Shown: in pieces, positions 1 through 64,000 of the stretch
Numbering within the stretch: position 1 is the stretch's first letter
Layout: every line of letters begins with the position of its first letter
Assembly (NCBI GenBank): GCA_036172245.1
Contig: JAYWIR010000007.1
Location: 4,774,001 to 4,838,000, forward strand
Reading direction: 5' to 3'
Length of the DNA: 64,000 nucleotides
Source of the DNA: Raillietiella orientalis
Taxonomy: Eukaryota
The notes under the pieces: model-generated
What the model saw: the letters and a program-made list of their open reading frames with translations, nothing else
Database searches by the model: none
Told to the model about the DNA's origin: nothing
Made by a program: the position numbers and the translations under genes

Positions 1-375
1 AACTTATCTCAAAGCAAACGTTCGTGATATCTTTGGGAATTTGAGCCAGCATGAGTAAAGAACGCATGTACAGAATGGATCTCGGCTTCCGAGAAAGCAG
101 GTGGGTGGGATAGGCTTGCAGTTGACGTACCATCCACTAGAAGCGGACGAGCCTCTCCGCTCGCAAAAGTTGCATTCGCCTCAAATGTGGTGTCGCGTGA
201 AACAACATTGCATGGGTTACTTATGTTGAGAAAATTCAGGATGGCATTCCCGTTTCGATTTATTTATTTTTACCACGAAACAGTAACTGGAAGCCGTTCT
301 AAAATTTCATAAGGTTCATGGCTCAAATCACAGACAGGTCAAATAGCCCAGGAATTTTAAAGCTTCTCTTCTTGT

Positions 376-437
376 CCCTGAAGTAATAACTCGACGCCGG
401 GATCCGCAGACCTAGAGCGGAAACCCTGAAGTAATAA
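376..437. repeat. 14-bp direct repeat (ccctgaagtaataa) flanking a 34-bp GC-rich insert
   Basis: Identical 14-mers at 376-389 and 424-437. Confidence 0.8.
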
Positions 438-613
438 GGAAACATCTTCAGGAATGCTGCATTAGAAAACAGGAACTCTTGTAAGAACTGCGCAGATGTG
501 CATGTTGCTCTACCAATCCATACTTTCTGCCCTTATCCTTGCAGTTGAAACTTACTCGTTACGGCATCGTAACTGCATGTTATACTTGACCACTAGGTTA
601 TGTACGTTTGATG

Positions 614-619
614 TTTATT
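614..619 (-). promoter_or_regulatory. Probable polyadenylation signal (AATAAA) of V-ATPase A
   Basis: tttatt on the + strand about 190 nt downstream of the stop codon, in an AT-rich 3'UTR. Confidence 0.5.
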
Positions 620-810
620 TAGCATATTTGATTGCCAAGGCACGTAATTGGCCTCGCTGAGGGCTTATGCAAACCTTCGTATTTTATCCTCAAGAATAAG
701 TACAAAAATAAATATAATGCAAATAATAATATTTTGAATTACAGACTAGACAGTAACCTCTATTACAGATACTGGAATTATACAAAACTTTCTAGTAATA
801 AAAACATGGT

Positions 811-3061
<2,251 letters not shown>

Positions 3062-5099
3062 CTTGAAGTAATCCTCTGCACGACGAGATCACGACGTAGG
3101 CAATGCTTCTGCTTGGCGGTCGAGTGGGGGGGGGGGAGAACAGTGATCTTTATTCCCAATGAAGTCGGAAGTGTGTGTTTAATGCGGTGAAACTGGACGC
3201 AACGGGCGGAATTGGAGAGAGGGAGAGAGAGAGAAAAAATCAAAAAATCAAAACGGGAACATCATAAAGCACTCTCTCTGTCACGTATCACGCTTCTTCA
3301 GCTCGTGCAATTACAACACACACGCCGGAACCACCGATCACCACACCACCCAGTTCTGAGAGTTGAAGCCCACTTATTTGCTGTGGGTTCCCTCGGCGTA
3401 GGCCAATCAATAGGGGGGTGATAATAATCGTCTCTGTCGAAATGCTCGTTCACAGATAACACTCATCGCACTATGCCTTGGATGGAACGCGTGCAGATTA
3501 CCATGCAAGTCAGGCCGCAAATTATGCAATAACTCTCCCCCCCCCCCGCGCCTCGTTTTCCTCCTCTCTCTCTCTCTCTTTTTTCTTTTTGGACAAAAAG
3601 GAAAAAACAGCTGTTTTTCAAGCAGGGAGGCAGAACGTGCTCAGTGCGACAGAAGGCAACACGCAAAGCGCTGCAACACCGTGTGCACCTCTGCCCCCCC
3701 CCCTCCTCCCCCAAACCGTTTTCGTAACAGAATTGCCTCCCTTTCGAAGAGAACGCATTGAAACGCTGATTGATTTCCCACGCTTTTAACGTGCGAATCC
3801 CATTTTTCCCGCGATTTGCTCAGATTAAAGTGTGTGCTTATGCTGATCTGAAGCCAAATCAAGAGAACGTACCCTTGCTTTTTCGATAGATCGTACTCTT
3901 TCACTTTGGAAGAAACGGTTGAGGAAGAGATATGGCTGAGACGGGGGCGGTACACGTCCGAAGCCCGCTCGGATCGTAGGAAGGGGAAACGAAAGTGGAG
4001 ATGATGCAGAAGCTGCTCTCCAAGGTACTCGGAGCAAACTTATCGGGAAACGCGCGGGGCTCTTCCTCTCGGGACGCGACTGCACAAAGTATAGGTGGTG
4101 ACACGTTGTTGAACTGTGACCTCCCACCGGCACTGTGGGCGGGTCCGCTCCGGATTTCGTGCACCGCCACCTCCGACTTCACCACGATACATGGGAACGA
4201 CTGTGCTGCTCCGTGTTCGAGCAAACCCGTATATCGCATCTCACGACATGGGGCTGACTGGAAAATAACTGGCGGAAGGTGAATCGACCGTTTTGCTTGG
4301 AAAGGAAAGACGGCAAAGGAGGACGAGTGGAAGAGGAAGAGGAAAAATGATGCGAAAATGCGGAAGATGAACGTTTCGGTCTACAGGAACTGCGCTTGCG
4401 CTTTCGATCGTCATTTTTCTCTTGGACGACGACGGGGGATCGTTTTTTTTCTTTCCTTTTTTTTGATTTGAATTAAGTGCTTTTCGTTTCACTCCTTTAC
4501 TGTCCTTTGCCACCTCAGAGAGGGAAAAAATTTCTTTCGCTCAGGAACACTTCAGCGAGATTTTCGCTTCGGTGTCCCAGCTTCCCATCCATTCGCTGCC
4601 CATGAAAGAGAGCACTTTAAAGGAACCTCCCACTCCTTTCCTTGCAACCTGCTTTACTGTCCTTGAGACCGGCACGAGCAAATTTCCGGATTCCTTCTCT
4701 CTCGCGTGTGTGATGTGAGTGATTCCTCGAGTGATCTTCGTCTTGGGAAGACCGCCACTGCTTTCTCGGGGGGACGTTGCAAAACGCGCATCCGTTGATA
4801 ATGAGAGCCGGAGGTCCACTCTCTCCGAGGGCACTGTGCCTGAGCCGTTTGGAGACAGAGAAGCACCTCTCTCGTCAGCCCCTGCCACCGGAGAGCTGGG
4901 CGAAGCCCGGGAGGCACGAGAGAGAGGGACAAGCGCGGGAATCCGGAAGCGGGTAAGGCGGAGGAGGAGTTGGACGGTGTGGGAGTGTCTTCGCGGATGA
5001 GGAAGTCTTTACTGTCCGTAAGCGGGAACACTTCCCAAGAAGCTGTCTTCTCTCCCTTCCCGCGTTTGTCTTCTCCTGCGCCTCCTTCCTCTTGAGACA

Positions 5100-7300
5100 T
5101 GAATTGGGAGTGTCCTTCCTCCTCCTCCTTCTCCTTCCCCACCTTCGGGGGTTCACCTCCACGCTCCGCCAGCCCGCCATGCCCATGGGAAGCTCATGAG
5201 AACAGAAAATGAACAAGGCGGGGGGGGAGGAAGAAGAGGCTCCTTCTTCCTGGGAGGTGCGTCAGGTTCTGGCGATGGGGTCGATGATGGCGCTGAGGAG
5301 GAGGGGAAGGGACGGAGCTCCGTTTCGTTGAATTCACGGGAAGGCACTTCGGGAGGATCGAACTCGCTGCTGCGCTCGGGACGCCCTCCCCCTTTCCCTG
5401 CCCCCTGACCATCGGCAGAGGAACGGCGAGGTGAGAGGAGGAAAAAAGGAGGGATGCATTGCAGGAGAGGGGCCGTGACGGATGGAAGGTCGTGCGGTTT
5501 TGTGGTCGGCGGTCAGAGGCGAAAGAAGGAGGAATGGACAAGCGATCCCACGGCATCCCCCCTCGCGGGAGAGTCCCTTGCGAGATCTGGAACAAGTGAG
5601 GGGCGACACCAAGGGTAGGAGGGGCTCCTTCCTCGGAGGGAGAAGGACAGCTCGGTGACGGAGGAAAGCAGGGGGAAAGGAGTAAGAAGGAGAGGGGAAG
5701 GTTGCGCGCTGGCTCCACGTTCGCTCTCTCCGCTCCAGGAACGCCCTTCCCCTTCATTCGGGCTAGACGGGAAGGGGTGAGGGGAAGAGTCGGGCCAGGC
5801 CTGTCTGCCACCGAGGATGTTTCCCCGCGGGCCCTTCCCCTCCCCTCGCTTCCATGCTCCCCAGCATGCCTGCTTTGGCCTCCTGGAGCGTCTCTCCAGT
5901 CCCCTCCTCCTTTCCCAGCGCTTCCTCCTACTCCATTTCTTCCCCTTTTGAAGGGCGTCGCCATCCTGCCTGCGGCTGTTGAGTTTTCCTCTCTTCGGGA
6001 AGGGACGTCTCCCCCTCGCCCACTCCCACCTCTGGTGTCGCTCGGAGGAGCAGACGACGCGGCGGACGCCCCCGAAGGAGCTACGGGGAGGTTCTGACGG
6101 CTCCTCCGGGGGTCCGACGAGACGAGACCGCGGGTCTTTGAAGCAGCCTGCAGCTTTGGCCTTCGACTCGCACGCGGAACGCAGCCCTTCTTCACTTTCC
6201 TCGCCCCTCTCCCTGCCGGCGGGATGGACTCCACTTCGCGGTCGCCTCCCGCCAACGGGAGGCGCTGCCGTCGCCGACCCCGGCGCGGAGGATTCTGCTG
6301 GACCCAGTCTGTTTCCGTGCAGCCTGCCAGTATGGCCAAACAGCCACAAGGCGCGGCCTGCTCTCTCCACCTGCCAGAAGTGCAGTCTCGAGCCAGAGGA
6401 TGTAGGATTCGTAGGATGGGAGGGGAGTTCCCTCCCAGTCACCAAACCAGAAAAGAAAAGAAACTCAGCCGGCTTCCGTGCGACACGACGAGGACCCCTC
6501 CTCCCGCCCGCCCACGCGTGAGCTGCAAGGTGGCTCCCCACCTCAGTCCCACGGCCTCGCAGCCCGGAGGCTGCGAACCACAGCGGCAGGAGCGCAGGAC
6601 CGACTCCCTGCAGCCCGTCGGATGGACGTTAACCTGGCACGGAGAGGGAAGGGAGCTGCTGCTCTCGGAAAGATGCAAGCCCACCCAGGTAGCAGCGTCC
6701 ATGCGGAAGAAAACTGCAAAGATGGGCAAACATCCGGGAATTTGTGGCGCGAGCGGTGACAACCCATGCCATCTTCCTGGAAGTAACGTCGATCCACACG
6801 AAATGGCAACACATCCTCGCACTAACAATACACTGGGGTCTTCCTAGGAACGATCTCCTGCCTCATATCTCAGAAAAGGAGGTCAACCCTGGATGCAGGA
6901 GGTGAGGGAACAATGAGACTTTTCCACACCTGCTGATCCTGCGTCCAGGACTTCAGCACTGTTGGGAAAAAGGGGCGTCCACCACGCTCTCCCTCTCCCA
7001 GACCCGAGTCCCCGGAACCTGCTAAGCAGGTTCTTCAGTAAGGATGGGCTATCAATGGCAGCAGCCATAATGCTCGCATGTTTTCTTCAAGCCATCGTGG
7101 TAGTGGGAGAGTAGGAAGGGAAGAGGTATAGGAAGGGAGGAGGCGGAAGAAGGGAAGAGGAGGTGGAGAAAGAAGAAAGGCACTACGGGAGCACCAAAAC
7201 CATCACAAACGCGTGCTTTAAATATGCAAGAAACCACCGAAGTTCGCACCCGAATGGACTCTCCTAGTTGCGAGAAAACACGAGAAGCAACCGAATCCGA
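5100..7300 (-). mobile_element. Decayed ORF1 (gag-like) region of an L1/Tx1-like non-LTR retrotransposon
   Basis: Frameshifted peptide ELPSH...GSRLHFWQ...(C)GC.FGH...C resembles the ORF1 zinc-knuckle region. It is followed by a long Pro/Ser/Arg low-complexity tail. Boundaries are approximate. Confidence 0.4.
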
Positions 7301-7929
7301 GTGACCTTCCCGTTCCTCCTACCTGCTCCCTTCCTTCTTACTCCCACTCCACTGGACCCTACTAACTTTGTTCATTCCCCGCTGCCCCGCTAGATAATGA
7401 GGTTCTCTTCTCTCCCTCCGGGAAAAGTCAACGCATGTTTATTTATATCAAACAGACGTCCCGGAGTCAGGATAGCAGCCGCTCAAGGGTAAGATCGGAT
7501 ATCCCGATCGAGGCACTCGCTGCTCCTGAGGTTCGTCACGCTCCGGAACCGAACGGCAGCACCCACTCTCTTGCAGCGTCTTCTTGGCAGATAGCTTCGT
7601 AGGGGCCTCCTCCGCCCAAACCTCCATCGGGCAGTTCCATCGATGATGGGGTGGAACATATCGTGTCCTCCGTACCTCCCTAGCCAGGCACCGGTGTCCG
7701 CTGCGGGAACGCTTGCTCTTGGCTGATCGGGGGGTCCACCCTGCTGCACTCGCTATGACAGCCTCTGGGAGTTCTCCGAGGAGATCAGCGCGAGGCAGAA
7801 GAGCAAGCGGAAGGAGGTGGTCCGGCGCGGCGGGGGAAGACGGAAGGCCCTCCAGCTGCTGGAACCGATGCTGCGACGATTGCTCTTCCTGGTCACGTCG
7901 GGGCATCCATTGAAAAACAATAATCTCAA

Positions 7930-10880
7930 AACTAGTGTGGCAGGGCACGTGGACCTACCATGTTCAGCTCTACAAAGGTCCTGCCGGGTTGCCAGTACGC
8001 AGACCGACGAGGGTCACCTCGGCAGCAATGGGGAGAGGAGCAAACAGAAAAATAAATAAAATGAAATAATAAATAACAATAAATAGGAACGCTATGGTGG
8101 ACGGGAAGGGATAACGGTTCTCTGGAGGGAGTCCACTGCATCCTTTCCAGGATGCTGGCTAGGTCAGTCTGTATAGCACCCGGGTGAAGTCATCCTGCTG
8201 CCATCACAGAAAGCGGAATGCATATTCAGTGGCTTCCCTTTCGTATGGTCCCCTTTCAGTGCCGCTCCAGGACGCCGCGATCCCACGGATGCAGTAAACA
8301 GATGCTGAGGCTGCGGCTGGCAGTGAGGCACCCCTCACGAAGAGGAGCCGTGAAACGTTCCTGGTGGTTGCCGATCGGGGTATTCAAGGTGGTTCCGAAA
8401 CGTTTCCATAGGGGTTGGAGGGCAACACAGTCTGCAATCAGGTGCTGGAGGGATCCACGTTCCCATCACCTGCGACATTCTGGACTCGCCCTCTCCAGAG
8501 TCCAGTGGTGTCTGCAGGAGATGCAAAGAAGACACCACAGCAGTAGCAGACGTGCCGACTCCTGCCACTTTAGGGGGAGGGGGTCACTCTGTCCACAAAC
8601 ACCAAGGGCCACTTCAAGTCTTCGAGAGGAATACCGAGCAACTCGCCCCAGAGCTGAAGCCCTTGTAAAAGGACACTCGAGGGTGCAGCATCCGCCATCT
8701 GGCCTATGGTCCAACCACTCATTAGCTTCCTGAGATCCCTCCTCGGCGGTTGACTGCTTCCCTGCTTCCCTTGCCTTCCTCAGGGAGGGCATCGTTGCAG
8801 CGAAGGGGGGTGCGCTTGCCCAAATGCTCACATGCTGGAACTCTCCAGGATGTTCCGCAGCAGGAGCAGCTGCCAAATCGCAGGCAGTTCGACGTCTTCG
8901 AGCTGGGCTCATCCCACTTGGCCCGCGTGCCAACTGTTTCTTCTAGCCAGGCGCCTGAGTTGACAGAGCAGCAGGCATTCTCCTTCTCCAGGGTGTCCAG
9001 GCGTCCGAGGAGGAGTCTGCACTTGCCGGCAGATGTACGCACGTCCTTCCGTACGGGAAACACGCTGGCAAGGAGGCGTGCAGGAACGCCCCAGGGGATG
9101 CTCCAGTACTTCGCTGCGATGCCCACCGTTCGCCATCGCAGCTCGATCTCCATCCGTTCCAGAGTCAGGAGGCCGAAGCCATCGTCCCGACACGGAGCAC
9201 ACGAGCCCTTCAGCTGGACGCGGGACGTTCACCTCATAGGGTACTTCTCAGAAGGTCCTTCGTCCTCTTCTTTGCCTCTCTGGAGACGGAGATGCGAAGA
9301 GTAGGGAGCAGAGGAGAGGGGCCGCGAACGTGTTTCCAAACCGCGGCCCGTTCCCAGAGAGCAAGTAGAACTCGGGGTCGATTGTGCATCAGCACTGGGG
9401 GCCACTCAAGGTCCTCCTGTAGGATTCCCAGCAGCTCAACCCAGCGCAATAGTCTCTTCAGTGGGTCACTTGGGGTCGCAGCGTCCGTTAGCTGGCCTGT
9501 GGTCCAACCACCAAATTCCTTCGCTCTTCCACCGGTCTTACATCGGACCTTCCATTTGACCGGCTGGTTACTGCCCAAGTGCTCCTTGAGGGAGGGCAGT
9601 GCCGCGGCTAGGTAGGTTCTTTGAGTCCATGCACACGTGGTGGGCTGCACGATGACATCCTGCAGCGAGCGGATGTATAGGAGTGCAACAGTCGCTGTCG
9701 CATGTCTAAGCTCGCTTCGTTGTTGTTGGCCCATGTGCGAACGGTTTCCTGCAGCCAGGCACTACCATTCATGGGCCGGCAGAAGATCCAGTTGTTGGTC
9801 CTGGTCAGCTTGGCCAATCGCCGGAGATCCAGTCCGCAGCTGGACACGTTGCGTCTGCGCTGCCACGTCAGGAACGAAGACAGTCCCGAGTAGCCGGTGG
9901 CTCGCTTGACCAATTATCGTGCGGGCTCTCACCAGTTCGTGCTCTAAAGCTTCGCCACTAGGGCAATCGTCCTCCTCTGGAGCTGCCGCTCCAGGAGCTC
10001 CAGCATCAGAAAGTCGAGGTCTTCGTTACGACGCGGAGCGCACAAGTTTTTCAGGCGGACTCGGGACCACCTTCTGCCTCACAGGGCGATTCTGAGGAGG
10101 TCCTTCGTCCACCTCTTTATATTTCTTGGCGAGGGGGAGGGCAGAAACAAAAAGCAGGTGCGTTCCGGCAAGAGAAACTTGCCATCTTGAAAAGGGCCGA
10201 TCTCCGACTCTGCCTTCTAGCGACAGCTAGACCACGCCTCCGCTGGAGAATAGTCCTTCAATTTTATATCGAGGTACTTAAAGTACCGAACCATGGGGAT
10301 CAGAGTGCCTGCCGCGTAATGCTTGGTCCTTGGTCTCCCTGTTTCCCTGCGACGCGCTACGCTGCCCCCTGCGTTCCCGAGGGGTGCGGTTTGGGATCTG
10401 GGATGGCACCCTATCGTGGCTCCATACCCCTTGTGACTTGGTGCTCGCTCACCACTCCGGTGAAAGAAGGCTACCCTCCCCTTTGAAGCTGCGGCCTCCC
10501 GATGGGGGTGCTCCCCAGGGTGCGAACCCAGGTTCCTCCATCGGTGTCAGCAGCAACTCGACGCTCTACTTCTCTCTTGAGCCGCGGTCTGGACATTTCG
10601 CTTCTTTCCCTGGAGCTTTGGTGTGGCACACACTGTTCCTCCACTCCCTCAGATGCCGTCTGCATGGTGGTTTCCTGCTGGGTGGTAAAGCTGTCCGCTG
10701 AGGTGTTTGCCTGGCCCGGACACTTCGGACAGTACCGGATTGTCTGGGACTTCGTTCCAGGCCTTCCTTTGGAGGCCGCGTCCGGAACCGGGGCTGGATC
10801 GGGAGTGGTGGGTTCCTCGGGAGTCTGTTCTGGACGGGTGCTCCTCAAGGTGCGACCCCAGGCTCCCCCATGGTAACATC
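7930..10880 (-). mobile_element. Decayed, internally deleted L1/Tx1-like retrotransposon with ORF1, ORF2 and 3'UTR remnants
   Basis: In the expected order on the minus strand: degenerate knuckle RYCPKCPGQANTSAD (~10730), endonuclease-like RLKNLCAP (NVYAP-like, ~10050), RT-like KYWSIPWG (KYLGVPLG-like, ~9100), zf-RVT LPLKWQESA...CRHHWTL...PEC (~8480-8580), C-terminal LASILERMQ, T-rich 3'UTR. Confidence 0.65.
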
Positions 10881-11950
10881 GTACTGGGAAATGGAAACTG
10901 CATCATCTCACTCGCTCCGTGTTGCCTGTTCGCAAGCACGAAGGCAGCATTGAGGTGGAAACGGGAGTAAAGGGTGAGAAGGCTCGAACAAGGAAAAGAA
11001 GTGGTCACCGCGAGCTCTCCTGCCCTCTCTCGGGAGGGACTTGCCCATCGTTTCGTTCAGTAGTCCTCCGCCTGCTGGGGATCTCGGACTCCCCCAAGGG
11101 ATGATGCTCTTCGAGAGCCGGAAATTTCAAGGACGTATGCGGACAGGCAGCTCCGCTCATTCGGCGATGGAGAAAAATCACAGGGAAAAGAAAAAGGTCT
11201 GCTTGTTTGCCATCTTCGACATCTTCATCCACGCGTCCACCTCCTTGCTCTGTTCTCGTGCGTTCACGTAATCGCCTCTCCAATCCCTCCCTGTCCATTA
11301 AAATCCTCCATCGGGTTTTCTTTTTTGTGCAAGTACCTCAAGAACCTTCGTGCGCCTGGTGGCCCACGCAGCTCTTTGACACCGTTCCACGTCACCCGAT
11401 GGCGTGTGTAATTCTTCGAGATAAGGGGTATAGGAAATCCCTATGAATCCAGGAAGGGCTTCTGAGAAGGAAGTACGTTCCTCTCACGCCTGGGAAGGAT
11501 CCCCAAAGGTAATCTCTTCCTTATTCTCTCCGGAAGGACCCCTAGGAAGGGACCGCTCCAAAGTTTCTTCTCCTAAGAGAACCCGAAAAGGAACCGCTCC
11601 CTGTTTCCTCCTCCTCTGAAGAGAACCCCGAAGTGACGCTTCCCAATTTCCCTGAAGGGTCGCTTCTGGGAGCAGCTCACTTCTTCACACTCTGAAGAGG
11701 TGTCAGTCGACCAGCTCCATGATACGTATGGTCCATTTTCCCAGCAGGAGAGGAACCCCGAAGGACTCCTCGATCCCTGGAAGCACCTCGAAGGATCGGC
11801 TTACGATCCCGGAGATTCAACGGGAACAGCTGATTTCCGGCTTCCACCAGCCCCACACCCTCCCCTTGAAGTGGCTGGAGTCGACGTTGATGCTGGTGCA
11901 CTGGGGTCTCAGGTGCAACGGCCGGCGGCATCCACAAGGGTGCGTCACGC
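10880..11950 (+). mobile_element. L1/Tx1-like fragment (ORF1-like piece plus zf-RVT piece)
   Basis: HTLPLKWLESTLMLVHWGLRC at ~11855-11920 is homologous to the minus-strand copies. Confidence 0.5.
11490..11670. repeat. Degenerate ~40-bp tandem repeat, 4-5 units
   Basis: Recurrent (g/t)gaag(g/a)(g)accc...aa(g)g(g)accgctcc...ttctcc units. Confidence 0.5.
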
Positions 11951-12880
11951 GGTCACGCCGGGGCGTTTATACTCTCTATACATTAGTGGTACTAAGCCCC
12001 TCTACGGCCAATACAACAGGGCCTGCCGGGTCGCCGTACGCAGACCGGAGCTTCTCTCCTCGGCAGCTGAGGGGGATAGGGGAAAAACAAAAATAAAAAT
12101 ACAAAGTAAACAAAAAAAGAAACATTTCGGAGGGCCGGGAAGGGATCACCGTCCTCTGGGGGGAGGATCCATCTTTTGCAGGATGCCATCGAGGTCCCGC
12201 TGCATATTTCCCAGATGGGGCCATCCGTTCGCAATCTTCAGGTAGCGACCCGCGTGTACGATGGGGTCCCTATCTCTGCTTCCTCTATTGGCTGCGCTCA
12301 CGCAGCCACAATCTCTCGGAGGCAGCAGAGCTGTGCCAGGGCTGAGGCTGGTTGCAGGCAGTCCCGCACAAAGAGGCGCACAACGTCTCTGGGGGTACTG
12401 CCGACCGGCATCCGGAGAGTCGTAGCAAAACGTTCCCACAAGGACCGGAGGGCAGCGCAGTACACTAACAGATGGAGGATTCCTTCTCCCGCACACTACA
12501 CAGTTCGGGCTCACCTTCCCCAACGTCCAGTGGTGGCGGTGCGCGTTACAGGGGAGACTCCAGTGCAACACAAGAAGCGCCGACTCCTGCCACTTGAGAG
12601 GGAGAGTCCCAAATAATAATACTGGCGGTCCACAGGGGTGTATGGACCCAAAGTGTGCAAGGTACGGGGGGCGGGAATCCCTCCTGCACCTGCTAGTGGA
12701 CTGTATTGCCCTTCTGCTTCTTTGAGGACGCTTTGCCGTGACCCTGGAACTCCCGGCGGCAACTCCAGAGACGTTCTGAAGCGTCTCTTCCTGAGCGACG
12801 CCCTCACTCCAGAAGGCCGCATCCCCAGCAGCACTTTGCTGCCTACGAGTTGGGATCGTGGTTGCATGGAGCAACGCCAG
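11946..12880 (-). mobile_element. 5'-truncated L1/Tx1-like copy (zf-RVT, C-terminus, 3'UTR, terminal hairpin)
   Basis: TLPLKWQESALLVLHWSLPCNAHRHHWTLGKVSPNCVVC...C (zf-RVT-like), then DLDGILQKM, a T-rich tract, the structured motif at 12023-12066 and the terminal motif at 11946-11971. Confidence 0.7.
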
Positions 12881-13230
12881 ATGAGGTCAGGACGACAGGG
12901 ACGCCATCTATTTTGCTATCCTCTTCATGAGGACAGCGTCAAGATGGCTTCCATCTGGGAATCTTGAAACAGGAACTTGCCTGCATCCTTACAAGGATGC
13001 AGAAGACGCTCTCCAGCACACAGTGATCTCTTCCTGAACCCCTCATTTGTTTTTTGTTGTATGTTTTTCTTTTGATTTCTCTCCCCTTCCCCTGTGCTGC
13101 CTAGGCGACCCCGCTGGCCTGCGTGACAGATCACGGCAGGTTCTTTCCCGTATTCATTAGTAACGTGGCAGGATCAAACGTCCTGTCACAGACATGTGTT
13201 TATTTTCTATAAATAAACGCACCAGCGAGC
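12880..13230 (+). mobile_element. Short 3'-end copy of the same L1/Tx1-like family
   Basis: ELACILTRMQ-type C-terminal peptide, T-rich tract and gctgcc...cggcagg motif at 13096-13140. Confidence 0.6.
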
Positions 13231-13234
13231 CCCA

Positions 13235-13388
13235 CACCCGACACTCACAGGACAACCAGCGTCATCCTGAGGGGAGGGGACTCGAAACCCCACGACGCAC
13301 CCTCCGTTCTCGGGATCGATCCTCCACGTGGGTATTCGAACCTGCAACGCTTGGTACCGCGCGCGGGCACTGCAGCCACAAGGCCTCC
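13235..13388 (-). mobile_element. tRNA-derived SINE, copy 1
   Basis: On the minus strand, A-box-like TGGCTGCAGTG and B-box-like GGTTCGAATAC. Aligns with the copies at 16447 and 26780. Confidence 0.7.
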
Positions 13389-13499
13389 GACGCGGACAAT
13401 CCTCAACCTCTGGAAGCAGACAGGCATGCTCATCACGTGGATCTTCAACTGCGAACGAAAACGCATGGAACCGATGGCAGTGTTGACTGAGTGATTTGC

Positions 13500-15900
13500 T
13501 GGGCAGGAGCTCCAAGGTCAAGGGACGCCATATAAGAGTCCTCTCGGACAGTCGACTGGAGTCCGCCGGGGCATCGGAAGGATGGAATGTTTTTCTTGGA
13601 GCTCATCCAAGGGAAGAATCCTTTTTTAATGAGGGCAGATTATTCCATCCGCCCCATCCAGATTCTCAGACGCTGAGATCAGGACTAGACACGCACCCGG
13701 CGCATGCTGTCCCTTACTGATATCGGTGTCCATTTGCCAAAAGTCCTCAGCAGCTGGGAAGATTTCGGAAGCAAAGTGGTCCTGCAGCGCTTCCACCGTG
13801 AGAAAATCGCGCGACTTGTGAGATGCATCAGACGTTCCCGCCCAGGAGCTCTGCTTCGGCGTCCACCGATCTTAATCCGGAATCTAAGATTCCATCCAAT
13901 TCTGGAATGGAAGTTTCAGCATGTCTCAGCATCGATCTTGCCTCCTAGGACGGGAAAGAGATGAGATCGATCGGCGAGATGCTGGTTCGGTGATCTGTAA
14001 CCGTGTCCGTGTCCAGAGAGACAGAAAGATCTGGAACTTCTGCTCGGAGAATCACAAAAGAGCATTTCGACATTGTGCATGATCATTTCGCACCTGGTGT
14101 CCGGCGGCATGCCAGAAGTGATCCTCACCGCCCTTCTGACGAATCTCTGCAGTTCCTGGATTTCGGTTTGGAGCTCCTTTGAGCGTTTTATCTTCTCCAC
14201 GAAACATGCAACACCTTCCGTGCCCTACTCTTCTGTCAGAGACTCCTTGCCAAACGTTCATCTCTTTCCTAGGTAACGCTTTTGTTCTCTAGAAAAGAGC
14301 TGGACCAGATCTAGTCCTCCGCAAATAGGAAGAATAAATTTCATGCTTCCTTGCTTCCCGTCCTCTGTCGAGCACTTCCTTTTCTCTGTCCAGAGAGGCA
14401 CGAAATCCTTTTGAGTTGCTTCCTTCCAGTTGCCCGCGGTTCCCTGGAGCACCTTGAGTACTTCGAAAGGCAGCTTTGACCTTTTCAAACTGGGAATTCT
14501 ACTGGACCCGTTTCCAATGGGCCACCGAATTTGCTGGAGTGGTGGATGCGGTCTCGCCCACGTCTTCCACGGGTGTTTCATCAGTCGGTCCCTCCGTTCC
14601 GGAGGGGATGGACGGAGAATCCCTCAAGACTTCCTTCCTTGAGAAGTGTGGATGATATCCCATGGCTCAGATTCAGTTGCTCTCTCTGGTTGTTCCCGAA
14701 GTTCCGAAGGAACCTTCGAGGCTACCTGACAATCCGCAGATGCCCTCCTTTCCCGTACCTGCATCCCCTTTCCCAGGAACCGGGTTGATTCCAACTTTCC
14801 TGGGGCCTCGAACACTTCGTGCTCATCTACTCGACCGCTCCCCTCAGGGGGAAGTTGTAGGGTCGCTGCTCATCGGAGGAACCCCCGGCACAAGTCAGGT
14901 CAGTCCGACTGTATGCCCCATAGTGTGAAACGTTGCGGCTGGATAAGGCCATATCTTGTCTGGCCTGCCGCTTCCCCATTAAAGTACGACCTGCACCATC
15001 GGCTTATCGGAGGGAATAAGTTCACGTCCCGGGCAGCGATGCTCTGAGGACTTTCGTGTAGTGCCATTCGCCCTGCGCCTACGGCCCCGGTAGGACGCTG
15101 AGTTTCATTCATACCCCCATCTGCTCCTGGAGTTATGAACCGCGTGCTGCTGCTGCTGCGTCACTGGGATTATTTGGACTGCCAGTGACGCCCTTCTAAA
15201 ACCACATGCTCTGTTGGCGTGTGATGAATAAGCACTCGGGGGCGTTGCGCAGTAGGAGAGAGCGCAGCGGATACAGGCAAATCATCCAATCGTCTTCAAG
15301 AAGTGCCCGCTCGGTACTGACATTGGGAATGGACGCCGCAGAGGTTTGAAAAGTCCAAATCAAGCGACGGTCCTGCGTGGCATTGTGCCATTGCTTGATT
15401 CAAAGGGCGATCCCCCTTTACCGGTTGAAGATGGCAACCTTGTTCCAACTGACCCGGTGTCAGAAGCATGTGCAATGCAAAAGGTGAGGCCAAAAGCAAC
15501 CTGGTGCCCAGAAGGCGACCTTCCACGGAGACAGTGAGGGGGGGGGGAAAAAAAAGCCACACTGTCGTCGCCTCCGGGTTCAACCCCGCGACCTGAGGCT
15601 CGTTGATTCCAAAGTGCTGTCGGTACGTTGGAAAGTCACAGCACTGCGGCGGTATATATTCTGCTGGAGTGCAGCAGCGCCCACACACCCTGTACACCAC
15701 CGCCGAGCCGTGCAACATGAGGTCTTAGAATAATCCGAATAATCCCTGCATGAAGGATCGTCAGAAACCTCCAGATCGCAGCAAACTCTGGAGCACTCCA
15801 TAAGACAGATTATTGTGGTACTTTCCCTGCAAGCGTGTGCGCCCCTTCTAGTGAGTGTGCTGCTCTTGAGCATCAGATCGCGGCGTTCCTCGGAAACCCC
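13500..15900 (-). mobile_element. Decayed L1/Tx1-like ORF2 fragments (EN-RT linker; post-RT region)
   Basis: NWKEATQKDFVPLWTEKRK and QELQRFVRRAVRITSG look linker-like. IWRFL...PHVARLGGG resembles the FxW...GGLG region. Many stops and frameshifts. Confidence 0.4.
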
Positions 15901-16446
15901 ACCACGTGCATCTGAGTGGATTGATAACGTTTGGGGCTTGTGCTGATCAGAATTTCATCGGAAATGGACGGTGATCGCATGCGCTTACGATCGGGGCTTT
16001 CGAAGATTCCGCGGAACGCCATGGAACAACCCAAAGATCCCCTTGCATGCTGAATGAGTTCGTCGCAAAGAATAGCATCCTCCGGTTGACTATATTTTAA
16101 CGGACGTTATAACGACTATAATTATGATTAATTTAACGGACGTTTCACTGTCAAGTGAACCTTTGGGAAGGGAAATTGCGTCACCCGACCAGTAAGCATC
16201 GTGGTCTTGGGTTGTTCCATGCTAGCGGATGTTTGCCCGGACCTCTAGATTTTTGGCGCGTCGGCCACGAGTGTTTGGGAGCCGTGCGACGTGCTGATTC
16301 TACTGTTTCCCGCTATTCATATAAACTTAAAATGGTAGCGGCGGCAAAGTTCTGGGGCCGGAGCATTAGCAAACAAAAAAAACAAAAATGGTTATCCAAC
16401 AGTTGTCGAAAAGATGAACGTGGTCCGAATGAGACTGCTGCTATTG

Positions 16447-16580
16447 ATCGTCGTCCTGAGGGGAGGGGGACTCGGAAACCCCACGACGTACCCTCCATTC
16501 CCGGGGTCGATCCTCCACGTGGGTATTCGAACCCTCAACGCTTGGTACCATGCGCGGACACTGCAGCCAAGAAAATTTCC
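16447..16580 (-). mobile_element. tRNA-derived SINE, copy 2
   Basis: Nearly colinear with 13255-13380 (cctgaggggaggggactc...gatcctccacgtgggtattcgaacc...aacgcttggtacc...actgcagcca). Confidence 0.7.
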
Positions 16581-16878
16581 CATAATCAACAACCGCATCT
16601 TGGAACTGCTTTCTCGTGATTTTGCCGAAAATTCCCTTTTATAGAGTTCCAACTGCGTTTTGCACTCTGAAGGTGCGAGGACGCCTTCTCTTGCTGCCGG
16701 CTTTAGCTAGAGCTGTCGTGTGTTGAACGAAGTCTCCCGAATCGCGGAATTCCAATGTTCGATTCCTTTCGTCGCCGGACAACCAGATGGCAAATCATCC
16801 GGATTTCGAACTTCTGTGTTTTCAGAGTTCCTCATTAAACGATGATGTTCTTTCAGGTGCTCGTCCCGAACCAACCTG

Positions 16879-19389
16879 ATGGAAAACTGTGCAGTCTGTG
16901 GAGAGGAATCTTCGTTGCGCTGCAGCTCTTGCAAAGCAAGCTTTTATTGCAGCCAGGAGCATCAGAAGCTCCATTGGAAAGTTCACAAAAAAGTATGCAG
17001 GAAGTACAGAATGGAGTTCTCTGGTCATCTCGGTCCACACCTGGTTGCTTCCCGAAATCTGAAAGAGGGGTCTCTCCTCTTCATGGAGAGACCAGTAGTT
17101 ACCTGCTTAGAGGGCCTCGATCCCTTTGGACAAACCAACTTCTATTGCTTGGGATGCTTCCGGAAACTGGCTACCCTCATACGGCAGTGCAGCAAATGTT
17201 ACTGGCCCATTTGCTCTGAGCTGTGCGAGGAGAGCCCATACCATGTGCCGGAGTGCCAGCTGCTGTCGAATCCGCGAGCTGCGCGCGTCATCGATCACCT
17301 GCCCGTTGTGAGGCTCTTCTATTCCCTCCTGGTGCCTTTGTTCCGTATGCTGGTGCTCAAAACCCAGAAACCCGAGGAATTCGAAAGACTTTTGACTCTG
17401 CGCAACCACGAAGTATCCCAAGTCTTCGATGCCATGGAATCCTTCTTGCCCGTCGTCTACTTGTTCATAAGTGACGAAGAATTCGGTGAGGAGATGATCC
17501 TCGATCTGTGGAAGATCTTCTGCATAAACCAGATCCAGTTTGTGCATCCAACATTCAACGAAGAACGCGTCTTCTTGTTCTTGACCGGATCCTGCTTCGA
17601 GCCAAACTGCTGTGAAAACTGTGTGCTTTTCATGGACAGGAACAACATGGGCTACTTCCGCTGTTCTGTCGACATACCGAAGAACTCCAACCTGAAGATC
17701 TGCTTCGTCAATTCACTGTTGCCCACGCGAAAACGACAGGAGCTGATGATCCTGAAAGGCATCCTGTGCCGCTGCGAGCGCTGCTTGGATCCAACGGAGC
17801 TTGGCTCTTATGTTGGTGCCATCAAGTGTGCGAAGTGTAGCACAGGATTTTTGAATCCATGCGATCCCATGGCCCACAACACTATCTGGGCATGCGAAAA
17901 GTGTAATCACTTTGAAACCTACAGGGCTGTCACTAGGATTGACTCACACATAGAGGAAAAGTTACTGTCATTGAAATTTCCGTGTCATAAAGAAATCGCT
18001 CAAGACAATGTAATTGAACATGCGAGGTTACTGAGGATACAGATTGACACATTGGAAGAGTTTGCTCGCTACGCACTAACGCAGGTCCATCCTAATTACT
18101 GCTATATTATTCGCGCCTACGAAAGCCTGGTGACTGCATACTTGTATTTGGACACTTATGAGCCGCTAGGCTTGCAAGATCTCGAAACTGCTACGAATGT
18201 CATCCGGAGATTGCTGAACGTGAGGACGATCATCAAACCAGGTATCTCCACGAGAGCGGTGGTCGGGGCTCAGGAGCCACTTTGCTGGAGGTTCTTCTCC
18301 GTTCTCTCTGCATCCCCGTTCTCTCTCTCTCTCATTCCGTGGCGTGGCGCAACATGTCGCTCGAAAGGGCCGTGTGAGACGAACGTGCGTGAATGTCACC
18401 GACGGTGCGTCCAGGTACAGAACTCGCACAGCGCCAACGTGACCGCTGGCCGCGAGTGTGTGAGCGACTGCTTGTTACGGTGTCTCGTTGTCAACGGCTA
18501 CCCCGAAGTGGGAGGTTTATTGACTTCTTTTTCGTAGGATGCATGCAATTCTATCCCAGGCTGAGATACGAAGTCATCTTCCTGGAAAGAAGAATCGAGC
18601 GCATGAAGGTACGGGAGTTGGATGTGACGCCCGATCCAAAAGAGAAGGTACGTAGTGCTTCTTCCAATTGGATTTCTCGCTCCGTTTCTTGCACACGCTT
18701 GCGCGGCATTCTCTTCGGCAAGCGATGGGATGAAGAATGGAACTGCTGCAGCGTTGGGAGGAACCTTTTTTGTATCTTCTCTGCTTGTATCCCTTTACTG
18801 GCTTTTCTCTGCGTCTCGTCGCAAGAAACGGCTTGCCCTCTTGAGATGGTGACAAGGACGAGGGGGCATTGGCGGTGCAGTGCTGCGTCCTCGAGTGCAA
18901 GCACTGGGAACATGGCGCACGGAACCAACCAGGTCATGGAGTTCGTTGCTTCCCAGAAACGCGTACGCGCGGGCTGCGGGTTTGTGCAGCCAAAAGGCCT
19001 CTCACGTGGGGCCTCTTTAAAACTCTTCGCAAAGACACCACCGCAAGAGCGTTCTTTGCATCGTCTGAACCTCATCGACAAGGTGCTGGTCGAGCCGAAT
19101 TCTGAGTCCCTGACAACGCTCTGGGGCACGTGTTCACTCGTGAAACTCTCTGCTTCGGTGTTCTGCGGGGCACTGCCAACGTTCTCCATGAAGCGGATGC
19201 CGGTGACTTTCTCTGTTTCAGGAAGAGATGCTGAAAATCTACGTTGACGATCTGAAACGTTGCTTGGAGATGCTGGAATTCGATCCGTGCTTGGACTCGA
19301 AACTCCAACAGGAGATGCAGAGTCTTCTTGAAGAGATCGAGGCGGAACTGCTATTTGAAAAGATTCGACTGGACGAGGAGGATTCCTGA
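16879..19389 (+). CDS. SMYD/SmydA-type MYND zinc finger + SET domain protein; probable exons 16879-18241, 18538-18647, 19222-19389 (546 aa)
   Basis: N-terminal MYND finger CAVC...CSSC...YCSQEHQKLHWKVHKKVC, split SET domain with an inserted second MYND-like finger, post-SET CRCERCLDPTELGSY, and an HPNY C-terminal helical domain. The first donor site is inferred from phase. Confidence 0.88.
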
Positions 19390-19499
19390 ATGCCCGGTTG
19401 CTCGCCGCTTCCGGAAACGCCTTCGTTTCCTTTAGAACGAAAGAGACTTTGTTGCAGGAGGCTGGTCTCTCGTCCTTTTTGAAACGACTAAAGGATAAT

Positions 19500-20600
19500 A
19501 AAGGTTATCTTAATAAAGGATACTGGGAAAGAATGCTTGTTTTTGTTTTCCTGCTCGTTGGAGCTGTCGATGCTGCCAGTGGCTCATAAAGCAGCCAAAC
19601 GTCGTGGCGGTTTTTCAAGAGCAAATGTGGAATTCCAAAGTTCCCCGATTCCTTTTGATTTGCACCCTGTGCGTTGTGTCTCGTGGGTCGTTCGCCACGA
19701 TGCGTCCAACAGTCCATCATTCCAGGCAACTGCAACATCCAAGTGGCAATGCACAAGGGAGGCACAAAAAAGTGCTCAAAGCAACCGCACCTGTGTTACG
19801 GCGCCTACCTGCATCTTGCAGAGTGGTGAAGCTCGCAGAAACGGACATCGCGGTCGGTTCGACCCCGAGCGTGCTCTCGTGACCGCGAACGCGGCGCTTC
19901 TGTCGTCGTGCACCTCTACAGTCATGTCTTCGTCGGAAAAGAAAAGACGCACCGGCATGCACTGCGTTCCTGCTAGGCAGCAAAGGTGCTGCTTGCAGCG
20001 ATGACTGCTACGTTGACATCCGCAACTGCCGCGACACTCATGATGCTCGTTTCGACTGGTGGGCATTAGGTCTATCTCTTCAGGAGTCCGCGCATGCCAC
20101 TCTGCCGTGGATGCTGGGTGTTCGCTTGTCGCAGTTGTTTAACGGAAGAGGCATTTCTTGAGCATATCGCTCCGGCGATGAGCACCAGCTCGGCTGCCTG
20201 CATTGGGCAGCGTTCCAATCATCGCTGCCCCCCGCATGGTCCGGCAAGAAGCCTCACCTTAGGCCTCGGCTGTCTGTTCTCCAGAGTTCTTTGCCCCGCC
20301 TAGGCAGAGTGAATGCCGCTGCTGCGACAATTTTTGTGTGTCCAGAGCGGAGTGCCCGTTCCAGCAGAAAGCGCATGTCAACCGACCTCCCGGGTTTCCG
20401 GGTGTGTCCTCGCAGCTCGCGACTCGTAACCACGTCTCGCGTAAACCGGCACCAACGCCGTATCCAGTTCTCGGCCGTCAAGGCCATCATCCTAAACCGG
20501 AGCTGTGCATTCAAAGCCAGTGGAAACGCAAGAGGGATGGAAACTTCACATGGATGCATTTATAGGAAAGGTGCCAGCTGCCTAAGTAACGCAAGTAGTA
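19500..20600 (-). mobile_element. Possible MULE-type DNA transposase relic
   Basis: W..H....PTRHNAQG.N....PH......DVWLLYEPL resembles the MULE C-terminal RTNNxxEGWH...HP.IW motif. Heavily degraded. Confidence 0.3.
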
Positions 20601-20639
20601 CCCCTTGACCGACTAAACCGATTCCTCATCCTAAAGTAA

Positions 20640-21660
20640 TCCCGAAATTTAGGATGCGGCAGAACAAGATCGATTGGGGGACACGGAGAAGAGAAACGAG
20701 CAGATGGTTAAGCAGTCGGAGTGGTAGCTCCTCAACCACCTCGGAAGGATAACCACAATAGCACTGTTGCATGGTTCGGTTTTAAGGGTTTTGCTTGATG
20801 CAAAAGTTTGATCCATTTTCCCAACCGGAGCCGAACAACTGGAGACGACTTCATCGTGAGGCTTTCCTTGGCAACAGAAAATTTTGGTCATCGCCTCCTT
20901 ACCTTTAGTCTCGTCAGCCTGGCTTTCCCGTTTCTTCAAAGAACCTACGTTTCTCCTAGAGGCGGCACGCTGTCCACATCAAGTCCAGTATCCCGATGGA
21001 ATGTGGTCCTCAGCACCCACGAATCTCCATAACAGTGTAGGGGGGGATTCGAGCGAGGCTATCTGGACGGGTGCAGGTAGAGAGAGAGAGACAGGTCGAG
21101 CACAGGTCTGCCAGAGATGCGAGAATCAACTCAAGATGGATGCTGGATGCAGCACGAGTCTTAGAGCGATCCTCTCCTCCTTACAGCATGCGTCTAGGAA
21201 AACAAACGCTGAGGAGCGCACAGCACAGCTCACAGCGAATGCACAGAAGCCAGAAAGAAAGATCCGTCGGAAGCAAGGCACTCTAAAGGTTCCCGCAGAA
21301 TGCCCAGGGCTCGCGTAGTCCATCGTTTGAGGCAGATCGACTGCAATCGCCAGGATAAATCCGAAGAATCCATTTGCTCGAAGCCTCACTTGCGTAGGAC
21401 TCTCCCTAACGATCCTCCTGTGCAACCCTTTGCTGTAGTCGAGACCAGATCTTTGCGAAGAGGAGGTGGGGGAGGGGAGAGACCTCTATGCTCCTCCTGG
21501 GAACAGTGCATGTCTCGCCTGGGATGACCTAGAGACCCTCTATCCTTCGAAGGCTCCCCTTCCTAAGGTTCAGAGATGCTGGCTCGGGCGCCAATCACTC
21601 GGGTTCTGCAAGTTCCCTCGTCGGACGAGCAGAGCAGACTTGATGACTCCGTTGCGGAAG
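20640..21660 (+). mobile_element. Decayed L1/Tx1-like ORF2 EN-RT linker fragment
   Basis: RSARDARINSRW...ERSSPPY (GAxIRSR...E.PS.YF-like) and VPSSDEQSRLDDSV. Confidence 0.4.
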
Positions 21661-21676
21661 GGAAGGCAGATTTTCT

Positions 21677-22900
21677 CACCCGGTCACGATGGGGGGTTTA
21701 TTTTATAAAAAAGATAAACCAGCTGGGAACAAAGCTCCCAGCCGACGACAAAACAAGCAAAGGAGAGGGTCCACGGCACGCTGGCCGGGATAATGAAAGT
21801 TCGGAACGGGGCAGGGGACAACCAAAAAGAAAATTAAATGCGACGGGATGGGACAGGGGTTTTTGGGATCGCTCTGGGAGGCACTGGAATAAAAACAAGA
21901 ACACCGGGAAAGGTGCGGAGCGAATGAGGATGGAGAATGAAAAAAAAAAAAAGAGTGGGAGGGTGCAAGGTTCACCTGGGTCCGCCGTTCTTAGCTGTCC
22001 GTCAACCAGCGGATCCAGTGGATGCCGGTGATCTCCTCCTTTGCTCTTCCTTCCAGGTGAGACCACCTTGCAACCGCTTCATGTAGGCAGCTGCCAGACC
22101 GTGGACATCCCTTCGCTGAGCTCTCGTCTCCATTACGTAGCGGGTCTCAACCAGGGAGCGAATGCAACTGATTGATGAGACCACCGCTCCACCTGAAAGC
22201 CCACTGCGTATGAAAAAACGCCGCAGCAGGTCCTTCGCAGAGTCCTCATGGAGAGGGACGGTGGTTAAAGCCAGCCTCCGCCACAGTTCTCGGAGGGCAC
22301 CGCAGGTGCGAAAACGATTCGATCATCCCGTAAATCGAGCAGTTCTAGCAGGCAGTTACTCCGGAAACGATGCATCGGCTCTGATTGCACTGGAATCCCC
22401 AGTGTAAAAACAGCAGCACGTCCTGTTTCCATCGTAAGGGGAACACGGAAGTGTCCAAACAAGCGGAAGGGACCACTAGTTCTTCTAGAGGCACACTTAA
22501 CAGTTTGCTCCACTGGAGAAGTCCCTTAGTTCCATTCTGAGGACTGGAGGCATGCACCAGATCCTTTGTCTTCCATCCGCCAAGGAGCTTGTTCTCTCCT
22601 TCAATGGCTCAGAACTCCCACCCCGCCGGTAGGCAACTGTCATTGCTCGCGCTTAGGGAAGACAGCGCTGAGGAAGGGGGCGTGATGGCTAGGAGATTCC
22701 ACTTCTTGTCCTGCATGACGTCTTCCAGAGAGTGACTCAGCAGAAGTCACAGACCTCGAAGATCTTCCGGGAGCATTCCTATGTTAGCAGCCCATGACGC
22801 AACGGCCTCCCGCCGCCATGCATCGAAGCTCTAGGGCGGCAGGTCGAGGAGGGACGGAGATGGAGATAGGCGTGGTCGCCAGTTTAGAGTTTCGAGCATC
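21677..22900 (-). mobile_element. 5'-truncated L1/Tx1-like copy
   Basis: FPLRWKQDVLLFLHWGFQC (zf-RVT homolog, ~22385-22445), T-rich 3'UTR and terminal AATAAA+hairpin motif at 21677-21702. Confidence 0.6.
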
Positions 22901-23572
22901 AACTCTCTATTGTTCAGAGGCGACATCTCCTGGTGAATGAGATAGGGCCCGTTTCGAAAACTAAAAGTTGACCGCTGTCCTTCAATCTAGCACGTCAATG
23001 CGACTTTAGGGAATGGCATTCGAAATTGAGGAAAAAAACTTCACTATTACTTTCCGGCTACAGATCTCTGCTTCCTGCCCCTAACATCCTCATCCATGGA
23101 ATGCCTTCTGGAAACCCACCTACTGGAATGAAAGAAGGCAGGATGCTGAAGACCTCCGTCTCAGTTTTTTGCATACCGACTGGACACCGAACTTGTGGAG
23201 CCTCCCCCTGTATGTGTGTGGGGTGGCTGTTATGGATGGCGTTGCCATGTCGGTCCACTCTCGGACCCGTCCACTGTCTGCACCAAGCTTCGAGCGCGAG
23301 AGTGTGCGTCCGCAGCTTCCGAGCTTGATTTCCTGCGTCCGTCGTCATTCGCGTGGAGGGGAATCAAGGAATGCAAACAGAAGGTTTTTTTTTCCGCGCA
23401 TGCCAACTCAAGCGAACTCCAATCCACCTGCGTTTCCTTGGCTACCGGAGATGTGCCGATCATCTCCTTCCTTTCACTGTCGCCAATTTTTCCTTTTCTC
23501 GTATCCTTCAAGAACAAACACAGTTCTTCTTCACCGAGAGCTGCCCTGACTCTGCGAAGTCCGATCTCCAAC

Positions 23573-25448
23573 ATGGAACATTACAAGATCATCATCAGCA
23601 AGTTTGAAAAGTGCCAATTCTGTGGGAGGACGTTTTTTCCAGAACGGGTGCGTCGCCACGAGGAAATATGTGGGAAGTATCGCCCTCCGGTCCAGAAGTA
23701 CGATTCCAAGTTCCACAGGACCAGGCACCTTCCTTTGCTGTACGATGAGTACGCACCTGTTAGAAGAACTGAACTCCTGCTGAAGGTATAGACGCCTTCG
23801 GCGCCCTATGATCCTTCACTTCGTTGCTGGCTCCAGCTGTGACGATTTAGGCGGCTTCTCATAACCGTGGTGCTTTTGCCTCCGGCAACGCTTCCGCCGC
23901 CTGTGAGGCGGAGCCGACATGTCATCTGTGCTCGGTCTGCGCGTGCACTGTCATCCCGCTACAGGTGCCCTGAGACGAACTTTCCCACATTGGATCCCCG
24001 GCTATAGGCAGCTGCAGTCCTCTGGAAAGCTCCTCCTGTTCTCTGGTAACGAGGGTGGCCTCCGCCGCGCAGCTTTCTCCACCCCTTCCAACCAAGCAGG
24101 GCGGCGTACAGACCGACGCATCCTCGCTACACTCTAAGAAACTCAGTCATCCCTTTGCCCGTGACGGTCTTCTCTACTCCCTCTGCGGTCTCCTGTGTAT
24201 CACTCGACAGGTTTCGGAAGAAACATGCGGTAACCTGAGTTATCGGGTGTTCCTCGTCTTGATTCTCTCCTCTGACCTCTGTGAGAACAAGGATGCTTCG
24301 TGCTCCAGATGCCGAGTGCTTGAATTGTCGGCACATCAAGACCAGCTCACTCGGCCTCGGCGGGAACGAGCGAGCCTCCGTTTCCGTCTTCTTTTCGAGA
24401 GTCCTGGATGTTGGGATGCAGCATTCAGCACGCTCGAAAATATCTCTTCGTAGTCTTCCTCACTCGTGGTGATGGGCTCTCAGCACGAGGAGCGGGCTAT
24501 CCCTCGGTCAGCTATCAAGCCACTCCTCACGTTTTCTCGAAGATTGGGGTTTCGCCTGCGTCGCGTGAATCGAATGTTCTTGGAGGACCTCGGACCTCGG
24601 TGTGGAAAAAATTTCCTTTCCGCTCTAGGAGCAATGCCTCCACGACGCGAGGGAGGGGGCGTGAAGAGGAAGTGCTTGGCGTCTAAGGGCCTTAGGGTGA
24701 CAGAACCTCGTAGCCGCAGCATACAGGCGGTCGACGGTTGCGCGAACCTCAGAGAGATGATTGCTCGCGCGTCTCGATCTTCAGCCTTTCTCCGGAAGCG
24801 TTGGAACTCTTTGCTACTGCCCCATGCATTTCTGGAGGTTCAAGTTGGATTCTCTCTCGAAGATCGACTCGAGAAGGATGCTCAGAGAATCGATCGCTTC
24901 AGGAAGGAAAAGCATGAGGAGCGGAACATCTTTTCGCACTACACTGACCGTGACGTTACCTAATGAAAGGACGCGGGGATGGAAGCATCACACTTATCCT
25001 TTCGATGGACCGGCACCTACAACCTGGGAACCGGAAGATCTTCCGCAGTCTTCCGAGAGAAACGACGCCGGTCATCCTCCAGGAGACAGCCAGTGGGCAA
25101 AAGAAGACGAAGAACCGCCTTCGGCTAGAGCAGAACGAGAGGGTAGGTGGATTTCATCATCATACCAGATGTGCATCCGGCAATTCCGACGTTTTCCTCT
25201 TCCAAGATAAGCGATCAACAATTGACGAGTGGTCGTCTCTAACGGAAGAGACTCTGGAAAATGCGGAACGCGAAGGAGCGGTGCCCGATGCCCTCCCAGG
25301 CGTTCCGTCAAGTGCGCAGTCGGTGCCACCGATGCCTCCCTCCTCCCGAGATTTGCGACCGACAGAGGCGGAGCTGCCCGCAGGGATATCCTCAGAACTG
25401 GAGGAGCCGCTGCTGGAAAATGTGCAGCCATCCTCCGAGATCTCATGA
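23573..25448 (+). CDS. C2HC-type zinc finger protein (ZC2HC1-like N-terminus); probable exons 23573-23785, 24845-25142, 25207-25448 (250 aa)
   Basis: CQFCGRTFFPERVRRHEEIC followed by QKYDSKFHR matches the zf-C2HC_2 + FDS..R pattern. The downstream exons join in phase through GT-AG introns but encode low-complexity sequence. Confidence 0.65.
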
Positions 25449-26779
25449 CGGAAGCGGTTGAACCGTTTTCTAAACTCGCAACAAGCGGAGACCGCAGCAG
25501 CCGAGGGCTGTCCTTCAGGAGGCAGCAGGGAGGGCTCTCTCCACTTCCCGCCATCATGAGCCGAAGTCCTTCGCTCAAGTAAAAGAACCCTTCGCTCCGT
25601 CCTCCGTCAAGCATGAAGTGCATCGAGGTCGCCCTACGAACTGTCCGGTGCTGAGCTCGCACCTGCACCAGGCAGGTGCGAGCTCTCTTACGCGTCCAGC
25701 CTCCGCAGCAATTGAGTGGGAGTTTTGCCGAGTCCCCGCAAATCGTTGCAGAGACGGAGCATCCGCTCGGCGCTGCTGGAACGCAAACCAGCTGATCTCA
25801 CAGTGCACATCGTCATCATCTCGGGGCAAGGGCCCCTCTCGGCGGGGTTGTGGCAGTCTCTGCCCAGTAACCCTTGAGAGGCGTCGCGTTTCCATCCAGC
25901 CCGCGAGCTCGCCGCTTCCGTTCGCGGGTCTCTCGTCATCCTTGTGCGAGCAAGCAGTAGTTCGGGTTGGTTGGTCCTGTGGGGATCGTATGCGGTCCGA
26001 GTCGAGCGTTCACTACCCAACAATCCCCCTTCCTGGCAGCCACTCCCGAATTCCCGCATCCACTCCCCCCTGCCGCAGGGACGCTGACCCCTCTCACATA
26101 TCGACTGACGAGCACCTGCCGTTAAGGCGCGGAACGCAACGAGTTTCGCTGTGGGCCGAGCCAAGTGACCCCACAGAAACTTCTCACCCAACCAGTGGTT
26201 TGCGACGCAGGGAGATCTTCCTGGGAGCACCGGACGATACGATGGATGACCCCACAGATTCTCCAGCAACGATGCCCGTGAGGCTTCAACATTTCCTGGC
26301 GCTGCTAATCCACTGGACCCCGCACAGGAACTATCTCTCGTGCCGTGTGCTACAGGGTGGAATGGGCTCCGGCTGTCTGCCCTGCAGTGATGAAGGGAAC
26401 GAGGAAAGGTCCCCTCATCACTGCACCACCTTTCCTCGTTCGCTCTCCGACCCAGTGCCGCGTCCTGCAAGAAGGAAAGTGGCACATGGCCTGCCACCTT
26501 GGAACCCGAAAGAATCTGTTCAAACGGTTCTCCCGCGACGGCGGTCTCCGGAAAGCGGCAAAGACCACAGTTGCGATAGCCTGGCGCTCGAAGGATACCA
26601 GAAGAGAAAGGTCGAAACCCTCCAGGTGTGCAAAAGACTGCTGCGTACAGCGCGCAAATGTACATATCTGGAGAGAAAAGATCGAGAGGGTACACCGGCT
26701 GATCCTCAGGCAGCAGAATCCCGGTAGCACCCTCTCTCAAAGCCTCACCCTTACCCCCGCCCGCCCGCCCGCCCGCGCT

Positions 26780-26935
26780 GGAGGCCGTGTGGCTGCGTTC
26801 TCCGCTCGTGGCGTACCAAGCGTTGCGGGTTCGAATCCCACCCCAAGGAGGTATCGATTCCGAGCACTGGGTGCGTCGTGGATTTCGAGTTCCCTCGCAA
26901 GATGATGCTGGTTGGTCTGTTAGGGTGCGGCACTG
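26780..26935 (+). mobile_element. tRNA-derived SINE, copy 3
   Basis: B-box GGTTCGAATCC at 26828-26838 and A-box-like TGGCTGCGTT. Reverse-complement homolog of copies 1 and 2, preceded by a (CCGC)n tract. Confidence 0.65.
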
Positions 26936-27049
26936 GCGGAAGATGCCGGAAACTGGATGCCCCCGTTGACTAGCTTCCGGGATCGTAAGTTGACCCTCTG
27001 CAGTCCTTCCAGGACATCAAAGAGTCATTCGGGATTCCCCTCAGGTTGC

Positions 27050-27500
27050 GAAAATGGAGCCGTGGAGCTGGATGACACCCCCATTAAGGGGTGGATATCA
27101 ATCAAGGTATGAGACACACACCGAGTTTCATCTTCGTTCCGGCGTATGGGAGTCAGTCACGTGCGCCTGACCTCGTCGGACATGAATGCACGGGGGTCAA
27201 AAGCTCTGGTGGACAGTGCATCAGAGGGGGACAAAAAAGGGCGAAAACAGTTAGGGCGGGCTCTTGGTGCTCTCCTGGGCATTGTCTCGTTAATGCTCGA
27301 TGAGGAGGAGAACCCCATCCGTCTCCTTACCTACTGGTAACAACGTCCGCCGATTTCGGGCCTCAATTCGGTTCTTCACTGTTTCGAAAGGAATTGCGAT
27401 CAGTGGATCGGCCAGGGGAACGTTAGGTCACTTCGCTTGAGAGATTTTGGGTTTTCAAATGGTGCTGCACCGAAGAGGCGATGGTATTCTGCTCGCTGGT
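27050..27500 (+). mobile_element. APE-endonuclease fragment of a non-LTR retrotransposon
   Basis: SSDMNARG...DKKGRKQLG...LLTYW resembles the GDFNA...TY/TW endonuclease motifs. Confidence 0.45.
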
Positions 27501-27720
27501 ATGTGTGACCAGAGACGGCAAGGCTCCAGCGGGAGCACCTAGGTTTTCAGAATTCATGGGAAAAGCACTTCGCTGCGCTACACTGCGTGCGTTCCTAGAA
27601 GAGGAGGGGAGGAGGGGGTCTTCCTCTTTGAGGAGAAGTCACAGAGGAGGATCAGAGGTGTCACTATGCAGAACATTCCATCTGAGAGATGCCTCAGTCC
27701 TTGGATGGCCCTTCCGTTTT

Positions 27721-29200
27721 CACCCGGTCACGCCGGGCTGTTTATTGTAAAAGGTACGTCTTTTGGCAGTAAATCTTGTAGCCTTCCTGCGACGGCAGCA
27801 AAACACCACTACTTTGAGATGTTCCGGAGGAGTTCCCTGTTCGGAAGCAGTTGCCGCAGGAGGGGGCCCGCTCAGGTAGATTAGAGGGAAGGGGAATATA
27901 CAAAAAAAGAAATAAACTTCAAATAAAAAAAGTACTAAAATGTTAGGAGTGGAAGGGGAGGTAAGGGAAAAGGTTCCAGATGGTTCCTGGTCGCCTCTGC
28001 ATCCTCTCCTTTCCGAGGTCTATCTTCCACCTTCGTTCCCTTCCAGCTTCCTCGATAAGGATTTCAAGTGACCGGCAAAGAACCATGTTACTCTCCACCG
28101 TCCGAGCATCCTACCCTGAACCTCTTCTCGGACGCGCCTGCAGCGGCTGAAGGACAACAGAAAGCGAACGGCTCCCTACGTGAATTCAACCTGCCAGGGA
28201 TCCCAGAATTGGTCTTGAAGCCCTTTGGGGCTTAGGTATGCAAAGCTGCTCTATCTATGAACCGCCAAAGAGGCAACTGCCATTAAGGATCATCGAAAAG
28301 AGCACGTTCTGTGGCTGCCTTCTCCGGAAACCCTGACAGCAAACAGCTCTCCATCTAGAAGCAACTATAAACATCCTTTCCACTTTCGAAGGATAACGGA
28401 TGCAGTGGTGCCGTTCCCAGATTTTCTTGAGGTCAGCAACCGGAAGGAGAATTCTTCTTGGGAGTGACACCATCTCTGGTGAATCTACCCCTTGTGAAAA
28501 AATTTCAGCATCCGGAATTCCGCATTCTTGGTCGATCCCTCCTTCTCGTCACTTTCCCACCCTGCAGGCGACAGCCAGGAAAGCCTGGAGTCTGGGAAGC
28601 CGTGCTGTTTTGGACCGCCAGGGTTGCGAGCCTGGTCGTCGCGGACCCTTGCGCGGACCGACGTCCAACATCACTGAGGCGGGTGGTTCTCAGCATCTTC
28701 AGTGGGATCATCACCCGTCCCCGTCCAGCATCGGAATTTCCAAGAACCTGTCCGCTCCAGTGGCTCCTCACGGCGCAACATTCTTCAGTACCCTGGGATT
28801 TCCTATCGAATCGTGCGCTGTTTCGGTCCACGCTTCCTCCCTCTCTCGCTCTCACGCATCGTCTTCGCTTTACAGATTCCATGGTTGACTGGCCCACACC
28901 ATAGCTGCTTTCCCCGTCCCTCATCTCCTCCTCTCGTGGACCTCATGCGGATCGGACCTTCTCCTTACCCAGCGCGAGTGGCCAGCTCGGAACAATCGAA
29001 GCGGGAGTGGACTGGTGTGACTTCTGCTCTCTGGATGAACTCGCCGTCCGTAGCATCACTCTCTGCCAAACCTTGGCCTAGCCTCTTGCCATCTCTCTTC
29101 CGCCGGTCCACAGCGAAGAGCTTCCTGGTCCTGGTTTGCCACGGTCCTTGTTCTTCATTGCGGCAAAAAAAAAAAAACATCCCATCTGTGAAGCTCGGAT
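27721..29200 (-). mobile_element. 5'-truncated L1/Tx1-like copy
   Basis: DLKKIWERHHCIRYPSKVERMF...SCLFGG (zf-RVT-like), ERMQRR C-terminus, T-rich tract and terminal AATAAA+CCCGG-cgtga-CCGGG hairpin at 27721-27746. Confidence 0.6.
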
Positions 29201-29310
29201 CTTAAGCGAAGGTCAGCACGAATGATGTGTTCACGTCAGCGTCCACTGGAAATCTCCGAGTTGCTGGGATGAGCCCTAGAGTCCCTGAGTTTTCGTCACT
29301 CGCTTCTGAT

Positions 29311-30150
29311 TTCTGACCCGATTTTTCTGGGGTATTTATTATTATGAAAACAATGATAAAAGTTCATACCAATTTAAAATAAGGTGGTGGAACAACACCT
29401 GATTCTACCACGTTAGTCAAACCTGCCAAGACCGGTATGCAGACAGGCGAGGTCCGTTTCCGCGGCGTCGGTAAAGCGAAAAACCGAAACAAACAAACAA
29501 ACAAAAAACTGAAAGGGAGGAGGAGTTTTCTGGGGAGGGTTGGGAGGTAAGGGCAGGGCGGAGAAGGGATCAGATTTCGCCATGAGACGTCCTCTGCATC
29601 CTGTCCAGGATGCTGACAAGTTTTGTTGAGGCTATCTGGAGGCGGTCTTCAAAAAAATTGCCTCCCAGCGGATGGAGTCCCTGATATTTCGACCTCTTCT
29701 TCTGGCGTTTCGGGCTGCCACGATTCCATGGACTCAGCAAAGGACTGCGAGGGAAGTGGCTGGCAGCAGTGCGGCACGTACGAAGAGGAGCCTGGAAAAT
29801 GTCGCTAAGGCCGCCCGCTGGGATTCTTAGGGTCGTCGCGAGGCGATCCCAAAGGGTCGGTGGGCAGCGCAGTCCAACAGCAGGTGCAGGAGGGTCTCCT
29901 CCCCGCGACTGTCGCACTTGACGTCCACGCTCTCCCGTGTCCAGTGGTGAAGGCGTGCCTTGCAGGGGATTTGCCCATGCAACACCAGCAGTGCCAACTA
30001 TTGCCACTCGAGGGGGAGGTTGCCACTGCTCCAGCACTCTGGGGATAGCTTCACCTCCTTCAGAGGTTTGTCGAGCAGCTCTAGCCAGCGCACAAGTCCA
30101 TGGGGTAGGACACTCGGGGTCTCAGCGTCCATCACTTCCCAAGTTGTTCA
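29311..30150 (-). mobile_element. 5'-truncated L1/Tx1-like copy
   Basis: NLPLEWQ*LALLVLHGQIPCKARLHHWTRESV, then FFEDRLQIA..KLVSILDRMQ, a T-rich tract and the 3'UTR motif at 29422-29468. Confidence 0.65.
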
Positions 30151-30329
30151 CACCCCCAGAAGTTTCTTCTTTGGTGCTATTTTATTTATTTTCCACTATT
30201 TTATTTCCCACCTTGTTTAGGATGGTGGGAATCCTGTCAGGTTCTTCTGCTTCTCCGTCTTCCTTTTAGCTTTGCTTCTTCTCTAGGGATTTCTTTTTTT
30301 TTTTTGGTTCTTAAAGTGCTGAATAACCG

Positions 30330-31650
30330 TTCACCCCCTTAAGGGGGTCTCATCTCGAAGCTCGTTCAACACCGCCCGCGCCATCCGAGGGTGCGTGCAA
30401 CTCTTCAAGCTGTAAGGGGCACCCCCGGAGAGGACTTTCTCTGCATTCTGTCCATGATGCTGGCAAGTTCTGTGGGTTTCCTTCTCAGGTGGGGCCATCT
30501 GAAGGCGGTCTTCAAAAATTTGCCGTCCAGAGGATGGCGTCTCTGCCGTCCTGTCCTCCTCTTTGCGCGTTCCAGGCTGCCACGATTCCGCGGACACAGC
30601 AGAGAAATGCCGGGGACGCGGCTGGCGGCAGGGTGGCACGCTCAAAGAGGAGTCGAAAAGTGCCCCGTCGCTCGCTATTGGTCAGAATCGGTAAGACTTT
30701 GGTATGGTGACGGTGAACAGGGATCCGCGAAATTATACTCGAGAACTGTTCGCATGAGAACTCTTCTGAGCTCCCAGGATCTCGCCGGAGCTACTAGCAC
30801 CGCGAGATCTTGGTAGACGGAAGCTTCGGGAGGGCTCGTGTACGAACCCTCCTGCGCGCACCTTCACGACAAGCCTGGGGAAACTGCCTTCCGACAAGAA
30901 TACAATGCCGGAAGGCAGAGGCGTCTTTATCCCGGTGGTTGATTGCTGCCTATCTTCATGCACGGTCGCTTCAGACAGGTGAGTCATTGAGCACTCCGTG
31001 TAGAGTTTCCGTCTACCCGTGGTCGCCCTGCTGTTCACAACGACCAACACTTTTATGGGGTCCGATGAGTCCCCATCTGGCGCTGTGACCCGACGTTTGG
31101 TTCATCCCACAGAGTCATTTCTGCTTACCAAAATAGATCCACTGGAGGAGAGGGGAAAGGGCTGGATGAATTCGAGCTCCAGCTTCCAAGCAAGTCGGAC
31201 GTGCCACTCATTTGAAGCTTGACAAAGCGTTGAGTCGAGTTCGACTTCACGAGAAGTGCACTTTTGCCCCGAGGCCTCTAGCCATTCGATTAACCAGATG
31301 AGACCCGATTACTCTTTTGTCTTCTTTGACGAGAGCCATTATGCTGAGGGAAACTTCAGTTGGCCTCTCGTCCCCAGGTTCTGCTCTCATGACCGATTCG
31401 CTCGTCCGGATCTCTGCAGACCTCGACAGAGTTTTCCTCTGTTCTCGCTCTTGATTAGGCAAACAAGTGGGTGATTAAGCACCAAGAAGATGCCAGCAGG
31501 AATGTGCTTCGGTCTTCTGAGATCAAAAGAGAAGGAGTCAAATGATCTAAGAGCATGGAAGTTATTTCAGTTTGTTTGCATGCTATGGGGACTGGACAGT
31601 GATCCCTTGTTTCATCATTTTGGACTCTGGTGATCACATACTTGAGAACT
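30330..31650 (-). mobile_element. L1/Tx1-like ORF2 fragments (endonuclease end, linker, C-terminus)
   Basis: RDHCPV (SDH motif-like)...PSLL, then SAEIRTS...GDERPTEV, then IFEDRLQMA..ELASIMDRMQ. Confidence 0.55.
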
Positions 31651-32368
31651 TTTGATGGGATAAACGAGGAAACGTTGTGGGATATGGGACAAACCAGAAA
31701 TACAAGAATAAAAGTCGAGAGGAGTCCACAATTTTTCCATAAATATCTCGAGTTTTACCTTAAAGTAGCTTATTGCTGCGATTGAAATAGACTGTCTCTA
31801 TACGTGTCAAAATCATACCAATACACGTAGACTGCTTTTTCTACGAATAAAAACTAATCATACGAGCCTAGTATTATCGATTCCTATTGATAGTAGTATT
31901 TAGTTTAAGAAAAGAAGAAGGGTGGAAATGCTAATGATATAGTAAGTGAAGGATCAGTTGTTTTCTCAGGGAGTAGAATTAAATTACCTTATGTTTGACT
32001 TTTTTTTCGGATAGGCTCGCTCAGTCATGTAGCTGAATAGAGCAAGTGATATATACTAAACAGGAAGTCAACTTTCTAAGATAAGATACATGTACACAAA
32101 AAGATTTCTCGTGATTTTTTCTGGTTATTTATTGTAGTTATTGCTGCTGTTGCTCCTGTTTTTTTTTTTTTTTTTGGAAGTGGGAAGCTTTTTAAACTCC
32201 TTCCTGTACTGAGTGCCCTTCTTGGGAAGCGGACTGCGACAGTCACTTGGCGAATTTCGCCAGAGTAGGTGGGAGGTGCGTCCTGCGAGGACGTCCCGTG
32301 CGTAGGAAAGTGTGGTTGAAGCAAAATTCAAATGGTGGTATTTTTTTCTTCTAGTTTTTGTCAGCAGA

Positions 32369-33806
32369 ATGAATAAACAGGATGTAAGTATGGTACGACA
32401 GCGCGCTGATGGAAAAATCAGCATTACCTTTGTAAACGAGCACTGTATGAGCGAATCGCAACTTGCAAACGATTTTGCAGTTTTCAATGGAGTTTTGAGT
32501 GAAAAAGGTAGTGGTCTTGGAGGTCAAAAGGGACGAGTGTACGTTAGATTTAAAACTGAACGGGAAGCCAAGGCTGCTATCGAGGGTCTTGCAACAAAAT
32601 ATCCAGGAATTGATATGGCCTTGGGGAAACGGAAGAATAACGATACCAACTCTTCGGAGCAGAGGGCTGCTTCGAATAAAAGAGATACCCTAGCATACGA
32701 AATTCACATCTCAAATTTTCCAAAACTTTTTACAGAAAGTGAAGTGTTGGCATTTCTACTTGAGCACATTTTTCAAATTCCTTCCAAAAAAAACCAGTGC
32801 CGAAAGCATCAGCAAGCTAAGTAAGTAGGCACATATTTAGGCACTTACTGTATCATAATGTTGCTTTTATACGTACAGTAAGTACTATAATATTGTTTTT
32901 ACCATAGTTGTGCTAGTAAGTTTTGCTTCTTACCGAAACAGTGCAGTGGTTAAATTCTGACCCAGCGTATTATGCTTTCAATTTGTGAATTACTGTTCTA
33001 TTATATAGTCTATGTAAGAACAATCATCGACAATTTTGACATGTTTGATAACTTCAGTGCAACTATATTGCATTATTTGAAACTACAAAGGATGAGAAAT
33101 GTAGATGTGAAAGCTGATGATTCTTGCCCTATTCATATTTGAAAACTACCGAATTTTGTGATTCCAGTTGTTGGCAAATATGGTTGAGCTTCCCAACACA
33201 AGATGCTCTCTTCCATGCCCTCAAAAGAATAAATTACCAATTCGTTAATAATAAAAACATAAATGCATTTGAAGTAAGCAATGAAAGTAAGTGAATTAGA
33301 TTAATTGTTTTGAGTTTCATTCATTGTTCAGATAGTGTTCCACCACCCCTAGTTCCATGGAACAGTGTACCATCTACGGAACCAGGTATTCGTTGTTTAC
33401 TTTTATTTAGTTGGCTTAAGCAGAGTTAGCTTGTTCTTCATTTGTGTTCATTAATTCATGATGTGAAATGTTTTTTGCATATTTTAATACTGGAATTCTT
33501 TATTGAAAGGGAATACAGAAGTTATAATTTCTAATTTTCCTTCTGGAATACAGACATGCGAACTTTCAGAATTGTTAAATGAATTCGAACCAACAGAAGT
33601 AAAGATCCTGGTTAATGAGTCATCAAAATCTATTAATCATCAGTGAGTCATGTACTGCATTCTAATTATTAATTGCTTCCGAATTGTTCTTTTTCAGAAC
33701 ATATGCATTGGCTACCTTTCCGGATCGGTTTCGTGCTGATGCAGCAATTTTGAATTTGCATTTGTGTGAATTTAAAGGGAGATCACTGATTCTTCAAAGA
33801 TGTTGA
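32369..33806 (+). CDS. Triple-RRM RNA-binding protein; exons 32369-32820, 33168-33286, 33332-33385, 33510-33642, 33698-33806 (288 aa)
   Basis: RNP1-like KGRVYVRF...EAKAAI, QIWLSF...ALKRIN and YALATF...ADAAILNLH..EFKGRSL; RNP2-like IHISNFP and VIISNFP. All introns are GT-AG and in phase. Confidence 0.8.
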
Positions 33807-33868
33807 TTTATTTAATATACTGTATAATAATTACGAAATAAATACACTTGACTTCTGTATTAATAATT

Positions 33869-36800
33869 TCAATAATAGTCCTCTTGAGTACTGTATTGTG
33901 CCTTATGATGTTGACTTAAGAGTTCTACTATTGACACTTCCTGCTCAGCTGCTTCATCTTCCTCCTCCAATTCTTCATCTTCCACGTCAGCAGCAACTGA
34001 ATTATCATCAGCGTTCGTCTTTTCACAGATTTGATTGCATTTTATTAATGGTTCACTGGATGTACTTTGTTCTGATTGGGGAATGGTTATTGGGGCCTCT
34101 TCCATAATGCTTAAGTTCCGTAACACGTCATAGTTGATTTTATTACTAATACGTTTTTCTTGCAACATTTTTGCAATGGCTTCACCTGCAGAATTTGCTG
34201 CAATTTGCGATTTCTTCCCCCTCAATCGCTTTTTCTTTGGTTTACCTTCAGCTTCTTCTTCAAGTTTCCTTTTTATTTTAACTACATTGAAGGTTTTTTT
34301 ATGAGACACCCTTCATGCACAAATTATACTTACTTTCTTGTTCTTTGAGGAATTCTTCATTCAGCTGCATCCACAGTTTTGTTTTTCTCTCAATTTCTTT
34401 AGCTGACATTATATATGAATCAATCTCTTCATCATCTATACCAGTGAGGTCCAGCAAATCACTGGAAACACAAGTTGTGGCTGTTTCCTTACCTACCTCT
34501 TTGTTACTGTTTGCAGAAGGCCTAGCTAAACATATTTTTTTCAGAAATTTGCATGTTTCAAATATTAGCTATGATACCTAAACCACATTTTGCTAGGGGC
34601 GTTAGGTTTCTGTCCTCGTTGCACAAGATCTCTTCAAGGTTTCCACTATTGTACATATCGATCATATCTAACGTTTCCTCCGTTATGAACTGAGATGCAT
34701 CTAGTCTTTCGGAATTTTCAAGATCAATTTCCATGATTTCTTGCATTGCTTGGAGCACTTAAAATCGTAATTACGCAGGTTTAAACAATAAGGGGGAAAC
34801 TTAAATAACTCACCTTGTGATTCTTTTTGAGTTCCATATATTTTCCTACGTTTCTGTTCCAACATTCTTTCAATTTCCTTTTGTAATACAATAAACTCAT
34901 ATGTGACCTCTTCCTGGTCTATTAACTGGAAGAGAATTAAAGAACGCATGATGTGAAACGGTTTAGAAACAATTGTCATTATGAGCTTATTCGATTTTTT
35001 CTGGGAAGAAGAAGGACTTGCTTTAAAGGAAGAAGGAAAAACGGGGAGAAAAAAACAGCGCAAGTGAGAACACTTCTGCCATGCAATTTGTGGCCGAAGA
35101 GCATCCATGATCGAGGCAGACCGTTCACTGTTTGCTTGCATTCTCAAATGCACTATACGCAAAAGTTCTCGAGAATGTGAGAAGCTGCAGAAAAAACTGA
35201 GCCCCAACATTATAAAAAAATTTATATTCAAAATTACAATGTTTTTTTTTTTTTTCCCGCACAAATACGTATTTGTAAACCAACGGCATGGGGGCACACG
35301 GAATATAACTGTAAGCCAACAACCTTTTTATGTTACATATCTTCAAAGTTTTCTGTTTATAAAATGCTAAATAATTGCATCTAGAAAACAACTATTACAT
35401 AAGATCGCTAAAAGACATACTTTTGCTCCACGAGCAAATAGAAGGAAGTACGATCGGAGATTTTCAAATAATTGTAGGGTACTTCAGGATGAAATAACTC
35501 TGCACAAATAAAAAATGACTGCCAACAGACAAATCACGAAGATACTGAATGAAGAAGAACAGCTGCCCAGCAATCCTTCGAAGGAATTTGAGGAATCGTG
35601 GAATTTATTTGAAAGGGCGAAAAGACAACCACACTGTGCATCCAACTTCCATTGCATCTCTCATACGCAATATATGTTCAAACTCTGTTTTGGCATTTCT
35701 ACCAAGAACAGTACGAAACACCCACAATCCCCAAAAAGCTTAAACCCTTTCGGTGACTGTCGAGAAATCTCAGAGTGGAGCGAAATTCTTGGCATCAAAA
35801 ACAAAAAAACGCTGCCCTGGATGATGAAGTTAAAGCGGTACGTACACACAGCATACAAAGTAAGATCCCGCGTAGGAAAAACTAAGAGTTTGGTGTGTAA
35901 TCCGACTTTCTTTAGACTGCAGGCTTCTGTGAAAGAGGCTTTCCTTCACATGCTGGCAAAGTGTTCTCCTTCCAGCGGCACGACGGCCCAGCATCCTCCG
36001 GAAGTCTGTTTCCATGCAACACGCCTATAACGGTAATCTTTCTGCAAGGGTGCACGTCAGTGTGCATAGGGCAGTGACGGACACGGACACCGACTTCCTC
36101 GCATAAAAAGCTGCACGGTCTCCTACGCTTTAAGATTTCCGAAAGGCAGCATCCCTGTAACAACCAATACTCCCTTGGAATTCGAACAATAAATGCGAAA
36201 TAAATGTGAGAACGGAGGGATTAAATCACACCACTTGAAAGATGATCGTTCACTGAAGCCTGCACCTTATTCCTCGACAAACTTACTGACACGTGTATCA
36301 TCCAGGTTATGCAACCTGCCGACTATCAGAATCTCATCTCAGCATCCTGGACCGCTTAATAAACAGCTGCTTAATTCGAAATTGGTTTAACGCACTTCCA
36401 AGAGGATCTCGATCCGATCTCAGTGGCTTTCTTTCTGAAATGGATTCGTAATCCTTCGAGAAAACAGCAAATTTCGAAACATTCACGTTCGCGAAAAACA
36501 TGGGCCTTTTGACCTATTGAAACGCTCGAGTCGTCTTTGCACGAGTTGGTCCATAGGTGAACCGCGGATCATGTAGCAGCACGACTCAGATGCCGTACCA
36601 CTTTCCGAAAGTTTCCACATCTCGCCTTCATGGCAGCCTCTGTTACGGATGCATCCGGAATCGCAGTGAACCGACACATTTACTGCACCCCGTTGTCAGC
36701 AGGTGCAGAATTCATGCCAAGCGAACCAGCAGCATACCTCACTATGAGAATACAAGTTGCATTCTTACATAAAAGTAGAAGGAACACTGATGACGCCTTC

Positions 36801-39800
36801 ATGTAGGATCATAGACTGCTGGAAGATTCTGGGGTGGCAAACCTTACAGATAATACCTTGGGCATTTTCCGCACTGTGGAAAATGTCGGAAAGCGAGAAG
36901 ACGGCATTTTGCCTCGTGCTTAACGTTTTGTCACGAGCACTTCCAAGAAAATCCTGTCTTTCCTTTTCCGAGGAATGTCAAAGAGCGTGGTTGAAGCGAA
37001 AACAGCAATGAAGGTGCGGATGGGCAATCAGACACTGTGAGGTGATTCACTTGGATTTCCCTTTGGCTCTCCATATTCCTGCCGAACAAATGACATTCGA
37101 TCAGCAGGGTGCTGCAACGGAGGCTGCCAGACGTCGCACACAAAGGCATCCTTTGGGTTCAAAGATATCCACTTTCCACCACCAACACTTCCCTACTGTT
37201 AGCGAAATACTCTAGACAGAAATCCACGGAAAGAAACGAAATCAAACCTTCCGAACGAATATTTTTTTTTAAAAAAAAAAAACATTGGGAGTATCCTTAC
37301 ACCGAACACCGACAGACCGCATTTGTGTGGGATCAAAATTACATAACACTGTTGCCAATGTCTACTTTCCGAAAGTTTCACCTCATGCTAAAAACTTTTC
37401 ACGATTAGAAAAGATGAGATTTCATACCGTGGGATGAAATACATGCACGGATCATAGAAATTTGTTCTTAAAACATGTAAAACGAAATTCAACTCGGATG
37501 TCCACAATACATAATGAACGTTCCAATGTCTACCTTGTTGATTTTATCTTTTTTTCTTGCACTTTTAAAACAGGGCGGGTCTTGTTCTTCTTCTAAATCT
37601 ATACTCATAAATTCGTCGAAAGTTAACGAACTTGAAGGAGTTTCACCAAATTCCATTAAACGCTTTCGAAGTGTTGATTCATGAACCCTCACAATATGAA
37701 CGATATCTTGTACATCACGCCTGAAATCATGAAGACGGGCTGCAATAAGAAGAGCTAAAACGTGAAAGAATATATAAGTTAATATTCTAGGAATCATGAT
37801 TGGTTTGCATTCAGTGTAAGGTGGTTCAGAGGCTTGGAAAATATGGATCCAGTACAATGTATTTTCGATTAGTTTCACTTAAGAGGTAAGATACGGAATG
37901 TACTACAAATCCGACACGTCCACTATGATATTTCGGTTTACATGCAAGCAATCTCGAGTTTCATTTTAGAGACAAATTAAGTTCATGACTGCCTTGATCC
38001 AGCACAAGGCAGAAGTACTGATGACGGTAAAAAAAATTCCATGGGAAACCTATAAAAACTACAGTATAAGAAGCAATGCTGAGTGTCAGTTCTTTCAGAA
38101 AAGAAGGCAATGATGGCTGGAAAAAAAAAATCCTTGGTTGCCAGGGAAATTATCCGAGGCTTGCAGCTGATGCTGTAAGCAAACGAATAAGCGGATTTTA
38201 TGATTCCATTTGATGAAAAATTTAAAAAGAAATCAAAGGCAAAGAGCTGAAAGAAACTCGATCCAACATGGAAAACGAAGGAAAACATCCTATGGGCATA
38301 CAATCTAAAAATCTCAAGAAACAAAGTACTCTGGAACAAAGAAATCACAATGATAATCTGTCAATTAGGAACTGCCTCAAGGAGAATAGTAGAATGGATA
38401 ACATCGGGGAGGTCTATGAAAACAGGAGATGCCGAAAGTTTGATGTTAGCAGGACCCATGCATCAGACAATCCTGTACAACTCAATCCTTAAGAGAAGTC
38501 CATTCATGTACAGCAAAAGGAAACTATGGAAAGACAAAGGGAACAGACGGAGAAAATGAAAAGTAAAAAACAAAAACAAACACACTGAGGAACTATTCAA
38601 CTGGCAAGCTTTTAAAAAAACTGGAAAGTCAACTTCGTACAGAGACTGTATCCACTTAAGGATATTGGAACCACTCTGTGGAAGACCAAACTGCATCCGG
38701 AAATGTTAGATATAGTTTACTCCTCCTTTTCCACACAAGTTCAAGATAAATAAAAAAAAACTCAACCATTGGCATCAAAACCGAGCAGACCAGTAATGTC
38801 CCACATGTGAACAGATTGAGATGCAAATGCACATTTTCCATTGTGAAACTCCGGGCAGTAACTTCAAACACGTAAGATGACTTTAACAGGCGAAGGGAAA
38901 GACGCAGTAAGAGGAATGTTAGAAGAACAAGGCGTTGCTCCCAAGTATAACCTACCACAGAGAATGTAAATTCTTCATTGCAGCACTCTTGGTCAGAAGG
39001 TAGAAAATAAAAAATGCAAAATGAACGACAGCAAAAGAGGCGTGTTGAAGAAGGAAACTGCTATCTATAGATGTGACCACCTTCCTTCAGAAATGCCTCA
39101 GTACTTACTGAGAAAAAGAACCACATTTTAGAACATTTTTTTGAAAAACCAGAAACATTCCTGATGCAAAGTTCAGTGTACATTCAACTACTGTAAATGG
39201 TATAATGCGTATTGCAAAATGTGAAAAGTAAAACACTCCTGATGTACATGAATCAAGGAAAACACTAACTTCTTAGGGAATTGAAATGGTACGAATCAAA
39301 AGTGAAAGGAGGCAAAAGAAGAATTGTGAACACTAATAAGACATATACACACAAAAAAGAAACAAGTATACACATATATGAGTGGGGATGGGCAAAATTT
39401 CGAGTACTGTCTTTCTAAATGAAAAATTGTTTCAGAAAATTCAAAGGCTTTTGCTACATTATATTACTTTCAGATTACATTACAATGAAGGCACGGTGCT
39501 AAAAACCATTTTTTGCAATATGAATTTGCATGCCATTTTCGTTTTCTGCATGCAAGACATAGTGGTGTTTAGCATCATTTCACGTCTTTGAATTCTGATT
39601 CTGGGAGAATTCAGCATAACATTCAGAAATCAAGATGTTGGCAAAATTTGCAAACATACTGGTATCACAATAAATGCATCGATTTCAGTACACATCATTA
39701 ATCCAGTAGGAACGAGATGAACCTACCAGCCCCACATAATCCTGAAGGGCGACGACCAGTATGTATCCAGTCACGTTTCATCCTTTGCACCAATTTAAGG

Positions 39801-42800
39801 GCGGTCATTGCAACTTCCTGAGTTTTCTTTCCAAACTGCAACTTGTGAGCAAACCTCAGAATATACAAGCACGGATCTAAACAAAAACACGACATCGAAT
39901 CTTTATTATTTTAAGGATTATTTTGAGTACTTCTGAAAAATAACAACAGAGTCCTTTACATGTATATTTACTGCGGGAAGTTACGAGTCACCCACCTAAT
40001 TTTAAGCAAATTTAGTTGCTCATTAATGGAATGAAATATTTTTCAGTGCTTTATACTTTAAATGCTGGTCAATGTCGGGCATGATTGGCCCATTCTCTGA
40101 ATAACTGCAACCAAAGTTAACAAGATGTAGTCAATATGCAGATGCTTATTAGCAAAACTATTCAGAAAGTCTTCACATGGCTTCAGAGACCAAAAGTTCA
40201 ACTTCCAGAACGTGAAATGAATGCGAGAAGCACAGGGGACAAATGGATAACGAAACAAAACGAAAAACTAATCACGTCTACAACACTTCTGCGTCTACAA
40301 CATTCTTGTGGTTGGGTAAAGAAATCGAAAGTGATTCTTCCCCATCGGAAATGGAAACGACGACACTGTTCAGGGGCAAAACTGTGCACCCTTTCTGCTT
40401 CTGGAGCGTCGAAAGATTCTGGATACCGTCAAGGCTGCCTTTCCATCACACATCTCGGACCCGGGCTGCTTCGCGACCGCGCGGATCAAAGATGAAATTC
40501 AACATTTGTTACACGTGCGAAATCCACAGTATCCGTGTTTAGGGAGAAATGAGCATCTTTGGAACCAACACTCCTCCAAAAATGGTTTCGCCTCGCAGAA
40601 CGACTACTGCTGTGTTGCCACTTACATGAAATCCACAAAACGAATAGAATACGAACCCCATGTACGTAGGGGAGATTCCAGAAATATGCAAATGCTCTAA
40701 ACATGGAGGTGGTCAACCAACACTGTAATCCCTTAGTATGCCAGCCCACACCAGCACATTCAGAGAAGGATACAAATCGAAAAAGGAAAACAGACTTTTC
40801 GATGAAATCCAGTCTGGGAAAAAAGGAAAACATGCTTCCTGATCCGCATTCTTCACATTCTTTCCCAAATAGTGTGCTAGATACTCAACGAAAGGTAAAA
40901 AAAATATCCTAAATTCGTGGGGCTTTATGAATTATTTGGGTAGACTTTCGCTTACGACCAACCTGTGATGTCTCCCACTCAACCTGACTATGCATATGAC
41001 CAGCCGCATTTCAAAGATGCAGCTGCATACTTCTACAGAAAAGACGGCTTAACGATAAAAATTCCAGGTAATTTACGTAACTCTCCTTTACCCCAAATCG
41101 GATTGCATTGTAAACAAAACCTTTACTTGATCCGAGACATTCTTCCATCACTGCAGAGCATTCACCATTTCTTCAATAGGCTGCAAAGTGTAGCGACTCA
41201 ATCTATGAACCCAAACACAGTGGTCTTCAGTTTCTGGTAAACAAAGCCTACCTGGTGTTTCATTTAATCATAGGAATCTTGACACAAGAAATTTGACCGA
41301 ATACGTTTTCCCCAAATTTAAAACAAAACCTATCCTCGTCCATTTTTCTGATGTGTACGTAAAGCTCAGTCTATCCGATTAACCTGATGCTTGAGACAAC
41401 TCATGTCAGAACGCAAGAGATGAGGAACCACACGTTTCTCCAGAAAGCCTTCTTCTTTCTGAAGAAATGGGAGAAGCGATGGTATGGTCGAAGCTACCAA
41501 CAGTCCGACCTTTTCCATAACACGAGACAATAGAAACGACTAATGCTAGAGGCAACCTTTTCTGTTGTGTACACAGTTTAAAAGCTCCGTAGAAGCAGTG
41601 AAACAATTTCCTGATTTACTGTACGCACTCGGACTTCTACACACGGGAGAACTTTCCTTTCAATTTCGTGGATCGTTTCAATACATTCACATAAGGTATT
41701 AATCAAGGTATTTCGAGAAATTACCCCAGAAAAGAATTTGTTATTGATACTATCGCCCACTTATGAAAAAAAGGAAAGGATTCTATTTTTCCAAATTTAT
41801 GGAAACCGATTTAGCTACTTCAAAAATTAGTGCATTTTGCAAAAAAAAAAATAAAATAAAATAAAATGAAAAATCCGGATATTTTCGTCATTTATGCACG
41901 AAGCAATACCGTGGTACGAGGTACTGCACCAAATTCTGAAGACATGACAAGATTTCCGCATCGAACGTGCTGCTGTTGTTTTGATCGCGAGATTTCGAGA
42001 GAGAACGTCCTTGAACGATTCCTCCTTTTTCGGTATAAGAAAAAAAAACAAAAACAAAACAGCTGAACGTGTGACAACTCTTCCCGGAACGCGGATGCTC
42101 GAATCGACATATCTTCCCAAAACGACTTTTCAAGCATTGCGTTTTGTTCCCCGGAAGACGGTTTGATGCTGCTCGGAGAAGATGGACTCGTAGTACTTGA
42201 TCTCGACCTTGGTTGATTTTCCTCCGGTGCTTTCTTTGAAATATGTTAAGGTGTTCACTGCCAAAGAAAGTGAAAATGATTTCTGTGAACCAACCACAAC
42301 GAAAAATGTTGTTGAGAGCTGATGATTACCTAGAAATGATAACGTCAAAAAAAAAAAAGGGGGGGGGGGGGAGGACCCCTGAAGTGTATTAACGATTCGA
42401 ACCAATTCCAAAATATAGCTTAATAACACCGTGATCACTTTTCACGTCTATATTTTCCCACAAACTGACTATTAAACTGGTCAACTAACTCTTGCATCTT
42501 TCCTTTGCATTCATCAACACTTCTAAAAAAAAAAAAAAAAAAAAAAAAATTTTTTTCTAACAAGATGGGCGCTTTCCTTTCGAAAGCTGGTGCAGGGCTT
42601 GATGAAGCTGTGCAAATGTGCTCTTCTGCTTATGCAAGCACCTTCTGCAACCGAGATGTTTATCGGATGAGAAAATAAAGAGCGGATAGCCTCGGGCAGA
42701 ACCAAAGCACGCTCGCAGGCTTTCTGCAAAACAGAAGCGTAGGGAAAGCACTGGTCAATCACTTTCGTCGCGTTTCTATCCCAATGAAGAAATATCGAAT

Positions 42801-45800
42801 CCTTCCGTTCTTAAGGAGGCATTTCTGGAGCCAAGGCGGGTGCTTCGTACGCGCACGGATTGCCAGTCTCGGAATGAACAAAAAAAAAAAACGGTTGTGG
42901 TTAAAACGGGCGAAGCGCGCCACAAGTGGAAAAAAAAATAAATAAATAAATAAATCTCCGGCGTTCGCTTGCTGAGAGGGGATCCCAAAGACTGAAGGCG
43001 GGGATTCTAAACGGGATGGGTCAGAATCGCGTTTTCACGGCTCCACAGGGAACGACGAGAGCGCAGAGCTTTGCCCACTTTTTCGATGGGGACCGCACAC
43101 ACCCACGATGCGCAAGCGGAACCAATCCGTAAGGGAGCGAAAAACGTCAATACAAGTCATGTGCAAGCAAAACGAACATACATGTCAAATCCTGCACATG
43201 TTTACGAGCGTTTCGTACCAGGCAAAATGTGAATTCATTTCACAGCTTTGGGTTTTTTGGGGGGGAGGGGGGTTTTTTGGTTTTTTCTCATTAAGCAATG
43301 TTATCACCTCGCTGTCGTATGTAAATGAATCAATAACGCAACTATCGATTACTGTAAAGAACACAATTTCTCAGGCAAATTTCTCAAAAGTGGGTCCTCG
43401 ACAAACGTCGAATTGCACGTTAATGTCACAAGTAAACATTACAGTGCTGTGTGAGAGTAACTACTATAAAACCGTCAACAAACGAGTAAGCATTTCGAAG
43501 TGTATGGAAACACGAAAAAATACAATGGCTTTTTTTCACAATCTCAAATATTCTTGAGCTAGAAAGTGTTGTGCCTTACAATGCATAGCGTACGTTCTTG
43601 TTAACTCCAGGGAAAGAATAGTAGGGAAGTAACTGAACCACGCTTTTGTGACTGGTATATAATAAATTCGATACAAAATATACTTTTGCATTTATAAAGA
43701 AATGCCTCCTTGCACTAAACAACTGCAGGTAGTTGTGATTGTAGGTTGATGAATCAAATGAATGATCAGATCAAATGAATCAAAAACACAGCATGCTAAG
43801 AACCTCAAAATATCAAAATCAAGATTTTCCTGATATAAATGGGTCTTCAAAACAGAGAATTTTCCCAAATATCTTAAATCCAGTTTTGAATAAGAATACA
43901 AACAGTGAAAATTCCACGAGCAATGGTAAGAATAATCTTATATGAGATGCCTGGATATGATCCTACTTAATATTTTAAATATACATTTTCAAGATGTTAT
44001 ACAGGAAGCTCCAGGGAATCAGAAAAATCTATATACTTGCCAAGTTTTCCAAGAACAAAATGAAATTATCCAAGATCAACTAGAGAAGAGTTTCAACTCA
44101 ATTCAATTAATGCAACCAGATGATTCCTCAACAGACAATATTTCATCTGAAGAAACAACTATGGCAATGCCAGCTTGTGAGTACAATTGGCAAGCACACA
44201 AATGTACTGTTAAGGAAAGGAATGCGACAATGCTCAACAATACACTAATGTCAGATGTTCAGTTTGTTGTTGGCTCTAATGGTATTAAGTACATGTACAT
44301 GTATTCTTGTGTCACACTTTTTTCCTCCAGGTAATGCACAGAAAATACCTGCACACAAATATGTTCTAGCTACCGGAAGCTCAGTATTTTTTGCAATGTT
44401 TTATGGTAGCTTAGCTGAAAATAAAGAGGTCATAGTGCCTGATGTTGAACCCAATGCATTTTTAGCATTATTAAGGTAAGTATTTTGTAAATATCCACAT
44501 GTGGTTAACTAGTATTCAGATACCTATACTGTGATGAAATAAACTTAGATGCAGATAATGTTCTATTTATACTATATGTAGCTAAAAAGTACATGGTTTC
44601 ATATTTAGCCAAAGCATGCATAAGTTTTCTAGAAGCCAACTTATCTGCAAAAAATGCTTGCTTATTACTTAGTCAGTCTCATCTATTTGAAGAAGCAGAT
44701 TTAATGGGAAAATGTTGGGAAGTAATTGATGCACAGGTCATTTAATATTTATTCAAGAATCTAATTTTTACTTTATTCATTAGACAGAAATAGCTCTGCA
44801 GTCAGAAGGATATGTCAATATTGATTTCAAAAGTTTTAAGTCAATTTTAGAAAGGGAAACACTAAATTGTCGAGAAATAGTCATTTTTGATGCTGCTCTT
44901 AAATGGGCTGCAGCAGAATGCACAAGACAAGAAATGGAGCAAAGTTCTCAGAATATGCGAAAAGTGCTTGGGGAAGCCTTTTTATTACTTCGTATTCCTA
45001 CAATGACTATGGAGGAATTTGCTAATGGCCCTGCACAGAGTGGTGTTTTAACTTTACAAGAAATCACAGACATCTTTCTCCATTTCACTGCTAGAAAAAA
45101 ACCGGAACTTTATTTTCCTACAAAAAATCGAGTTGGTTTAAAGCCACAACTGTGCCACAGATTTCTATCTTGTGCTTATCGTGGGAATCAGTGGAAGTGC
45201 AGAGGAAGAACCGACAGCATTCAATTTTGTGTTGATAAACGTATATTTGTTGTTGGCATGGGTTTATATGGCTCATCAAATGGTGCTGCTGAATACTGTG
45301 TAAAGATTGAGCTAAAGAGACTAGGCCAGACTCTATCAACTAACAATGCAAAGTTTTTTTCTGATGGATCAAGCAATACATTCAGTGTGTTTTTTAATCA
45401 CCCAATTCAAGTGGAACCAGATCTCTACTATACAGCTTCAGCTGTTCTAGATGGTGGTGAACTTAGCTACTTTGGACAAGAAGGAATGAGTGAAGTGCAA
45501 GTTGAAAATGTCACATTCCAATTTCAGGGTTCTAGTGATAGCACAAATGGTACAGGAGTACAAGGAGGTCAAATACCAGAACTTATTTTTTATAAACCAA
45601 TGAGCAACTGAGTTGCAATTTATCATTAAAGCTAGCAGTTGAAAGCATTTGGTAAATTACATACCTACAGCTGGAATGCTGATACATAATGCAGTTGCCA
45701 GGCGAAGAAAAGTATGTCCCAGTTCATAGACATCAATCTAAAATTTGCATTTGCATTAGCATTTAGTATCTAGCATTAAATTGTTACCTGTAGAGCATCA

Positions 45801-48800
45801 CTGAAATCTATTAACAAATCTAAAACTGAATCAAGGAATGCACTGTGGTATCAAATATATAAACAATTTTAAAACCAAGCCAATAACTAGTCTTTCTGTA
45901 TAACAACTCTACTGTCATTCCATATTTAAATGGGATTTTGTTTTTTTTAATTGAGAGTCCACTGTTCTTACTTAATAAATTTCAGCAGAAATATGCTAAT
46001 CACTTATTTCAGTCATATGGCGGTCAAAATGTTGAATGATAAAGTCAAACAAAATTAGATTAAAATGAAGAAATGAAATTTTTTAAATATCAGAATGCAT
46101 TATATTCTTTGAATTAATATTAAGTACCAGATTGGAAGATAAAGTAGACAAATATTTCTTAAGAACGAACTACTGATTTGCCTTCATGGTTGATTGATTG
46201 ATTTTCAAATTTTTATAAAGTACTCCAGATAAACAAAAAAAAGAAATCATCGAAATGCTTACAAACATGTGAATCTTGTTTGTAAAACAAAGCAGGTATA
46301 CGGAAAATGAAATTAACAATCGACTTGAATTCCTGATCATGCTATTTGTAGTCACTGTGAAAAAGGATACGTGGTGTGCCCTCAGTGCGACAAGTAATAT
46401 ATAGGCAAGATGCAATAACATGACTATTTTTTCTTCCACATGTTAGTCGACGAGATAGTGCCATTTTAAAAAAATTGAAAGCAGTATCAATGCAATGTTG
46501 ATTAAGCTGCAGTATCTGTCCTAGATGTTTCAGTTTTTTATGAGCATTTCTGAGTGTGATTTCTCTTGATTCTATCCCAAATCCTGATTGAAATCCTGGA
46601 AAGAAAGTCTCCTTTATCTTCTTACATAACAAAAAAACTATCGTGCTTTATGATTTTCACAAATCTGAAAAGCCTAGGTCCTGTGCTAAGCATTGTAAAC
46701 AATAGATTTTAGTTGAGTTCATTTTTAAATTTCCTTGTTTTTCATTAATCTGTTTTGATGATGGTCACCTAATACAATTTATTGTATTTTTTAGGAGAGT
46801 TATGTCAGGCAAATTTTTTAAAGTTACTGAAAATTTATACTTTGTATGTAGATGGTAATTAAGTTATTTAAGTGAATAACTTAAACTACGATCAGCATTT
46901 CCATATTTCAATTTCCGACATATTGAGAAACTTAATTCACTAATCATTTTTTATTTGAGAATAACCAAACCTAATTGTTTTAAAATCGAAAGTTTTTTCC
47001 ACCAACTTCAAAGTTTGATTGGCAAAGGTTCAAACAAATGTTAACTTTAATGTATGTACCAAATGTTAATGTATTTCCTAGTCATTGCCAACATTATGAA
47101 TTCACAATGATTGCTCTCATCAATAAAACTCAAAATAATTCCATTAAAAGTATAAAAAACTAAAAATTAAAAGAAATCATTATTCAAAATAGGCGTTTAA
47201 TTTTCAGATTTCAAAACGATATTCTTCCGGGTACTAATGTTCAATAGTGCACCATTGAAGTTTCCTAAATAATTCTAACAAAAACGATTCGGATCGAAAA
47301 ATCACCATTCCTGAGGGGGGGGGGGGGGGGGTATCCATTTAGCTTTGCATTGTTTCTAGGAAACTGAAACTTGTGCAAAAATGCCAAATCTATTTGGTTC
47401 TCCCAAACAGAATTAGAGCCCTCACTTGAAACCAACAACAATACACTGAGATAGGAAATGAAAAATTAATTCGGTGCCATGGTGAAACCAATGTGCAACA
47501 TTAATCTTCAAATTATCTAATCCGGTTATCCATAGTTTTTAAATTGAATTTCAATATTTAATTTATTCCATAGAAAATAATTCCACAAATATTAAACCCC
47601 AAAATTTTGTATTCTAAATGTATAATTTTAACAATAATAGCAAATGCTTCAATTTCCTTTAAAACCAAAAATGTCGACAAGTGGACTAATTTTCATCAAA
47701 ACAAACAAATCAATCTATCACTTGCTGTAAAATAAAAAATAATATTAAATTAAATACCATATACCTTTAATACAAATTTAACCAATAAAATAAAAATGAA
47801 TTATTCTTCCTATATAATCCCATTTTTAATTCCTGTGGAATAATGAATACAAAAAACAATTTTTGAACAAATAATAGTTCATCTATACAACATTTTACTC
47901 AAACTAGATATCTTTGCCAGTCATGTTATTATTTGTTTCAGTTCTATAATAACCAGGTTTGTTTTTGCTACATAAGTAAGAGCAAATGTATTATGTAAGT
48001 TTCTCAGTTTCTCAAAAATTATTATTTGCAAACGTACTCTAAAGTGTTATTAAGCATGTAATTTTAACATTACATTCCTATTGAAACACAGAAACCTGTT
48101 GAGATACACTGAGAGGGTGAAACTTGAAAATAGCATGTTAAGAAAATTGTATTATTATACATTTTGCTCTGACATATTATGTACGATTCGATTCTTTCTG
48201 CTATAAATATCATATATCGATGCTCTACTTTTACTGAAATTGATTAGTGATTGTCGACTAAATTATTCTGATATCAGTAAACTCTCATTCCAGTTCATCC
48301 CCTGTTTTCATCTTTCAACAGACTTTGTATATACTAAAAACTAAAACCTTTGCACAAACAAGTAAACTACACATGAAATGAAACATTCTCTTTTAATGAG
48401 AACTGCTATCACAATATCAATCTTGTTCAAACAACATTTGTTAGGGTGCTAGATGTAGCAAATTACTGATTCTTATAATACATGGAACTTATAACAGTAT
48501 GTGTAGATATGCAGAAAACGAGAAATCTGATCCAAGGCAAAACAAAAAGAAACACTTCGATTTCTCAGCAATGACTTTAGTGTATTGTCCTCTAAATACT
48601 TCCATTCTCTGTATTTTCCTTCCATACACTTTTTACTGAATTTTTACTTGGACTCTTGAACAGAATTTTCATTTGCAGCTTGTTTAATGAATAGTTACCA
48701 AAATCATGCATGCTTCCTGCAAATTGTAATACTGTTGTATAGATTTTATTTTCAAGAAGGCTGAGATTTACAAAAGCAAAAGTAGCAAATACAAATGAGT

Positions 48801-50826
48801 TTGTGTTACCAACAGTACAGATATATTTGAAAATATGTTGAAGATACTGTTTAAGAAAAAGGCAAAACCAATACATCCACAACAAGCAAAGTAGAGCAAT
48901 TGGTAGACTTTTAAGCACAGAAAAAATAATCACTAGTGTGTTTTCAGACTTTGCAGCATAATATATTTGCAGCAATGGTTTTTACATAGTACACCATTAA
49001 ATACATACCACAATACACTGATTTGTGCAAAAGGTATCTGTAACCAAATTCATCCAATTACAAAAAAACTCATGAAGGTAACTCCACAAAAGTGATAAAA
49101 CATAATCTGTGTGCAAACAATAAGTTACAAACTTACATTTCTTCAATAAGCGCAAACTTTGAAAAATAAACAATTTTAAAATAGCATGGTTATGAAAATA
49201 ACTATTTAATAATAGACCACAAGTTAACTGAGTCACTTGCATATCTTACTGAAACCCTACACCACTACTATAGATGAAATACACCAACTACATCAACTAT
49301 CACAGCATATCATAAATTGCATAATTATTATAAAAAATTATTCAACTACTATAATCACAAAGAACATCAATGACAGGATTACAATACAAGGAATTTGAGG
49401 CATTTGATGAATGCTAAGTTGAAGAAGTTTTATCAGAGATGAATTCAGATAAAACTGAAGTAGTTTTTTTTTTATTTCCCAACAACTGATGCCAAGATGC
49501 TGATATATATTATTATGTGCTAGCTTTACTTTGTGTAATTCATGTATTGGAAATAGAAAAACAATTGTAAATCAATTTGTGTGTTCCGAAAACAATTACG
49601 AATCAATCTGTTTGTCCACCTTCTTCCTGAACTTTGCTTCTTGCAAATTAAACAGTCTCGTGGTTTAACAATTTAACAAAACTATCCAGTGTATGTATAT
49701 TCTTTAATATATCCAATTTCACAACTTCAAATGAACCTTTCATACAAGTTTTGGTCAATTTATCTCTTCAATTTCATTAATTAGAATTCGTTGAGATTAA
49801 TAACTTAATTTAAATGAACCGTTAATTGATGCTACTTTAAACCAACATCAATATCAATTCATCTTTGAATGCTCAATGCCTGTATTTGGGTGATTCTTGA
49901 TATTAAATCTTTCATGATTCAAAAAAAATTTTTCGCATTTTAATTTCGTAGACTCAGTTCCTTATTGAAATTTAAAACAATTTAACACCTAACATCATCC
50001 TCAATTAGATTTGGATCAAATTTTTGTTTTGATACCTCATGTTAACGAATATCAGAGTTTACTTATATTCAGGACTCATTGAATGTATAATATATCATTA
50101 GAAAAATATGCTATTTTTCGCATATGACTGAGCTTCAGCTAGGGGATTGTGGGTTGGGAGGATTTTAAAATCCTCGTGCCTAGAACTTACAAAGATAAAT
50201 CATTCTTCTTATGATGTCTGAAAACTTTGGAAATAAGACAATAACATAACACTGTTATCACTTATTATGTTGCCAATAATGTATTCTATACTCCAGCTTT
50301 ATTTGCAACATAACCAGTAAAACAAAAATTCATATTCTAAGAAATTAAATCCAGTATTAACCACCATAAGTACTATTAATACACAAATAAACAAATATGA
50401 AAATTAAAAATAAATAATAAAATGCACAGTAGGGTACATCAAATAATGCCGGATCCATGTGTAAGTTCAAAATAAAAATACAGACATTTTATAAATAGAC
50501 ATTTATTAAATTTCTGCACACTTGATAAATTGGTTTTGAAAAGTTATAAGACAGTGGCATTTTTTCCAAAATAAGGTGGAAATAAATTCCTCTAAAGAAT
50601 ATGCACAAATCTTACCTGCAAGTAAAGTTTTTCCTTTTCCATCAATACCAACAAACTGTCCTACAACTCCACTACCACCCTGATTAGTTTCTTCAAACTG
50701 AACATCAGAAACAATAGCATTTTCTTCAAGAACAGAACCACAGTTCATGCAAACTGCATCTCCTCGACTTGGATCGATGTCAATATCACTTGAACCACAC
50801 TGATGACATGTATTCCTTGCTGACAT
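33869..50826 (-). CDS. BRF1: TFIIIB subunit BRF1; exons 50826-50616, 46595-46371, 45819-45788, 45737-45665, 39876-39727, 37754-37534, 34925-34814, 34757-34578, 34525-34334, 34281-33869 (602 aa)
   Basis: Zn ribbon CHQC...[15 protein letters not shown] cyclin repeats ([14 protein letters not shown], [29 protein letters not shown]) and BRF1 C-terminal motifs ([19 protein letters not shown]). Total 1809 nt in phase. Confidence 0.96.
38250..39250 (+). mobile_element. AT-rich non-LTR retrotransposon 3' relic inside a BRF1 intron
   Basis: [15 protein letters not shown]...[16 protein letters not shown] (zf-RVT CxxC-H-C) at ~38675-38845. Confidence 0.55.
43775..45611 (+). CDS. BTBD6: BTB-BACK-PHR protein (BTBD3/BTBD6-like); exons 43775-43925, 43994-44281, 44331-44475, 44520-44736, 44784-45611 (542 aa)
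   Basis: NWQA.K.TVKERNA.M...[35 protein letters not shown] region, and PHR domain ending [18 protein letters not shown]. Exons in phase. BTBD3 versus BTBD6 orthology is not resolved. Confidence 0.93.
48080..49400 (-). pseudogene. Possible multi-transmembrane (gustatory-receptor-like) pseudogene in BRF1 intron 1
   Basis: Successive hydrophobic ORF pieces (48997-49242, 48592-48975) and a terminal [18 protein letters not shown] resembling the GR TM7 motif. Many stops. Confidence 0.25.
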
Positions 50827-51479
50827 ATTTCTGCAGAAGGAGGGTTAACTTGCAATTCTTATACTCATACAGAATCCCTGAAACATTACACTTAAGAATA
50901 AATAATGCAGGCAATTCCTTGAAAACAACTGTCATAAATAATTAATGTGCAAACACATCCAAGCACCAGTAAACCCAGTACTGATTCTTACACTTCAGGG
51001 ATTCCAAAATGTTACAACACACTTATTACCCAAACAGAAAACTTAATGAGTACTTTATCCTGGAATGAGTAGTATCGCTAATAACTGATTTATAATGGTG
51101 CTAAATGTTTATGAACACCAAAGGCTACATTAAAAACTATTAGCCAGAAGGAGGATTTGCAGCCTTGGTTCGGAGTGTATGAATTCGATTTTCATATACA
51201 ATGCATTTTTCTCACACACTGATGTTACTTCATTCCTGCTTTAAAAAAAACTTTGTGCTCTTTCGTTTCGCACAAATCGCAGAACTGCCCCCAAAAAATC
51301 CTCAGAAAGAAAGAAACAAACAACAAAGAAATCAGAATTGTAAACACTCTGAACCAATTATAAAAAGAAGCATTCTAATTACAGGGATGAATCATGAAAC
51401 AGAGAGAGAAAAAAAAAAAAAAACAGCAGTTCGGAGGCTTGCTATTTTCAAAGTACGACAACGATCGGATGTGACAAAA

Positions 51480-51930
51480 GTTGTTCTTCGTGGAAACTTT
51501 TTCCCCGTGGATTCGCCAAGGAGACTTTCGAATGCACGCCTGGGCGTGCTCGGGCCGCTTACTTGCGTTTGTACGACAACAGGACTGCGACTCCCGCACT
51601 GCAGCCAGCCAGCCAGCCTCACGTGTCCATGGCTCCCATCCTCACCGCGCCCGCTGCGTCACGACTGAGGCGCCCTGCAGGATTGCGAACCTCGGCAACC
51701 CTGCCGCTGCAATGCCGTTCGTGCGTTAGTCATCCAGAACAGGATGCGGGGGAACCACACGCTGCACGAAAACCGCAGGGAGGAAAAATATTAAAATATT
51801 GATCCAGGTCGGCCTCCGGTTTGGAAATCACACTGTGTGATTTACTAAACTGCTTATTTGAGGTTCCTTCGGGCAGTTTGTTGGTAGCCGACAAAGGATT
51901 AGAAGTTTACACCTTGTCTTCCGGTTCACA
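51480..51930 (-). promoter_or_regulatory. CpG-rich island, probable BRF1 promoter / 5' noncoding exon
   Basis: Local CpG-rich patch in AT-rich DNA upstream of the BRF1 ATG. The acceptor tttcag at ~50878 implies an upstream exon, and CCGGAAG lies near 51920. Confidence 0.4.
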
Positions 51931-54599
51931 TCATATATGCTAATTGATCCATCTCGCAGAAGATCTTCTAAATCCACTTATTAATGTTAATCTGACAAAA
52001 CATTCTACAATATCTGAAGTGTAGGGGTAAGCAGTAATAGGTTGCCTTGGATGTGTATGCTCACCTTAGTTATTTGGGAGAATTGCTTTCTAAGGAATTG
52101 CTGGCATTATTTATTCTTAAGAGTGATCTTCCAGGGATTCTGTGTGAGTATACGGATTGCAAGTGAGCCCTCCATCTGCAGAAACACTGCATTTCCCAAT
52201 TCAATCTACTTGATAACGGTGAATGGATGAAACAAGCGATTTTATAAAACAGCTTACAAACCTTACACTTAGCTTGCAGAACACTGAAATTTTCAGACGG
52301 CTACTGACATTCATCATTTCATTGAAATAATTTCTTTAGAATCATTAGATGCGAGTAAACAGATGAGTAGATCCATCATTGATCTAAATGTTTCATTAAA
52401 GTTTTGAATAGAATTTGTCGATTTATAAAATTCATCAGATTTGGAAGCTATACTATTGTACATCTCTCTTTTAAACGAAACTTTAGCCGGGTCATTCTCA
52501 CCGCTAAACAGACAAAAAGAAAAGTATAAGTAATTAATAAGTTCAATAAGGTTTCAACCTTCAGATGGATAAAATTTTCAATTTACGTAGAATTCACATT
52601 TTCGTGCATGCTCTCTACCCCGCTTCTCTATGCCTTTTCAAAAATCACAGTGAAACTTCTATGAATTCAGAATTATAGTGCATAGATAGTCGGATAGTGA
52701 ATTACTTTGCTGAATATTTGCTTTCCTATTCTTTTGAAATGTTTTGAACTAAAATGTTTGAACTTCCAAATGCATCTTGGTTTTCTAACCCAAATATTAA
52801 GATTCGTCAGCTTAAATTTATCCCTTTCTCATAACAGTGAATTGCACGCTATTTTAAGAATAAAATAAAGTTTAGTTGAATTTACTCTTTCGATCTTATC
52901 TCGTTGCAGCTCATGCAACTAAGCTACCAATTTCTTTTTATAATTTGCATGTTGGTATAAATAAGGTTTTTTTTTTTTTTTTTTTTTTTTACCTTACAAG
53001 TTATTCTCTGTAGGGATCCGTGCATTTCCCAACCCCATCGTTTCATGGGCTGCAAACATAAATGCAATGCAAGCTAGACTTCCAGAAAAAGACCAAGCAT
53101 AAAATGAATACATGCTATAATAAAACACAGTACGCAAATCTATATTGAATGTTAGAAATCTTTGGGTTTTGCAGTGTGTTTCAAAGTGCCCATTACTGTA
53201 ATGACCCATTAAATACAAAACGGCTGGCATCTATTGCAATTTTGGGAATATGGGGGCACTTAATAGAGAATTTTGCATGGGGAGTTTGAGGAGTCCTCTG
53301 AATCTTTCATGCTAAATTTCCCCAATCGGCTCAGAGTACAATGATGCGATCTTCGAGAAACGCTAATGAACCAAACAGTTTTGCTTTAGATCCTTCTATC
53401 GCCTTTTTTTTTTCTTCTATTCAAACCCAATAAATGTGATTTATATTATTGACAACTATTTGTCTTGAGGAATTGTTTAGAAATCGAAAATAATCTGCCA
53501 ACGTAATTCTACCAATGGTTGAATTTAAAGAGAAATGCACACTTTAAACATTTTTATTAGAAATTTTCAAAATATCACGGAAGTAGACGTACTTGAATGT
53601 CTCCCCAAATCTGAGAATCCATAAATGGAATTTTGTAAGTTCAACTCAACATTTTTACTCAGATCTGCGTTTGCTCTTAAATACAGCTTAATAGTTTGAA
53701 ATATTAATAATTCGGCGTAACTGAAAGGATTTCCTACTGTATCATCAAAGCTCCATCTTTATTCACGAGCTTGTGGCCAAGTTATGGCAGTTATGGTTAT
53801 GCCAGGTAATGGTATGACGGCATTTAAACTCCATAATTGTGTTTTCTAATTCTTAAAGCGATTAACATAGTAATGCTGATTCAAAGATGAGAATCCCGAC
53901 CATTAACTGTTATTGCCAAGTTCCGAGTTCAAACCTCTGAATTCGGCGGCATCTCTCAGGGCAAAATACTAGAACAAAATGTTTCTTTTTTAAAGAAAAA
54001 AAAAACACGCATCAAACTTTTTGCCTGGGAATCAAGAAATTATAATATTCCTTTAGTATACTGTGAGAATCAGAATTTTTGTCATACTCAAGTCATTCTC
54101 GACCAAAATTTCTGCACCGTGGTAATGTTTGAAAAAAGTTCGTGCTGTAGGCTATTCAATAAAATAAAATGATTTCTTAATTTTTTTTTATTTGAGAAAT
54201 TCAATGATAGCAATTAATATTAGCACATTAACGATCTGAATAGGATAACAATCCTATTTATATCGATAATGTGCTAATGTTAATATGCTAATAGTAAATA
54301 CTTGTTACTACTAAATCAAGAGTAATTTCTTCACTTGGGACCTTTCAGCCATTTGCTCAGTAATTATTTTGGAGACCTGAAATCTTCAATTAGAACTCGG
54401 TTTGCAGATAAAGAGTTTTGGTTATAATTCCTTATAAAAACTTTAATCAAAATATGACTGTTTCAAAGAGCATGGGAAACACGCCTATGGATAACTATTT
54501 TATAAATTGTTACAAAGAGATTTTGATTTATTGAAATGTTTTGATCGTTATCAGGTATTTTGGATGAGTACTTTTCCTGCTACAAAGATTTCAATTTAA

Positions 54600-56080
54600 T
54601 AAGACTTTGTCTCAATGTATATAGAGGTTGTTCAAGATATAAAAGCTACTAAAGCAAACCTTATGCATCATCATAGCACATTTTTCGTTCGATTTCAATT
54701 TGAGAACTCTTGTAGCTGTTGTGAGATGAAGTCCTTAAACGTAGGTTCGTACATACTTTGGCAACGAAGCACTTAAATGTTTCTGAATAAAGCTTGAACA
54801 TAAGTAAACAAATTGCTTTGTTATGCAAGCATTTTAAAAATACATCCACCTGTTTGGAATCTTGAAGGAGTTTTTAAAGTTTCTCTTGGAAATCTCAATA
54901 TTTGAATTCCCAAATAGGTTTTAAGGTATAGATTATCGAACATGAAAAACATGAAAAATTCACTTTAGAGACTTATGGGGCATCAAATGCAGATTTATGT
55001 TTTAAGCTTCATTGTAAATTAAAGAAAGACATAAGCATATGCTTGTTGATCTGCTAAACTTCGAAAGACATCATTTTAACAAAAAAACCTGAAGTATGGA
55101 TGCTTCACATGTGTTCATACATGCATATCTTATTCGCTATTAACATACATTTCACATACCTGGATGTATGTCAGTGTAAGAATATATGTTATCGTGATCG
55201 ATGAAATGAGTGTTCTCTCTGCAGACATGCATATGTTTGATGCATATTTCCCCATGTTCTTTTTTTTTTTTTCCTTCCACTTTCTGTTCCAACTTTTAAA
55301 ATTCGAGCTTTGTCACTGCAGTAACCCTTCTCCGGTAGTGACTTTAAGGAAGCCGAATGGCAATAAAGTCTTAAGGGTGGCAGTAAAGTCATTTCATAGC
55401 TAAACGAAAGCAGGAAAGATAGGAAATGAAATAAAAAATGAAATAAACCTAATACAAAAAATACACATCCATATCGTTTTATCCATTATTTCAAATTTCC
55501 TAAGAATTACCATTATGAAGTTGGAACAGTGCGTTAAAATTTTCAAAAATAAAAGAGTGAATGCAAATATTTGTTCACAATAATTCAAAAACGCAACGAA
55601 TTCATGACTTTTCAAAAGAAAATCTTCCATAAATTCTAAGAGAAATGCAGTCCGGGGAGATAAGGAATTTGGTTTAGTGGATTTATCATGTTGCAATGAG
55701 AATGATATGCTGCCACCACTTAATTATTTAATTGGATCATGAGATTAGACACATTTTCTCTTAGAAATACTGACTATTGAGATTATAAGCTCTAATATGT
55801 TTGAAAACCTATGCAAAAGCAAATTTACTAGTAGAAAGACTTAATGAGATTGAAGGGAACTCGGAAAACTGTGAAAATCACCGTCGGGTATTATTGGAGC
55901 TGTTCAAAAGGAAAAGAATGCAGAAGAGGGTGCATTCGGAAAGGCATGCAGAAAATGAGAATCGATATAAATGTTAATACGAAGTTTGCCCGAAGACGAG
56001 TAAAGATGGCAGTGAGTAATCACATACACGTCAATAAACAGACACTTAATCAGCTTGTACATCCAGTCCTTTAAGATCTA
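54600..56080 (-). pseudogene. Possible gustatory-receptor-like pseudogene
   Basis: Hydrophobic disrupted frames (SHEFVAFLNYCEQIFAFTLLF...CIRFISFF) and a phase-0 exon at 54849-~54757 (cag|VDVFLKCLHNKAICL...FVAK|gtatgt) typical of the GR penultimate exon. Confidence 0.35.
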
Positions 56081-57619
56081 CCTACTGCCTGTTGGTTACG
56101 TTTGTGTCTGGATTGCAACGATCTTTCAGTATTGTGATATTCTTTCGATCCTCTTTTCTTCTGGCTGCGTAAGCATGAAAGCTCCAAACTTTGTTTTTTG
56201 GTTTCGAGCAAGTGCACTCGATGTGGTGAAGTCGGGAGGCGGAGCACACAGCCTCGTCCTGGAAGAGCGGGCGTGCGTTAAGCGAAAACGAAAAAAAAAA
56301 GATTCCGTTCCCGGTGGTCGTATTTCCCTTATCTTTCCGAATCAGAGATCGGAGCCTCTTCCAGATCTTCCGTGCTGCCTCTGGTGCTGCTGCTGGATCG
56401 CTGCTTCCCGTCGGGGTGTCGGGGGGTAAGCGTGTCCATTGTTGCTCCCGTGTTGCGTTCGCCGCGGGTGAGTTGGCATCGGAATCGCAGCGGGGCGAAA
56501 ATCAGGCCCGTGCCCACGAAATTCGTACAGGTTTTTTTACAACGAATGTTTGGTTTGCTTCAGATGGAAGAATTTGTGCATGGAAGAACTCCCGAACGTT
56601 GAGGGACATTCACGATCGCAAGGATATGGAAACCGGCACTTCATTTAAGAGTGGGTTCCGCAGTTTTATAAAAGTGAATTCAATACCGATAAAAAAATGT
56701 AACAGAATTTCGTAGAATGTACTGTCTCCTAAATTGCTATTTGCTTTCCGCATGTTTTCTTGATATTTGCCCCCTAGTTTAACAAAGTGATGGTATTTTC
56801 GAAAATTTCTGGCAACCTTTTGTGATGGCCGATATGAAAAGTAAGTTCGTATTTCGAGAATTTCAACTGAAAACTTTAAGCTTCGGAACAAAAGACAAGG
56901 TTCTGCTAAGTAACGTTTAACATTGAATTAAGTTAGCATTTTTCTCTTCCTTTCGACGTATAGATGTTTGCTGGGCTCGTATGTTTCAGCAGTTTCTTTT
57001 TCCCCTCTTCTGACCAGGTATTCACGTTTAATAAAATCTCAAGTTTGTTGTGGAATCTTAGCAACTACGAAATCATTTATAAAACTGTGAAATTCAGATG
57101 CACACATTCACTAAGAGGACAAGATTATTATTATTATTGTTTGCAGCGATTCTCACGAGTACTTGAAAACTTTTCATCCATTTGAAAAAAGGTTGTTTTC
57201 TGACTCGACTACATCTAAAAAGATAAAATGGCACGGGATTCAGTAGAGGAAATGCGTTTCAGCTATTGAAAGTGTCTGGAAATTCAAAACATACACTAAT
57301 CACTTAGTTAGATGCAAATGTGAAACGAGAGACAAGACTTCAAAATGACAAAATTTTGTGAGTCTGTGCTCACAAGTGCTTGAGGAACTTGACCACGACT
57401 TCTTTATTTACGGGCCTACATAGATCAAAACTTTCAATGAGCAACGCATTTTCAATTTTTCAGGCTTTTCAGGCTGAACTAAGCTGAAATTTCCGTATCC
57501 ATCGTCTGAATCGTTCTCATCTCTAATTTTTCAAAGCACCTCTGCCTGCTTTCACTCTCTACTTTGCTTATTATCAAGTTGCTTCATATAGAAACCCGTT
57601 TTTTTTTTTTTTTGTTATC

Positions 57620-58700
57620 GTTTGACATGGCAGGTGGTACAGAGTACTGCTCCTAGATCGGTCGGAAGGTTCAGGGAAGATAAATGTCGAAAAAGGCCTC
57701 GGGGAACGACTCGAGTCTTGCACGTAACCACGGAAGGGGAAAAGCGAAAACTGAAGAAGCATAAGAAGCATCGTAACGAAAAGATACCATCCGAGTACAA
57801 ACACGACAGGATCATAAAGGGGGGGGGGGAAGGAAAGGTGAAAATCCTGAACTTCCCCGAAGAGATTCGAGTGCACACCGTGGTTATGAATGCTCAAGGA
57901 ATCTGCAACCCCAAAATGTGTCACAGGTAGGACAAAGTGCATTCGTGTTCACCGTGCACCGTGAAGCACAGAAGTGGGATTGTGGCGAATCTGCTCAAAG
58001 TTTGAGTGACATTGCATCCGTTTTCATTTCGTTTCGCAGCGATCCACTCGTTGTTCGGCTCGAGAGCATTTGGTGATGCAGCCGACGTTATTATCTGAAA
58101 TTACCTGAAAACGACAATTTGCTGAGTAGCCGTGTTAAAGCTGATGGTAATGATAAGGCAAAGACAAGGTCAGCTGGAAGCACAGCAGAACTCGTGAAAC
58201 TTCAAATTTTGAAAAACACATCCGCATGAAAAACAGATGGCCTGCCAGTCATTGGCAGGAGGGATTTCAATCATCTATGAGGAAGGAAGACATGCAAGTG
58301 CATCTTGCTTTCGTTTTCCACTCCAAGTTCTGGTTCGTGTGTACTTGGAAGCATGGATCCCGTCGTGCACGACTAAAAGTTCCTTTATGGTATGCCCCAG
58401 GCAAACGATTCCAAGTTTTCTACGTGGCGTCATGACTTGAGAGATCCCCCCGTTGCACTTTCGCAATCCGGATCGGATCGAATTCATCTGGTTGGATTCG
58501 AACCAAGTCCACTTGAAACTTCGGCTGCAAACCTACGACTTCGACGGTTTCCAGGAGCAAAGTGAGAAACCAAGATAGACTGGATCGAGGCCAAATCAAG
58601 CAATCGAAGTACACTCAACACCGTGGATGTGCTTTTGAAACTCAAGAAAAGCACAATCACAAATGCATTATAGAGATTTCGACAAGTAAAAGTTCCTTAA
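57620..58700 (+). mobile_element. Possible Tc1/mariner transposase relic
   Basis: VQSTAPRSVGRFRED...RKRPRGTT resembles the Tc1 HTH + GRPRKTT motif, with NRWPASHW further downstream. Disrupted frames. Confidence 0.4.
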
Positions 58701-60068
58701 CCAGAAAAGGAAAAACACTATCGTCGTCGATGCGCTCATGGTGAATGTTTTCGTAACCAAAGTTTCAGATTAAAGTGGGACAGAAAGCCAAACTAAAGTT
58801 CACAAACTGAAGAAAACGAAAGTTAAAAGATTTAGGAAGAGGTAAAATTGTTTTGGGGAAGGATCCCAAAAAATTTGGGGGAGAAACAGCCTTTACGCAA
58901 AAAATGCCCTTCATTCATATTTGATGTTCTAATTCTATAAACTGGTTGTTTTATATTGGACACACACGAGAATATGCATTACATGTATACTTTAAGAACC
59001 TTTCTCAAAGCAAAGCATATTAATGCATTTGAAAATTAGGACACCGATTCGGAGAATGAAAACCCATTTTCCAATGAGGTGTTTTGTTTACTGGAATCCA
59101 CCAGACAATGAAAAGTGACTGATTTTTTCCCCCTAAATTTTCCATCAGTCTGCGGTTATTTACCTAAAGATTTAATTTTCCTCTACCTTTCGAAAACGTA
59201 CCCGCAACGACGTCGGCTAATCGCAGTGAGGAATGCGAAACAATCCTGGTCTACAGGTTACTGACAGAAGTCATCAATGTGCAAGAATGCCGGAAAAAGT
59301 ACGATGACGGCGCTTTGGAACACGTACCGTCCCCCATATTTTCGGGGATTTACACGAAGAACGGAAAACCTCCATTTGAGAAATGCCGGTCTGCCAGAGT
59401 GCATCCGGAATCTGGAGGTACCATGCTGACCACCTTGTTCCAAAACGCCAACGGCATCTCGGGAAATGATCGCTTTCCATTCTTCATGGCATGGCAGATT
59501 GAAAGCGCTTAACGTCAAGACTGAACTCGCCCATGTGGCCAATTCAGGGTGCATTCCAAACAGTTTAAACACATGCATTAGAAAGTGCATTTTGAGTATG
59601 TAGCTTTGGACTGAAAAACCGAGTTATTCCAGCAGGCTTTTAACAAAATACCATGAACTAGGACATAACATCCAACTGACTGTTCACAACAGGGCAGTGG
59701 CTGTCGGATCCGAAGGAGGGAGCGAAAAAAAAAGGGACAGGAAAGTGGGAGACCAAAATTTCCGAAACTGAGTGGAAAAAGTAACTCCAGTTCACATGCT
59801 TGAGAGCAGGTGCTGAAGATAATTGCCGAGACTGGTTACGCAGAAGCATTAGAATTTTATGCCGAATTATTCCGCATTCATGAACAATTCCATTAATGTG
59901 AAGGGATTATCGGAGAATGTTTACGCAGGTTCATCCTGAGGCATTCTCCATAATTATAAATGTTGAAACTTTTTTTTTCATATCAAGCATCTATTTATGT
60001 TAGCAAACTCTACATCTGATGCTGCAAAAGCAATTTTCCATGAAAGAATTTTCATGTCTCATGTGCAG

Positions 60069-61874
60069 GAGTAACGTGCAGAAGTGTGCAAACAGCAACG
60101 ACACGAAATGCTGCACTCCAAACAAGGAGAAATACGAAAATTCAAACTCAATGGTTGTTTCCTGGTGATGGCTATGTTAGCAGAAAACAAGATCACACAC
60201 TTGCTCCTACTGGCATGTACGTAACAGCAGAAGATAAAGAAAAGGAGCTAGCTCAAAAGGTACGAACATACACATTTGATATACGTTAAATTTTAATTGT
60301 TGATATGTACTGGGAATGCTGATATATAATAGCATTTTTCTAATCAAAAAAATGATCTCAGGTAGCTATTATCCAAAGGTGCTGCAATATGTATCTGGCA
60401 CGTAAGCGATGGAAAGAATTTAAAAATAAGATGGAAGAAATCATAAAATGGGAAAAACAACAAAAAGCTGCAGAAGAGAAAATGACAAAGTCATTCCAAC
60501 AATTACTAAAAACCAAAAAATCAAACCCTAAGACACAGAACGATTTTAATTTGGTAATAATAAATAATACATCTCTAATTTAATAGCTTACCAAGATCTT
60601 TAATAGCTATACCAAGATCTTTCAGAATGGTTAAGGCAGGAAACATTAAATTTAAATGAAACTACGTCTGGCGCTGAAAGAAAAGCTGCTAAGTATGATT
60701 TGTTCATTGAAGAAGAGGACAAGCTTTTGAGCATTCTGAGTATCCATAATGAAGTGAATAAACAACAAAAGATGAGAAAAGTTAACAGCATCTTGAAAAA
60801 GGTACTGAGAACTGAGAACAATACCAAAAACGAACTCTTGTTTTTCAGTTAGAAACCCCAGTCACATTCATCAATGAAAAAGGAAATCCTATAGAAATAT
60901 ACAATGAAACTACAATAGAAGCTTCAGAATTCAGAATGATTTATCGACACCTTTGCACATTTAATATGCCTGCAACAGAAAAAATAATTTTTTTAACCAA
61001 TGTTATTAGAAAAGTAAGATTTGAAATTTACTAAATGACACAAGATGACTAAAATTCACAGATTAAATCTTATAAAACACCCAATTCTCTAGAGTCACAA
61101 AGGCTTATGGAGCGTGAAATAGGTTTGATATTAAAAGGAGTATCACCTGCTTACCTCAAAGGGCTGCACAGGAGAGTACTGCTGTTCTATCAGCAATTTA
61201 TAAAGGAGCTGTATTTTTCCTCTGAGGTGATGACATATTTTCATAAGTTACATCATTTTTTATTTTGAATTTGAAGAAAACTAAAAAAAAACTTTGTACA
61301 TCATGTGGAAAATTTAGATCAGTAGATGACTTCTTATCAGCTGTGTACTATAATTATAGTAGATGTAAGTACTGCCACCACCTAATGAATATAGGCTACA
61401 CTCGTCAAGATTATACACTGTATGAACTGCTACTCAAAGAAATACGAAAAACTGGAGAAAAAAAGGCAAATAAGCTTGCATTTCTTCTGCAGGTATGTCA
61501 TATGAATTAGCCTACATTAATTCAACATGCAGTATTTCAAAAACCAGCCAAAAGATGTGAAATATTTGGTGCACATTATATGGAAAAGCCAGTCTGCATT
61601 CAGTGGCACTAAAGGTGTGATTAATTTATGCTTACCTTGCTGGGATAAAAAATATCCCTGGTCACCTTGGAACTGTATTTTATTATCCCATGCAGAAGCA
61701 AGAATGCATGAAAACATAGATGTGTTGCAAATGGTAATTTCCAAAAATTAAAAGTACTCACAAGCTTCTGTTTTTCAGGTTTATCATCCAAATTTTATTC
61801 AGAGGATTTTAAATTATCAACTACTCTCTTATAAGCACTTTTCTATTTATCAGAAATTCCTGCCATCCACCTAG
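60069..61874 (+). CDS. IQUB: IQ and ubiquitin-like domain protein (IQUB-like), 5' end unresolved; exons 60069-60259, 60362-60553, 60607-60801, 60849-61013, 61062-61226, 61277-61492, 61548-61733, 61779-61874, with a candidate upstream exon ending ~59418
   Basis: QT repeats, GYVS...P.G.YVTA, IQ motif IIQRCCNMYLARKR, NPKT..DFNLLY, CxxC...CxxC and the signature PWSPWNCILLS..EA..H. All exons in phase. Confidence 0.88.
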
Positions 61875-61927
61875 ATCATTAAAATGTATGCCTGATTCCT
61901 AAATTAAAATCTCGAGTACAGTGTGTG

Positions 61928-62822
61928 TTAAATTCTTTTAATTGGTTCATTTTCACAGCTGTTTATGATTTCCACAACTGGCCTATATATTTCATCATTT
62001 AGTTGTTCTATGCTTTTGCTTGCATCCAGTATTTTCCAATTTTCATCTATGAAACATTCATAATTCTTGTAAACTCGTTTTTGAAAATCGATATTTTCAT
62101 AGCGTTCATCTCCAAATCCTTCCCTCAGTTTTAAAGCTTCATCACTCAAATTTAGGAAAAAGACCAAATCTGGCTGAAGAAGTGATTTCTCTGAATTGTA
62201 GCACCAATGAATATCCATATTCTAGAATGAGTAATTAGTGAAATGAAACTCTTGAATTCCTTTTTTACAGGTTTTGCTGCACTAAAGGCTATTCCTGAAT
62301 AGGAGTATCTGTCAGCTATTAGGGTTGTGCCTCCTAATAATCTATCTTTCATATACTCACTGAAATATAATAGTTAATTTTAGAATTCTTACAAACTGCA
62401 AAATAACACACTTGGGACAAATACCAATTTATATACATAGGACCTTGTAATTTGAAACCTTCCAAAAAGAATGTGAAAAGACATCACATTCATGTATGCA
62501 AAAATTTTCCAATGCAAACTAATGAATGCTTACTATTTTTCCCATCTGTTCGCAGTAAACAGTAAATGAAGGGCATGATCCTCCACTTCAAGTGCACTCC
62601 GCAAATACGAATCTATTAGCTTGCCAATGGGTGACCGCCTATCTAAAAATTTGCATATATTGCAAACGATAAATTGCTTTTGTCACCTGGAAACTTTAGC
62701 AATTCTGCTTTCACATTATGTTTCCGCAATCGCTCAACCAGTAATGTTCCTTGTGTGGTTTTGCCACTTCTATCACAGCCTTCCAACGCAATGAATGCTC
62801 CTCGTTTAAAACGTCTGGCCAT
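61928..62822 (-). CDS. DTYMK: Thymidylate kinase; exons 62822-62687, 62642-62534, 62359-62269, 62221-61928 (209 aa)
   Basis: RGAFIALEGCDRSGKTTQ P-loop, FPDR, HLLFTANRWE, DRYSYSGIAFS, PDLV and FGDERYE. Confidence 0.97.
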
Positions 62823-63789
62823 TTAAAAATTCTACTGATGCAAATATCACACTTTCAAAATTGTCAAAAGAGTACCTCTATGTTTCTGAATTTGAGGAGT
62901 AAATGGGATCTATTATTTTGCACGGAAGAAACTTACCCTAATCCTGGAAAATTAACATGGAACAGTTCAACAGTTCATGCTCATTCCCTTCAGCAAAAAA
63001 GCGCACAGTTAGGTCAGTTTCATGGACCGCCTCCAGAAATCGGCAATCGGCTTGAAATTCAATCTCCTTATTGCAAAAATGGGTAAAACTAACCATTCAT
63101 TAGGCAATGTGATCTAGACCGAGGTCCTCCGATTAAATCCAAAAAGCTCTTTGGGAAACAATTCAAATGCACCTCTTACTTATTTTATGAGCTAATCAAA
63201 ACTAAATTTTTTTATTGAAGCAGATGAAGTAAACTTATTCAAAAGGATAGAATATTTTGCAAAAAAAAAAAAAAAAACGTACCATTGTAAACAGTCGCAT
63301 AAAAGGCAACGGCCGCCACAAATTACACATGAAAATGACAACCTATTTTAGAAAACCCGAAAATTGGGAGGTAGACGGTATGTACTTCATGTTACTCCTA
63401 ACCCTTGCTTTTTGTTCTCAACCCACGTGTCTTGCACATATAGGAGATACTTTCAATTAATTTTCTATTTGCTGTTTTGAGAGCCGTGCGTAGGTCCCAG
63501 TGGATGTGCCTTTTATACCTGATTTTATAAAGTTTATAAAATCAAGTAAACTATTTCTTATTGGAATTTTTGGACGGAGAAAATGAAAAAAAATTGCTAG
63601 TACAGCCTTGTCAGAAACTTCAAAGCATGCGAGGCTTTCCATAGTGAGTTTGCTGCAATTTTCATTGTCTATCCTGTTAAAGAATTTCACAATTGCTTCT
63701 TACTCCACTCTCAAACAGATTGGTTTCTGCAAAAAGGAGATTCTTACGATTTTGTGTGTAATGAGATTATTGTTTTTGGCTATTATGGA

Positions 63790-64000
63790 GGAAAAAAAGG
63801 AGTGATGTATGGTAATTTCTCGGTCGATGACGACACTAAGAAGCTCAATTGCCGGCACTGCAAAAACACAATCAGTGCAACTGGAGTCAGCGTTGGGAAT
63901 CTGTTTCGACACTTGCAAACTAAGCACTCAACAGTTCCCTTGATCAGAATAACACCATCCGGAGAAGTAGCTCTGTCATTCATTCTTCTGCCCCATGTAA
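63790..64000 (+). mobile_element. BED zinc-finger fragment (hAT transposase-like N-terminus), frameshifted
   Basis: KRSDVW / NFSVDDDTKKLNCRHCKNTISATGVSVGNLFRHLQTKH matches BED W-F-CxxC-NL.RHL...H, with a frameshift after W. Runs to the window edge. Confidence 0.7.

Follow-up and report, generated by a model that had tools for sequence, protein, structure and literature searches.

We identified a complete BTBD3/6-type (lute) gene lying antisense within an intron of the Pol III initiation factor gene BRF1 in the window (the whole 64,000-nt stretch of Raillietiella orientalis DNA analysed here), an arrangement that recurs in human and, as far as the BRF1 exon end and orientation show, in nine metagenome contigs. 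Since the intron, its phase and the strand of the guest agree in all of these, the nest appears to be ancient and orthologous. We assign a probability of roughly 0.82 to the host-guest pair dating back to the common ancestor of protostomes and deuterostomes or earlier, an estimate resting on vertebrates, arthropods and mollusc-like contigs.

The host, BRF1 (the 90-kDa subunit of TFIIIB), runs along the minus strand from an ATG at 50826 to a stop at 33869-33871 in ten coding exons with GT-AG splice sites, giving a 602-aa model with a single terminal stop. Pfam matches follow the order Zn ribbon (PF08271), two TFIIB cyclin repeats (PF00382, over three exons) and TBP-binding domain (PF07741). The model is 55.8% identical over 550 aa to cockroach BRF1 and 50% identical over 550 aa to primate BRF1, and it falls within the arthropod clade of a BRF1 tree (support 99). 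Its exons and the host intron are as follows:

50616-50826, minus strand: BRF1 exon 1, with the ATG at 50826 after an in-frame stop; TFIIB-type zinc ribbon, PF08271 (2.6e-11).
46371-46595, minus strand: BRF1 exon 2, first cyclin/TFIIB repeat; PF00382 (4e-18) and yeast Brf1 structures (2.3e-16).
45788-45819, minus strand: BRF1 exon 3, a 32-nt micro-exon of 11 protein letters, needed for the frame of the 602-aa model.
45665-45737, minus strand: BRF1 exon 4, 24 protein letters plus G, ending ...IPAV + G and equivalent to human residues 158-181.
39877-45664, minus strand: BRF1 intron 4, the host intron, 5788 nt, phase 1; donor G/gtatgt at 45665/45664, acceptor ttgtttag/AT at 39877/39876.
39727-39876, minus strand: BRF1 exon 5, 150 nt, DPCLY...GLCGA plus G, where the second cyclin repeat begins; PF00382 (2.2e-11).
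37534-37754, minus strand: BRF1 exon 6, remainder of the second cyclin repeat; PF00382 (3.4e-6).
34925-34814, 34757-34578, 34525-34334 and 34281-33869, minus strand: BRF1 exons 7-10, Brf1 TBP-binding domain PF07741 (6.1e-12) and stop codon, with splice sites and an open frame.

The host intron is the fourth coding intron of BRF1 and the longest of nine. It splits the Asp codon of ...IPAV/DPCLY, the G standing at the end of exon 4 and AT CCG opening exon 5. On its opposite strand lies a complete five-exon gene (43775-45611, plus strand) with GT-AG at every splice site, whose coding sequence of 1629 nt specifies 542 aa and is preceded by an in-frame stop three codons 5' of the ATG:

43775-43925, plus strand: guest exon 1, start codon ATG after the in-frame stop; donor gtaaga.
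43994-44281, plus strand: guest exon 2, acceptor ttcaag and donor gtatta, frame maintained; no Pfam match.
44331-44475, plus strand: guest exon 3, first half of the BTB domain; PF00651 (6.8e-9, 36.3 bits); GT-AG.
44520-44736, plus strand: guest exon 4, second half of the BTB domain; PF00651 (1.8e-4, 22.1 bits); GT-AG.
44784-45611, plus strand: guest exon 5, PHR domain and a weak BACK match, with the stop TGA at 45609-45611; PF08005 (4.9e-47).
45612-45664, no strand: gap of 53 nt from the guest stop to the BRF1 exon-4 donor, with ATTAAA at 45625-45630.

Both halves of the BTB domain exceed the PF00651 cut-off of 20.5 bits, and the PHR match in exon 5 covers the full length of PF08005 (1-151 of 151; 160.7 bits). 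The BACK domain crosses an exon junction, and exon 5 alone scores 19.3 bits against the PF07707 cut-off of 20.9; PF07707 is present in homologs of the guest protein. Because the N-terminal region of the guest is not conserved, an extra 5' exon is conceivable. The first-pass annotation had placed the whole guest coding sequence inside BRF1 intron 4, and this placement proved exact to the base. The guest start lies 3.9 kb from BRF1 exon 5; at its other end, the 3' untranslated region of the guest would probably overlap the BRF1 5' splice-site region or exon 4 itself, judging from the gene positions. No tRNA genes were detected in the whole window, and so none in the host intron; the sole Rfam match in the window is a 28S fragment outside that intron. 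The remaining host-intron ORFs of at least 90 aa carry no Pfam domain, and repeats in the intron comprise only one 17-nt pair and one A25 run.

To arthropod lute/BTBD6 proteins, guest exon 5 shows 67-72% identity; it also matches the PHR domain of human BTBD2 (3NO8; 103 bits) and a MYCBP2 PHR structure. A 61-row tree positions the window protein within a 21-row clade (SH-aLRT 99) together with arthropod lute proteins and P0246, which matches the BTB domain of human BTBD6 (2VKP) with 173 bits, and places P0262, whose match to the PHR domain of human BTBD2 (3NO8) reaches 236 bits, in a separate clade. A 50-row tree that includes named taxa likewise divides the ingroup from BTBD1/2-type rows with support 100. 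The guest is thus of BTBD3/6 type and outside the BTBD1/2 clade, as first annotated, where clade labels derive from the 2VKP and 3NO8 matches and from named BTBD3, BTBD3_6 and lute proteins, the trees containing no named full-length human BTBD6 or BTBD1. Zebrafish Btbd6 is reported to be a CUL3 substrate adaptor (bioRxiv 10.1101/575910), and the title of Bury et al. 2008 states that neuronal development requires BTBD6/lute; by homology, the window protein would also serve as a CUL3 adaptor.

The position of the human guest can be read from a single variant listed in PMC12052365, in which chr14:105249697 is both BTBD6 c.642C>T and, with the complementary base, the intron variant c.544+2810G>A of BRF1 transcript ENST00000547530.7. 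Since c.544 is the first base of BRF1 codon 182, and Asp182 is that of AIDPCLY in the 677-aa primate BRF1 (P0237), this BTBD6 coding base puts human BTBD6 in the same intron as the guest of the window. An exon boundary is present in human BRF1 at residues 181/182: human isoform 10 (P0221) is identical to P0237 over residues 1-181 and then lacks 50 aa, equivalent to 150 nt, the same size as window exon 5. The annotation had described human BTBD6 as lying within BRF1 on the opposite strand, and the variant specifies this further, to the homologous intron with the same phase and orientation. As in the window, the human locus (14q32.33) carries a BTBD3/6-family guest antisense in a phase-1 intron, with the guest 3' end toward the upstream BRF1 exon. 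Unlike the window, its intron is larger, the variant being separated from the upstream exon by 2810 nt and, according to one transcript (c.104-8283; PMC12052365), from the following exon by 8283 nt; these two stretches would together make one intron of about 11 kb. The human intron also differs in having internal BRF1 promoters, short BRF1 isoforms being annotated to begin within it, past the guest 5' end (upstream_gene_variant c.-569 to c.-2695; PMC12052365).

We also surveyed 59 loci encoding BTBD3/6-type proteins in public metagenome contigs. BRF1 exons were found at 11 of these, in every case (11/11) beyond the 3' end of the guest and on the other strand, and at nine of the 59 (L001, L003, L008, L012, L014, L015, L018, L027 and L032; about eight organisms) the nearest BRF1 exon ends G/GT at the same codon, in phase 1 and antisense. 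The distance from guest stop to BRF1 exon end is 183-862 nt in seven of these loci and about 5 kb in L018 and L027. One contig, L008, comprises the full nest, its guest lying between both flanking BRF1 exons with about 1.3 kb from guest start to exon 5, where the acceptor of the DP.. exon reads cag/AT CCG. Both flanking exons are visible only in the window, in L008 and, by the variant positions of PMC12052365, in human; at the other eight loci nesting is deduced from an internal exon on the exon-4 side, with its donor directed toward the guest. The host intron measures 3.5-5.8 kb over its full length in compact genomes. An apparently different intron position at L018 and L027, suggested by a BRF1 exon at residues 143-191, was rejected as read-through past a G/GTGAGT donor.

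Quick trees, which give taxon labels of moderate support, place L012 in the vertebrate clade (98), its BRF1 exon being 96% identical to the primate exon, L014 with molluscs (85), L015 with Haliotis (89), L001 and L003 with Daphnia (96) and L027 with a stick insect (81); L008 has no placement. The same exon end and orientation therefore recur in vertebrate-, mollusc-, crustacean- and insect-like as well as unplaced contigs, a pattern that fits inheritance across protostomes and deuterostomes and agrees with the earlier proposal of an ancestral bilaterian pair. Vertebrates additionally possess a second paralog, BTBD3, away from BRF1. The corresponding control locus, L005, is nearly identical to mammalian BTBD3, and neither the 7.6 kb downstream of it nor the 4.3 kb upstream contains a BRF1 exon.

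BRF1 exons were lacking from 16 loci whose downstream flank extends for 1 kb or more (the paralog L005, and L007, L013, L019, L023, L025, L026, L028, L029, L030, L034, L046, L050, L051, L057 and L059). At such loci the nest may have been lost, or the gap may be longer than the flank. For example, L013, a sister of L015, has 1.9 kb of flank, and L019 and L028 derive from the same or nearly the same organism as L018 and L027 with flanks shorter than the 5-kb gap of those loci, while L023, L030 and the bee-like L034 lack a BRF1 exon over 10 kb. A distinct arrangement was identified at L040 and L045, placed with springtail BRF1 in the tree (support 100). Here a single BRF1 exon covers human residues 147-231, so that the nest intron is absent, and the whole of BRF1 is arranged tail to tail with the guest, in convergent orientation, about 0.5 kb from the guest stop. 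With the genes adjacent and the intron gone, these loci indicate that the pair can be un-nested, an arrangement seen only in this springtail-like clade, within arthropods.

We propose that BTBD3/6 (lute) acts as a separate opposite-strand transcription unit within the phase-1 BRF1 intron that splits the human-Asp182 codon between the cyclin repeats, its 3' end directed at the upstream BRF1 exon. The BRF1 pre-mRNA would be transcribed across the guest, which would be removed with the intron, and the guest would presumably have a promoter of its own within the exon-5-proximal part of the intron. Persistence of the nest may then stem mainly from the difficulty of undoing it, because intron loss would delete the guest and separating the genes would take a local duplication or transposition in which both stay intact; a cis-regulatory or antisense constraint could contribute as well.

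That function is what keeps the nest, as the first-pass annotation proposed with its regulatory link between a Pol III factor and a CUL3 adaptor, is possible but unlikely. On this account, the outputs of both genes would be coupled by convergent antisense transcription reaching the exon-4 donor region of BRF1, or by regulatory elements that they share in the intron, perhaps through a bias toward BRF1 transcripts that keep intron 4 or terminate within it, with selection then preserving the nest. In the compact cases (the window and seven loci) the guest 3' end lies 53-862 nt from the upstream BRF1 exon and the 5' end is kilobases from exon 5 (3.9 kb in the window, about 1.3 kb in L008), but the gap of about 5 kb in insect-like L018 and L027 and the human BTBD6 c.642 variant at 2.8 kb from the exon mean that such close apposition is not general. 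In the transcript-type contigs L001 and L003, a spliced guest mRNA is fused to BRF1 exons 1-4, also spliced, and to the unspliced start of intron 4; L002, their relative, has a poly(A) end, and introns of about 60 nt in genomic L031 are missing from L001 and L003. Overlap between sense and antisense transcripts is implied, although the merged contigs could have arisen as unstranded joins during assembly. Public BRF1 protein models from a dragonfly, a barnacle, two fishes and one transcript assembly read through the donor and stop in the intron, though these may be gene-prediction artefacts, and short human BRF1 isoforms start inside the same intron (PMC12052365). Against a functional role, springtail-like genomes tolerate un-nesting, and two reviews report no general functional links between host and guest (PMC3488318, PMC3325483). 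Neutral inertia explains the data as well as regulatory constraint does. Less probable again is a working regulatory module in which CUL3-adaptor transcription running head-on into the BRF1 exon-4 donor would shift BRF1 toward transcripts retaining or ending in intron 4, with the zinc ribbon and first cyclin repeat only, and would lower full-length TFIIIB.

Independent origin, whereby BTBD3/6 would have entered the same long, permissive BRF1 intron separately in vertebrates and protostomes, is highly improbable. Intron 4 is indeed the longest BRF1 intron of the window, at 5788 nt, and nested genes are described as gained more often than lost (PMC3488318). However, an orthologous guest occupies the same codon, phase, strand and side of the intron in the window, human and nine contigs, repeated chance insertion of one gene into one intron being very unlikely, and springtail-like genomes still keep both genes adjacent. 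Least credible of all is an artefact, either misassembly or a processed guest copy instead of a functional locus, since the guest, with four canonical introns, is no retrocopy and has a reading frame that stays open across its BTB and PHR domains, and the same layout recurs in independent assemblies.

An ancestral nest, the reading we prefer, resembles several known systems. Irimia et al. 2012 reportedly described ancient conserved microsynteny under a 'bystander' host gene model; BRF1 would similarly be a housekeeping gene linked to a developmental gene for hundreds of millions of years, but here the entire host intron of compact genomes is only 3.5-5.8 kb. Convergent cis-natural antisense pairs are comparable in that the guest 3' end abuts or overlaps the opposite-strand host (53 nt from the exon in the window) and in that transcript contigs L001 and L003 join both genes, whereas in the window pair transcript overlap is a prediction and any regulatory effect hypothetical. 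A further parallel is TIMP in synapsin, also a reverse-strand guest at a conserved site of the host protein, kept across metazoans and lost in some lineages, nematodes among them, according to PMC2825198. That pair differs in its gene families, in being reported back to sea anemone where BRF1/BTBD6 is traced within bilaterians, and in the multiplication of TIMP guests in some lineages (PMC2825198), which was not seen for BRF1/BTBD6. Text searches retrieved no paper describing or dating the BRF1/BTBD6 nest (supplementary microsynteny lists lay outside their scope), and we regard it as a new instance of the phenomenon that TIMP inside synapsin exemplifies.

In reviews, nested protein-coding genes are presented as neutral passengers that are readily gained and have no link to the host (PMC3488318, PMC3325483), and few pairs have stayed in the same intron in arthropods, molluscs and humans alike, TIMP in synapsin being the textbook case (PMC2825198). 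The BRF1/BTBD6 nest also seems to break gene models, since several public BRF1 proteins stop in the nest intron, and because BTBD6 is nested in BRF1, human variants and methylation marks at the locus are assigned to both genes. Paper titles report neurodevelopmental phenotypes for both BRF1 and BTBD6. Were the regulatory module real, a cell expressing the neuronal differentiation adaptor would thereby have less full-length TFIIIB and a reduced Pol III output. As a second ancient pair, with a housekeeping Pol III initiation factor hosting a neuronal CUL3 adaptor, and with a springtail-like lineage in which the guest is out of the nest and the intron lost while the genes are still neighbours, BRF1/BTBD6 provides a natural experiment that can help to separate mutational inertia from regulatory constraint.

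We identified two intact genes on opposite strands, in which a BTBD3/6 (lute)-type BTB-BACK-PHR gene (the guest) lies within the orthologous intron of BRF1 (the host). The host is complete on the reverse strand, with ten GT-AG coding exons running from an ATG at 50826 to a stop at 33869-33871 and encoding 602 residues that are 55.8% identical to cockroach BRF1 and 50% to primate BRF1 over 550 aa. A zinc ribbon, both TFIIB cyclin repeats and the Brf1 TBP-binding domain are all present. The features defining the nest are as follows.

45788-45819, minus strand: BRF1 micro-exon of 32 nt (11 residues), flanked by a 551-nt and a 50-nt intron
45737-45665, minus strand: BRF1 exon 4, ending ...CISIPAV plus one G, then gtatgt
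45664-39877, minus strand: BRF1 host intron, 5788 nt, phase 1, the fourth coding intron and the longest
39876 (start), minus strand: BRF1 exon 5, beginning AT CCG TGC, giving D-PCLY
43775-43925, plus strand: guest exon 1, GT-AG model
43994-44281, plus strand: guest exon 2, GT-AG model
44331-44475, plus strand: guest exon 3, GT-AG model, Pfam BTB
44520-44736, plus strand: guest exon 4, GT-AG model, Pfam BTB
44784-45611, plus strand: guest exon 5, GT-AG model, Pfam PHR and weak BACK

Since exon 4 ends in a single G and exon 5 opens with AT CCG TGC, the host intron is placed in phase 1, with exactly the boundaries proposed in the first-pass annotation. Removal of the micro-exon breaks the BRF1 frame. 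The five guest exons form an open frame of 1629 nt (542 aa), with an in-frame stop a little upstream of the ATG. Pfam searches placed the BTB domain across guest exons 3 and 4, and in exon 5 recovered a full-length PHR domain (4.9e-47) with a weak BACK match; this exon also has matches in the PHR structures of human BTBD2 and MYCBP2. Only 53 nt separate the end of the guest stop codon from the exon-4 donor, with 3.9 kb between the guest start and exon 5, and no Pfam domain, tRNA or Rfam match was found in the remainder of the intron.

Elsewhere in the window, an isolated 28S rRNA fragment lies ~2.4 kb past the BRF1 stop (30888-31458, minus strand; Rfam LSU model positions 831-1379, 76.7 and 26.5 bits), with no other rRNA match in 27-34 kb. 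A 26-kb block from 4000 to 30000 has 49-59% G+C, against 29-45% in its flanks, and carries long ORFs on both strands with only two Pfam matches (the zf-MYND and zf-C2HC domains below). Also identified were:

814-1125: V/A-type C-terminal domain, a weaker match beside the ATP-synthase alpha/beta-family exon
1386-2192, minus strand: ATP-synthase alpha/beta-family nucleotide-binding exon (2e-74)
16846-18534, plus strand: zf-MYND (Pfam), in a 563-aa ORF
23150-23788, plus strand: zf-C2HC (Pfam)
61931-62221, minus strand: thymidylate kinase exon
63601-63999, plus strand: BED zinc-finger ORF

Guest exon 5 matched 512 longer proteins at E <= 1e-10. Among the best 120 of these, the named ones were all arthropod lute, BTBD6 or BTBD3, except for one 'BTBD2-like' and one 'btbd1', with identities of 67-72%. 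A search among 1.84 billion representatives returned 118 proteins at E <= 1e-30. Among full-length representatives, arranged in a tree of 61 rows, the guest belonged to a clade of 21 rows (SH-aLRT 99) that also holds arthropod lute proteins and P0246, a collected homolog giving 173 bits with the human BTBD6 BTB domain (2VKP). Separate from this was the clade of P0262, whose PHR domain gives 236 bits with human BTBD2 (3NO8). A further 50-row tree took in named BTBD3 proteins from nemertean, mollusc, brachiopod, annelid, amphioxus, lamprey and vertebrate; here the ingroup was separated from BTBD1/2-type rows with support of 100, and the guest lay in the arthropod group (91). Both trees, which were built without named full-length human BTBD6 or BTBD1, thus place the guest within the BTBD3/6 clade rather than outside it, as first annotated. 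The window BRF1 likewise falls inside an arthropod clade (support 99).

A human counterpart, also claimed in the first-pass annotation, was corroborated and extended to the homologous intron. Variant entries in PMC12052365 describe chr14:105249697 both as BTBD6 c.642C>T (synonymous) and as BRF1 ENST00000547530.7 c.544+2810G>A (intron variant); the bases are complementary, which places the two genes on opposite strands. Codon 182 begins at BRF1 c.544. Human BRF1 'isoform 10' (P0221, NCBI) is identical to a 677-aa primate BRF1 (P0237) up to residue 181, after which exactly 50 residues are missing, and Asp182 of P0237 sits in ...NAPAIDPCLY. Taken together, the variant entry and the isoform gap show that human and window agree in where this exon ends, in phase and in the BTBD3/6-type gene that the intron hosts: in both, G|AT splits the Asp of DPCLY and the next exon is 150 nt. 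Human isoform 4 departs after residue 158, corresponding to the window BRF1 exon 3/4 junction.

Metagenome contigs were scanned with a BTBD3/6 alignment, yielding 59 loci (L001-L059), in all of which BTBD3/6-clade queries outscored BTBD1/2-type queries. BRF1 exons, sought by tblastn and by an HMM from 91 BRF1 proteins, were detected by both methods in 11 of the 59, always 3' of the guest and on the opposite strand. The nearest such exon ends G|GT at the codon of human 181/182 in nine of the 11, with the following gaps from guest stop to BRF1 exon end.

L001: 183 nt; with Daphnia in the tree, together with L003 (96)
L003: 243 nt
L012: 485 nt; vertebrate (clade support 98), BRF1 exon 96% identical to the primate exon
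L008: 579 nt; in no named group in the trees, best named relative a nemertean (77% identity)
L015: 664 nt; with Haliotis BRF1 (89)
L014: 805 nt; with molluscs (85)
L032: 862 nt
L027: 4978 nt; with stick insect (81)
L018: 4991 nt

The whole nest is visible in L008, where the residue-181 exon ends at 10917, the guest occupies 8685-10337 and the next exon runs from 7416, with acceptor cag|AT CCG (D-PIIY...) and an end of GLCGA plus G|gt. Loci that show just the exon-4 side still imply nesting, since an internal BRF1 exon with its donor facing the guest must splice to exons past it.

The remaining two BRF1-bearing loci define a different organization, in which a whole BRF1 gene is convergent with the guest.

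L040: BRF1 12235-14962, minus strand; guest 10001-11733
L045: BRF1 12308-15231, minus strand; guest 10001-11762

In both, BRF1 and the BTBD3/6 gene are arranged tail to tail, with ~0.5 kb separating BRF1 from the guest stop, and the BRF1 sequences group with springtail BRF1 (support 100). A single BRF1 exon covers human residues 147-231, so the codon-182 intron is absent; the intron at residue 231 is retained, so a cDNA copy has not simply replaced the gene. The springtail-like pair is therefore un-nested yet still adjacent, the host intron having gone together with the nesting. In 16 loci whose downstream flank is 1 kb or longer, searches down to weak thresholds detected no BRF1 exon. These comprise L005 (mammalian BTBD3 by tree, a paralog control); L019 and L028, whose source organism is that of L018 and L027 or very close to it, and whose flanks are shorter than the 5-kb gap of the latter; L013, sister of L015 (1.9 kb flank); L023, L026, L046 and L051, of one crustacean-type clade (flanks up to 10 kb); L030 and the bee-like L034 (10 kb each); and L007, L025, L029, L050, L057 and L059. 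Such loci may have lost the nest, or have a gap longer than the flank.

Given its presence in vertebrates, mollusc-like contigs and several arthropod lines, with the sole proven un-nesting within arthropods, parsimony on these sequences favours a nest that is ancestral. The human BTBD6-in-BRF1 layout is apparent from standard annotation; text searches found no paper describing or dating its conservation, although the pair may well figure in supplementary lists of microsynteny studies. Among known cases the closest is TIMP, likewise antisense within introns of its host, synapsin; according to PMC2825198 that nest has persisted from sea anemone to human and has been lost in nematodes.

In the window, BRF1 transcription would cross the guest, which would be removed with the intron during splicing, and the guest promoter is probably its own, on the exon-5 side of the intron. 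That functional coupling of the two genes keeps the nest, akin to the regulatory constraint first suggested, appears unlikely, although four observations hint at it. In compact genomes the guest 3' end lies close against the exon-4 donor. In transcript-type, Daphnia-like L001 (1-2234) and L003 (1-2727), spliced guest mRNA is joined to opposite-strand spliced BRF1 exons 1-4 and to the first part of intron 4, left unspliced; L002 terminates in poly(A), and genomic L031 contains introns that are missing from L001 and L003. These joins suggest either that sense and antisense transcripts overlap or that BRF1 transcripts end in the intron. Several public BRF1 protein models read through the exon-4 donor, among them P0121, P0123, P0147, P0160 and P0169 (dragonfly, barnacle, two fishes and one transcript assembly), which stop soon afterwards (...IP.M/I then G...); these represent truncated isoforms or else models that the nested gene has disrupted. 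Finally, entries in PMC12052365 place the starts of several short BRF1 transcripts downstream, in BRF1 direction, of chr14:105249697 (c.-569 to c.-2695), which implies internal BRF1 promoters in the same human intron, beyond the BTBD6 5' end; BTBD6 may share a divergent promoter region with them. We instead favour mutational inertia as the cause of persistence, because loss of the intron would delete the guest, which could leave only through a rearrangement that keeps both genes intact. Consistent with this, the sole lineage with the guest outside BRF1 has lost the codon-182 intron too.
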